IMG/VR virus record: IMGVR_UViG_3300048610_000028
Span: 1-44,765 of that record
From: a virus
Lineage: Duplodnaviria; Caudoviricetes
Strand: one strand, 5' to 3'
Length of the DNA: 44,765 nucleotides
Shown here piece after piece: positions 1 through 44,765 of this stretch (the stretch's first letter is position 1; each line of letters opens with the position of its first letter). The translations under genes and the position numbers were made by a program. The notes below the pieces were generated by a model. It saw nothing but the letters and a program-made list of their open reading frames with translations, was not told the origin of the DNA and did no database searches.

Positions 1-18
1 ACCTAAGGAGCCACCACC

Positions 19-255
19 GTGACTGACAACCAGCCAGCCCGCTCACTGCGCGCCCCCACCGCCAGCCGTCGCCTGAACGACAGGCACCGCGACACCTTCG
101 CAGCCCATGCGCACCCCACCGCCATCGAGCTCGCGCTCCGCGCCGAGAAGGCTGAGCGCCGCCGTGTGGACAGCCGGATCGCGTGGCTGGAAGACCTCCT
201 CGCTCGTCGGAACCGGGAGATCGCGGAAGGCACCTGGCCTACCGCCACCCCGTGA
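19..255 (+). CDS. hypothetical phage protein
   Basis: GTG start after AAGGAG SD; 78 aa, GC3-rich codons. Confidence 0.65.
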   Translation: MTDNQPARSLRAPTASRRLNDRHRDTFAAHAHPTAIELALRAEKAERRRVDSRIAWLEDLLARRNREIAEGTWPTATP

Positions 256-268
256 CGGAACACGAAGT

Positions 269-297
269 GGCCCCTCCCGCAGCAACCGGGAGGGGCC
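269..297 (+). terminator. GC-rich hairpin (possible terminator or RNA-processing stem)
   Basis: GGCCCCTCCCG...CGGGAGGGGCC, an 11-bp inverted repeat right after the stop codon; no U-tract. Confidence 0.4.
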
Positions 298-336
298 TGG
301 ACCCAGCCAACCACACGACACCCGCAGGAGACCCAC

Positions 337-723
337 ATGCAGCCCCGCCGCATCCAACGCCGCCGCACCAAAGGCTGGCGAGCCCCCGAGCACGCCACCT
401 ACGTCGGACGGCCCACCCGCTTCGGCAACCCATTCCGCGTCGTCCCGGCCGCATCCCGCCGAGGCGGCCCACTCGACATGTGGGCCGTCCAATACCAGGA
501 CCGCACCCTCGCCCGCTGGGACGACAAGACCGCAGCACGGGCGGACGCCACTGACCGGTACGACCGATGGATCCGCGAGCCTGAGCAAGCCGAACAGCTG
601 CGCCTGTTCCGTGCTCTGCTCCACGGCCGGGACCTCACCTGCTGGTGCCCACTCCCCGCCAACGGCCAGCCCGACCACTGCCACGCCGCAGTCCTGCTCC
701 AGCTCGCCAACCAGCCCGCCTGA
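337..723 (+). CDS. DUF4326-family protein
   Basis: RIQRRRTKGWR...YVGRPTRFGNPF...LHGRDLTCWCP...CHAAVLL matches the DUF4326 pattern; AGGAG SD. Confidence 0.85.
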   Translation: MQPRRIQRRRTKGWRAPEHATYVGRPTRFGNPFRVVPAASRRGGPLDMWAVQYQDRTLARWDDKTAARADATDRYDRWIREPEQAEQLRLFRALLHGRDLTCWCPLPANGQPDHCHAAVLLQLANQPA

Positions 724-767
724 CCCGCCATCCGGTTCCGCGCCCGCACCCGCCCAAGGAGGACCCC

Positions 768-1175
768 ATGAACCACCAGACCACCACCCGCCAGCCGCTC
801 ACCGACCAGCAGCTCGACGACATCGAAGCCCGAGCAGCCGCCGCCACCCGAGGACCGTGGCGACAGGACGACTTCGCCGAGATCAAAAGCCCGGACGGCG
901 ACACCATCGCCGACTACTGGGAGCCGACCCACACCTCCCGCAACGGCGAGTTCATCACCCGCGCCCGGGAGGACGTGCCCGCCCTGCTCGCCGAGATCCG
1001 CCGCCTCCGCGCCGCCAACGCTGAGCTCGCGCAGGCCATCCGCCTCACCCGCGAATACGTCGGCGAAGACCTGCTCCCCGCAGTGGAGGGCTGGTCCTGG
1101 TACGACGCGCTCCGCCGCCACGCGCCCCACGAGCTCCCCGCTGACCGGGACGCCGAGGCCGCCACCGACGCCTGA
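768..1175 (+). CDS. hypothetical phage protein (Ead/Ea22-like N-terminus)
   Basis: AAGGAGG SD before ATG 768; LDDIEARAAAATRGPW...NGEFITRAREDVPALLAEIRRL is a common actinophage motif. Confidence 0.75.
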   Translation: MNHQTTTRQPLTDQQLDDIEARAAAATRGPWRQDDFAEIKSPDGDTIADYWEPTHTSRNGEFITRAREDVPALLAEIRRLRAANAELAQAIRLTREYVGEDLLPAVEGWSWYDALRRHAPHELPADRDAEAATDA

Positions 1176-1228
1176 CCGCCCCCGGCCCGGCCGCCGTCGC
1201 GTGGCCGGGCCCCAACCCGGAGGACACC

Positions 1229-1648
1229 GTGACCCACCAGCACCCCACAGAACGCGCCCTGTCGCCGTCTCACGGCCCCGCAGCCCCTTCCGGGCCCCTC
1301 GCATCACCCGGAGGGCTGAACGCGCCTGAGGCGGACGCACAGCCGTCCGACGACCGTGCCGCGCTCCGCGACCGCATCGCCCAGGCCATCCACGACGACC
1401 TCACCGCACACAGGGGGCGGCTCGACCAGGGCCTACTCGGCATCGTGCCGCGCCTCACCGACGCGGTGCTGGCCGTACTGCCCGACCACACCGCAGTGCG
1501 CGCCGCCGCGCTCAACGAGGGCGCCAACGCCGTAGCCCGCGCCACCGGCAGCCAGCTCGACACCAACGTCAAGCTGCTGCGCCGCCTGGCCACCGAGCCC
1601 CAGCCCGCCGCCGCCCGCACCGACGACACCACCGGAGCCTCATCGTGA
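1229..1648 (+). CDS. hypothetical phage protein
   Basis: GGAGG SD, GTG start, overlaps the next gene (GTGA). Confidence 0.65.
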   Translation: MTHQHPTERALSPSHGPAAPSGPLASPGGLNAPEADAQPSDDRAALRDRIAQAIHDDLTAHRGRLDQGLLGIVPRLTDAVLAVLPDHTAVRAAALNEGANAVARATGSQLDTNVKLLRRLATEPQPAAARTDDTTGASS

Positions 1649-2076
1649 CCGAACCGCCCTGCCCGTTCTGCGAGATCGTCGCCGGACGCGCACCCGCCAC
1701 CATCCTCCGCGAGTGGCCCGAAGCCATCGCGATCGTCCCCCTCAACCCCGTCTGCGACGGCCACACCCTGATCATCCCCCGGGCACACATCGCCGACGCC
1801 CTCACCGACCCCGCCGTCACCGCCACCACCACCCAGCGCGCCGCCGAATGGACCGCCGAACGGTGGCCGCACGCCAACATCCTCACGTCGATCGGAGCCC
1901 CCGCGACACAGAGCGTCTTCCACCTGCACGTCCACGTAGTGCCCAGAGCGGCAGGGGATCAACTGATGCTGCCATGGGGCACCACCGGGGACCCTCACGC
2001 CCCGCACTGGTGCAAGGTCGCTCAGCGCCTCAAGGACCAACTCGACCACCTCGCCGACACCGAGGCGGGTGCGTGA
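1645..2076 (+). CDS. HIT-family nucleotide hydrolase (copy 1)
   Basis: CPFC N-terminus, PLNPVCDGHTLIIPRAH, QSVFHLHVHVVPR (histidine triad). Confidence 0.92.
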   Translation: MTEPPCPFCEIVAGRAPATILREWPEAIAIVPLNPVCDGHTLIIPRAHIADALTDPAVTATTTQRAAEWTAERWPHANILTSIGAPATQSVFHLHVHVVPRAAGDQLMLPWGTTGDPHAPHWCKVAQRLKDQLDHLADTEAGA

Positions 2077-2276
2077 TGGCCGGCCCGTCCAGCGCCCCGC
2101 GCGGTGAGCACACACCCGGCCCCGGGGTCACCTGGCAGACCCACCTCACCGGTACCGAAGTCGTCGTCCTCGACGGCGACGACACCAGCACGCCAGACAC
2201 GAACGAGCCGGCCCCGCCCCGGCCCAACCGGGCCACCAGGCGCGCCATGCAGCGCGCAGCACGGAGGAAGACGTGA
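2076..2276 (+). CDS. hypothetical protein
   Basis: TGATG coupling with the HIT gene; ends in NRATRRAMQRAARRK, common in small actinophage proteins. Confidence 0.6.
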   Translation: MAGPSSAPRGEHTPGPGVTWQTHLTGTEVVVLDGDDTSTPDTNEPAPPRPNRATRRAMQRAARRKT

Positions 2277-3043
2277 CCGACCGCCTGCCACTGGACCAGC
2301 ACACCGACGCCACCCTCACCGAGCTGTACGAGCGGCTGGAGCAAGCCCGCCGCTGGTCCGTCCACCTGGAGAAAGAACTGGCCGCCGCCCAGCACCAGAC
2401 CGCCATCGACGTGCAGGTCATGAAGAAAGCCGACCAGCAGCTCGACGACATCGCCGGAGCCGCCAGGAAGTTCAAGGCGTGGGGCGAGGAGCAGCACGTC
2501 CGCGCCGCCCGCGCCGAGGCCGAGCGGGAGCGGCTTCGTACCCGCCTCGGGAGCGCCCTCGCCTGCGTGCGGCTCCTGCGCATCTACGCCGACGGCCTCG
2601 ACCACGGCCGCCACGTCGACGCATCCGACGTCGCACGCCGTATCCGCCGCATCCTCACCGGGCTCGATGACCGGCCGGTCGGCGACCCGGAGCCGCAGCG
2701 CCAACTCGCTGCAGCCATCGAGGCGCTCGGTCGCTCGGAGACGGAACTCACCGAAGCCCGCCGCCGGATCGAGACCCTGGAGCACGTCGCGGCGGGCAAC
2801 AAGCGGCATGTCCAGCTGATCGTGCCCGAGCTGGAGCGCGCCGTAGCCGAGCGGGACCAGCACGCCGCACAACTCACCGCCGCACGGAAGCTCCACCAGC
2901 CCGGCAAGGACTGGTCCTGGAAAACCTTCGGCTGCACCCACGACGGCGCACACGAAGCACGCTGCACCAACTGCGGCCACTGCCACCCCTGCCCGACGAT
3001 CCGCGCACTCGACCCCGCCACCGAGGGGAGCGCCTCGTGCTGA
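2273..3043 (+). CDS. coiled-coil protein with Cys/His-rich C-terminus
   Basis: GTGA coupling, GGAGG SD; heptad-rich; CTNCGHCHPCPT tail. Confidence 0.7.
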   Translation: MTDRLPLDQHTDATLTELYERLEQARRWSVHLEKELAAAQHQTAIDVQVMKKADQQLDDIAGAARKFKAWGEEQHVRAARAEAERERLRTRLGSALACVRLLRIYADGLDHGRHVDASDVARRIRRILTGLDDRPVGDPEPQRQLAAAIEALGRSETELTEARRRIETLEHVAAGNKRHVQLIVPELERAVAERDQHAAQLTAARKLHQPGKDWSWKTFGCTHDGAHEARCTNCGHCHPCPTIRALDPATEGSASC

Positions 3044-3180
3044 CCGCCATCGCCATCCTCGCCACCGCCGCCCTGCTCCTCGCCCCGCCTGTGGTGGCGC
3101 TGTGGCGGCAACACCACCGCACCGACTGGGACCAGCAGATGCGTCGGCTCACCCGACAGCACCAGAAAGGCCACCGATGA
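3037..3180 (+). CDS. small membrane protein (47 aa)
   Basis: GTG 3037 reads MLTAIAILATAALLLAPPVVALWRQHH...; fills the gap and couples to ATG 3177. Not in the ORF track. Confidence 0.5.
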   Translation: MLTAIAILATAALLLAPPVVALWRQHHRTDWDQQMRRLTRQHQKGHR

Positions 3181-3536
3181 CCCAACGCCAGTCCATCCAG
3201 CCCACCTACGACAGCCGCGAGACCGGCCCCCGCTACCACGTCACCAGCCGCATCAACGACCGCACGGTCACGTTCCAGCAGTCGCTCGACGACCCGTTCG
3301 TGCGGCACACCGTGCACCTCGGATGGCGCGATCTCCTGCGCGGACTGCTGCGCCGCCGCCTGGCCGTCACCGTCATCGTCGGAGCCGACCCGGAGCTGAT
3401 GGACGACGTGATGGAGCTGGACGCCAACACGCTCGTGCCCGGATCGACCCGGCGCGACGAGTTCAACCAGGGGATCAACAACGCGCTCGCCTTCCACGGC
3501 AAGCGGATCATCAGCCAGGACGGAGACCCCCGATGA
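3177..3536 (+). CDS. hypothetical protein
   Basis: ATGA coupling, GAAAGG SD. Confidence 0.65.
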   Translation: MTQRQSIQPTYDSRETGPRYHVTSRINDRTVTFQQSLDDPFVRHTVHLGWRDLLRGLLRRRLAVTVIVGADPELMDDVMELDANTLVPGSTRRDEFNQGINNALAFHGKRIISQDGDPR

Positions 3537-3769
3537 CCGATGTGCGCAGCAACGCGAACCCGGCCGACGGAAAACGCCGCACCGAAACACGGTGGGTCGT
3601 CGACTGCGGGTACCAGGGCCGCTGGAGCGCCACGAGCGGGCGATACTCCGACCGCTCCGCTGCACTCGCCTATCTCCGGCAGCGCCAGGCCGCCGTGCCC
3701 CAAGAGGACCTGCGCCTCGTGCGGGAGACCACCACCATCACCGCCACCGTTGAGGACACCGCCCGATGA
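3533..3769 (+). CDS. hypothetical protein
   Basis: ATGA couplings on both sides. Confidence 0.6.
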   Translation: MTDVRSNANPADGKRRTETRWVVDCGYQGRWSATSGRYSDRSAALAYLRQRQAAVPQEDLRLVRETTTITATVEDTAR

Positions 3770-4200
3770 CCGACACCACCCCCGCCGACGAGCTACGCGC
3801 CGCAGTCGAGAAGCTGCGCACGCTGACCACCGACCTTGGCGACTGTCGAGGCCCCTGGTACGTCGTGAACCGGGCCCAGCGCCCGTACCCGCAGCGCATC
3901 GACAACATCGGCGTCCCCTACGTCGTCGCCAGCACCACCACCGATCCGGGCTATCCGCCGACGATCGCGGACTACATCGCCGCCATGCACCCGGGCGTTG
4001 GCCTGGCCGTGGCCGACTGGCTGGCCGAGGTCGCCGACCTTCACGAGCCGAAGCTGCGCGGACACGGCGCCCTGGTCCCGCCCGGCTGCCAGTGGTGCGA
4101 GGACGAGGACTGGCCCTGCGCCGATACGCGGCGCGCCCTCGCGGTGGCCCGCGCCATCAACCAGCAGCAGCCCCGCGAGACAGGCCAGGAGACCACCTGA
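3766..4200 (+). CDS. hypothetical phage protein
   Basis: MTDTTPADELRAAVEKLR...IAAMHPGVGLAVADWL, a recurrent Streptomyces phage motif. Confidence 0.7.
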   Translation: MTDTTPADELRAAVEKLRTLTTDLGDCRGPWYVVNRAQRPYPQRIDNIGVPYVVASTTTDPGYPPTIADYIAAMHPGVGLAVADWLAEVADLHEPKLRGHGALVPPGCQWCEDEDWPCADTRRALAVARAINQQQPRETGQETT

Positions 4201-4334
4201 CCCCTCCGGCGCATTTGCCGATTCCCGCTGTCACAACGGCGCTCAGAGCGCCTAACCCGGCTCGCAGGCCCCACGCAGCCACTGAGCCTCTGAGCGCCAG
4301 CCACAACCCCGAACCCGAGAACAGGAGCCAACAC

Positions 4335-4592
4335 GTGATCACCCACCCCGCATGCGGCAAAAACTGGACCGGCCTCCGCCGCGCCCACTGCCCGGTCTGC
4401 TGCGAAACCTTCAACAGCGACTCCGCCGCCGAGAAGCACCGCCGAGGCACCCACGGCATCGACCGCCGCTGCCTCCCGCCCGCCGAGGCCGGGCTGGTCC
4501 CCACCGAGCAGCCGTGGGGCATCTGCTGGCAGGCCCCCGGCAGCGACATCCGGTTCACCGACCGCGCAGACACCGCCCGGGAGGCAGCGTGA
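4335..4592 (+). CDS. small zinc-binding protein (FDXHR-like)
   Basis: AGGAG SD, GTG 4335; CGKNWTGLRRAHCPVCCETFNSDSAAEKHR...RCLPPAEAGL. Confidence 0.7.
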   Translation: MITHPACGKNWTGLRRAHCPVCCETFNSDSAAEKHRRGTHGIDRRCLPPAEAGLVPTEQPWGICWQAPGSDIRFTDRADTAREAA

Positions 4593-5467
4593 ATACCCAC
4601 GACCAGGCCGCCGCACCCACCGACGCCGACCGGCTGTGGACGCTGGAGACCGCGCTCCGCCGCGTCCGCGAAGCGGTAGCCATCGACCAGCCCGACCCGG
4701 ACCGGCGCGTGCTCCGGCCCCGCACCTTCCCCAGCAAACTCCGCTACTGCTCCCGCAAACTCGGCGAAGCCCGAGACCAACTCGCCAGCGGCACCAACCG
4801 AGCCGACATACTCAACACCCTCACCGCCGTAGCCCTCCAACTCGACCTGATGGCAAACGACACCGAGGACAGCGACCACGACGACCAGCCCAGTGATGCA
4901 GGCGGCGATACGGGCCAGGAGGACGCTGGAGGACCGCACAGCCCGCCGGACGCCATCCCGCCCGACGACCCGTACAACACCACCGCCCAGATCGCCGACT
5001 GTGTTCACCCCGAGGGCTACGACGGCGAATGCCCATGCCTGACCGGATGCGGCTGCTGCAAGGCCGCCGTGGCACCCCATCCGGCAGCGACCCAAGCGAC
5101 AGAGCCCGGGACCAAGGTCCGCGACAAGGACGCCGAACTCCGCGCCGCAAGCGAGCACATCGCCCGCCTCACCGCCGAACTCACCGAAACCCAAGCCACC
5201 GCCTGGACCCCGCCCCCGCCCGGCGACACACGCGAACAACTCCCCGACCACCTACTCGCCCTCATCCAGCCGCTCCTGCCCGACTACACCTCCACCGCCT
5301 GCCAGACCGCCGAGGCCGCCGAGCGCGCCGCCAAGACGCATCGCACCGAGCGGCCATGGCTCAACGCCCACGCCGAAGAACTCCACGCCCGCTGCCGGAC
5401 CAATCACAAGTTCACCGGCCAGCTCTGCTGCTGCGACTGCCACACCGACACCACGCAGGAGCCCTGA
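4589..5467 (+). CDS. hypothetical mosaic protein, Cys-rich
   Basis: GTGA coupling, GGAGG SD; CPCLTGCGCC and CRTNHKFTGQLCCCDCH motifs. Confidence 0.65.
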   Translation: MNTHDQAAAPTDADRLWTLETALRRVREAVAIDQPDPDRRVLRPRTFPSKLRYCSRKLGEARDQLASGTNRADILNTLTAVALQLDLMANDTEDSDHDDQPSDAGGDTGQEDAGGPHSPPDAIPPDDPYNTTAQIADCVHPEGYDGECPCLTGCGCCKAAVAPHPAATQATEPGTKVRDKDAELRAASEHIARLTAELTETQATAWTPPPPGDTREQLPDHLLALIQPLLPDYTSTACQTAEAAERAAKTHRTERPWLNAHAEELHARCRTNHKFTGQLCCCDCHTDTTQEP

Positions 5468-5470
5468 CCG

Positions 5471-5719
5471 ATGGACTTCTCCGACGCCCTCCGCGCCCTC
5501 GCCGACGGGCAGCGTGTCACCCGAGCCGACTGGGCCACCTGCGGCCGCTGCGCCCTCTGGGTCGAGCGCCACGTCCCCGGCCCGGACGACCACGGCGCCA
5601 ACACCCCATACCTCCTCCAGACCTTCGCCAACGGCGTACGCCAGCCCTACCAGCCCAGCCAACGCGACATGGACGCCACCAACTGGCACACCGTCCCCAC
5701 CACCCAGAAGGAGAACTGA
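5471..5719 (+). CDS. DUF2829/Tad2-like protein (candidate cyclic-nucleotide sponge, anti-Thoeris/anti-CBASS)
   Basis: MDFSDALRALADGQRVTRADW...PYLLQTFANGVRQPYQPSQRDMDATNW fits the family pattern MxFxxAlxxLkxGxxVxRxxW...PYi...pw.pSqxDlxAxDW. Confidence 0.7.
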   Translation: MDFSDALRALADGQRVTRADWATCGRCALWVERHVPGPDDHGANTPYLLQTFANGVRQPYQPSQRDMDATNWHTVPTTQKEN

Positions 5720-5721
5720 CC

Positions 5722-6309
5722 ATGCCCGAGCCTGACCCCCGTATCGCCCTCACGTTGATGTTCGCCAGCAGCGACAAGCCATCCGCCGTCGCCACCCGCG
5801 TCGGCGAAGTCGTCGCCGCCGAAGTCGCCGCGCCGCTGATCGGCATGAACTGGACGGCCTTCGACCTCTCTGAGGACGACACTGAAGACGATGAGCCCGA
5901 CTGGGAGACCATCGCGAAGCAGCGCGAGACCGAGCGGGACCACTGGCAGCGCGCGGCCGACGAGATCGGCAAGCTGTACGCCGCGGCCGAGAACCAGCGC
6001 GACGACGCCCGAGCCGAACGGGACCAGGCGTATCGGGAGCGCGCCCACCTCGTAGCCCTCCTAGCCGCCCAACACCCCGCCGTCATCGCCCCCGCACTGG
6101 ACCTGGACGAGCCCGGCTGGTGGATCGTCTACCTCACCATCGGCGGCCACCAGTGCTCCTGGCACATCAGCCCACGGGATGCCGGACTCTTCACCCACGT
6201 CGAACGCGTTGAGCCGGACGACCCGCGCGCCCAGTGGGACGGCCACACCACCGAACAGAAGTACCAGCACATCACCGCGCACACCGCCCAACTCACGAAG
6301 GGAGCCTGA
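5722..6309 (+). CDS. hypothetical protein with C-terminal WDGH-motif domain
   Basis: AAGGAG SD; AYRERAHLVALL...GWWIVYL...QCSWHI...WDGHTTEQKY. Confidence 0.7.
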   Translation: MPEPDPRIALTLMFASSDKPSAVATRVGEVVAAEVAAPLIGMNWTAFDLSEDDTEDDEPDWETIAKQRETERDHWQRAADEIGKLYAAAENQRDDARAERDQAYRERAHLVALLAAQHPAVIAPALDLDEPGWWIVYLTIGGHQCSWHISPRDAGLFTHVERVEPDDPRAQWDGHTTEQKYQHITAHTAQLTKGA

Positions 6310-6312
6310 GCC

Positions 6313-6540
6313 ATGGGATGGGGATCAGCCGGACACAAGATCTTCGACCCGGTCGCCCACGCGCTCATCGAAGCCAGCGCCTCCGACGAGCAGAAGGAAG
6401 ACGTCCTCGGGGCGCTCATCTGCAACCTGCAAGGCGAGGACTGGGACACCGAGTTGGACAGCCTCCAGCGCTTCCTCGACGACCCCGCGATCGTCCGGGC
6501 GTTCGCCAACAACGGCATCCACTGGCCCGACGACGCCTGA
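6313..6540 (+). CDS. hypothetical acidic protein
   Basis: AAGGGAG SD, 75 aa, good codon bias. Confidence 0.65.
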   Translation: MGWGSAGHKIFDPVAHALIEASASDEQKEDVLGALICNLQGEDWDTELDSLQRFLDDPAIVRAFANNGIHWPDDA

Positions 6541-6551
6541 ACGCACGGCAA

Positions 6552-6585
6552 GGGGCGCGCCCGCCCGGAGCAGCAGGCGCGCCCC
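6552..6585 (+). terminator. GC-rich hairpin between the early genes and the small terminase
   Basis: GGGGCGCGCC...GGCGCGCCCC 10-bp inverted repeat. Confidence 0.4.
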
Positions 6586-6615
6586 ACACCGCACCATGAG
6601 CACAAGGAGGCGACC

Positions 6616-7203
6616 ATGACCGAACCCACCGACCGGCCCCGCGACGGCACAGGCCGATTCATCCGCACCACCGAAACCGCCGAACGCGACGCCCAAGCAG
6701 CACGCCTCCGCAACACCGGCCTCGGCTACCGGCAGATCGCCGAGCAGCTCGGATTCGCAGACAAAGGCGACGCCTGGCGCGCCGTCCAACGCGCCCTCAC
6801 CGACATCGTCCGCGAACCCGCCGAGCAACTCCGCGCCACCGAAGCCTCACGCCTCGATGACCTGTACGTCGAGGCCCTGGAGATCCTCGAACGCGACCAC
6901 GTCATGGTCTCCCACGGCAAAGTCATCGAAGGCCCCGGCGGCCGCCCGCTCCTCGACGACGGGCCGAAACTCGCCGCCATCGACCGCGCCCGGCAGATCC
7001 GCGAGTCCTACCGCAAACTCTTCGGTGTCGATGCAGCCAAGCAGATCGACGTCGCCCTCGAACACCGCCTCGACCTCGATGCGGACCTCGTCGCCGACGC
7101 CCTCGCCGCAGCGCTCGACGCGGTCGACCTGACCGATGAGCAGCGCGCGGCGGCGCTGGCTGCGGCGCAGCAGCGGCTGGAAGCGGCAGACACCCCGGAA
7201 TGA
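6616..7203 (+). CDS. putative terminase small subunit (HTH)
   Basis: AAGGAGG SD; ERDAQAARLRNTGLGYRQIAEQLGF HTH; RLDDL...AIDRARQIRESYRKLFGVDA is typical of actinophage TerS; first gene of the late region. Confidence 0.7.
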   Translation: MTEPTDRPRDGTGRFIRTTETAERDAQAARLRNTGLGYRQIAEQLGFADKGDAWRAVQRALTDIVREPAEQLRATEASRLDDLYVEALEILERDHVMVSHGKVIEGPGGRPLLDDGPKLAAIDRARQIRESYRKLFGVDAAKQIDVALEHRLDLDADLVADALAAALDAVDLTDEQRAAALAAAQQRLEAADTPE

Positions 7204-7227
7204 TCTTGGCGGGGTGCCGTGCATCCT
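7195..7227 (+). promoter_or_regulatory. late-promoter-like motif copy 1 (CCGGAATGATCTT-N14-CATCCT), leaderless ATG 7 nt downstream
   Basis: Exact 13-mer repeated five times with a fixed distance to a -10-like hexamer. Confidence 0.75.
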
Positions 7228-7234
7228 CCCCGCC

Positions 7235-8272
7235 ATGAAGATTCTCCTGACCGGCGCCGCCGGCTTCGTCGGCTCCCACGTACTGCGACACCTGCTCGCT
7301 ACCACAGACGCCGGCATCGTCTGCCCGGTCAGCTTCCGCCACAAAGGGCTACCCGCGCGGATCGCCTCAGCCGTCCACGGCCTCGACTGGCAGCAGCGGG
7401 TCGACATCGTCCACTGGGACATGCGCGCCCCAGCCGACCCCCTGACACTGCGCACCTTCGAAGGCTGCGACGTCATCATGAACGTCGCCAGCGAAAGCCA
7501 CGTCGACCGCAGCATCGAAGATCCGGTGGGCTTCACCACCAACAACGTCGCACTGATGCTGAACATCCTGGAAGTCGCACGGAAGATCCAGCCCAGGCTG
7601 GTACTCCAGATGTCCACGGACGAGGTGTACGGCCCCGCGTACGGCACACACCGCCACAAGGAGTGGGAAGCGGTCGTCCCGTCCAACCCGTACTCCGGCT
7701 CCAAAGCAGCGCAAGAGGCGATCGCGACTGCGTACTGGCGCACCTACGGCGTTCCCTTGATCATCACCAACACCATGAACATCATCGGGGAGACACAAGA
7801 CCCGGAGAAGTTCGTCCCGATGGTCATCCGGAACCTGCGGGACCAGCAGCACATCACCGTCCACACATCCCCAGACGGCACCCCCGGGAGCCGGTTCTAC
7901 CTCCACGCCCGCAACCTCGCCGACGCGTGGCTGTTCCTGACGCAGCGGACAGAAGAAGTCCCCGACGTGATCAGCATGTACTCCGGGGGAGCCTCGCGTC
8001 CGAACCGCTTCCACATCGTGGGAGAGCGAGAGGTGGACAACGTGGCGATGGTGCACCAGGTTGCCGCCGCTATGGGCATGGAGCAGGACGCCGCCGACCG
8101 GCTGATTGTCCCGGTCAGCTTCCACGCCTCCCGCCCTGGCCATGATCTGCGGTACGCGCTCGACGGGACGTGGCTGGCGTCGATCGGCTGGAAACCGCCG
8201 GTGTCCCTGGAGGAGTCGCTGGAGCGCACGGTGAAGTGGACGCTGGAGCGCCCGGAATGGCTGGCGGTGTGA
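7235..8272 (+). CDS. rmlB: dTDP-glucose 4,6-dehydratase (RmlB-like extended SDR)
   Basis: TGAAGFVG, ASESHVDRSI, STDEVYG, PSNPYSGSK (YxxxK), RPGHDLRYALD. Confidence 0.9.
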   Translation: MKILLTGAAGFVGSHVLRHLLATTDAGIVCPVSFRHKGLPARIASAVHGLDWQQRVDIVHWDMRAPADPLTLRTFEGCDVIMNVASESHVDRSIEDPVGFTTNNVALMLNILEVARKIQPRLVLQMSTDEVYGPAYGTHRHKEWEAVVPSNPYSGSKAAQEAIATAYWRTYGVPLIITNTMNIIGETQDPEKFVPMVIRNLRDQQHITVHTSPDGTPGSRFYLHARNLADAWLFLTQRTEEVPDVISMYSGGASRPNRFHIVGEREVDNVAMVHQVAAAMGMEQDAADRLIVPVSFHASRPGHDLRYALDGTWLASIGWKPPVSLEESLERTVKWTLERPEWLAV

Positions 8273-8946
8273 CCGGCCTGTACCGCGCCGTGGTGATCCC
8301 GACTCGGGACCGGCACGACATGGTGGCCGACTGCATCAACTCCGTGGTGGACCAGGTCGACTGGGTCGTCGTCATCGACAACCTGTCCGAGCCGCCGATC
8401 GACCCGGATCCCTGGCACGGCAAGGTCAACGTGGTACCGCTGCAAATCGACCCGCCCAACATCAGCATCCTGTGGAACTTCGGCTTGGAAATCGCCGAGA
8501 CCGGCGCCACCGTGCTAGGCGCCGACCAGTGGGACGTCGCTGTCCTCAACTCCGATGTGACTGTGCCGCCCGGCTGGATCGAGACGCTGTCCGACGCGAT
8601 GCGCTCGACCACTGCCGTCCTCGCCTACCCCGACCAGCACGGCGGCACGAAACAGATCCTCCACACGAAGGCCGGACCGATCGACTTGCGCACGAGGATC
8701 ACCGGCTACGCGTTCATGATGCGCGGCGAAGTAGAGCAGCGGTTCGACGAGGACCTCGCATGGTGGTACGGCGACGACTCGGCCGACTGGTGGGCTCGCG
8801 AGCACGGCGGGGCGCTCCTCGTGCCCGACATCCCCGTCGAACACCGCTGCCCCAACGGATCCATGTACGAGCGCCCCGAGTTGCAGCAGCAGGCCGCTCG
8901 CGACCGGGAGACCTTCCGACAGAAGTGGGGGCGCACCCCATGGTGA
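8269..8946 (+). CDS. GT-A (GT2-like) glycosyltransferase
   Basis: VVIPTRDR, VVVIDNLS, VAVLNSDV, RFDEDLAWWYGDD. Confidence 0.8.
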   Translation: MTGLYRAVVIPTRDRHDMVADCINSVVDQVDWVVVIDNLSEPPIDPDPWHGKVNVVPLQIDPPNISILWNFGLEIAETGATVLGADQWDVAVLNSDVTVPPGWIETLSDAMRSTTAVLAYPDQHGGTKQILHTKAGPIDLRTRITGYAFMMRGEVEQRFDEDLAWWYGDDSADWWAREHGGALLVPDIPVEHRCPNGSMYERPELQQQAARDRETFRQKWGRTPW

Positions 8947-8960
8947 ACAGGAGCAGCACG

Positions 8961-9767
8961 ATGCGCATAGCAGTCACCGGGGGCGCCGGGTTCTTCGGCC
9001 GCGCCACCATCACCGCCGCCGAGACCGCGGGGCACGAGGTGTGGGCGTTCGACCGCGAGCTGGAGCACGACGTCCTCGGCTCCCTCGCAGCACTGGACGG
9101 GGCGGACGCGGTCATCCACCTCGCCGGCGTCCTCGGCACCAGCGAGCTGTTCGACATGCCGGAGACGGCGCTGGACGTGAACATCAAGGGCACGCTCAGG
9201 GTGTTGCAGTGGTGCCGCGACCATGGCGCCCGGTACGTCGGGGTGTCGATGCCGGACCCTTTCCCCAGCGTGTACACCGCCACCAAGGTCGCCGCGCGCA
9301 GGCTCACCACGGCGTGGCATCACGCCTACGGGCTGCCGGTGTCGACGGTCCGCGCGTTCAACGGCTACGGCCCGCATCAGCACCACGGGCCCGGGCACCC
9401 GCAGAAGATCGTGCCGACGTTCGCCCGCGCCGCGTGGGAAGGCCGGCCGCTGCCGATCTGGGGTGACGGCGAGCAGGCCATGGACCTGGTGCACGCGGAT
9501 GACGTCGGGCGGATGCTGGTGGAGGCCACGGGCCACGGCGACGACGTGACGTTTGACGCAGGCACCGGCGTGCCGGTCACGGTGAACGCCCTCGCCGCGT
9601 TTGTCCTCGACGTGACCGGCTCGACTGCGGGTGTCGAGCGCCTGCCGATGCGGCCCGGCGAGATACCCGTACAGATCACCGCCACCGGCGAGGGATGGGA
9701 GCGACTGACATGGAAACCGGAACTCGACTGGGACCGGATCGCGGAGACGATCCAGTGGTACCGGTGA
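8961..9767 (+). CDS. NAD-dependent sugar epimerase/dehydratase
   Basis: MRIAVTGGAGFFG, VIHLAG, YTATK (YxxxK), RAFNGYGP, IWGDGEQAMDLVHADDV. Confidence 0.88.
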   Translation: MRIAVTGGAGFFGRATITAAETAGHEVWAFDRELEHDVLGSLAALDGADAVIHLAGVLGTSELFDMPETALDVNIKGTLRVLQWCRDHGARYVGVSMPDPFPSVYTATKVAARRLTTAWHHAYGLPVSTVRAFNGYGPHQHHGPGHPQKIVPTFARAAWEGRPLPIWGDGEQAMDLVHADDVGRMLVEATGHGDDVTFDAGTGVPVTVNALAAFVLDVTGSTAGVERLPMRPGEIPVQITATGEGWERLTWKPELDWDRIAETIQWYR

Positions 9768-10423
9768 CCCCACGCGCCGCTGTCGCGATCGTCACGGCGA
9801 TCTTCGACGCCTACGACACGCTGAAGCCGACGCTCGCGCAGACGGGTGTGGAGGTGGACTGGGTGCTGGTCACCGACCAGGAGCCCGTCGACCCGCAGGG
9901 CTGGCGTGTCGTCGTCGAGCCGCGCCCCGAGCTGCCGCCGGTGCGTGCGGCGAAGGCGGCGAAGTGCGAGCCGTGGAAGTACACCGACGCGGCTGCCTCG
10001 ATCTGGGTGGACGCCTCGTTCCGCGTCACGTCCCCCGACTTCGCGGCCAGCGTGCTGGACTATGCGACCCCGATCGCCCAGTTCACCCACCCTTGGCGGA
10101 ACTGCCTGTATGCGGAGGCCGAAGAGATCGCCAAGCTCGGCAAGGACCCCGACGGGGCCGCCGCCTGGCAGACGCGCCGCTACCGCGAAGCCGGGCACCC
10201 GACCGGCTGGGGGCTGTGGGCGTCCGGCGTCATCGCCCGCAAGCACACGGCCGCGGTCAAGCGGATGGGCGCAGCGTGGGCGCGCGAGGTCGACAACGGG
10301 TCAGCGCGGGATCAGGTGTCGCAGCCGTACGTGCTGCGCGCCGCCAAGCTGAAGCCGCGCGCACTGCCGGGCACGCACCTGGCGAACGCGTGGCTCAAGT
10401 ACGAGGGAAGCGGACGGCACTGA
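9764..10423 (+). CDS. DUF616/TOD1-MUCI70-like glycosyltransferase
   Basis: VTAIFDAYDTLK, VLVTD, SIWVDAS, HPWRNCLYAEAE, SARDQVS. Confidence 0.75.
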   Translation: MTPRAAVAIVTAIFDAYDTLKPTLAQTGVEVDWVLVTDQEPVDPQGWRVVVEPRPELPPVRAAKAAKCEPWKYTDAAASIWVDASFRVTSPDFAASVLDYATPIAQFTHPWRNCLYAEAEEIAKLGKDPDGAAAWQTRRYREAGHPTGWGLWASGVIARKHTAAVKRMGAAWAREVDNGSARDQVSQPYVLRAAKLKPRALPGTHLANAWLKYEGSGRH

Positions 10424-10707
10424 TGAGCGAGCAGACACCGAGCGTGGGACGCATCGTCCACTACCGCTCGTACGGGACTCCGGGCGGCGAGTACACCTCG
10501 CAGTGCCGGGCCGCGATCATCACCGAAGTCCTTCCCCTTGAAGGCGACGACGCAGCACAGGCAGAGATCGAGCAGTGGGACGAAAGCCAGCGCTGCCGTG
10601 TCAGTCTCGCGGTACTCAACCCGACCGGAATGTTCTTCAACACCGGCCTGTTCCAGGACGAGGCCCACAAGCAGGGCGGCACGTGGCACTGGCCGGAGCG
10701 TGTGTGA
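10423..10707 (+). CDS. small phage protein (PSVGRIVHY family)
   Basis: TGATG coupling; PSVGRIVHY...RAAIITEV...GTWHWPERV is a widespread phage small-protein pattern. Confidence 0.75.
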   Translation: MSEQTPSVGRIVHYRSYGTPGGEYTSQCRAAIITEVLPLEGDDAAQAEIEQWDESQRCRVSLAVLNPTGMFFNTGLFQDEAHKQGGTWHWPERV

Positions 10708-11147
10708 TGCCCAGCATCGAGATCGGCGGCGGCAGGCTCGTCCAGGCCGGATGGATCAACCTCGACCCGCAGCACGGTGAAGGCCCATGGCGGCGCGTAG
10801 CCCAAGGCGAACCGTGGCCGACCGGCGACCACACCATCGACGGGCTACGCGCCTCCCACGTCATGGAGCACATCCCCGCCGGAGCCGAACGCATCACCGT
10901 CATGAACGAAGCCCACCGCGTCCTGAAGCCCGGCGGCGTGTTCGAGATCCGCGTACCCAACGCCCTCTCCGGAACGTGGCACGCGTACGCCGACCCCACA
11001 CACGTCAGCTTCTGGTGCATCGAGTCGTTCCACTACCTCGACGGCACCAAAGCCGCCCACGCCGACTACGGACTCCGCCCGTGGAAGACGCTAGAGCTCC
11101 GCATCCAGGGCGATAATGAGGTCTTGTGGAAGGGGACGCCGCGATGA
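10707..11147 (+). CDS. class I SAM-dependent methyltransferase
   Basis: IEIGGG...GWINLD, ASHVMEHI, EAHRVLKPGGVFEIRVP, ADPTH. Confidence 0.88.
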   Translation: MPSIEIGGGRLVQAGWINLDPQHGEGPWRRVAQGEPWPTGDHTIDGLRASHVMEHIPAGAERITVMNEAHRVLKPGGVFEIRVPNALSGTWHAYADPTHVSFWCIESFHYLDGTKAAHADYGLRPWKTLELRIQGDNEVLWKGTPR

Positions 11148-11257
11148 CTCTAGAAAAGTGCAGCTGCGAAGACGAGGCCGACATCACGCGGATGTGTGAT
11201 CAGGGGCGCGTCTATCTGTGTGTTCGGTGCGATGCGGTCAGGGCGGAAGCACGGTGA
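11144..11257 (+). CDS. small Cys-rich protein (37 aa)
   Basis: ATGA and GTGA couplings on both sides; CSC...C...CVRC. Not in the ORF track. Confidence 0.45.
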   Translation: MTLEKCSCEDEADITRMCDQGRVYLCVRCDAVRAEAR

Positions 11258-11631
11258 GCGCCATCAAATTGGATGTCGTCGTCCGCAACGCCCTGGTCTC
11301 AGCGATGCCCGAGGCGCTTGGCGGCAAGCTGAGCGGGCCTCTCCAGGAAGAGCACTACGCGGCGCTCACTAGCGCGGTCGTCACTGCTATATACGACAAC
11401 GGGACTGCCCGTATTCGTGATCTGGAGGCGCAGAACGCGGAGCTACGGCGCCACCGCGTCAAGCTCATCGAAGTCGGGGCACAGATAGCGCGCGAGCTTG
11501 AGGCACGTGGCGCTCGGGGAGAAGACAGCGCAGACTGGTCGCCGCCATGCCAGTCACCGGCGTGTGGTCTGAGCCTGTCGGCCTGCGTCTGCGGCAGCCC
11601 ATTCGGCGATGGCGAGGGCACGCCACGGTGA
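11254..11631 (+). CDS. hypothetical protein
   Basis: GTGA coupling; coiled coil plus Cys-rich tail. Confidence 0.55.
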   Translation: MSAIKLDVVVRNALVSAMPEALGGKLSGPLQEEHYAALTSAVVTAIYDNGTARIRDLEAQNAELRRHRVKLIEVGAQIARELEARGARGEDSADWSPPCQSPACGLSLSACVCGSPFGDGEGTPR

Positions 11632-11858
11632 GCGCACGCGACGACCTGTTCCGGGACATCTGGGACCAGCGGACAACCGCAGAGAAGAACGCCCTCATCA
11701 ACGCCCACCGCGACGAGGTAGCGCTAGAGATCGGACGCGACGCACTACGAGACGGCCTGGTGCCAACCCTGAACCGTCTCGTCGGCGAGACGAACGCCCG
11801 AAAGCTGCTGGCCGACTTCCTCGACCAGGTCGACCCGACGAAGGACACGCAGCGGTGA
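11628..11858 (+). CDS. hypothetical protein
   Basis: GTGA couplings on both sides. Confidence 0.6.
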   Translation: MSARDDLFRDIWDQRTTAEKNALINAHRDEVALEIGRDALRDGLVPTLNRLVGETNARKLLADFLDQVDPTKDTQR

Positions 11859-12223
11859 GTGAGAAGCCTTGCCCGTTCTGCGAGATCGTCGCCGGACGTG
11901 AGTTCGGTGAGATCGTCCACGAGTGGCATGACACATTCGCGATACACCCGCTCAACCCCGTGACACCGGGACACGTCCTAGTGATCCCAAAGGTGCATGT
12001 CCCGGACTTCACCACCGCGCCCGAGGTCTCTGGCCGGGCCATGGCCTGCGCCGCAGAGCTGGCACCTCTGGTCTTCCCTGGACACGACGACTGGAACCTG
12101 ATCACCAGCAAGGGCCGTGCCGCCACACAGTCCGTCTTCCACCTGCACCTGCACCTCGTGCCCCGATCCGAAGGCGACGGCTTGGCTCTCCCTTGGCACA
12201 GCGGGAAGGGCGGGAAGCGGTGA
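11855..12223 (+). CDS. HIT-family nucleotide hydrolase (copy 2)
   Basis: CPFCEIVAG, PLNPVTPGHVLVIPKVH, QSVFHLHLHLVPR. Confidence 0.92.
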   Translation: MSEKPCPFCEIVAGREFGEIVHEWHDTFAIHPLNPVTPGHVLVIPKVHVPDFTTAPEVSGRAMACAAELAPLVFPGHDDWNLITSKGRAATQSVFHLHLHLVPRSEGDGLALPWHSGKGGKR

Positions 12224-12786
12224 GCGGGCCGGTGGTGACGGTCGTTGTGCCGTACCACCCGGCCCGCGTGAAGAACGGCATGCTCGCCCGGGCCGTCGCC
12301 TCCATCCGCGCGCAGACCATCCCGCACGAGCTCATCACCGTCGAAGACACCCGCCGTGAGGGCGCAGCCGCCACCCGGCAACGCGGCCTCGACCAAGTCA
12401 CCACCGAATGGGTCGCGTTCCTCGACTCTGACGACGAGATGGACCCGACCCACCTGGAGCAGCTGCTCGCCTGCGCCGACCAGACCGGAGCTGACTACGT
12501 GTACCCGTGGTTCCGCGTCGTCGGCGGCAAGGACCCGTTCCCGATGTTCTTCGGCAAGCCATGGGACGACGACCATCCGCACTCCACCACCATCACGATC
12601 CTCGTGCGGACCGGGCTCGCGAAGTTGGTCGGCTTCGACGGCGCCGGGGAAGACTTCCGGTTCACGAAGGGCTGCGTCCGCGAAGGCGCACAGATCGTCC
12701 ACCACCCGGCTCGTACGTGGACGTGGGTTCACCATGGTCGCAACAGCAGCGGCCGACCCGACCGAGGCGACGCCCGCACCCGCTGA
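12220..12786 (+). CDS. GT2-family glycosyltransferase
   Basis: VTVVVPY, AVASIRAQT, GAAATRQRGL, WVAFLDSDDE (DxD), GFD...EDF. Confidence 0.88.
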   Translation: MSGPVVTVVVPYHPARVKNGMLARAVASIRAQTIPHELITVEDTRREGAAATRQRGLDQVTTEWVAFLDSDDEMDPTHLEQLLACADQTGADYVYPWFRVVGGKDPFPMFFGKPWDDDHPHSTTITILVRTGLAKLVGFDGAGEDFRFTKGCVREGAQIVHHPARTWTWVHHGRNSSGRPDRGDARTR

Positions 12787-12855
12787 ACCAGTGCGCATTC
12801 ACCGGCTCGGTCAACTATTCTGAAACGTTCTGCCAGCCACAGCAGGAGACCACCC

Positions 12856-13488
12856 ATGGCAAGCGAGCAGCACCTTCAGAAGATCGATTTCATGATCCAT
12901 GCGAACGTGACAGCCGTCATCCCGACAATCCCCACAGAACACCGACAGACGACCCTAGAACGCGCCCTGAACAGCGTGCGCGACCAGGACCACCCAGTGG
13001 CCAGCAACATCATCGTCGCCACAGACACCACCCACGCCGGATCAGCAGCCACCCGCAACCGCGGCCTCGCCGAGGTCAAGACCGAGTGGACAGCGTTCCT
13101 TGACGACGATGACGAATGGCTCCCGCACCACACGCGCGTCCTCCTGGAAGCGGCGTACGACTCCGGCGCCGATGTGGTCTACCCCTGGTTCCGTGTCGTC
13201 TCACCCCGCGCGTTCGATCCGTTTCCCGGAGTCTTCCGGCGCCCTTTCAAGGCCGAGCTGCTGCGGGAGCAGAACTACATCCCCACCACCGTGTTGGCCC
13301 GTACCGAGCTGGTGCGCGACGTCGGCGGCTTCGAACCGTATGGGGACCAGCAAGAGAGCGCCTGCGACGACTGGGGCCTGTGGCTGAAGCTCCTCGACGC
13401 CGGGGCCAACTTCCATCACGTGCCGATCGTGTCGTGGCTGTGGCACTGGCACGGAAAGCACACCTCAGGACTCGGAGACCGCTGGTGA
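12856..13488 (+). CDS. GT2-family glycosyltransferase (paralog of the preceding gene)
   Basis: VIPTIP, ALNSVRDQ, SAATRNRGL, WTAFLDDDDEW, VGGF...DDWGLWLKL. Confidence 0.9.
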   Translation: MASEQHLQKIDFMIHANVTAVIPTIPTEHRQTTLERALNSVRDQDHPVASNIIVATDTTHAGSAATRNRGLAEVKTEWTAFLDDDDEWLPHHTRVLLEAAYDSGADVVYPWFRVVSPRAFDPFPGVFRRPFKAELLREQNYIPTTVLARTELVRDVGGFEPYGDQQESACDDWGLWLKLLDAGANFHHVPIVSWLWHWHGKHTSGLGDRW

Positions 13489-13808
13489 CCACACCACACT
13501 CCTACTGGGCATACAGCCAGGAAGAGATCTGCAAAGGGGAACCAGAGCGCGAAAGCTGCTCCGACTGCGGGGCGGACTGGTATCCGATCTTCTCCATCAC
13601 GGAACCGAACACATGGAAGCGCCGCCACCGCGCCGGCTGCGCGAAGAAACCCATGATCGCCCTCGCTCAGTACGCGGCCAGTCTGCCCAGCACCGAGGAC
13701 GCGCTTCCGGACGAGGAGCTGGAAGGCTACGTCCTGGGCGTGCGCGACGCGTTGAAGATCCTGCGCGGCGATCAGCCCCACAAGATGGGCCGCGACGACC
13801 TGACCTGA
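13485..13808 (+). CDS. hypothetical protein (CxxC)
   Basis: GTGA coupling; CSDCG...HRAGC. Confidence 0.55.
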   Translation: MTTPHSYWAYSQEEICKGEPERESCSDCGADWYPIFSITEPNTWKRRHRAGCAKKPMIALAQYAASLPSTEDALPDEELEGYVLGVRDALKILRGDQPHKMGRDDLT

Positions 13809-13853
13809 GGCACACCGGAACCCCGACCCCGCCCCGGCGGTGACAATCCGGCC

Positions 13854-15275
13854 ATGACCTTGGATGATCGGGCACAGATCGCGCAGCGCGCCGCCACCGC
13901 GCTCGCCACCCGACTCCAAACACCCCGCTGGAAACCACTACCCCACCAAATACCGCCAGGAGGTGATTGGTACGGCTGGCTTCTGCTAGCCGGCCGATTA
14001 CGCGGAGCCGGGAAGACCGACGCCTGCGCCGAGTACATCGCCCGGCACGTCGCCGGACCACCCTGCCTACCGGGACCCGTGCCGCACTGGATCGGGATCA
14101 TTGCCCCCACCCAGGGCGACGCTGTCACCGCCTGCGTCTCCGGGCCGTCCGGCATCAAAGCCCACGACCCGAGCGCGTCCGGCCCAATCACCACGGCAGG
14201 CGGCACAGTGGTGCGGTGGCCGAACGGATCACAGGCAAAGCTCTACGGGGCGAATAGTCCAGAAGATATTGAAAGGCTGCGGGCTGGGGGAAATACGTGC
14301 TGCGCCTGGTTGGAGGAGTTTGCGGCGTGGCGCCATATGCAGCAGTCCTTCGACCAACTCCGCTTCGGGCTCCGCTCTGGCCCGCGCCCGCACTGGGTCG
14401 CCTCCACCACACCGAAGCCCAAGCCGCTACTGAAGCGGCTCATGCAGGGCGGGATCGCGAACGTCGCCACCACGACGGCGACGATGTACGACAACCCGCA
14501 CCTGCCCCTGCACATCCGGGAGATGCTGGAGGACGCGTACGCGGGTACCGACCTCGGCGAGCAGGAGCTGTACGGCCGGATCCTCGACGAGATCAAGAAC
14601 GCCCTGTGGCGACGCGCCACGATCGCCGCAGGCCGGATGCATGCCGAGGACCTGCCGGACATCATCCGCACCACGGTCGGCGTCGACCCATCAGGCGGGG
14701 CCGGGGAGCAGGGCATCGTCGTCACTGCGAAGTCTGGGCTGCTGCTTCCCGGGATTCTTCCCGGCCCCCGCGAGGACTCGGACGGGTCAGCCCCCACGCG
14801 GCAACCGCGTCCGCAGCACCACGGCTTCGTCCTCGACGACCGCACCTGCCAGCTACCACCGGAGGGCTGGGGGCAGCGCGCGGTGCAGGCCGCGATCGAC
14901 TGGGAGGCCGATGATCTGTGCGTAGAAGTCAACTACGGCGGGGACCAAGCGATCGCCGTAATCCATACGGCGCTGGAGAAGGCCGGCGTTGACATCCCGG
15001 TGAGGAAGGTCCGGGCCACCCACGGCAAGGCGGTGCGGGCGCAGCCAGTTGCAGCGCTCAGCGCACAGGGGCGGATGCATCACGCTGGGACGTTCCCAGA
15101 GCTGGAGGATCAGTTGGCGACCTGGTACCCGGAGTTGGGCTGGTCACCGGATCGTCTCGACGCTGCCGTATGGGGGCCATGGCACATGAAGCTGGTGGGA
15201 ACGGTGTCGCGCGGTCAGGGCTCGTTGGGTGGTGATCTGGCCAGAAAGCAGATCGCCGGGGGCCGCATACGCTGA
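13854..15275 (+). CDS. terminase large subunit
   Basis: WLLLAGR(LR)GAGKT Walker A, AWLEEFAAW Walker B, STTPKP coupling motif, VGVDPS nuclease, EVNYGGD, SPDRLDA. Confidence 0.95.
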   Translation: MTLDDRAQIAQRAATALATRLQTPRWKPLPHQIPPGGDWYGWLLLAGRLRGAGKTDACAEYIARHVAGPPCLPGPVPHWIGIIAPTQGDAVTACVSGPSGIKAHDPSASGPITTAGGTVVRWPNGSQAKLYGANSPEDIERLRAGGNTCCAWLEEFAAWRHMQQSFDQLRFGLRSGPRPHWVASTTPKPKPLLKRLMQGGIANVATTTATMYDNPHLPLHIREMLEDAYAGTDLGEQELYGRILDEIKNALWRRATIAAGRMHAEDLPDIIRTTVGVDPSGGAGEQGIVVTAKSGLLLPGILPGPREDSDGSAPTRQPRPQHHGFVLDDRTCQLPPEGWGQRAVQAAIDWEADDLCVEVNYGGDQAIAVIHTALEKAGVDIPVRKVRATHGKAVRAQPVAALSAQGRMHHAGTFPELEDQLATWYPELGWSPDRLDAAVWGPWHMKLVGTVSRGQGSLGGDLARKQIAGGRIR

Positions 15276-15279
15276 CGGC

Positions 15280-15528
15280 ATGAGCATCTGGAGAACGGTC
15301 GGCGTGGACGGCCGGGATGTCGTGGGCGTCCCGGAGGACGGGGCTGCGGCTTTCTACGAGGGGCACGGGGATGCGTCGGCGGTCGTGGATGTGGCCGTGA
15401 CGAGCTTTCACGACAGGGTCCGGCTCGGCATCGAGTTCGATGGTTCGACGAAGGATGTCCTGCTTGATCGGGAGAACGTGGCGCTGCTCCGCGACCGGCT
15501 GACTGCGGTACTGGAGGGTGAGTCGTGA
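15280..15528 (+). CDS. hypothetical protein
   Basis: ATG 4 nt after the terL stop; GTGA coupling to the next gene. Confidence 0.6.
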   Translation: MSIWRTVGVDGRDVVGVPEDGAAAFYEGHGDASAVVDVAVTSFHDRVRLGIEFDGSTKDVLLDRENVALLRDRLTAVLEGES

Positions 15529-15932
15529 GCGTCTGGCTGCTGCTGATCGTGATGTCGCTCGCGACGTACAGGGGTACGCGCTTGATCGTCGAGGACACGT
15601 TTCCGCCTGTGCTGTGGGCTCGGGACCGGCTCGCCGGAGGCTGGCGGCCGCTCACAGACAAGGAGTGGGTGCAGGTCCGTTCCGCAGGTCTCGCGTACAT
15701 GCCGTGGAAGACGCAGGCCGTCGACGGGGTGGAGAACCGTTGGGTGGAGCGGAAGAAGTGGTCTCCGAACTGGCTGGCTGAGTTGGTGTCGTGCCCTTGG
15801 TGCGCCTCGGGTTGGGTGGCGCTGGTGGTGACGGCGGGGACGTGGGCGACGGTGGGGCTGCCGGTGCCGTTGCTGGTGTGGGCTGCGGTGTGGGCGGTCG
15901 GGGCGCTGCTCGCCGGGCAGGAGTGGGCGTAG
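15525..15932 (+). CDS. DUF1360-like membrane protein
   Basis: LATYRGTRLIVEDTFPP...LAELVSCPWCASGWVA plus hydrophobic helices; usually found between terminase and portal. Confidence 0.8.
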   Translation: MSVWLLLIVMSLATYRGTRLIVEDTFPPVLWARDRLAGGWRPLTDKEWVQVRSAGLAYMPWKTQAVDGVENRWVERKKWSPNWLAELVSCPWCASGWVALVVTAGTWATVGLPVPLLVWAAVWAVGALLAGQEWA

Positions 15933-15995
15933 CTGCGGCTGTGTCATGGTGTGGGTGAGGGCCGTGTCCCCCGGGGTCCTTGTGTTGGAGGGCGG

Positions 15996-16027
15996 GAGCC
16001 GCCTGCGTTGCGGAACGCGGGCGGCTC
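15996..16027. terminator. hairpin between convergent genes (probable bidirectional terminator)
   Basis: GAGCCGCCTGCGTT-GCGG-AACGCGGGCGGCTC, a 14-bp stem with one G-U pair. Confidence 0.6.
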
Positions 16028-16039
16028 TTCCACGTCCGG

Positions 16040-16777
16040 CTACGCCGCCGTTTCCCAGCGGGTGACCTCGTAGCGGCCGAAGCCCTGCGACCGTGACGCC
16101 CCGATGCCCTGCTGCTCCCCGGTGAGCCAGAGCATGCGCCAATCCTGGTCGGTGAACTTGTGGTCCGAGATGATCGTGCAGTCGAAGGATGCTTCTTCAA
16201 GGATCTCGGTGTACTGGATTCCGGTCTGTCCAGTGCGGGGGTTCTTGGGGAAGGACTGGAGGACGCGGGACGCTTCGGTGACGGGCACGTTGGAGTCCGG
16301 GTGGTGGAGCTGGAGTACGTCTTCGATGACCATGATGTGTTCGGCGACGAAGCCGAGGACGCCCTTGTTGGTGGCTCCCCACTTGGGCTTGAGCTTTTCG
16401 GCGGCGCGGGCGACTCCGGCGGCTTCCTTGATGGCGGCCTTGAGTTGGCGGCCTTCGATGTAGAGGCCGTGCTCGCCGTCCTTGCAGAGAAGGCCCGAGG
16501 GCGGGCAGTTGGGGCAGCGTAGGCGCTTGAAACCGTTGAGGTGCTTGAGCTTGTCGACCTCGGCAACGGCGTCCTCGGCGGTGATGCCACGTTCGACCAT
16601 GGTCTGTGCCACGAGGTCTTGGATCAGGTCTTCCTTGTCGGCGAGTTTGGTGCGGAGCCAGCCTTCGGCTACGTGGGGGTCTGTGGGGACGCCTCCGGCG
16701 AGGTTGCGGACGGTGATGGTGGTTGCGTAGCGGTGGGGCCATGCGGTGTCGGTGTAGGCGGCGAAGACGCTGGTCAT
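16040..16777 (-). CDS. solo Cas7/Csm3-like RAMP protein (245 aa)
   Basis: GAAAGGA SD before ATG 16777. GLYIEGRQLKAAIKEAA resembles the Csm3 PYIPGSSLKG motif; QYTEILEEASFDCTI strand; C-terminal Gly loop GIGASRSQGFGRYEV. No other cas genes in the window. Confidence 0.8.
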   Translation of the reverse strand: MTSVFAAYTDTAWPHRYATTITVRNLAGGVPTDPHVAEGWLRTKLADKEDLIQDLVAQTMVERGITAEDAVAEVDKLKHLNGFKRLRCPNCPPSGLLCKDGEHGLYIEGRQLKAAIKEAAGVARAAEKLKPKWGATNKGVLGFVAEHIMVIEDVLQLHHPDSNVPVTEASRVLQSFPKNPRTGQTGIQYTEILEEASFDCTIISDHKFTDQDWRMLWLTGEQQGIGASRSQGFGRYEVTRWETAA

Positions 16778-16794
16778 GGTGGGGTCCTTTCGTT

Positions 16795-17670
16795 GCGGGT
16801 GGTCGTATGGGACGGGTTGGGTCGAGTACGGACAGGGTTGTCGGTGCGAGGCGTGTTGAGAGAGATCGGCAAGTCGTTCGGGGTCGGGGCGGGCAGTCGG
16901 CCGGGAAGGGGGCGATTCGAGATGCATAGTCGGCAAGGGTCGAGAGGAAAGGCGTAGAAGCGGGCCGGGAGGAGTAGTCGGTCCGGGCCGGGTTGCGGGG
17001 CTGTGAGGGGAACAGAGCAGCGTAGTCGGCGAGGGCCGGGCGGAGCTGCTGAGGCTGGAGCAGAGGAGCGTTGCAAAGTCGATGCGAGAGGGGATGCGGC
17101 GCGACGAAGTGCGACTAAGGGAAAAGGGAAGTCGGCATGGGCTGGAAAGACAGGTGGGGCCAGAGGCACGCGGTGTTGGCCTGGTTCGTCGGTGAGGGGA
17201 GGACGGTGCTGCGTTGAGTGGGGGTGGGCTGTCGGTGCGGTACGAAGAGCGCGGACGAGGGTGGGCAAGTCGGCTAGGAGCGGGCGGCAGGGCGTGACGA
17301 GGAATGTCGGCGGGGAGAGGGCAGAGGCGAGTAGACGCGGGCTGTCCGGGGCTGGGGCGGGAAGTCGGCGAGGGCTGATGTGTGGACGAACCGAGGCGAG
17401 GCGAAGAGCGCAGAATGGGGCGGTCGTCGTGGTGTGAGGCGTCTTGCTGGGCACTGGGAAGTCGGCTGGGGTGGGCACGGTCCGGTGCGTGCTGAGTGGA
17501 ACAGGAGCGGCCAGGCGTGGGCTGGGGCGTCGGCATGGGCGGCGAAGGGGCGACCCGGGGAGTCGGTACGGGCTGGAGCGTGCTGCGCTGAGGTGCATGT
17601 CCTGAGCTGGGCTGTCGGCATGGGCGGGGCTGAGATGAAAGGGGCAGCGTGGTCGTCGTGGTGTGTCGGC
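16795..17670 (-). repeat. non-coding array of ~20 units: anchor CCGAC followed by (CNC-NN)n pentamers (GTCGG / NN-GNG on + strand); candidate guide-RNA array
   Basis: GTCG(G) anchors at 16802, 16840, 16873, 16896, 16929, 16977, 17025, 17078, 17131, 17188, 17231, 17269, 17306, 17364, 17423, 17461, 17529, 17562, 17614, 17652, 17665; 16 of 20 spacings are 5n+3. Confidence 0.85.
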
Positions 17671-17683
17671 CAACAGACGAACA

Positions 17684-18232
17684 TCACACGCCAGCAGACC
17701 CCGGACCCTCCGAACGACCCGTCACTGACCGATACATCGCCACGTACTGCTCCTCCGAGAACACCTCGGTCGTCAGCCGGTTGCCGACCTTCTTGGCCAT
17801 CGCCCGGTGGAACGACTTCTCCAACTTCGCCCGCTTCTCCGTGTCCTCGTACCGGTCGGCGACGAACAGATGATCCGCACCCGTCATCTGGCCAACCGTC
17901 CGCCTAGTGTTCTTCTCATCCACCACATACTCCGCAGCGAACGGCCGCAGCACCGTCGCGTCCCCCTCGTCCGCGAACGACTGCGCAGCCTCTGCGAACG
18001 CACGACGCGGAGCACCCACCCGCGCCAGCTGCCGCTTGCTGTTCGACTTCCGCGCGACCGCGTCCGCCAGGAACACAGCGGCCTTCAACTCCAGCCAGCC
18101 CGTCAGCAGATCCGGGTCCTCGACGCGAAGCCGGTCGACGAGGTCAGCGGCAACCAGCGGCGCCGTGTAGTCCCCGTCAGGTATGGCGTTCTCGATGGCT
18201 TCGTTCATGTCGGCGAGGTAGTCACGGCTCAT
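17684..18232 (-). CDS. hypothetical helical protein, first gene of the RAMP/array cassette
   Basis: GAAGGGA SD before ATG 18232; good GC3 bias; co-oriented with the array and the RAMP gene. Confidence 0.8.
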   Translation of the reverse strand: MSRDYLADMNEAIENAIPDGDYTAPLVAADLVDRLRVEDPDLLTGWLELKAAVFLADAVARKSNSKRQLARVGAPRRAFAEAAQSFADEGDATVLRPFAAEYVVDEKNTRRTVGQMTGADHLFVADRYEDTEKRAKLEKSFHRAMAKKVGNRLTTEVFSEEQYVAMYRSVTGRSEGPGSAGV

Positions 18233-18259
18233 CAGGTGCATCCCTTCAAGGTGGCGAGC

Positions 18260-18379
18260 ACGACGAATTGAGCGCGTTCAGTCCAAAGGCTGTCGCGAAA
18301 TAAGAATGCATTAGCCGCACCGGTTTGGCAAAGATCAATTCATTTCACCGGTCCGGTTAATTCAATTCCACCATTAACC
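18260..18379. promoter_or_regulatory. AT-rich divergent control region (RAMP cassette leftward, portal rightward)
   Basis: Marked AT enrichment (GAAATAAGAATGCATTAG, ATCAATTCATTT, TTAATTCAATT) between divergent genes. Confidence 0.55.
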
Positions 18380-18412
18380 CCGGAATGATCTTCACCGGCC
18401 TGAGCCTACCGT
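18380..18412 (+). promoter_or_regulatory. late-promoter-like motif copy 2 (CCGGAATGATCTT-N14-TACCGT) upstream of portal
   Basis: Exact 13-mer plus TACCGT at 14 nt. Confidence 0.8.
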
Positions 18413-18451
18413 GCCCCGCACACCCACCCACGGGAACAGCGGGAGCGGCAC

Positions 18452-20236
18452 ATGGCCTGGTGGAACGCCTTCACCCGACGCGGCACACCCACACCCAAGC
18501 TGCTCCCCACCCGCACCGAACAGCAGCCCAACGCGATCACCGCCGCAGCCGCACCCGTCAAAGACCCCCGAACCCAACTCATCCGCACCACCGACACCTG
18601 GCAAGAAGAAGCCTGGCAATACCACGAAGACCTCGGCGAATTCCGCTACGCCGTCGACTGGGAAGCCAAAATGCTCTCCCGCGTCCGGCTCTACGCCGCG
18701 AAGCTAGAGCCCGGCCAAGACGAACCCCAACGCGCCGAAACCGGAACCGCCGTCGAACTGATGACCAGCATGGCCGGAGGCGTCGCCGGACAAGCCGCCA
18801 TCATGGACGGCCTCGGCACCCAACTCGCCGTCCCCGGCGAGGGCTACCTCATCATCGAAAACATCGGCGGCATCGAACACTGGTCCGTCCGCTCCACCGA
18901 CGAAGTCACAGCCAAACGCGGCCACTACGAAGTCCTCGACGAAAACTCGGTCAACACCGGCAACACATGGCGGCCCCTCAGCCGCGACTCGCTGCCACCC
19001 CTGCGGGTATGGCGACCGAACAAGCGCTACCACCACATCGCCGACTCCCCGGCCCGCGCCGCACGGGCGACGATGCGGGAGCTGGAGCTGGTCAATCGGC
19101 ACATCGTCGCCCAGTACCTCTCCCGTCTGGCCAGCGCGGGTGTGGTGATCTTCCCCGACGAGGTGACCTTCCCCGTCCGCGAGGAGTTCGCCGACGCGCC
19201 GGACCCTTTTATGGCCGAGTGGATCGAGATAGCGGCCGAAGCGATCCGCACTCCCGGCACCGCTGCGGCCACCATCCCGCTCCCGCTGAAGCTCCCCGGC
19301 GAGTGGATCGAAAAGGTCAAGCACGTCGACTTCACACTGAAGATCGACGAGAAGATCATTGAGAAGCGCGAGTCCGCGATCAAGCGACTGGCGTCCCAGC
19401 TCAACATCCCGCCCGAAGTCCTCCTCGGCATGGGCGATTTGAACCATTGGAACGCGTGGGCTGTTGACGAGACGTCCCTGAAGGTCAACGTCGCGCCCGA
19501 CGCCGAACTGATCTGCCAGGCCCTCACCACCGGCTACCTCCAGCCCCGCCTGAAAGCCTCGGGTGTGGAGGACTGGGCTTCCTGGGTTGTCTGGTACGAC
19601 ATGTCCGAGCTGACGCTGCGCCCGGACCGCTCGGACGACGCGTTCCTGGCGTACGACCGGCTGGAGATCAACGGGACGGCGCTGCGCCGTGAGACCGGCT
19701 TCGACGAAGGCGACAAACCCACCGACGACGAGCTGAAGGAACAGGCCCTCAAGGTCATCATCAAAACCCTGCCGTCCAGTGCCGGGTCCGCACTGTCCAC
19801 GCTGCTCGGCGAGCAGGTCGAGATCACACCGGTGGCCGCTGCCCGGCCCGACGAAGTACCCGAGGTGACAGAGGAGCCGGAGCCGGAGCGCACACCACCA
19901 GAAGCACCGTCACCCGACGACCGGGCCGCAGCAGCGCAAGCCCGGGCCGACCGCATGCTCAAGCAGGCCCGCGCCCCGCACGCCGTCCGCTTCTCCATCG
20001 GCCAGCCAGGCGAGATCCTCCACCCGCCCGACTGCACCAAGCACGCCTACTCCTGCCCGTACACCCACGCCGCGCAACGCCTCGACAAAACCCCACGCCC
20101 CGGGACCAGCGGCACGTATGAGGCACGCCTGGACGCGTTCGGCCGGCTCACCATCGGCAAACCCACACCCCATCTGGACACTGCTGGACTGATCACGACT
20201 CGGAGCCGCAATGGCCACGCTCACAGCCGCCGCTGA
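18452..20236 (+). CDS. portal protein
   Basis: WQEEAWQYHEDLGEFRYAVDW, LAVPGEGYLI, RVWRPNKR...ADSPARA, LLGMGDLNHWNAW; typical actinophage portal; position after terL. Confidence 0.9.
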   Translation: MAWWNAFTRRGTPTPKLLPTRTEQQPNAITAAAAPVKDPRTQLIRTTDTWQEEAWQYHEDLGEFRYAVDWEAKMLSRVRLYAAKLEPGQDEPQRAETGTAVELMTSMAGGVAGQAAIMDGLGTQLAVPGEGYLIIENIGGIEHWSVRSTDEVTAKRGHYEVLDENSVNTGNTWRPLSRDSLPPLRVWRPNKRYHHIADSPARAARATMRELELVNRHIVAQYLSRLASAGVVIFPDEVTFPVREEFADAPDPFMAEWIEIAAEAIRTPGTAAATIPLPLKLPGEWIEKVKHVDFTLKIDEKIIEKRESAIKRLASQLNIPPEVLLGMGDLNHWNAWAVDETSLKVNVAPDAELICQALTTGYLQPRLKASGVEDWASWVVWYDMSELTLRPDRSDDAFLAYDRLEINGTALRRETGFDEGDKPTDDELKEQALKVIIKTLPSSAGSALSTLLGEQVEITPVAAARPDEVPEVTEEPEPERTPPEAPSPDDRAAAAQARADRMLKQARAPHAVRFSIGQPGEILHPPDCTKHAYSCPYTHAAQRLDKTPRPGTSGTYEARLDAFGRLTIGKPTPHLDTAGLITTRSRNGHAHSRR

Positions 20237-23200
20237 CGGCTCGCACATGTCCGGCGCGATGATCGCGCTCATGCCCACGCCGGAGGATGCGGAGCGGCTG
20301 GCGATCGAGGGCGGCGAGCCTGCCAACGAACTCCACCTCACCCTATGGTTCCTCGGCGACGCCGCACCGTGGACAGAGGACCAGCGCAACGAACTCATTG
20401 GCCTCATCCGGGCCCGCGCCGCCTCACTCTCCGGTCCGGTCCACGCATACGCATTCGGCGTCAACAACTGGAACCCCGGCAGCGAAGACCCCGTTTGGGT
20501 GTGGGCCATTGGTGACGACCGTGATGCCACCGACGAGGATGCCTCGCTGCACGAAGCCCGCAACATGCTCGCCATCGACGCGCTGGAGAGCACCCATGAA
20601 CGGCCCGAAACACCCACCCAGCATTCACCATGGGTGGCCCACACGACCGGCGCCTACAGCTCAGACTCATGGCCGCTGGAGCCAATGACGGAGCGGCTTG
20701 GCCCGATCACCTTCGACCGCATCCTGGTCGCGTTCGCCGGTGACTACACCGACATTCCCCTCGGCGAAGGTGCGATGACGGCGGCCGCCCAAGGCCCGCT
20801 GCGCCGCAAGCCCACCGACATCGAGCTCGCGTCCCGTGCCGACTTCGCGCAGATGGACAAGGCATGGCGTGAAGTCGGCGACAGCACCGTGGAGGCGTGG
20901 GCCGGCATCCAGCAGGCGCAGCGGGAGCAGATCACCGCCGCCGTGCAGGCCGCCGCCGAGGCAGACGACTTGGACCGGCTCGACACCCTGACCGTCGATA
21001 CCGACGACGGGGCCAGGCTGCTCATCGCCCGCATGATCGCCTACGCGCGGGAGGCGGGCGAGGCGCAGCAGGCCGAGGCAGAAGCCCAGGGCGTCGACGT
21101 CCCGGAGTGGTCGCTGGACGATGAGGCGCTCACCGCCGCCGCGATTAGGGACCGGCTGCGGCAGGTCGGCCGGGCTGCGGCGCGGGTGCTGGGGGTTGGG
21201 CTGGTGCAGTCGGCGGTGCGGCAGGCGATGCAGGTGTGGGGGTCGGGCTCCGCCGCGCAGGTGGCCGCCGCGGTGGACGAGCACCTCGATGGCCTGTCCG
21301 GTGCGGCGGTCGAGGAGCAGGTGGGCGCGGCCATGAGCGCGGCGCAGAACGAGGGCCGCATGGCTGTGCTGGCGGTCGCGCCGCCCGCCGAGTATTTCGC
21401 GAGCGAGGCGCTAGATCGGTCGTCATGTAAGCCCTGTCGGGACGTCGACGGCACTCGCTACACCACGCTGCCCGATGCCCGTACCGCGTACCCGTCTGGT
21501 GGCTACGTGAACTGCCTAGGTGGCCCACGGTGCCGGGGAACGCTCGTCACCGTCTGGCCCACAGCTGATGAGCAGGCAGCCACCGGAATGATCTTGGCCG
21601 CGTCCGGGGACACAATGCGGCCGACCACCCACGAAGGAGGCGGCACCGTGCCGTACGACGTCGTACAAGACCACCCCGACTGTGCGGCTGACACGCCATG
21701 GGCCGTCACCAAGCAGGACAGCGGCGAGCTGATGGGCTGCCACGGCACCGAGGAAGGCGCCCAAGCCCAGCAGCGTGCGCTGTACGCCGAGGACGGCGAC
21801 GAGCCGCCCAAGAAGTCCGACGACGACATGGACTACACGGGCAAGACCGCCCCGTGGCGTGGCCCCCTCGTCGTCGAGGGCAAGGTCACCGGAGACGGCC
21901 GGGAGTTCGCACCCGAGGCGCTCACCTGGGCCGACCTGCCCATCCCGCTGCGGTGGAACAAGGAAGACTCCCACGGCGGTGAGCCGCACACCGTCGCGGT
22001 CAACGTCGGCCGTATCGACAGCATCTGGCGCGACGGCGACCTCATCATGGGCGAAGGCGTTCTGGACCTGTCTGATGAGGACGGGCGCCGCGTCCACGCC
22101 AAGATCGAAGGCAAGTACCTGCGGGGCGTGTCCATCGACGCCGACTCCATCGCCGACGCTGATGTCGAGTTCGTGTGGCCCGACGACGCCAACGACGGCA
22201 TGGACGACGAGGGCGGCGACCTGCTGGAGATGCTGTTCGCCCAGCCGGAGAAGATGATTTTCCACGGCGGCCGGATCCGCGCCGCCACCCTCGTGGACAT
22301 CCCCGCTTTCGCCGAGGCGTACATCGCGCTCCTCGACGAGGACGGCGCGATCATCGCCGGGGGCCAGCCGCTCACGGAGGAAGAGCGCCAGGCTCTGACG
22401 GTGCAGCAGCTCGGAGCGGTCGGAACCCACGACACCGCCACCACCGACAGCGAATGGAGCGAAGGACCGAACTCCAAGCGGCTGAACTCCCCACTGACCC
22501 TGGCCAAGGTGCGTGCCGCGTACGGCTGGTACGACGGCAGCGCCGTCGAGGACGGTGAGTTGCCGAAGTCAGCGGCGAAGTTCCTCCACCACGAGATCAA
22601 CGAAGACGGCACGGTCGGCCCGGCGAATCTCACCGCCTGTTCCGCGACGATCGGCGCCCTCCACGGCGCTCGCTCCGGTACCAACATCCCCGACGCCGAC
22701 CGGCGCGGTGTGTACGACCACGTCGCCAAGCACCTGCGCGACGCAGGTAAAGAGCCGGAGCCGTTCCGCTCTCTGTCCGCAGTCACTGCGTCAGCCCCGG
22801 CGCATCCGGCGATGACTGGCCTGTGGAAGCCTCCCGCCGAGTGGTTCAGCGATCCGGAGCTGCCGTTCCACTGCGGCATCGTCGTCACCGATCAGGGGCG
22901 GCTATACGGGCATGCGGCGCCGTGGGGCTCCTGCCACATCGGGATCGACGGAACGTGCGTGACGGCTCCGCGAGAGAACGACCACTCCCACTACATGACC
23001 GGGGAGACCGTCTGCGACGACGGCTCGCGGGTAGCGATCGGTCAGATCACCGTAGGTACCGGGCACGCCCCGCTGCACTATGGAGCGCAAGCAGCAGCGG
23101 AACACTACGACAACACCGGTACAGCGGTCGCCGATGTAGCCGTGGGCAACGACAAACACGGCATCTGGGTGGCGGGCGCGATCCGCCCGAACGCGGACCC

Positions 23201-23480
23201 GCTGAGCGTGTACGAGCTGCGCGCTTCGGGCCGGGTGTCGGGTGACTGGCGGCGGCGCGGCGGGCAGTTGCGCCTGATTGGGCTGCTGGGTGTCAACGTC
23301 GCCGGTTTCCTGGAGGAGTCGAAGATGCGGGCACTGGTGTCCTCGGGGCAGCCTCAGACGCTGGTGGCGGCTGGCGTGCTGAAGCAGCAGTGGAGCCTGT
23401 CGCAGGACGACGTAGAGCGTCAGGCGGTGCGGATTGTGATGCGGATGCTGTCGCGTCGTGTCCACCCCGGGGGGAGGTGA
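20211..23480 (+). CDS. fusion: 2H phosphoesterase (2'-5' RNA ligase/Acb1-like) + MuF-like minor head domain + capsid maturation protease-like region
   Basis: ELHLTLWFLG and WVAHTTGAY (two HxT motifs); ALDRSSCKPC...NCLGGPRCRGT (MuF-type Cys motif); TGDGREF...LPIPL...VGRIDSI...LRGVSID...IRAATLVDIPAF (prohead protease-like). Confidence 0.8.
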   Translation: MATLTAAADGSHMSGAMIALMPTPEDAERLAIEGGEPANELHLTLWFLGDAAPWTEDQRNELIGLIRARAASLSGPVHAYAFGVNNWNPGSEDPVWVWAIGDDRDATDEDASLHEARNMLAIDALESTHERPETPTQHSPWVAHTTGAYSSDSWPLEPMTERLGPITFDRILVAFAGDYTDIPLGEGAMTAAAQGPLRRKPTDIELASRADFAQMDKAWREVGDSTVEAWAGIQQAQREQITAAVQAAAEADDLDRLDTLTVDTDDGARLLIARMIAYAREAGEAQQAEAEAQGVDVPEWSLDDEALTAAAIRDRLRQVGRAAARVLGVGLVQSAVRQAMQVWGSGSAAQVAAAVDEHLDGLSGAAVEEQVGAAMSAAQNEGRMAVLAVAPPAEYFASEALDRSSCKPCRDVDGTRYTTLPDARTAYPSGGYVNCLGGPRCRGTLVTVWPTADEQAATGMILAASGDTMRPTTHEGGGTVPYDVVQDHPDCAADTPWAVTKQDSGELMGCHGTEEGAQAQQRALYAEDGDEPPKKSDDDMDYTGKTAPWRGPLVVEGKVTGDGREFAPEALTWADLPIPLRWNKEDSHGGEPHTVAVNVGRIDSIWRDGDLIMGEGVLDLSDEDGRRVHAKIEGKYLRGVSIDADSIADADVEFVWPDDANDGMDDEGGDLLEMLFAQPEKMIFHGGRIRAATLVDIPAFAEAYIALLDEDGAIIAGGQPLTEEERQALTVQQLGAVGTHDTATTDSEWSEGPNSKRLNSPLTLAKVRAAYGWYDGSAVEDGELPKSAAKFLHHEINEDGTVGPANLTACSATIGALHGARSGTNIPDADRRGVYDHVAKHLRDAGKEPEPFRSLSAVTASAPAHPAMTGLWKPPAEWFSDPELPFHCGIVVTDQGRLYGHAAPWGSCHIGIDGTCVTAPRENDHSHYMTGETVCDDGSRVAIGQITVGTGHAPLHYGAQAAAEHYDNTGTAVADVAVGNDKHGIWVAGAIRPNADPLSVYELRASGRVSGDWRRRGGQLRLIGLLGVNVAGFLEESKMRALVSSGQPQTLVAAGVLKQQWSLSQDDVERQAVRIVMRMLSRRVHPGGR
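21583..21616 (+). promoter_or_regulatory. late-promoter-like motif copy 3, intragenic (CCGGAATGATCTT-N15-CACAAT)
   Basis: Exact 13-mer inside the 1089-aa ORF, upstream of GAAGGAGG and an in-frame GTG at 21648. Confidence 0.65.
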
Positions 23481-23486
23481 CTGACT

Positions 23487-23549
23487 GTGTGCAACTGCAA
23501 TAAGAGGCGTCGGCCGAAGCCACCGCCACCTCCACCGCCAAGCTCCTGA
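23487..23549 (+). CDS. 20-aa microprotein MCNCNKRRRPKPPPPPPPSS
   Basis: GGAGGTGA SD 6 nt before the GTG; sits between the protease and capsid genes. Confidence 0.5.
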   Translation: MCNCNKRRRPKPPPPPPPSS

Positions 23550-23562
23550 CCTTTATAAATAG

Positions 23563-23598
23563 CGCACCGGCAAAGTGAATTGACTCTTTGCCGGTGCG
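23563..23598. promoter_or_regulatory. 13-bp inverted repeat (operator or hairpin) enclosing TTGACT, upstream of the capsid gene
   Basis: CGCACCGGCAAAG-tgaattgact-CTTTGCCGGTGCG, preceded by TTTATAAATA. Confidence 0.55.
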
Positions 23599-23674
23599 TG
23601 TGCTATGCGCTAGCCTTCGCGAACAAAGGGCGCCAAACAGCACGGCGCATCTACCCCTTCGCAAGGAGGAAAGC

Positions 23675-25429
23675 GTGGCTGCCGAAGAACTGTTCAGCGC
23701 CCCCTCAGATCTCACCCTCGTCGGCGATGACGAACTCGCCGAACTCGAAGCACGCGGAACGCAGGAGTTCGACCGCGTCTCCGCGATCGACGACGTCGAC
23801 CCCGAAACCCTCCAGTACGCCATGCGTTTGACGGACGACCTCGACCGCCTGCGCGCCGAGCTCTCCGTCCGCGAGGTCCGCGCCGAACGCAACGCGGAGA
23901 TCGCCCGCACCCGCACCGCCGAGCAGCTGACCGCGCTTCAGCAGCGCGTCCACGGCGAAACCCAGCCCGGCACCGGCGAACCGGCCGCCAGGGTTGACCC
24001 CGAGGCCATCGCCGCAGCGGCAGCCCGCGGCGTCACCGCAGGCATGGTCGCCCTCATGGGCGAGCGCCGCGGTGGCGGTGTCGACCCCGAGGCCCTCGCG
24101 CGTCGAGCCACCGCTTCGCTGTCGGAGACCGCGCAGCATGCACCGAAGCCGAATATGTCCCAGAAGCGTCTGGCGGTCACTGCGTCCGTGGACATCCCCG
24201 GTGTGGCGCACGGCGGTGAACTCTCGTCGCTGTCCGCGCTGTCGGATGTGGTGTCCCGCAAGGCCAAGAGCATGCCGGTCACCCGGAACAACCCGAACCA
24301 CCAGCTGGTCGCGTCGATCCGCAACGAGTTCGAGCACACCCTCGACGACCGCACATCCCCGGCGCAGGTCAAGGAACTGATCGAGTACCTCACGGCACCG
24401 GACAAGCAGCAGGCTCTCGTAGCGGGTGGTGGCTGGTGCGCGCCCAGCGAGATCCGCTACGACTTCTTCAACATCGCCTGCGTGTCCGGCATGATCGACC
24501 TGCCGACGTTCGGTGTGACCAGGGGAGGCATTCAGTTCCCCGTCTCCCCGAGCCTCGCGGACACCGTCAACAGCATCGCGTTCGGCGGATTCGCCGTCAC
24601 CTTCGACAACGCCTCCGTGCCGTGGCTGTGGACCGAAGGCGACGACGAAGCCACCGTCACCGGCTCCCCCAACAAGCCCTGCGTCAGGGTGCCGTGCCCG
24701 ACCTTCTCCGAGGAGAGGCTGGACTGCTACGGCATCTGCCTCACCGCGGGCAACCTCACCGACGACGCCTACCCCGAGGCGACGCAGCACATGCTGCGCC
24801 TGCTGATGGCCGCGCACCAGCACGCCATCAACGCTCGTCTGATCTCGCTGATGGTCGCCGACTCCACCGCCGCCATCACCATCACCGGCGGTGCAGACAC
24901 CGACGCCGCGGCACCGCGCATCTTCAATGCCGTCGGGATGGCTGCCACCGACTACCGCGAGCGGTTCGGGATGTGCATCGAAGACATCCTCGAAGTCGTG
25001 CTGCCCTCCTGGGTCCGTGAAGTGATCCGAGCTGACCTGGCATGGAAGGCCGGAGTCGAGATGATGGAGGTCACCAACGACCAGGTGAACATGTTCTTCA
25101 CCTCCCGCAACGTGCGCCCGCAGTGGGTCGATGACTGGCAGGTGCGCGGCGCCTCGCAGTTCGGTAACGCCACGGCGCTGACCGCCTGGCCGACCACCGT
25201 CGACTTCCTCATCTACGCGGCCGGGACCTTCCTCCACGGCAACGGCATGAGCCTGGACCTCGGCGTGATCCGCGACTCCGTCCTCAATGCCGAGAACGAC
25301 CACACCGCGGCGTGGAGCGAGGAGTGCCATCTCATCGCCCGGGTCGGCCACGAGTCCCGGCGCTACACCGTGCCGTTCAACGTCAACGGCTCCACCTCGG
25401 CGCTGCTGACCGGCACCGAGCGCGTCTGA
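23675..25429 (+). CDS. major capsid (hexamer-type) protein with N-terminal scaffold-like coiled coil
   Basis: AAGGAGG SD plus GTG 23675; ALVAGGGWCAPSEIRYDF, IDLPTFGVTRGGIQFP, LDLGVIRDSVLNAEND. Confidence 0.88.
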   Translation: MAAEELFSAPSDLTLVGDDELAELEARGTQEFDRVSAIDDVDPETLQYAMRLTDDLDRLRAELSVREVRAERNAEIARTRTAEQLTALQQRVHGETQPGTGEPAARVDPEAIAAAAARGVTAGMVALMGERRGGGVDPEALARRATASLSETAQHAPKPNMSQKRLAVTASVDIPGVAHGGELSSLSALSDVVSRKAKSMPVTRNNPNHQLVASIRNEFEHTLDDRTSPAQVKELIEYLTAPDKQQALVAGGGWCAPSEIRYDFFNIACVSGMIDLPTFGVTRGGIQFPVSPSLADTVNSIAFGGFAVTFDNASVPWLWTEGDDEATVTGSPNKPCVRVPCPTFSEERLDCYGICLTAGNLTDDAYPEATQHMLRLLMAAHQHAINARLISLMVADSTAAITITGGADTDAAAPRIFNAVGMAATDYRERFGMCIEDILEVVLPSWVREVIRADLAWKAGVEMMEVTNDQVNMFFTSRNVRPQWVDDWQVRGASQFGNATALTAWPTTVDFLIYAAGTFLHGNGMSLDLGVIRDSVLNAENDHTAAWSEECHLIARVGHESRRYTVPFNVNGSTSALLTGTERV

Positions 25430-25468
25430 CCGGTGCCCACTACGAGTGCAGGAGGGTGGTGAGCGTCG

Positions 25469-26353
25469 GTGGCCGGAGCACGCCAGATCGTCGACCTGCC
25501 GACGTTCACCCTGCTCCCGTACGGGCTGTGGGACGCCGTCCAGAAACCGGCGGCGTCCAGCCCGCACTGGCAGCAGGGCATCACCTGGATCGAACGCTGC
25601 CCCGACGCGGGCAGCACCTACGACGAATGCCTCACCGTCACCGGAACCGGCGCACCCCCCGAACCCGCGCCCAAGGCCGACAACGTCGACCAAACCTTCC
25701 GCGGTGCGACGCCGTTCACGGTGTTCGCCGAGTTCGACTGCTCACCGGTCGGGCTCGGGGATGCGGCGACGGTAGCGGAGGACGCGCTCGCCCGCGTGGA
25801 GCAGCAGCAGGTAGAGGCAGCGTTCTGGACCGGCACCGCCGGCGGCCAGACCGTAGCGTTCCCGCACCTCGCGGCGGACGCTGAGGTGCTGGACGCGCAG
25901 GACATCGTGCTCCAGACCGCCGCCACGACCGCTGTCACCGGCGCCGATATCGCCCACGGCCTGGGCGAGCTGGAGGACCAGCTCGGCGACTGCTATGCCG
26001 GGCAGGGCATCATCCACGTCCCCCGCAGTGCCCTGCCCACCCTCGCCGCCTGGAAGCTCGCCAAGCCCGGCGAGGACGGGCGGCTGTACACGCCGGGCGG
26101 CAACCTCATCGTCGTCGGCGGCGGATACGCCGGCACCGCACCAGACGGCACCGCACCGGCTGCGGGCACCGCCTGGATCTATGCCACCGGCGCCGTGTTC
26201 GGCTACCGCAGTGCGGTGCGTATGCACTCGCCTCGGGAGTCCATCGACCGGGCCGAGAACACCATGCGAATGATCGCCGAACGCACCTACGTCCTCGGCT
26301 TCACCTGCTGCCACCTCGCGGCCCACATCACGCTCGGCGTGCCTGTCACTTAG
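25469..26353 (+). CDS. capsid pentamer-type / second capsid protein
   Basis: WQQGITW...PFTVFAEFDCSPVG...EQQQVEAAFWTG...GNLIVVGGGY...NTMRMIAERTY; directly after the hexamer-type gene. Confidence 0.7.
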   Translation: MAGARQIVDLPTFTLLPYGLWDAVQKPAASSPHWQQGITWIERCPDAGSTYDECLTVTGTGAPPEPAPKADNVDQTFRGATPFTVFAEFDCSPVGLGDAATVAEDALARVEQQQVEAAFWTGTAGGQTVAFPHLAADAEVLDAQDIVLQTAATTAVTGADIAHGLGELEDQLGDCYAGQGIIHVPRSALPTLAAWKLAKPGEDGRLYTPGGNLIVVGGGYAGTAPDGTAPAAGTAWIYATGAVFGYRSAVRMHSPRESIDRAENTMRMIAERTYVLGFTCCHLAAHITLGVPVT

Positions 26354-26362
26354 GGGAAAACA

Positions 26363-27040
26363 ATGGCTGCTACATCAACCTGCGTCGTCCCGATCAAGGG
26401 CACGCACTTCCGTATCGTCGCCCTCGACGTCTGCGGTATCCCCGTCACTGGCGCCGCAGGCCTCGTCGCGGTCACGAACAGCTTCGTGTCCGTGGAGAGC
26501 GAAGAGGAGTACGAGGATGGTGAGGAGTTCTTCGAGCGGAACGCTGCTGGCGGGGCGTGCGTGAACCAGAAGGACGACCCGACGCTCAAGCGGACTGTTC
26601 TGACGATCCAACTGTGCGAGATCAACGTGTCCGCCGTCTCCTACATCTTGTCGGCCCGGGAGCTCGTCACTGGAACGCCAACAACCGGGACTGGGTTCGC
26701 GCTGGCTGAGGGTCAGCCCACCAACCGGTTCTCGCTGGAGGTGTGGCAGGAGGTCGCCGGAGCCGGAGCCTGCGACGCGTCGGGCGCGCAGCGGTACATC
26801 TACAACGCCTGGCCGAACGTGGGCGCGGTGCAAAAGCAGGCGTACACGATCGAGCTGGGACGGTCCGCGCTGGAGTTCACGGCGGAAACACGGGGCGCGG
26901 CAGCGAACTGGGACACCCTGGTCGGCTCTGACTGGCTGCCTGCGGGTGAGTTCGTGGATACGGATGAGCACTGGGTGTGGAACGTGACTACGACCGCGCC
27001 GCCGACGGTGGCGTGTGACCCGACCACGCTCGCTGCGTAG
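26363..27040 (+). CDS. major tail (tube) protein
   Basis: IKGTHFRIVALDVCG...EYEDGEE...NAAGGACV...FSLEVW; size and position. Confidence 0.8.
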   Translation: MAATSTCVVPIKGTHFRIVALDVCGIPVTGAAGLVAVTNSFVSVESEEEYEDGEEFFERNAAGGACVNQKDDPTLKRTVLTIQLCEINVSAVSYILSARELVTGTPTTGTGFALAEGQPTNRFSLEVWQEVAGAGACDASGAQRYIYNAWPNVGAVQKQAYTIELGRSALEFTAETRGAAANWDTLVGSDWLPAGEFVDTDEHWVWNVTTTAPPTVACDPTTLAA

Positions 27041-27064
27041 GCATAGCCGGATTGGAGCAGCGCG

Positions 27065-28243
27065 GTGGCGCTCGCCCGATACACAGACCAGTTCTGGTTC
27101 CCCTCCAGCGCTCTCGCGGCCAATATTCAGGCGCGGGTGTTCCCGGAGGGGTCGAACACGCTCGCATCGCTTTTCACCGACTCCACCGGCAGCACGGCGC
27201 TTCCGAACCCTCTGGCCACCACATCCTCTGGTGTGCTGACGTTCTGGGCTGAGGCCGGGAACTACTGGGTCCACCTCGACAGCGAAACTTTCTTGGTCAC
27301 GGTGGGCATGTCACAGGAGCAGGCCGACCTGTCCACCGGCGTTGCCTCTGGTGGCAGGCTGTCCGTCAACGCCATGGATCCAGCAGCGGTCGACATCTCC
27401 GCCATGGACGGGTACATCGTCAACTATTTGGCGGGTACTCAGGCAGAACCTGTGATCACCCGGGTGAAGACAGTCGACCAGACGGTCTCGCTGGATGCCG
27501 CAGCGTTGCTGCGCACCGTGACCTGGTGGCTCGTCGATTCCAGCGGCAGCATCGTCCAGCAGGCGGCCAAGCCGACGAATCAGGAGTTCCGCACGCGCAT
27601 TGTGCTCGGTGTGACCGCTTTCGTCGGCGGGGCGATCGTCAACGTGCAGACGCTCCCGGTCATTCTCCCAGGCCAAGGGAATCAGCTGGTCGAGCTGATC
27701 GAGTCCCTCGGACCTTTCAACATCAGCGGCAACGCGATAACCGCGAACGGCGCGAATCTGATGCTGGACCATGACGCTGGCACCCTGTTCAGCCGGGCGT
27801 TCAACCACTTCGACGGCGCCACTTTGACCAACGACCCTCACGTGGCGACCACGACCGCGCAGTCTCCAGCGTCCTTCACCTACGCCACACAAGCCACCAC
27901 GACGTTCCCATCCCCGGTGACACTGGTAGACCCCGCGAACTTCGACTCGGGCGGAGTCATCACACCGGTCGGCGGAGGGTCAAACCGCTCCACCGTCCAG
28001 AGGATCTACCTTTTCCCCGTTGATACGACAGCCAACCAACTGCTGATCCTGTACGGGCAGGCCACATACGCGTCGCTGTCCGAAGCCGTGGCTGCTGTCA
28101 GCACAGAAGACTTCACGCCGAACCCGGCCGTCGGGGCCGGAGGCGTCTTCATCGCCTCCATCGCGCTCATCCGCACCGCAACCGACCTGTCCGACCCCGC
28201 GCAAGCCTCGATCGTCAGAGCCGGAAAATTCGCCATACCGTAG
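27065..28243 (+). CDS. virion structural protein (unknown)
   Basis: T/S/G/A-rich beta protein inside the structural operon. Confidence 0.65.
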   Translation: MALARYTDQFWFPSSALAANIQARVFPEGSNTLASLFTDSTGSTALPNPLATTSSGVLTFWAEAGNYWVHLDSETFLVTVGMSQEQADLSTGVASGGRLSVNAMDPAAVDISAMDGYIVNYLAGTQAEPVITRVKTVDQTVSLDAAALLRTVTWWLVDSSGSIVQQAAKPTNQEFRTRIVLGVTAFVGGAIVNVQTLPVILPGQGNQLVELIESLGPFNISGNAITANGANLMLDHDAGTLFSRAFNHFDGATLTNDPHVATTTAQSPASFTYATQATTTFPSPVTLVDPANFDSGGVITPVGGGSNRSTVQRIYLFPVDTTANQLLILYGQATYASLSEAVAAVSTEDFTPNPAVGAGGVFIASIALIRTATDLSDPAQASIVRAGKFAIP

Positions 28244-28255
28244 AAGGGGGTCAGC

Positions 28256-29095
28256 GTGCCGGTCATCAACCCCACACCGCAGGCTGTGCCGGGCGGCACC
28301 GCAGACACGACAGGCCCGTGCGCGGACTGGCCCGTGACGTGGACGTGCGATGTGGACACCCTGAATCCGGCGGTGACCGGGATCGCGGTGTCCATGGCCA
28401 CAGAGACGCTGTGGGCGATGACCGGCATGCGTTTCGGGGTCTGCGAAATCACCCTGCGGCCCTGTGCCCGTAGCTGTGATGACGGCCGTTTCTACGACGA
28501 CTTCGGTCCGCCGTGGCAAGCCGGCCGGGGGTGGCCGCAGCCTGCGCTGATCAACGGCTTGTGGTTCAACCTTGCCTGCGGCTCGTGCTCGGGTGACTGC
28601 TCATGCAGCACCGTGTCCGAGGTGCTGCTCCCGGCTCCGGTGAACACGGTCGTGGAAGTGCTGATCGACGGGACGCCGCTCGTGTCCGGGGCGTACCGGG
28701 TGGATAATCACCGGCTTCTGGTGCGCACGGATGGCGGCCTGTGGCCGACGTGCAACGACCTGTCGAAGGACGACACCGAGGTTGGCACATGGTCGGTGCG
28801 GGCGACGTACGGGGAGGCACTGCCAGATGGCACGTCACTCGCGGTGGGGCAGCTGGCATGTGAGATCGCGAGGGCGGCGGCCGGCGGGGACTGCAAGCTG
28901 CCTGCCGGGGTGCAGCAGCTGGTGCGGCAGGGTGTGACCATCTCCTACCCGGACGTCGGCGAACTGTTCCGGCAGGGGCGCACCGGGCTGTACCTGGTGG
29001 ACATGTTCGTCGCCACGTGGAATCCGTACGGGCTGCGGCAACGCTCGCGGGTGTACTCCGTGGACCGGCCGAGTGTGCGGAGGGCCGGTACGTGA
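28256..29095 (+). CDS. head-to-tail adaptor
   Basis: ATETLWAMTGMRFGVC...LRPC...LACEIARA...CKLP...LVRQGVTI...TGLYLVDMFV. Confidence 0.8.
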   Translation: MPVINPTPQAVPGGTADTTGPCADWPVTWTCDVDTLNPAVTGIAVSMATETLWAMTGMRFGVCEITLRPCARSCDDGRFYDDFGPPWQAGRGWPQPALINGLWFNLACGSCSGDCSCSTVSEVLLPAPVNTVVEVLIDGTPLVSGAYRVDNHRLLVRTDGGLWPTCNDLSKDDTEVGTWSVRATYGEALPDGTSLAVGQLACEIARAAAGGDCKLPAGVQQLVRQGVTISYPDVGELFRQGRTGLYLVDMFVATWNPYGLRQRSRVYSVDRPSVRRAGT

Positions 29096-29589
29096 TTACC
29101 GGCCCGCTCAAGTGGTACACCGTCGCCGAGCAGCTTCGGCAGGCGGTTCACGCCGAACTCACCACCACACCAGACCGATCCGGCGTAGTGCCCGGCGCGA
29201 TCGCGTGGGACGAATGCGACTGCGGCATCCTCGCCGTCAGCGTGGCTCAGGTCTACCTGTCCGAAACCTTCCCCGACCCGGCGAACAACAAGCTCGGCAA
29301 CTGCGACGCCCCGTATGAGGTCGCCGAAGTCGTGGTCCAGGTGGTGCGCTGCGCACCCAACCCTGAGGACCAACTGACCGCGCCGACCGTGGCCGAGCTG
29401 GACGCATCCGCGCAGGAGGTGCTGCGGGACGCGTACGAGATACTGCGCGCGACATCAATCAAGCTGTGCGAGATGAACGCGGCCCGCGACATCAGCGACT
29501 TCCTGCTGCGCCCACTGACCGCGCAGGGCCCATCCGGCGGATGCGTGGGTAACGAGCTACGCGCGTTCGTAGCGCTCGGCCGGAACTGA
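29092..29589 (+). CDS. tail terminator / head-tail joining protein
   Basis: GTGA coupling; IAWDECDCG...VVRCAP...QGPSGGCVG; position. Confidence 0.65.
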   Translation: MITGPLKWYTVAEQLRQAVHAELTTTPDRSGVVPGAIAWDECDCGILAVSVAQVYLSETFPDPANNKLGNCDAPYEVAEVVVQVVRCAPNPEDQLTAPTVAELDASAQEVLRDAYEILRATSIKLCEMNAARDISDFLLRPLTAQGPSGGCVGNELRAFVALGRN

Positions 29590-29594
29590 CGGAG

Positions 29595-29993
29595 GTGTCA
29601 GTGTTCACCGTGTCGACGAGCTTCACCCTCAACAGGTCCCGCATCGAGCGGTTGCTGCGCCTTCCCGGAGGGCTGGTGTACCGCAACATGACGCGACGGG
29701 TGCGCCGTGCCGAAGCTGAGGCGAAGCGTCTTGCGCCCACAGCCAGCGTGGCCCGACAGATCACCTCGTCGGTCGACCGCGGTCCTGGTGGAGAGTTCCG
29801 TGGCACGATCCGCAGCGGCCATCCCGCCAGCATCTACCTCATCAACGGCACGAGGCCTCACATCATTAGGCCAGTGCGGGCGCAGGCTCTCCGCTTCGTG
29901 GTCGGCGGTCGCGTGGTGTACGCGAAAGTCGTACATCATCCGGGTACACAAGCGCAGGACTATCTGCGGCCTGCGCTGCGGGCCGCGCTCTGA
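29595..29993 (+). CDS. neck protein (HK97 gp10-like)
   Basis: Basic; GTRPHIIRP...ALRF...VHHPGT...YLRPAL. Confidence 0.75.
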   Translation: MSVFTVSTSFTLNRSRIERLLRLPGGLVYRNMTRRVRRAEAEAKRLAPTASVARQITSSVDRGPGGEFRGTIRSGHPASIYLINGTRPHIIRPVRAQALRFVVGGRVVYAKVVHHPGTQAQDYLRPALRAAL

Positions 29994-29996
29994 ACC

Positions 29997-30029
29997 CCGG
30001 AATGATCTTGGCGGGTGGGTGCCTACCGT
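29997..30029 (+). promoter_or_regulatory. late-promoter-like motif copy 4, leaderless ATG 7 nt downstream
   Basis: CCGGAATGATCTT-N14-TACCGT-N7-ATG(30037). Confidence 0.8.
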
Positions 30030-30036
30030 CCACCAC

Positions 30037-30474
30037 ATGACGACACCCATCCGCGACTTCACCGAGAAGCACGAACGGCTCCTCTTCCGCATCGACGACG
30101 ACGTCTTCGAAGCCGCACGCGTCCTCCCCGGGAAAACCCTCGCCCGGTTCGCCTCCCGCTTTAGCGACATCGAAACCGCCACCGTCGACAAGCAATTGGA
30201 CGCGTTCGCTGACGCACTCAGCATGGTCCTCCTGCCCGAATCCAACAGCCGCTTCCAGAAGCGCCTGGAAGACCTGGAAAACCCCATCGGACTAGAGCAG
30301 GCGTCCAACGTCATCACCTGGCTCCTGGAGCACTACGGCATCCGCCCTACCCAGCCGTCCTCGCCCTCGTCCACTGGGCCAGCCAGCCCGGCGTCTGGCA
30401 CGAACTTGACGGACGCTGCGCAGCCGCAGGCGTCGATCCCGGCGACCTTCCAGCCGACCGCTTCCTCAACCTGA
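30037..30474 (+). CDS. tail assembly chaperone (short form)
   Basis: Directly upstream of the tape measure gene; ends in an S/P-rich tail after YGIRPT. Confidence 0.8.
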   Translation: MTTPIRDFTEKHERLLFRIDDDVFEAARVLPGKTLARFASRFSDIETATVDKQLDAFADALSMVLLPESNSRFQKRLEDLENPIGLEQASNVITWLLEHYGIRPTQPSSPSSTGPASPASGTNLTDAAQPQASIPATFQPTASST

Positions 30475-30704
30475 TCTACGCCGAAATGGTCCAGCGCCTC
30501 ACGGTACGCGACAACGAGAAACCCGAAACCGCGCGCAAACGGTTCGACGGGCAGCTCGGCGTACGCGCGTGGGCCACACCCGGCGGCGAGATACCCGAGT
30601 CGGATCCGCAGGAGACGCCTACTCCGTGGTGGTGGAGCAAGGCCGAGGCAGACCAATCCAGCCAGGCATTCATGGACATGGCCCGCGCGAAGGGGATGAT
30701 CTAG
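30345..30704 (+). CDS. tail assembly chaperone, -1 frameshift extension
   Basis: The -1 frame from CGC CCT AC reads PYPAVLALVHWA...DRFLNLIYAEMVQRL... open to 30704; no SD before ATG 30486. Confidence 0.65.
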   Translation, partial: PYPAVLALVHWASQPGVWHELDGRCAAAGVDPGDLPADRFLNLIYAEMVQRLTVRDNEKPETARKRFDGQLGVRAWATPGGEIPESDPQETPTPWWWSKAEADQSSQAFMDMARAKGMI

Positions 30705-33680
30705 GTGAGTACGCCGGCTGGTGATGGTCTGGTCGGTGACGCGACGATCCGTGTCGATGGCGATACCGACCCGGCGCTGCGCGCTCTGCGGCAGTTCTCC
30801 CGCGACGCCAATGGACAGCTTCGGGACCTGCGCGGCCGGTTCGCCTCCGAGTCCAACCTGATCACCCGGTCTCTGCGGGACATCGGCGACCAGGGCGGCA
30901 ACAGCATCACCAACGCCCTCGGATCGATCACCGGAGCCCTGGGCAGACTCGGCGGCGTAGCGGGCGGCGTCTTCTCAAGCCTGAACACAGGCCTGGTCGC
31001 GGTGTCCGCCGCGGGTGTGGCAACCGGGGCTGCGCTGGCGGTGTTGCCGCTGGCCTTCGCCGGGCTCGGCGCTTTCGCGCTGCGGGAGAACGAGAAGGTC
31101 AAGTCGGCCTTCGCCGACACGGCGGAAGAAGTGCAGTCCACGCTGGCCGATGCCGCGCAGCCACTCGTGCCGGTCTTCGTGAACATCGCCGGGCAACTGT
31201 CCGAAATCGTCCGCGACATCGCCCCGCAGCTGGGGCAGGCGTTCGAGGCGACCGCCCCTTTGCTGGAGCCCCTCGTGGCGTCCCTCGGCGCGATGGTGGA
31301 GAACCTGCTCCCCGGGATCATCTCCGCCACAGAGGCCGCGGGGCCTGCGGTTGAGGCTCTCGGGGCCGGGCTGGAGCAGATCGGCACGGGTATCTCAGGA
31401 TTCTTCGAAGGGCTTGCCTCGGGGGCGGAGGGCGGCGCGGCGGCGCTGGGCGCGATGCTGGGCGCGGTGGCCGGTCTGCTGCCGTTCCTAGGCCAGTTGC
31501 TCGGGTCCTTGGCGCAGATCGGCGGCCCGGTTCTCCAGACGCTGGTGCCCGCTTTCGGTCAGTTGGTGTCAGCCCTTGGGTCAGCTCTCGGTCCGGTGAT
31601 CACCGCACTGGGTCCTGTTTTGACGACGTTCGCTCAGATCATCGCCAGCGTCGTCACGGCCTTCGTCCCGGTCCTTCCCGTCATCGGGCAGCTCGCCTCT
31701 GCTCTGCTGTCGGCACTGGCACCGGCCCTGGCCACGATCGCACCCGCTTTCCAGCTGCTCGCGCCCGTCATCGCACAGATAGCCACGATCATCGGCTCCA
31801 CCCTGACCCCGGTGATTCAGGCGCTGCCGCTTCAGGAGCTGGCCACCACGCTGGCTAGCATCGCGACAGCAGTGCTTCCCGTCGTCGCCCAAGTCCTGGT
31901 AGCGCTCACCCCGGCCTTCGCGGCTTTGGGCATGGCCGTCGGACAGGTCTTGCAGGCTTTCGCTCCGCTGATCCCCGTGGTCGGCCAGCTGATCACCCAG
32001 CTGGTTACCGCGCTCGGCCCGTCGATCACCCAGCTCGCCATCTCCTTCTCACAGCTGATCGTCGCGATCACGCCGTTGATTGGTCTGATCGCGCAGGGCC
32101 TGGCCGCTGCGGTCCGTCTCCTGGTGCCAGTCTGGCGGGTCCTCATCCAGATCGTGGGCAGGGTCGTAGCCGTCCTGGCCGGGCAGTTGGCTGTGGCGAT
32201 CCGGACCATCGTCGTCCCCGCGGTCCGCGCCATCGTCTCTCTGCTGCGAGGCGACTTTTCAGGGGCGTGGAGACAAGCGAGAACAGCAGTTTCGAACGCG
32301 GACAAGTTCATCCGGAACGCCGTTACCAAATTGGGTAACGCGGTGATCAGGATTGCCAGCAGCCTGGCTCAGCGGGTACCCCAACTTTTCACGAGGCTGA
32401 ACATTTCCGCAGCCCGGATCTTTCAAGCGCTGGTCTCCAGGGGGATCAGGCTCTTCCTCCGCCTTCAGCTCGCTGTGGCCCGCGCGGTATCCCGCATGGC
32501 CTCATCCGCAGGACGGCTCTTCCTCCGCCTCCAGCTCACCGCCGTGAGGGCAATAGGAAGACTCGTCAGCTCCGTCACCTCCCGGCTCGGCAGACTGCCC
32601 GGAATAGCCGGGCGTGCCGTGAGTGGAGCGGTACGCGCCGTCACAGGTCTGGCAGGAGCGATGTTCCGTGCGGGTGCGTCGATCATCGGGAGTCTGATCG
32701 ACGGCATTCAGGGCAAGATCGGTGATGCGGTGGATGCGGTCAAGAGCGGTGTGCAGGGGATCCGGAACCTGCTGCCGGGCTCCCCCGCCAAGGAAGGCCC
32801 TTTGTCCGGCCGGGGATGGACTCTCTATAGCGGCCGGGCCATAAGCGAGGACCTCGCCAAAGGCATCACGCAACGCCAGTCGCTGGTGCAGCGGGCAATG
32901 CGGTCTGTCACCCAGAGCGTGCAGAGCAGTGTGCAGAGCACCGCGACCGGAGGCGCCACCTCTGCACGCGGCGGCAGCGCGGCAGGAACCCCCACGTCCG
33001 GGCGCCGTGCCAGCAGCGCACCCCGGGCACAGGGCGGCTACGGGGCGGCCGTGTCCGAGCTGCAACGGCTGGTGGACTCTGGCAGGTGGATGGAGCGGGG
33101 CTCTTTCCTCTTCGAGGACATCTCCTTCCAGGGCATGAGCAAGAATTTCGGCAGGCAGCAGATGAAAGTCGCTGACGGATTCTGGGATGCCGTCGCCGAG
33201 ATCAAGAAAGCGGTCCGGGCGAGGAAGGCTGTTTTCGAAGACATGACCTTTAGGGGCATGTCAGCGAACGTACGCCGCTTCCACGACATGATCGCGCAAA
33301 TCTGGAAGGGCAACCCGTACGGCCGGAACTTCGGCGACTGGGGGAACTTCGGCTCGTATGGCCGCTACGGCAAATACGCGGCTGGTGGCACCCCCGGCAA
33401 GGGCGAGATCGCCCTGGTCGGCGAACAAGGGCCAGAGCTGGTGGTGTTCGGCCAGGCCGCTCGCGTCTTCGACGCCGCCACCACACGGGCCATGCAGTTG
33501 GGTGTGAGCAGCATGCGCACCGGCGGACGCATCCCAACCACGGTGAACAACTACTACACGGTGAATCTCCAGAACCGCGGCGTGCTCGGTTCCCAGATGG
33601 AAGTCGAGAACTGGCTCGCGAAGTCCTTGGACCACCTCGACCGCACCGGGCGGCTACCCGCTTCCGTAGGGGGACGCTGA
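30705..33680 (+). CDS. tape measure protein
   Basis: 991 aa, A/L/G-rich amphipathic repeats; LLPGSPAKEGPLSG; YAAGG...ALVGEQGPELV. Confidence 0.92.
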   Translation: MSTPAGDGLVGDATIRVDGDTDPALRALRQFSRDANGQLRDLRGRFASESNLITRSLRDIGDQGGNSITNALGSITGALGRLGGVAGGVFSSLNTGLVAVSAAGVATGAALAVLPLAFAGLGAFALRENEKVKSAFADTAEEVQSTLADAAQPLVPVFVNIAGQLSEIVRDIAPQLGQAFEATAPLLEPLVASLGAMVENLLPGIISATEAAGPAVEALGAGLEQIGTGISGFFEGLASGAEGGAAALGAMLGAVAGLLPFLGQLLGSLAQIGGPVLQTLVPAFGQLVSALGSALGPVITALGPVLTTFAQIIASVVTAFVPVLPVIGQLASALLSALAPALATIAPAFQLLAPVIAQIATIIGSTLTPVIQALPLQELATTLASIATAVLPVVAQVLVALTPAFAALGMAVGQVLQAFAPLIPVVGQLITQLVTALGPSITQLAISFSQLIVAITPLIGLIAQGLAAAVRLLVPVWRVLIQIVGRVVAVLAGQLAVAIRTIVVPAVRAIVSLLRGDFSGAWRQARTAVSNADKFIRNAVTKLGNAVIRIASSLAQRVPQLFTRLNISAARIFQALVSRGIRLFLRLQLAVARAVSRMASSAGRLFLRLQLTAVRAIGRLVSSVTSRLGRLPGIAGRAVSGAVRAVTGLAGAMFRAGASIIGSLIDGIQGKIGDAVDAVKSGVQGIRNLLPGSPAKEGPLSGRGWTLYSGRAISEDLAKGITQRQSLVQRAMRSVTQSVQSSVQSTATGGATSARGGSAAGTPTSGRRASSAPRAQGGYGAAVSELQRLVDSGRWMERGSFLFEDISFQGMSKNFGRQQMKVADGFWDAVAEIKKAVRARKAVFEDMTFRGMSANVRRFHDMIAQIWKGNPYGRNFGDWGNFGSYGRYGKYAAGGTPGKGEIALVGEQGPELVVFGQAARVFDAATTRAMQLGVSSMRTGGRIPTTVNNYYTVNLQNRGVLGSQMEVENWLAKSLDHLDRTGRLPASVGGR

Positions 33681-36451
33681 TGCCGCTGACGCAAGAGCTC
33701 CGGGACACTTTCGACGACAACACGGTCGACCCGGTCAAGTGGCCCAACAACTACAACACCGTAGGCGGGCTGCCGACGGAGACCGGGGGCCGTGCGCGGG
33801 TCGACTGCGACACCGGTTTCTCCGGCTACGCCTCGGACACCATCTACACCTTGACCGCCAGCAACGCCCGCTGCCGTCTCTTCCCGCCGGCTGCGGGTGG
33901 CGGCACGGAGGTGTGGGCGCAGCTTCTGGTGACTTCCAGTACGGCGGGCACGGATGCGGTGATGGAGGTCGATGTAGCCTCCGGCAATCTGACGATGGCC
34001 AACCGCGCCGGTTTCTTCGACCCGGGCGCTGCGGTGATCCCGTACGACTCCACTGATCACGCCTGGGTGCGGATCCGCGAGGACAGCGGGACGCTGTTCT
34101 TCGACACCTCAGCGGACGGCATCACGTGGACGAACCGGCACTCGGACACGTCGCCAGCATGGGTGTCCGATACGGACATCGAGATGCAGATGCTCGCCCA
34201 CCGCGACGCCGGAGTGGCCGACTTCGCCGAGTTCGACAACTTCAACATCACCCCATCGACGGCCGTGTTCGGTGACCTCACCGATACCTTCGACGACAAC
34301 GTCGTGGACCCGGTGAAGTGGCCGGACAACTACAACACTGGGCTCGGTGGGCTGCCGACGGAGACCGGCGGCCGGGCGAGGGTGCCGTGCGACTCGGGTT
34401 TCGCCGCGTACGCGTCCGAGCCGATCTACCGGCTGGAGGGCTCGCACGCGTTCGTGCACAACTTCCCGCCATCAGGCACCGGCATGATGGAGGCGTACTC
34501 CCAGCTCCTCATCCTCTCCAACATCGCTGGCACGCAGATCGTCTTCGAAGTCGACGCGGCCACCAACCTCCTGCTGATGACCGTGCACGTCGCCTTCGCC
34601 GACGAGGGCGGGCAGAGCATCCCGTATGACCCCGTCGAGCACGCCTGGCTCCGCGTACGCGAAGAGTCCGGCACCCTGTTCTGGGAGACCTCGCCCGATG
34701 GACGCGAGTGGACAGTCCGCCACTCGGATACGGCCCCGTCGTGGGTATCCGAAAACGACCTCCAGGCGCAGCTGTTGGCGCACTGCTCCCCCGCAGTCAC
34801 AGGCGGAGGACCGACGGGTGCCTTCGCCGAATTCGACAACTTCAACGTCCGCCCCACCCTCGCCGACGGCTATACCGTCGCCATCGACTGGAACAACGAC
34901 GGCGACTTCGACGACCCGAACGACGACGTCACCCTCGCCGTGCTGCAAAGCGGGCCCGTCCACTTCCAGTACGGCCGCGACCAGGCCAGAGCTCTGTCTC
35001 CACCCAGAGTGGGGGCGATCGGCTTCACCCTGTGCAACCCCGACGGGCTCTACTCGCCGGAGAACCCCGACAGTCCGATCAGCCAGGACATTGAGCCTGC
35101 CGCACCCATCAAAGTCGATGAGGTCATCGACGACACCCTGTATCCGCTGATCATGGGGCGTATCGACCAGTTCAGCGTGGAGACCAGCCGAGGCAACCGG
35201 TCCGCCGCCATCACCGGCCTGGATGATCTGGCGCTGCTGCGCGGGAAGAAAATCTCCACCAGCCTGTACCAGGCGCAGCGCACCGGGACACTCATCGGCG
35301 TCATCCTCGATGAGGTCGGCTGGACCGCGCCACGTGACCTCGATCTGGGTGCTACGTATGTGCCGTGGTGGTGGGCCAGCGAGCAGGACGCTTTCACCGC
35401 GCTGACAGAGCTCCTGGCATCCGAGGGGCCCCCGGCCATCGCCTATGTCGCGCCGGACGGCACGTTCGTCTACCGGGACCGCCACCACCGGATCCTCGAC
35501 AGCGCCTCACTGACCTCCCAGGCCACGTTCGCCACGGCTGGTGTGGACTGCGACAGCCCGCCTGTCACCGGCTTCTCGTACATCGAACCGTTCGAGTACA
35601 GCCACGGCTGGAAAGACATCGTCAACGACATCACTTTCGAGGTGGATGAGCGGCGCCCTGACCCTCTCCTGTCGCCGGTGTGGGAGTCCAAGGACACCAT
35701 CGCTCTGGCTATCGGCGAGTCAGTCACCATCGACGTGAAAGCCAGCGATCCCTTCCGGGACGCCCAGGACATCACCGAAGCCGATGGGGACATTGTCTTC
35801 GCGGGGGCCGGCACACCGAGTGTGATGCTGTCGCAGAGGTCGGGGCAGTCGGTCCGGGTCACGATCCTCGCCGTGGGCGGGTCGGTCACGATCACTTTCC
35901 TGAGGCTGCGGGCCCGCGCTATCCCGGTGGCCAGGGAAGTGAAGGTGACCGCCACCGATTCCACATCCATCGCCCGGCATGGCGCCCGGACGTATCCCGA
36001 TGACGCGCCGTGGGTCAACCGGCATGACGCGGCTGCTGTGGCGCAGATTCTGCTGGCTGCGTATGCGGAGCGGCGGCCGGTGGTGGGGTTGAGGCTCGTG
36101 TCCAGCGATCTGGCGCATCATCTCCAGGTCGTGACCCGTCAGATCTCGGACCGGATCACCATCCGTAATGGGCAGCTGGGGCTGGACGCGGACTTCTTCA
36201 TCGAGAACGTCCAGCACACGCTCGCCCGCATGGTGGGTGAGGACACCTGCCCGGGTCCGGTGCATTACGCGACGTTCGGGTGTGAGCGCTCTGGTGTGGT
36301 GGTGCCGGATAATCCGTTCACGTTCGACAAGGCGGGTGCCGGGTTTGATGATGGGGTGTTCGACCCGTCGAGCTTCGATGACCCCGACGCGGTGTTCATC
36401 TTCGACCACGCCGTACAGGGCCAGTTCGGGACGGGCCAGTTCGGCACCTGA
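33680..36451 (+). CDS. minor tail protein with duplicated N-terminal beta-sandwich-like domain
   Basis: TGATG coupling to TMP; two ~185-aa repeats beginning DTFDDNxVDPVKWP; C-terminal baseplate-hub-like region. Confidence 0.85.
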   Translation: MPLTQELRDTFDDNTVDPVKWPNNYNTVGGLPTETGGRARVDCDTGFSGYASDTIYTLTASNARCRLFPPAAGGGTEVWAQLLVTSSTAGTDAVMEVDVASGNLTMANRAGFFDPGAAVIPYDSTDHAWVRIREDSGTLFFDTSADGITWTNRHSDTSPAWVSDTDIEMQMLAHRDAGVADFAEFDNFNITPSTAVFGDLTDTFDDNVVDPVKWPDNYNTGLGGLPTETGGRARVPCDSGFAAYASEPIYRLEGSHAFVHNFPPSGTGMMEAYSQLLILSNIAGTQIVFEVDAATNLLLMTVHVAFADEGGQSIPYDPVEHAWLRVREESGTLFWETSPDGREWTVRHSDTAPSWVSENDLQAQLLAHCSPAVTGGGPTGAFAEFDNFNVRPTLADGYTVAIDWNNDGDFDDPNDDVTLAVLQSGPVHFQYGRDQARALSPPRVGAIGFTLCNPDGLYSPENPDSPISQDIEPAAPIKVDEVIDDTLYPLIMGRIDQFSVETSRGNRSAAITGLDDLALLRGKKISTSLYQAQRTGTLIGVILDEVGWTAPRDLDLGATYVPWWWASEQDAFTALTELLASEGPPAIAYVAPDGTFVYRDRHHRILDSASLTSQATFATAGVDCDSPPVTGFSYIEPFEYSHGWKDIVNDITFEVDERRPDPLLSPVWESKDTIALAIGESVTIDVKASDPFRDAQDITEADGDIVFAGAGTPSVMLSQRSGQSVRVTILAVGGSVTITFLRLRARAIPVAREVKVTATDSTSIARHGARTYPDDAPWVNRHDAAAVAQILLAAYAERRPVVGLRLVSSDLAHHLQVVTRQISDRITIRNGQLGLDADFFIENVQHTLARMVGEDTCPGPVHYATFGCERSGVVVPDNPFTFDKAGAGFDDGVFDPSSFDDPDAVFIFDHAVQGQFGTGQFGT

Positions 36452-36453
36452 CT

Positions 36454-36486
36454 CCGGAATGATCTTCGCCGGGCGGGCTCTACCGT
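36454..36486 (+). promoter_or_regulatory. late-promoter-like motif copy 5, leaderless ATG 7 nt downstream
   Basis: CCGGAATGATCTT-N14-TACCGT-N7-ATG(36494). Confidence 0.8.
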
Positions 36487-36493
36487 CCCGCGT

Positions 36494-36877
36494 ATGGTCC
36501 TGATCGCGCACCGAGCACGCGCCTACGTCTACTCCGGGGACTGGGTAGCCGACTGCCCGCGCGCCTGCGGCAACGTCGAGCACCTCTACGCCCGCTCCAA
36601 CCCCCGCAACCCCGCATCGCCTCGCGTGGCGCAGCTGCCCGGGTTCCGCTGTTCGTACTGCAAGTTCGGCGACACGGACATCGTGCCGATCGACTGGCCG
36701 CCGAACATGGCCGACATCGCGGCCGTCCTCGTGCTGCGGCCGATCCCGCACACCCGCAACTGGTACCCCAAGGATCACGACACCGCGGTGAAGTTCAACA
36801 TCCCGCACGGGCAGACGGTGGACGATCTCCGCGCCGAGAACGCCGAACACGGCGTCCCCACTGAGGTGGTGCGCTGA
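36494..36877 (+). CDS. hypothetical Cys-containing tail-region protein
   Basis: WVADCPRACGN...CSYC...RNWYP...TVDDLRAENAEHG. Confidence 0.75.
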   Translation: MVLIAHRARAYVYSGDWVADCPRACGNVEHLYARSNPRNPASPRVAQLPGFRCSYCKFGDTDIVPIDWPPNMADIAAVLVLRPIPHTRNWYPKDHDTAVKFNIPHGQTVDDLRAENAEHGVPTEVVR

Positions 36878-37419
36878 TGGCTTGGACGGCGCCCATGACA
36901 GCGGTCGCAAACACCACATTCACGGCCGCGCAATTCAATCAGCATGTCCGGGACAATCTCAACGAAACGGCGCCCGCGAAAGCCACAACGGCCGGATCGC
37001 ATTTCGTCGCCTCGGGCGTCAACGCGATCTCCGAGCGTTTCACGGACGGGTCGATCGTCCTCACCTCGGAGATGACAATGTCGTCGCCGTTCACGGATCT
37101 CGCGACGGTGGGACCGCTGGTGACGGTCGACACCGGACCGAACGCGCTGGTCCTCACCCACTGCCAGCTGAGTAACGACGGTGCGGGATCTGCTTATGCC
37201 GGAGTTGAGGTCAGCGGCGCCTCGTCCATCGCTGCCGCGCTGAACCGGTCCATCAGCATCGTCAACTCCGCGGACACAGTGATCGGCGCGGGTACGGCGG
37301 TCTGGTATGCGGGCGGCCTGACCCTCACCCCCGGCTCGAACACCTTCACCATGAAATACCGGGTGTCCTCCGGCACAGGAACATTCGCTGACCGCCGCAT
37401 CATCGTCGTCCCGTTCTGA
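36877..37419 (+). CDS. minor tail/fibre protein (paralog A)
   Basis: AWTAPMTAV...TAAQFNQHVRDNL; T/S-rich beta protein. Confidence 0.75.
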   Translation: MAWTAPMTAVANTTFTAAQFNQHVRDNLNETAPAKATTAGSHFVASGVNAISERFTDGSIVLTSEMTMSSPFTDLATVGPLVTVDTGPNALVLTHCQLSNDGAGSAYAGVEVSGASSIAAALNRSISIVNSADTVIGAGTAVWYAGGLTLTPGSNTFTMKYRVSSGTGTFADRRIIVVPF

Positions 37420-37425
37420 AAGGAG

Positions 37426-37974
37426 GTGGTCCAAATCGCTTGGTCAGCGCCCATGACAGCGGTCACGGGAAGCGTCTACACCGCCGCGCAATTCAACCAA
37501 TTCGTGCGCGACAACTTGAACGAAACCGCACCCGCGAAAGCCACCACGCTGGGCGGCTATTTCGTGACGACGTCGCTAAACGAGATCGCCGAGCGGATCG
37601 GCCAGAGGCAGACGATCGTCACCTCGGAAACAACGACGTCGACGTCTTTCACGGACTTGGCCACGGTCGGCCCGGAGGTCACGGTGACGACGGGCGAGTT
37701 GGCTCTGGTCCTGTGGGGCGCGCAGATGGTTAATGACACGACGGATACGACAGTCCGCGCGTCTGTCGACGTGACAGGCGCGAGCACGATCGCAGCAAGT
37801 GACGTGCGCGCGTTGTCATACCAGACCTCGTCCGCTGGCTCGCTATTCCAGGGCTCGCACGTCGTTTTCTACGACGACCTCACACCAGGATCTAACACTT
37901 TCACCATGAAATATCGGGTGGGCGCAGGCACGGGAACTTTCCTCCGTCGGCGTCTGATCGTGCTTCCCTACTGA
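37426..37974 (+). CDS. minor tail/fibre protein (paralog B)
   Basis: AWSAPMTAV...TAAQFNQFVRDNL; collinear with paralog A. Start codon uncertain. Confidence 0.75.
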   Translation: MVQIAWSAPMTAVTGSVYTAAQFNQFVRDNLNETAPAKATTLGGYFVTTSLNEIAERIGQRQTIVTSETTTSTSFTDLATVGPEVTVTTGELALVLWGAQMVNDTTDTTVRASVDVTGASTIAASDVRALSYQTSSAGSLFQGSHVVFYDDLTPGSNTFTMKYRVGAGTGTFLRRRLIVLPY

Positions 37975-37987
37975 AAGGAGGCCGTGG

Positions 37988-38068
37988 ATGGCCACCCAAT
38001 GCAAGCTGTGCCACACCTCCACGCCGACCGGCTGCCCCGCAATCGTCCCGGGCCCCGTGCGGGTTTGA
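37988..38068 (+). CDS. possible 26-aa Cys peptide
   Basis: AAAGGAGG upstream; MATQCKLCHTSTPTGCPAIVPGPVRV. Confidence 0.3.
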   Translation: MATQCKLCHTSTPTGCPAIVPGPVRV

Positions 38069-38080
38069 GGGAGGTGTGTG

Positions 38081-39058
38081 ATGGCCGTACCGCTGACCGC
38101 GTCGCACCTGTTGGCTGCGCTGGAGGATGAGGGCTGCCGTGTGGTGGAGGTTCCCGGCTGGCGTACCCGTAATCGCAACGGCATCGGCGCGTGGGGCCCT
38201 GTGCACGGGACGATGACGCACCACACCGTCACGTCGGGTTCGGCTGCGACGGTGCGGATCCTCCGCGACGGCTATGCGGCTCTTCCGGGCCCGCTGTGCC
38301 TGGGCGGGATCACGAAGGACGGCACGGTCCACCTGATCGGCTACGGCCGCACCAACCACGCCGGCGGCGGCGACCCGCGCGTGCTGGCACGGGTGATCTC
38401 CGAGGACTACGGGGACCGGCCACCGAAACCGACAGTCGGCAACCGCCACGGGGTCGACGGCAACGCACGCTTCTACGGCTTCGAATGCGAGAACCTCGGC
38501 GACGGTGAGGACCCGTGGCCTGACGTCCAGTTGGAGGCGATCGAGCGGGCCAACGCCGCGCTGCTGCGGGCGCACGGCTGGACGGCGAAGTCCGCGATCG
38601 GCCACCTCGAATGGAGCTCGGACAAGATCGACCCGCGCGGCTTCTCCATGGTGACAATGCGCGCCCGGATCGCCGAACGCCTCACACACCCCGCCGGATG
38701 GACACGAGGCACGACCAGCACACCCCCGAAGGAGGACGGCATGTCCAGTGCCGAGGAGATCTACAACGCGGTGTGGCGGCGGGACATCGTGCCCGTTCCC
38801 GCGGACTACGCGAAGAAGGACACCAACCCCACCTGGTGGGCGGAGACGATGCTCCGCGACACCAACGCGAAGGTGCGGGCCCTAGCCGGGGCTGTCACCG
38901 AGCTGGCCGCGCAGGGCGCTGCCCGGGACGCGGTCCTCGCCAAGCTGGCCGAGGGCGGCGGGCTGACCGCAGCCGAGATCGAGCACGCCGCACAAGCGGG
39001 CGCCACAGCGGCACTGGACCGGCTGGCCATCGCGCTGGCTGCACACGAGGAGGACTGA
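38081..39058 (+). CDS. endolysin, N-acetylmuramoyl-L-alanine amidase (Amidase_2)
   Basis: GTMTHHT, LPGPLC, GRTNHAG, FYGFECEN, IGHLEWSSDKIDP (Zn ligands). Confidence 0.9.
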   Translation: MAVPLTASHLLAALEDEGCRVVEVPGWRTRNRNGIGAWGPVHGTMTHHTVTSGSAATVRILRDGYAALPGPLCLGGITKDGTVHLIGYGRTNHAGGGDPRVLARVISEDYGDRPPKPTVGNRHGVDGNARFYGFECENLGDGEDPWPDVQLEAIERANAALLRAHGWTAKSAIGHLEWSSDKIDPRGFSMVTMRARIAERLTHPAGWTRGTTSTPPKEDGMSSAEEIYNAVWRRDIVPVPADYAKKDTNPTWWAETMLRDTNAKVRALAGAVTELAAQGAARDAVLAKLAEGGGLTAAEIEHAAQAGATAALDRLAIALAAHEED

Positions 39059-39061
39059 CCT

Positions 39062-39337
39062 GTGACCCCATACGACTGGGCGGCGTCGCTGTGGCGCACC
39101 GTGGTCCCGTACATCGTCGGCTACCTCGCCGTGCAACTCGCACGGCTGGGTATCGACCTCGACGACGCATCGCTGACTGCCGCGCTCGCAACCGGTTTCG
39201 GCACCGTCTACTACGCCCTGTTCCGCCGCCTGGAGCAGGTGGCCGGCACCGGCTGGGGCTGGCTGCTGGGTCTGGCCCGGCCGCCGGAGTATCCCCGCGG
39301 CGACGACGTTGACGAGCCGGGCCGCCTGACCCCCTGA
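39062..39337 (+). CDS. putative holin
   Basis: Small two-TM protein right after the endolysin; RTVVPYIVG...YYALFRRLE...WGWLLG. Confidence 0.75.
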   Translation: MTPYDWAASLWRTVVPYIVGYLAVQLARLGIDLDDASLTAALATGFGTVYYALFRRLEQVAGTGWGWLLGLARPPEYPRGDDVDEPGRLTP

Positions 39338-39365
39338 CCGCCAGTTACAGAGTACGAGGAGAGTC

Positions 39366-39653
39366 ATGTCCCTGGATGCACGTATCCGCCAGCTCGCGGC
39401 CGAGATTATAGCCGAGGCTGGCGACGGTGACGGCGTATCGCCCGCCCGTGTCGCCGAGTTGGAGAAGCTGCTCGCCGATCACCAGGCACAGATGAAGGAC
39501 TTGCACGACCATCTGCACCGGTCGCTGACCCGGGTCGATCGGCTCGCCGCACGGGTGGAGACGCTGGAGACCGCACCCCCCGACGCTGCGCCCGCCGAGA
39601 CCGGGACGTTGCCGCGGCGCACCGGCTCGCGGCGAAAGACCGGCGACTCGTGA
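39366..39653 (+). CDS. hypothetical coiled-coil protein
   Basis: GAGGAG SD; GTGA coupling to the next gene. Confidence 0.65.
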   Translation: MSLDARIRQLAAEIIAEAGDGDGVSPARVAELEKLLADHQAQMKDLHDHLHRSLTRVDRLAARVETLETAPPDAAPAETGTLPRRTGSRRKTGDS

Positions 39654-40723
39654 AGATACTGGTGCACCCGGCGGACCGCTGGGGATGCGGCAGCTTTCGC
39701 ATGATTTGGCCTGGCGAGTACTGCGCCAAGGCTGGCCACGATGTGGAGGTGGTGGGCGCTGGTGAGCGTATGCGGCTGGTGATGGAGCGCGACACCGTCC
39801 GCGACGTCATGGTTGACGCCGATGTGGTGGTGCTTCAGCGGGTGGTGCATCAGTGGATGGCCGAGGCTGTGAGCGTGATGCGCGCCAAGGGCATCACCGT
39901 CGTCGTGGATGTGGATGATGACCTCACCTCGATCCACCCATCGAATCCGGCGTGGGTGAGCATGCATCCGCGTAACGGGGGGCGGCGGGACCGGTATGGG
40001 CGGCCGTCTCGTACCTCGTGGAGGAATCTGACGGCGGCGTGTCGGGCGGCGTCGTTGGTGACGGTGTCGACTCCTGCGCTGCTGCCGGTGTATGCGGCGC
40101 ACGGGCGGGGGCAGGTGCTGCACAACTATCTGCCGGAGCACTACTACGGGTTGGCCCGCCAAGACAGTGATGTGATCGGCTGGCCCGCATCCCTGCATTC
40201 CCATCCGAATGATCCGGAGCCGGTGGGCGGGGCGATCGCCAGGCTGGTGGATGAGGGCGCGGAGTTTGTGATGCGCGGCGAGTCGGCTGGTGCGGGGAAG
40301 GCGTTCGGGTTGGCGGACGACCCGGTGGGCAGGCGCGTGCCGATTGCGGAGTGGCCGCAGGCGGTTGCCGAGCTTGGTGTCGGGATCGCGCCGCTTGCTG
40401 ACACTAAGTTTAATATGTCCAAATCTTGGTTGAAGCCGCTGGAGCTATCAGCGTGCGGTGTCCCATGGGTGGCCTCGCCTCGGGCCGAGTACACGCGGCT
40501 GCACAAGATGGGCGCAGGCGTCCTCGCGGACCGGCCGCGGGTTTGGTACCGGGAGCTGAAGCGGCTACGCGAATCCCCAGCGTTGCGGCAGGAGATGTCG
40601 CTGGCGGGGCGGCAGGTCGCGGAGCAGCTCCGCCTGCGGGACAACTGCTGGAGGTGGATGGAGGCTTGGGGGCGGGCGTACGAGATCCAGCACGCTACGC
40701 CGCGTTCGCGGGTAGCGGTGTAG
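39650..40723 (+). CDS. GT-B (GT4-like) glycosyltransferase
   Basis: GCGSFRMIWP, VVVLQR, VVDVDDD, VTVSTPAL, GIAPLADTKFNMSKSWLKPLELSACGVPWVAS. Confidence 0.85.
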   Translation: MKILVHPADRWGCGSFRMIWPGEYCAKAGHDVEVVGAGERMRLVMERDTVRDVMVDADVVVLQRVVHQWMAEAVSVMRAKGITVVVDVDDDLTSIHPSNPAWVSMHPRNGGRRDRYGRPSRTSWRNLTAACRAASLVTVSTPALLPVYAAHGRGQVLHNYLPEHYYGLARQDSDVIGWPASLHSHPNDPEPVGGAIARLVDEGAEFVMRGESAGAGKAFGLADDPVGRRVPIAEWPQAVAELGVGIAPLADTKFNMSKSWLKPLELSACGVPWVASPRAEYTRLHKMGAGVLADRPRVWYRELKRLRESPALRQEMSLAGRQVAEQLRLRDNCWRWMEAWGRAYEIQHATPRSRVAV

Positions 40724-40766
40724 CGGCGATCGGCTGTTCGCGCACGTCGCGCACCGCCGTCCTGGC

Positions 40767-41183
40767 CTAGCCGCTCACGGTGATGTGGAATCCGTACGCG
40801 TAGTAGAACGGGTTGCCGCACGACCAGTCGACGGACAGCTCCAGGACATCCCCCATGTCGGCGTAGATGTGCCACGTCGTGTATCCGTCCGTGGTGCCCA
40901 CTCCGGTGATGACGTGGTCGATGCGATCGGCGTGCAGCAAGAAGGACTTCAACTCGGTGTAAGCGCAGCAGTCGTCAGTGTTGGCGAGCTGGACTCTCCG
41001 GCCGTCGTCCAGGGTGATGACAGTTCCATCAGCAGTTCCGTAGTACCGGTCAGGGACCTGGACGTTCTTCTCCACGCTAACGATCCGATGACCTACGACC
41101 GACTCCCTGAGAGTGCCGACGTTGCTCGGCATCGTGCCGTCGTCATCGTCTTCGGCGAGCTGCTCTGTCGGGTACGTCTGCAT
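40767..41183 (-). CDS. hypothetical phage protein
   Basis: GAAGG SD; TDDCCAY...SCGNPFYYAYGF. Confidence 0.75.
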   Translation of the reverse strand: MQTYPTEQLAEDDDDGTMPSNVGTLRESVVGHRIVSVEKNVQVPDRYYGTADGTVITLDDGRRVQLANTDDCCAYTELKSFLLHADRIDHVITGVGTTDGYTTWHIYADMGDVLELSVDWSCGNPFYYAYGFHITVSG

Positions 41184-41217
41184 GGGGCGCCTTCAGGTTG
41201 GGTTGAGTGGCTGTCTA

Positions 41218-41610
41218 TCAGGATGCGCAGGCTGTCGGCAAAGGGGTTGCTGCGATCGGCTCCTCCCGCACGTCACGCACCCACGAGATGCCGCAGGCGA
41301 GGCACAGCTCGTGCGGGTCGGTGTACACCAGCTGCACGGACAGGCACAGCGGACACTTCGCCCGCGTACGAACGCGCCGGAGCTGGTTGCGCTGATACGT
41401 CGTCGTCCCGCCCCAGTAGCCCTCCGCGCCATGAAGCATGGCCCACGCGAGGCAGCGGGTCCGCACATCACAGGTCCGGCACCAGCGCTGTGCGGCGTTG
41501 ACGCCAGCATCGGTTTCGACATCGGGGATGAAGTCGAAGTCCGCGCTGATGCACGGGGCGTCGGCTTGCCAGGCGACGTCGTCTGCGGAGAAGTACTCGA
41601 CGATGCTCAC
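41218..41610 (-). CDS. WhiB-family Fe-S transcription factor with C-terminal zinc ribbon
   Basis: WQADAPC...AQRWCRTCDVRTRCLAWA...GYWGGTT..QR; then CPLC...CLACG. Confidence 0.88.
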   Translation of the reverse strand: MSIVEYFSADDVAWQADAPCISADFDFIPDVETDAGVNAAQRWCRTCDVRTRCLAWAMLHGAEGYWGGTTTYQRNQLRRVRTRAKCPLCLSVQLVYTDPHELCLACGISWVRDVREEPIAATPLPTACAS

Positions 41611-41816
41611 GACAGCTCTTTCAGCAGCGCGAGGAGCTTCTCCCGCGTCTCCGCACGAGCGCGGCCTGTGGCGATCGACAGCTGGGCGTCAGCGCGGACG
41701 GGTTCGACGGAGAGGACACCGCGCACCATACGGAGGGCGTTGAGGATGTCCTGGGCGTCGTCCTCGCGCACGTCTTCGGCGAGGGTGACAACGTATCCGG
41801 CGTGGCGGTCGGTCAT
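41607..41816 (-). CDS. small hypothetical protein
   Basis: GAAGGAG SD; YVVTLAEDVREDDAQDILNALRMVRGVLSVEPV. Confidence 0.7.
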   Translation of the reverse strand: MTDRHAGYVVTLAEDVREDDAQDILNALRMVRGVLSVEPVRADAQLSIATGRARAETREKLLALLKELS

Positions 41817-41830
41817 GGCGGGGTTCTCCT

Positions 41831-42139
41831 TCAAGTACTCACCGGCGCCGTGCGGCGCACACCCTGGAACCGGCGCGCCCACCGCTTCATCCGCCGTCGG
41901 GTGTCGTTCCCGCCGCCGTCGTTCCACCACAGCCACGCCGCAAGAGTGGAACCGGCAGCGGCAATGCCTGCTGCGGCGTGGTAGCCGCCTGCAACGCAGC
42001 CTATGAGGCCGATGCCCTGACCGGACGCGATCCCGGCGTAGAAGGTACGGCGGCTGATCCAGCCGAGTGCGCGAGCAGCGACGGTGAGCCACACGATGGT
42101 ATTGCCGACCACGAAGGTGGCGGCACCAAGCAAAAACAT
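41831..42139 (-). CDS. membrane protein
   Basis: TAAGGAG SD; three hydrophobic segments and a basic tail. Confidence 0.65.
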   Translation of the reverse strand: MFLLGAATFVVGNTIVWLTVAARALGWISRRTFYAGIASGQGIGLIGCVAGGYHAAAGIAAAGSTLAAWLWWNDGGGNDTRRRMKRWARRFQGVRRTAPVST

Positions 42140-42150
42140 CGGGCGGCTCC

Positions 42151-42405
42151 TTACGGGCAGGGTGTGCCGTCGTCGACGACCCACACCATCTGGCCGCCGT
42201 CCGAGCACGTACGGATCCGCCCCGCCTTCTTCAGGCGCTGCACACACAGCGCGACGGTCGGACGGTCCAGGCCCGTGGCTTCGGCGAGCCCGGCGCGGGA
42301 TCCGGTCCCGCCTGCGATGATGTCGTAGACCTGTTCATCGCGGGCGATCACGTCTGGGGGGCGGGGGCGTCCTCTACGGGCGGGTGCCTGCTGGGTCTGC
42401 TGCAT
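42151..42405 (-). CDS. winged-HTH protein with AT-hook-like RRGRPR
   Basis: RRGRPRP...SRAGLAEATGLDRPTVALCVQRLKKAGRI. Confidence 0.7.
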   Translation of the reverse strand: MQQTQQAPARRGRPRPPDVIARDEQVYDIIAGGTGSRAGLAEATGLDRPTVALCVQRLKKAGRIRTCSDGGQMVWVVDDGTPCP

Positions 42406-42563
42406 GGCGGCCTGCTTTCGATCAACCGATCCGGTGATCCCAATTGTGCACTGTCGGGGCCCATACCCGGACATGAGTGGGCCCCGCCACCGAGGGGGGA
42501 TGCGGTGGCGAGGCCCTGGTGCCGGGCGCGACCCGGCGTGTGCTGCCAGTGTGGCAGGCGCGG

Positions 42564-42875
42564 TCAGCGGTTGGTCTTGGCACCACCGGACACGGCCCGC
42601 ACGACGATCACCACTGCCCAGCAGCAGACGGCGACGGCCAGCGCGGTCACGGCGAGGGTGATGGCGACCGTGGACAGCGCGGCCACCAGCAGCGGCCCGA
42701 AGTAGACGCCGGCGGCCACAGCACCGGCACCCATCCCAGAGCCGAGCGCGAGTCGCTGCACGGTCTTATCGGGCGGGGCCTGGTGGATGTGCACGATCTG
42801 CGGCTGCTGCTGCACGTGCTCGGGCCGGTAGTGATCGCACCCGGCGTGATGGACGTGCTCGGGAAGGTTGCTCAT
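42564..42875 (-). CDS. Spd-like small membrane protein (actinomycete plasmid/AICE spread type)
   Basis: Hydrophilic N-terminus plus a long A/V-rich hydrophobic C-terminus, directly downstream of the TraB-like gene. Confidence 0.6.
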   Translation of the reverse strand: MSNLPEHVHHAGCDHYRPEHVQQQPQIVHIHQAPPDKTVQRLALGSGMGAGAVAAGVYFGPLLVAALSTVAITLAVTALAVAVCCWAVVIVVRAVSGGAKTNR

Positions 42876-42878
42876 CTC

Positions 42879-44762
42879 TCAGTCCTCGGGGAGGTAGTAG
42901 CGGATAGCGCGTCCGTCCCGGCGGTCCAGCACCCCGTGCCGCTGCCACGCCTCGATCGCCCGCATCGCCGTATCCCTCGACACGCCGCCGACGGAGGACA
43001 GCTCCTTCTTCGTGACCGACCCACGCTCAGCCAGAACCCGGTACAGGTGCGGCCACGCGTCGCCGACCGGCTGCCCGTCGGGGTAGCGCAGTGGCGCGAA
43101 GGCCTCGACCCACGGCTCGTCAGTGAGCGCGGGCTGAGGCTCGGTATCGCGTACGTCGGCGTAGTGGAACTGGACGGCGGCGGCGATGTCGGTGTCGGTG
43201 ACGTACTGGGCGCGGTACTCGCGGGGCTGGTCGTGCTCGGGCGTCTGGGCCAGGAACTTGCCGGGGAGGTCGAGGAGTTCGGGGCGCCAGCCTCGGGTCT
43301 GGCAGCCCTGCCCGAAGATGAACGGCCCGTGGCCCGGCTCTCCCGTCCTGGTGGACAGGCGGTTGCCGTAGTTACCACGGGCATCCGTCGACCCGCCGAA
43401 GACCTTCCTGCTCGGCTGCTGGGTGGCGGAGATGAACTGGATCGCGTTGGAGCGGGCGATGGCCAGCAGCGACTCGTATAGCTCAGTGAGCTCCTTGTCC
43501 TGCCGTACCAGCTCGGCAAGCTCATCCGTCACCACGAAGATCGCGTCACCGTGGACGCCCGGCACCCACTTACGCACCGGTCCGCCGCCCTCAGCCATGG
43601 ACTGCTTGGACAGCTTGTCGAGGATCGCGCCGCGCCGGTCGCACTCGCCGCGGATCCACTCCAGCAGCCCGCGCGCCTGCTCCGGACCTTTGGCGACCTG
43701 CCGCATGACCGGTTCCCACGGGCCGAGCTCGACCGCGCCGGGCTTCATGTCGATGCCGTACAGCTGCACGTCGGTGCAGCGTGAGAGCCGGTGAACGAGG
43801 AGGTTGATCAGCCCGGACTTGCCCCAGTCTGATGCGCCGGCAATCAGGGTGTGCCGGTACAGCAGGGTGAGCTGCATGCTGCTGCCGTCATCAGCGGACC
43901 CGACATGCACCGGCTCGCGGCAGGTGGTGGCTCCGGTCTCGGTGAGCGGCAGTGTCCCGGCGAGTGCATCCGTGGTGGCCATGCGGACGATGAGCTGGTT
44001 GTCCGCCGACCCGGGGGCGAGGGTCAGCTTTCCCGGGAGTGCGAGGTTCGCGGCGAGCTGCTGGCGTTTGGCGGTGAGCGCGGCCGGGCTCGTGTTGCGG
44101 CCCGGGGGCATGGTGAGGAGGCAGGACCAGCCGTGTTCGGTGCGGTGCATCGCCTCGACCGCGGCCGGGGTGGTGCCGGTGAGGGCGTGCACGGCGCGGC
44201 GCAGCGCGGTCTCCTCCGGGCTCGCTCCGGTCAGTCCGGGATCGGCCGCCTCCAGGCCGAGCGCCTCCGGCAGGTGGCCCTTGGCCTTCACGGTGTCGAC
44301 GTGCAGCTTGATGCGGGTGTTGCGTTGGGTGGCGAGCCACGGCCCGTACACCCCGTAGGCCGCACCTGTGGTCAGGGTCCACGCGGTCAGCGTCGGCCAC
44401 GACAATCCGGCCGCGACCGCGGTGGTGACGTCGGTCAGGGCGAGAGCCCCGCCTGCACCGACGTGGGTGACGACCTGGTTTTTGTGCTTGAGCCCTGCGA
44501 CAGCGACCGCGCCGGAACCGGCAGCCAGCGCCCCGTAAGCGAGAGCTGCGGCAAGCCCGTCCTGCGCCAAGCCAAGCCCGGTAATCCCGGTGATAGCCGC
44601 GGCAGGAGCGAGCTCGTAGCGGCGCCGCGACATCCACCGGCCGGCACCGGTCAGCCACATCGCGCAGCGCCCCCACAGGCCACCGGGTGACGACGATGAC
44701 GACGACGGGGCGATAGTCCTGGTCAGCCGGTACGTGGCGGCGTGGTCGGTCGTCGTCGTCAT
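42879..44762 (-). CDS. FtsK/SpoIIIE-family DNA translocase (TraB-like conjugation protein)
   Basis: N-terminal TM helices; HTLIAGASDWGKS (Walker A), GIDMKPGAVEL, VVTDELAEL (Walker B), ATQQPS; C-terminal wHTH. Confidence 0.88.
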   Translation of the reverse strand: MTTTTDHAATYRLTRTIAPSSSSSSPGGLWGRCAMWLTGAGRWMSRRRYELAPAAAITGITGLGLAQDGLAAALAYGALAAGSGAVAVAGLKHKNQVVTHVGAGGALALTDVTTAVAAGLSWPTLTAWTLTTGAAYGVYGPWLATQRNTRIKLHVDTVKAKGHLPEALGLEAADPGLTGASPEETALRRAVHALTGTTPAAVEAMHRTEHGWSCLLTMPPGRNTSPAALTAKRQQLAANLALPGKLTLAPGSADNQLIVRMATTDALAGTLPLTETGATTCREPVHVGSADDGSSMQLTLLYRHTLIAGASDWGKSGLINLLVHRLSRCTDVQLYGIDMKPGAVELGPWEPVMRQVAKGPEQARGLLEWIRGECDRRGAILDKLSKQSMAEGGGPVRKWVPGVHGDAIFVVTDELAELVRQDKELTELYESLLAIARSNAIQFISATQQPSRKVFGGSTDARGNYGNRLSTRTGEPGHGPFIFGQGCQTRGWRPELLDLPGKFLAQTPEHDQPREYRAQYVTDTDIAAAVQFHYADVRDTEPQPALTDEPWVEAFAPLRYPDGQPVGDAWPHLYRVLAERGSVTKKELSSVGGVSRDTAMRAIEAWQRHGVLDRRDGRAIRYYLPED

Positions 44763-44765
44763 CGT

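Follow-up and report, generated by a model that had tools for sequence, protein, structure and literature searches.

Is every codon of this phage terminase gene decoded, or can the ribosome pass over part of it? The question is raised by a large terminase gene in a 44,765-nucleotide stretch of DNA (the window, meaning the whole stretch that was analyzed) from a virus of the Caudoviricetes, IMG/VR record IMGVR_UViG_3300048610_000028. The Walker A motif of its product reads AGR-LR-GAGKT, encoded by GCC GGC CGA TTA CGC GGA GCC GGG AAG ACC at positions 13989 to 14018. Relative to the canonical DNA there are six extra bases, TTA CGC at 13998 to 14003, a difference that can equivalently be written as CG[ATTACG]C. 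An earlier note, made from the letters of the window, had given the same codons and translation but placed their start at 13986, which is the preceding CTA leucine codon. The note also described a 6-nucleotide insertion whose TTA lies between the arginine codons CGA and CGC, and this is what the window contains; the insert is confirmed as an observation. The further proposal, that slow decoding of UUA causes peptidyl-tRNA-Arg to hop from CGA to CGC, is partly supported by the sequence comparisons reported here. We consider the six bases to belong, as the in-frame representative, to a set of inserts of 5, 6, and 8 bases that all start with TTA, and a UUA-triggered hop from CGA to CGC to be likely, with a probability of roughly 0.6.

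The terminase gene, its putative host, and its rare codon

The 473-residue product has the N-terminal ATPase and C-terminal RNase H-like nuclease domains that define the T4-like Terminase_6 group of Pfam. Both domains scored above their Pfam cutoffs: Terminase_6N (PF03237) with 66.5 bits against a cutoff of 22 (E value of 3.4e-18, residues 50 to 254), and Terminase_6C (PF17289) with 23.5 bits against 22.6 (E value of 6.1e-05). A protein homology search returned 2283 homologs at an E value of ≤0.001, and a PDB sequence search with the terminase gave no match at an E value of ≤0.01. The features of the locus are collected in Table 1.

Table 1. Features of the terminase locus (positions in the window)
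Feature	Position	Strand	Basis
Large terminase gene, 473 aa, Terminase_6N + Terminase_6C	13854..15275	+	ORF, Pfam, PHROG terminase families, homologs
Internal Shine-Dalgarno-like run AGGAGGTGAT, codons CCA GGA GGT GAT	13958..13967	+	10-base match; duplex energy
Predicted 17-bp RNA hairpin; 5' arm 13963-13980 (A13972 unpaired), loop 13981-13984, 3' arm 13985-14001	13963..14001	+	Folding
CGA (Arg48), proposed take-off codon	13995..13997	+	CGA in 6/6 insert-bearing DNA versions
TTA (Leu49), rare codon, proposed ribosome stall site	13998..14000	+	In frame; codon 49 of the 473-aa ORF
CGC (Arg50), proposed landing codon	14001..14003	+	CGC in the window, X3, and X8; CGT in X14 and the 8-base allele
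GGA GCC GGG AAG ACC = GAGKT, remainder of Walker A; GGA, proposed resume codon	14004..14018	+	Sequence, homologs

The named homologs at 66 to 81% identity come from Streptomyces genomes, and the best matches among isolated phages are the Streptomyces phages mu1/6 and OnionKnight, at about 43%. The window also carries WhiB-like and FtsK/SpoIIIE-like genes. With these features, a Streptomyces host is plausible for the phage.

TTA accounts for 2 of 1107 leucine codons in a crude set of 50 ORFs (13,212 codons) of the window. The second one, at 29866, lies in a doubtful ORF (29707 to 30474) without a PHROG match that overlaps the gene before it, so the statement in the earlier note that the terminase TTA was the only in-frame one noticed was nearly right. 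CGA is less rare, at 63 of 1008 arginine codons. A search for tRNA genes in the window and in the related 68,379-bp sequence described below (G001) found none, and thus no phage-borne tRNA-Leu(UAA).

The insert among terminase homologs

The Walker A motif was tallied in the best 120 of the 2283 homologs, 5 of which do not cover the site. The family norm of AGRGxGKT given in the earlier note holds in this alignment, with [A/G]GRG[A/S]GK[S/T] in 107 of the 120 and the LR insertion absent from about nine of every ten homologs. AGRLRGAGKT occurs in 3 of the 120, and 4 further LR proteins were found in the clusters of those three, which makes at least seven distinct database sequences with identities down to 69%. 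Two other proteins of the 120 read ...RSITRGAGKS, and three read AGRMAGKT. At the DNA level, nine canonical relatives have GGN, then CGC, CGT, or CGG, then GGN at the site, and CGA is found in none of the nine. The insert is thus missing from most homologs, with contiguous flanks, as at the phiHau3 sites considered below.

Six insert-bearing versions were read as DNA, a set that lies apart from the proteins P0002, P0003, P0027, P0126, and P0129. In all six, the insert begins CGA TTA and no other leucine codon is used; LR commonly encoded by non-TTA codons in homologs was a pattern that the earlier note had named as speaking against its proposal. The version in the window recurs identically in run X6. 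An 18,189-nucleotide contig (X3) has the six-base insert with 34 differences in 447 bases and no gaps relative to the window, and a 1317-nucleotide contig (X14) has it with 22 differences in 175 bases, again with no gaps. A 151-nucleotide contig (X8) likewise carries the six-base insert with CGA TTA. The X14 and X8 contigs are of low depth (4.4 and 2.3, respectively). Among the differences listed, X14 has none between 13959 and 14002 and X3 has none between 13923 and 14011, while both are 8 to 13% divergent around these tracts. In canonical alleles, the third positions of the same codons vary.

Runs X4, X7, and X11 yielded canonical or partial pieces alone at the site. When viral contigs were scanned for WYGWLLLAGR followed by TTA, only the G001 contig was found. 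A degenerate scan for AGRLRGAGKT with any leucine codon gave 8 matches in genome contigs, 7 in metagenome contigs, and 0 in viral contigs, none of them in a terminase; the 15 matches were rejected as chance matches in unrelated frames.

Frame-breaking alleles at the same site

The insert of the window is six bases long and in frame, and frame-breaking inserts were found in relatives only. G001, which has terminal repeats (IMG/VR class; 127 identical end bases), contains one terminase locus, and that locus is split over two frames. Its 5-base allele (G001/L036) encodes AGR followed by TTA GT and then GGA GCT GGG AAA ACG (CGA TTA GT|GGA). Both flanks are intact, with 48 codons upstream and 423 downstream, lengths equal to those in the window, and downstream of the site the two genes differ at 142 codons synonymously versus 62 nonsynonymously. 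A second lineage, record 1 of X2, has the same 5-base form; by hand count it differs from the window by 10 third-position changes and 1 replacement and from L036 by about 11 differences in 90 bases. A third lineage, in an X14 contig, has an 8-base allele, T CGA TTA CC CGT GGT GCC GGA AAG TCG, and it is this 8-base form that accounts for the odd N termini of the proteins P0105 and P0107. A search for the N-terminal fragment ORFs of the frame-broken alleles gave no match among proteins of 35 to 114 amino acids.

In the 5-base alleles of G001/L036 and X2, the resume codon is preceded by AGT, a triplet not synonymous with the take-off codon. A hop from CGA to AGT, in which the arginine anticodon would match at two of three positions, is less convincing for these alleles, and a −1 shift giving AGR-IS-GAGKT is a possible alternative there.

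Predicted RNA signals next to the insert

The Shine-Dalgarno-like run upstream of the insert encodes PPGGDW where other proteins have PPPGDW or PPPGNW. Its predicted duplex with the 3' end of 16S rRNA has an energy of −18.5 kcal/mol in the window and −16.8 in L036, versus −4.2 to −10.2 in 17 insert-free loci. All 8 insert alleles encode PGGDW, versus 2 of 112 others, and the motif goes with the insert in 5 of 5 independent tree pairs, for which a sign test reaches only p = 0.0625. This association could be plain physical linkage within a recombining tract of about 45 bases. Between the run and the take-off codon lie 27 bases, more than in known frameshift stimulators.

The predicted hairpin contains the take-off codon and UUA in its 3' arm (13985 to 14001) and was recorded as pairing with all six inserted bases. 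In the window it has an energy of −27.6 kcal/mol and a z score of −5.44, with none of 200 shuffles as good, while the antisense strand of the region gives −14.2 (z score of −1.47). The same hairpin is predicted for L036 (−23.5; z score of −2.76), and the corresponding region of three canonical relatives gives z scores of −0.65, +2.76, and +1.22. By eye, 4 of the 17 pairs in the predicted window structure are G-U. An upstream stem-loop with a flanking Shine-Dalgarno-like sequence, as described for phiHau3, is thus predicted here, and both elements are absent from canonical alleles.

Proposed decoding of the insert

We infer the following sequence of events. When charged tRNA-Leu(UAA), the bldA tRNA of Streptomyces, is in short supply, a ribosome with UUA in its A site would stall, and its peptidyl-tRNA-Arg would detach from CGA. 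A six-base movement of the mRNA would follow, to which the hairpin, refolding behind the ribosome, and the Shine-Dalgarno match may contribute; the tRNA would re-pair with CGC so that decoding resumes at GGA and gives the canonical AGRGAGKT loop. The tRNA leaving CGA is presumably an inosine-bearing tRNA-Arg that reads CGU, CGC, and CGA, and we take CGA, CGC, and CGT at the insert site to be read by one tRNA. Normal decoding of UUA would give a full-length enzyme with LR (RLRGAGKT) from the window allele and a truncated product from the 5- and 8-base alleles. How much of each product is made would then be set by the availability of the rare tRNA and hence by the growth stage of the host.

Since the insert of the window is in frame, a full-length enzyme can be made from it without a hop. 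The read-through LR protein would keep RGAGKT because the landing codon also encodes arginine, and it may be active; the Walker A motif of T4 gp17 is likewise not known to have G or A at the first position. In the sister alleles the insert breaks the frame, and failure to decode UUA is therefore implied as the source of their product.

Alternative explanations

The alternative that survives best is that AGRLRGAGKT is always made and works, the two residues being a tolerated insertion and TTA a relic of inserted DNA with, at most, an effect on bldA-dependent expression. The insert is in frame, RGAGKT is contiguous, and the Pfam match still runs from residue 50 on. The LR form has also persisted over the range of identities given above. 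If LR were an ordinary coding element, however, the rarest codon would be expected to drift, for example to TTG or CTG, yet TTA is found in 4 of 4 six-base DNA versions, and CGA is also fixed while adjoining third positions change. Tolerance leaves unexplained why alleles of 5 and 8 bases, which break the frame, occupy this site, as well as a Shine-Dalgarno run and a hairpin that are found only with the insert. We regard it as rather unlikely.

A second explanation places selection on the DNA, with decoding secondary: a short AT-rich insert would persist and spread because it breaks the target of a Walker A intein homing endonuclease or of a host restriction enzyme. The distribution of the insert fits this. 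On a gene tree built without the insert region, at least 5 gains or losses are needed, and insert alleles are scattered beside canonical alleles that are 98% identical downstream. The X2 sequence matches the window exactly as far as 14000 and then diverges by about 12%, which indicates a recombination joint at the insert. The proteins P0093 and P0119 start inside an intein ending ...HHN|SGKT, which puts an intein position one codon 3' of the insert site. The gap of T4 gene 60 has, moreover, been described as part of a mobile element in a preprint (bioRxiv 10.1101/2022.08.31.505936). In the window, however, no nuclease gene adjoins the terminase gene. The canonical sequence GCC GGC CGC GGC GCC GGC contains, by eye, several 6-base GC palindromes, candidate targets of restriction enzymes, but a synonymous change would break such a site equally well. 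Protection of DNA explains neither the constant TTA start after CGA nor a hairpin relying on G-U pairs, which work in the sense RNA only. As a sufficient account we find it improbable, and rather than competing with the hop it could operate alongside it.

For the frame-broken relatives, internal initiation was also considered, with the Shine-Dalgarno run followed by a TTG start (13967 to 13969 in the window) in the −1 frame that leads into GAGKT in the 5-base alleles. In its favor are the very strong Shine-Dalgarno match and the −1 frame of L036, which from TTG reads LVRLATASRPISGAGKTDACAEY... as far as the gene's end. The spacing between GGAGG and TTG is only 3 bases, however, and a protein started there would be missing the first 38 residues, which are conserved, as well as the hydrophobic strand that precedes the P-loop, both of which are intact in frame 0 of L036. 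The window keeps the run even though its −1 frame is a 96-amino-acid nonsense ORF, on which ground initiation at TTG was rejected for the window; as a general explanation it is very improbable. An assembly or sequencing artefact, conceivable in a metagenome-derived virus record, is scarcely credible given that four further runs from separate studies (X3, X6, X8, and X14) have contigs with the same six bases and that seven distinct database proteins have the same LR insertion.

The hop from CGA to CGC can be combined with the DNA-level observations in a broader and more speculative scheme, which we consider unlikely as a whole. Here, the block of about 45 bases comprising the Shine-Dalgarno run, hairpin, CGA-UUA, and short gap would be a portable recoding cassette that recombination carries from one terminase allele to another and that protects the Walker A DNA against an intein homing nuclease. 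Its in-frame form would make a two-state terminase: at low levels of the bldA tRNA, hopping would give the canonical enzyme, and with plentiful tRNA the LR variant would result. In this way the phage would sense the developmental stage of its host.

Comparison with known recoding systems

Smith et al. 2013 is reportedly a source on the bypass candidate in the phiHau3 terminase. The earlier note mentioned a proposal of UUA bypassing in Streptomyces phage terminases, and such a proposal exists: the paper of Antonov et al. 2023 (PMC10732093) presents the phiHau3 large terminase (g6/g7/g8) and the StrepC.1 and S. catenulae prophage terminases as candidates for UUA-triggered bypassing. The two phiHau3 sites are GGC|TTACTCCGGT|AAG and TCT|TTAACGGTCC|ACG, each with UUA first and, last, a landing codon synonymous with the take-off codon. 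For the first site, the same paper describes a bypass product detected by mass spectrometry in E. coli, with UAA replacing UUA (PMC10732093).

The window resembles phiHau3 in having UUA as the first triplet, directly 3' of the take-off codon (CGA TTA here; GGC TTA and TCT TTA in phiHau3), and in its synonymous take-off and landing codons (CGA/CGC in the window and CGA/CGT in X14 and the 8-base allele; GGC/GGT and TCT/TCC in phiHau3). Both cases concern the terminase of a Streptomyces-type phage, an insert that most homologs lack, and an upstream stem-loop with a Shine-Dalgarno-like run, predicted here. Frame-breaking forms are likewise shared, although here they occur in relatives. The differences are also clear. 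The two terminases are unrelated at the BLASTP level (best E value of 5), and Pfam assigns Terminase_6 here and no family to the three phiHau3 pieces. The insert of the window is 6 bases and in frame, whereas those of phiHau3 are 10 and 7 bases and break the frame. Here, no spacer separates UUA from the landing codon, the Shine-Dalgarno run ends well upstream, at the 27 bases noted above, and a 5/6/8-base allelic series occupies one site, patchily over the gene tree.

With T4 gene 60, the window shares matched take-off and landing codons, a Shine-Dalgarno-like element, and a proposed link to mobile DNA. A 5' stem-loop is also predicted at the window site; a preprint on gene 60 proposes that forward movement is powered by such a stem-loop as it refolds on the exiting mRNA (bioRxiv 10.1101/2024.12.09.627546). 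The T4 gap, however, is 50 bases versus 6 here, and the codon after take-off is a UAG stop in T4 but the rare sense codon UUA in the window; neither a stop after take-off nor a gap of about 50 bases is present in the window. T4 also requires a nascent-peptide signal, and its hop has been shown experimentally, while that of the window is proposed from sequence.

Shorter hops have also been reported in E. coli. Kane et al. 1992 reportedly found an in-frame two-codon hop in bovine placental lactogen, and Weiss et al. 1987 are said to have observed +6 hops over stop codons. The proposed event is like these in being an in-frame 6-base move between matching codons across a slow codon. The E. coli hops, however, are low-level errors in engineered or overexpressed genes, whereas the window site is natural and conserved, with linked RNA signals.

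The bldA gene encodes the tRNA-Leu with anticodon UAA and controls TTA-containing genes in Streptomyces, as stated by Antonov et al. (PMC10732093). Like bldA targets, the terminase carries one in-frame TTA although the codon is otherwise avoided in the genome. In classic targets the TTA is simply decoded late, whereas here nondecoding is implied to yield product.

The survey in that paper places UUA-led bypass gaps in three terminase genes, at four sites, in one family, all of them frame-breaking (PMC10732093), and our literature search for later reports of UUA-led bypass gaps found none. Relative to these cases, what is new is the phiHau3 design in an unrelated terminase family, with the insert in the ATP-binding loop, and a natural 5/6/8-base series at one site whose in-frame member is invisible to frameshift finders and gene callers. 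If the hop is true, one gene would give two full-length proteins two residues apart, in a ratio that follows the supply of one tRNA. Conserved "two-residue insertions" that carry a rare codon may, by the same token, conceal recoding sites.

Insertion in the terminase P-loop

The large terminase gene carries a TTA-led insertion within its Walker A codons, as an earlier note had claimed; the sequence and the TTA position given there are exact, while the proposed start at 13986 takes in the Leu codon just before the motif. The window, an IMG/VR virus record of 44,765 bases, has a G+C content of 64 to 73%, and its layout is that of a typical actinophage. Streptomyces homologs at 66 to 81% identity and Streptomyces phage matches at about 43% suggest a Streptomyces host. 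Directly upstream of the terminase, positions 6616-13488 hold PHROG matches to a nucleotide-sugar epimerase, four glycosyltransferase-like genes, and a methyltransferase. A 1089-aa ORF at 20211-23477 gives an RNA-ligase-like match over residues 2-186 and portal, MuF, or head-protease-type matches over residues 516-1064.

Features of the window and of the terminase site
Feature	Coordinates	Strand	Basis
Sugar-modification cluster; large terminase, portal, capsid and tail genes; tape measure; endolysin; WhiB-like gene; FtsK/SpoIIIE-like gene			Window
Large terminase ORF, 473 aa	13854..15275	+	Pfam Terminase_6N E 3.4e-18, Terminase_6C E 6.1e-05
Shine-Dalgarno-like run AGGAGGTGAT, from codons CCA GGA GGT GAT	13958-13967	+	Predicted 16S 3'-end duplex
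AGRLRGAGKT, codons GCC GGC CGA TTA CGC GGA GCC GGG AAG ACC	13989-14018	+	Window sequence
TTA, in-frame codon 49 of terminase	13998-14000	+	Window sequence

Among the 120 best of 2283 terminase homologs, 107 have an uninterrupted [A/G]GRG[A/S]GK[S/T] and three have AGRLRGAGKT (P0002, P0003, and P0027), which bears out the proposal that LR is an insertion. Two others read ...RSITRGAGKS (P0105 and P0107), three read AGRMAGKT (RM alleles), and five do not cover the site, two beginning within an intein and three being N-terminally short gene calls. Four further LR sequences occur in the 90% clusters of P0002, P0003, and P0027, one of them identical to the window's protein. Nine canonical IMG/VR relatives read GGN CGC/CGT/CGG GGN GCN GGN AAR at the site, and the window therefore has six extra bases, for which CG[ATTACG]C and TTA CGC are alternative notations.

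No other in-frame TTA had been noticed. A second lies at 29866, but the two are the only TTA codons among the 1107 Leu codons of 50 non-overlapping ORFs (13,212 codons), a crude set picked by GC3 rather than by gene prediction. The second falls in an ORF (29707-30474) that is without a family match and shares bases with the neck or tail gene before it (29595-29993), and this TTA probably sits upstream of the true start of that ORF. CGA makes up 63 of 1008 Arg codons in the same set.

The AGRMAGKT clade (loci L022 and L024-L030; proteins P0033, P0091, and P0102) has an AT-rich hexamer in place of CGC GGC, consisting of a rare Arg codon (AGA, AGG, or CGA) and then ATG; besides the insert, this is another unusual variant with rare codons at this codon pair. 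The family also has inteins at three sites: in Walker A, where the ORFs of P0093 and P0119 start inside an intein ending ...HHN-SGKT; before the CVAWLEEF stretch (L020, about 3100-3200, ...LLVSN-CVAWLEEF); and near the C terminus (P0002/P0121, residues about 440-690, ELEDQL-CLVAG...VHN-CTWYPELGW). The public gene call for the window's terminase, P0123, has 312 aa and begins at Met162 (window 13854-14336 region), so the annotation leaves out the entire P-loop region; N-terminally short calls also occur in relatives P0018, P0019, P0080, P0122, and P0124.

Frame-broken relatives

At locus L036, whose protein is 85% identical to the window's, the site reads GGC CGA TTA GT GGA GCT GGG AAA ACG. Frame 0 gives ...PPGGDWYGWLLLAGRL, then nonsense ending in a stop, and the -1 frame gives ...GAGKTDACAEYIARH... 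through to the gene end. The record holding this locus, G001, has 68,379 bases, is classed by IMG/VR as having direct terminal repeats (its two ends share 127 identical bases), and contains one terminase locus, split across two frames. Compared with the window, its 48 codons upstream and 423 codons downstream of the insert are intact and equal in length; of the codon differences downstream, 142 are synonymous and 62 non-synonymous. Three more in-frame TTA codons in G001, at 44090, 55981, and 67623, lie in small ORFs of 76, 59, and 147 aa.

Terminase DNA is present in 24 sequencing runs, and eight were compared with the window by the differences listed, which leave out ten rows and anything near the ends of aligned pieces. 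Several insert-bearing contigs are short or thinly covered. A 177-nt contig from run X6 has no differences and an identical insert. Three contigs align without gaps: one of 18,189 nt from X3 (34 differences in 447, none listed at 13923-14011; CGA TTA CGC), one of 1317 nt from X14 (depth 4.4, 22 differences in 175, including A13958G; CGA TTA CGT), and one of 151 nt from X8 (depth 2.3, 7 differences in 151; CGA TTA CGC GGA TCC). X4, X7, and X11 have solely canonical or partial pieces at the site.

A 736-nt record from X2 (record 1, depth 7.7) matches the window over 13854-14000, lacks one base at 14001, and reads CGA TTA GT GGG GCT GGA AAA ACG, a frame-breaking 5-base insert. From 14001 on it differs from the window by about 12%, and past the lost base the listed changes, read by hand, are ten third-position changes and one replacement. 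Identity up to 14000 followed by such divergence indicates a recombination joint exactly at the insert. After the insert, L036 and the X2 record differ at about 11 of 90 bases, 10 of these synonymous, so on this hand count the 5-base form occurs in two diverged lineages.

Another contig from X14, whose alignment is soft-clipped at 14022, carries an 8-base form (T CGA TTA CC CGT GGT GCC GGA AAG TCG AAG). Its downstream frame encodes SITRGAGKSK, the exact odd N terminus of P0105 and P0107, which share 98% identity and are both 67% identical to the window's protein. We infer that these two are LLMAGR-lineage alleles with UUA, CC, and a landing CGT.

Distribution on the gene tree

The tree was built from columns downstream of the P-loop in 120 rows (109 canonical, 3 RM, and 8 insert alleles), leaving out the window duplicates P0123 and P0128 and sequences in which the motif is missing or is followed by fewer than 330 residues (P0018, P0019, P0080, P0093, P0119, P0105, P0107, P0122, and P0124). 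The insert requires at least five changes, all five forced by starred branches, and insert alleles adjoin canonical alleles that are 98% identical downstream. This scatter, the joint that X2 shows at 14000, and the unchanging core of the X3 and X14 contigs point to a small block moved by recombination. Strong selection could instead keep the block constant.

RNA signals linked to the insert

Upstream of the site, every insert allele encodes PPGGDW, with PPPGDW or PPPGNW elsewhere; PGGDW is present in 8/8 insert alleles versus 2/112 others. On the tree, five of five independent pairs agree, though the sign test reaches no lower than p = 0.0625. The two exceptions, P0073 and P0077, are canonical alleles with PGGDW, the residues encoding the Shine-Dalgarno run, and no insert; they could reflect its loss. 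The duplex predicted between the run and a 16S 3'-end motif has an energy of -18.5 kcal/mol for the window and -16.8 for L036, versus -4.2 to -10.2 at this place in 17 insert-less loci. At the Asp position of the run, the window and L036 have GAT, and the canonical or RM loci with Asp there, 12 in number, have GAC.

A 17-bp mRNA hairpin is predicted at 13963-14001 (-27.6 kcal/mol, z = -5.44, 0/200 shuffles as stable), in which 13963-13968 pair with 13996-14001, which in one register are the six inserted bases. The structure is particular to the sense strand: by hand reading against the prediction, four of its 17 pairs are G-U, and folding of the antisense strand is much worse (-14.2, z = -1.47). 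The same hairpin is predicted in L036, and folding of three canonical alleles found no equivalent.

Candidate UUA bypass

Bypass at the UUA is the best supported reading, with a probability of roughly 0.6, and would make the site a new in-frame variant of the gap type described for Streptomyces phage phiHau3, in a different terminase family. The ribosome would arrive with CGA in the P site and UUA in the A site, whose sole tRNA (bldA) is scarce in Streptomyces. Peptidyl-tRNA-Arg would un-pair from CGA, the mRNA would advance, re-pairing would occur at CGC or CGT, and decoding would restart at the Gly codon, giving AGRGAGKT from both the 6- and 8-base forms. The advance may be aided by the hairpin as it refolds behind the ribosome, as is proposed for forward movement in gene 60 (bioRxiv 10.1101/2024.12.09.627546). 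Normal decoding of UUA would yield the LR enzyme in the window and a truncated peptide in frame-broken relatives, and terminase activity might in this way be gated by host development. For the 5-base form the triplet to land on would be AGT, a 2/3 match, which makes the event there less clear. Against bypass, the window's in-frame allele can do without a hop, and RGAGKT is preserved in its LR product. A distance of 27 bases separates the end of the Shine-Dalgarno run from the take-off codon, and linkage inside a recombining block could mimic co-evolution.

According to Antonov et al. 2023 (PMC10732093), the phiHau3 terminase has two 10-base UUA-led frame-breaking inserts, two prophages have 7-base ones, UUA occurs in just 3/100 terminase genes surveyed, and a bypass junction peptide was detected in E. 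coli with UAA replacing UUA. In the phiHau3 record the sites are GGC-TTACTCCGGT-AAG and TCT-TTAACGGTCC-ACG, and in both the insert opens with UUA and closes with a landing codon for the same amino acid as the take-off codon. The window's terminase is unrelated to that of phiHau3 by BLASTP (best E 5). At its site, CGA-TTA CGC-GGA follows the phiHau3 design but lacks the spacer, which is 2 bases long in the 8-base form.
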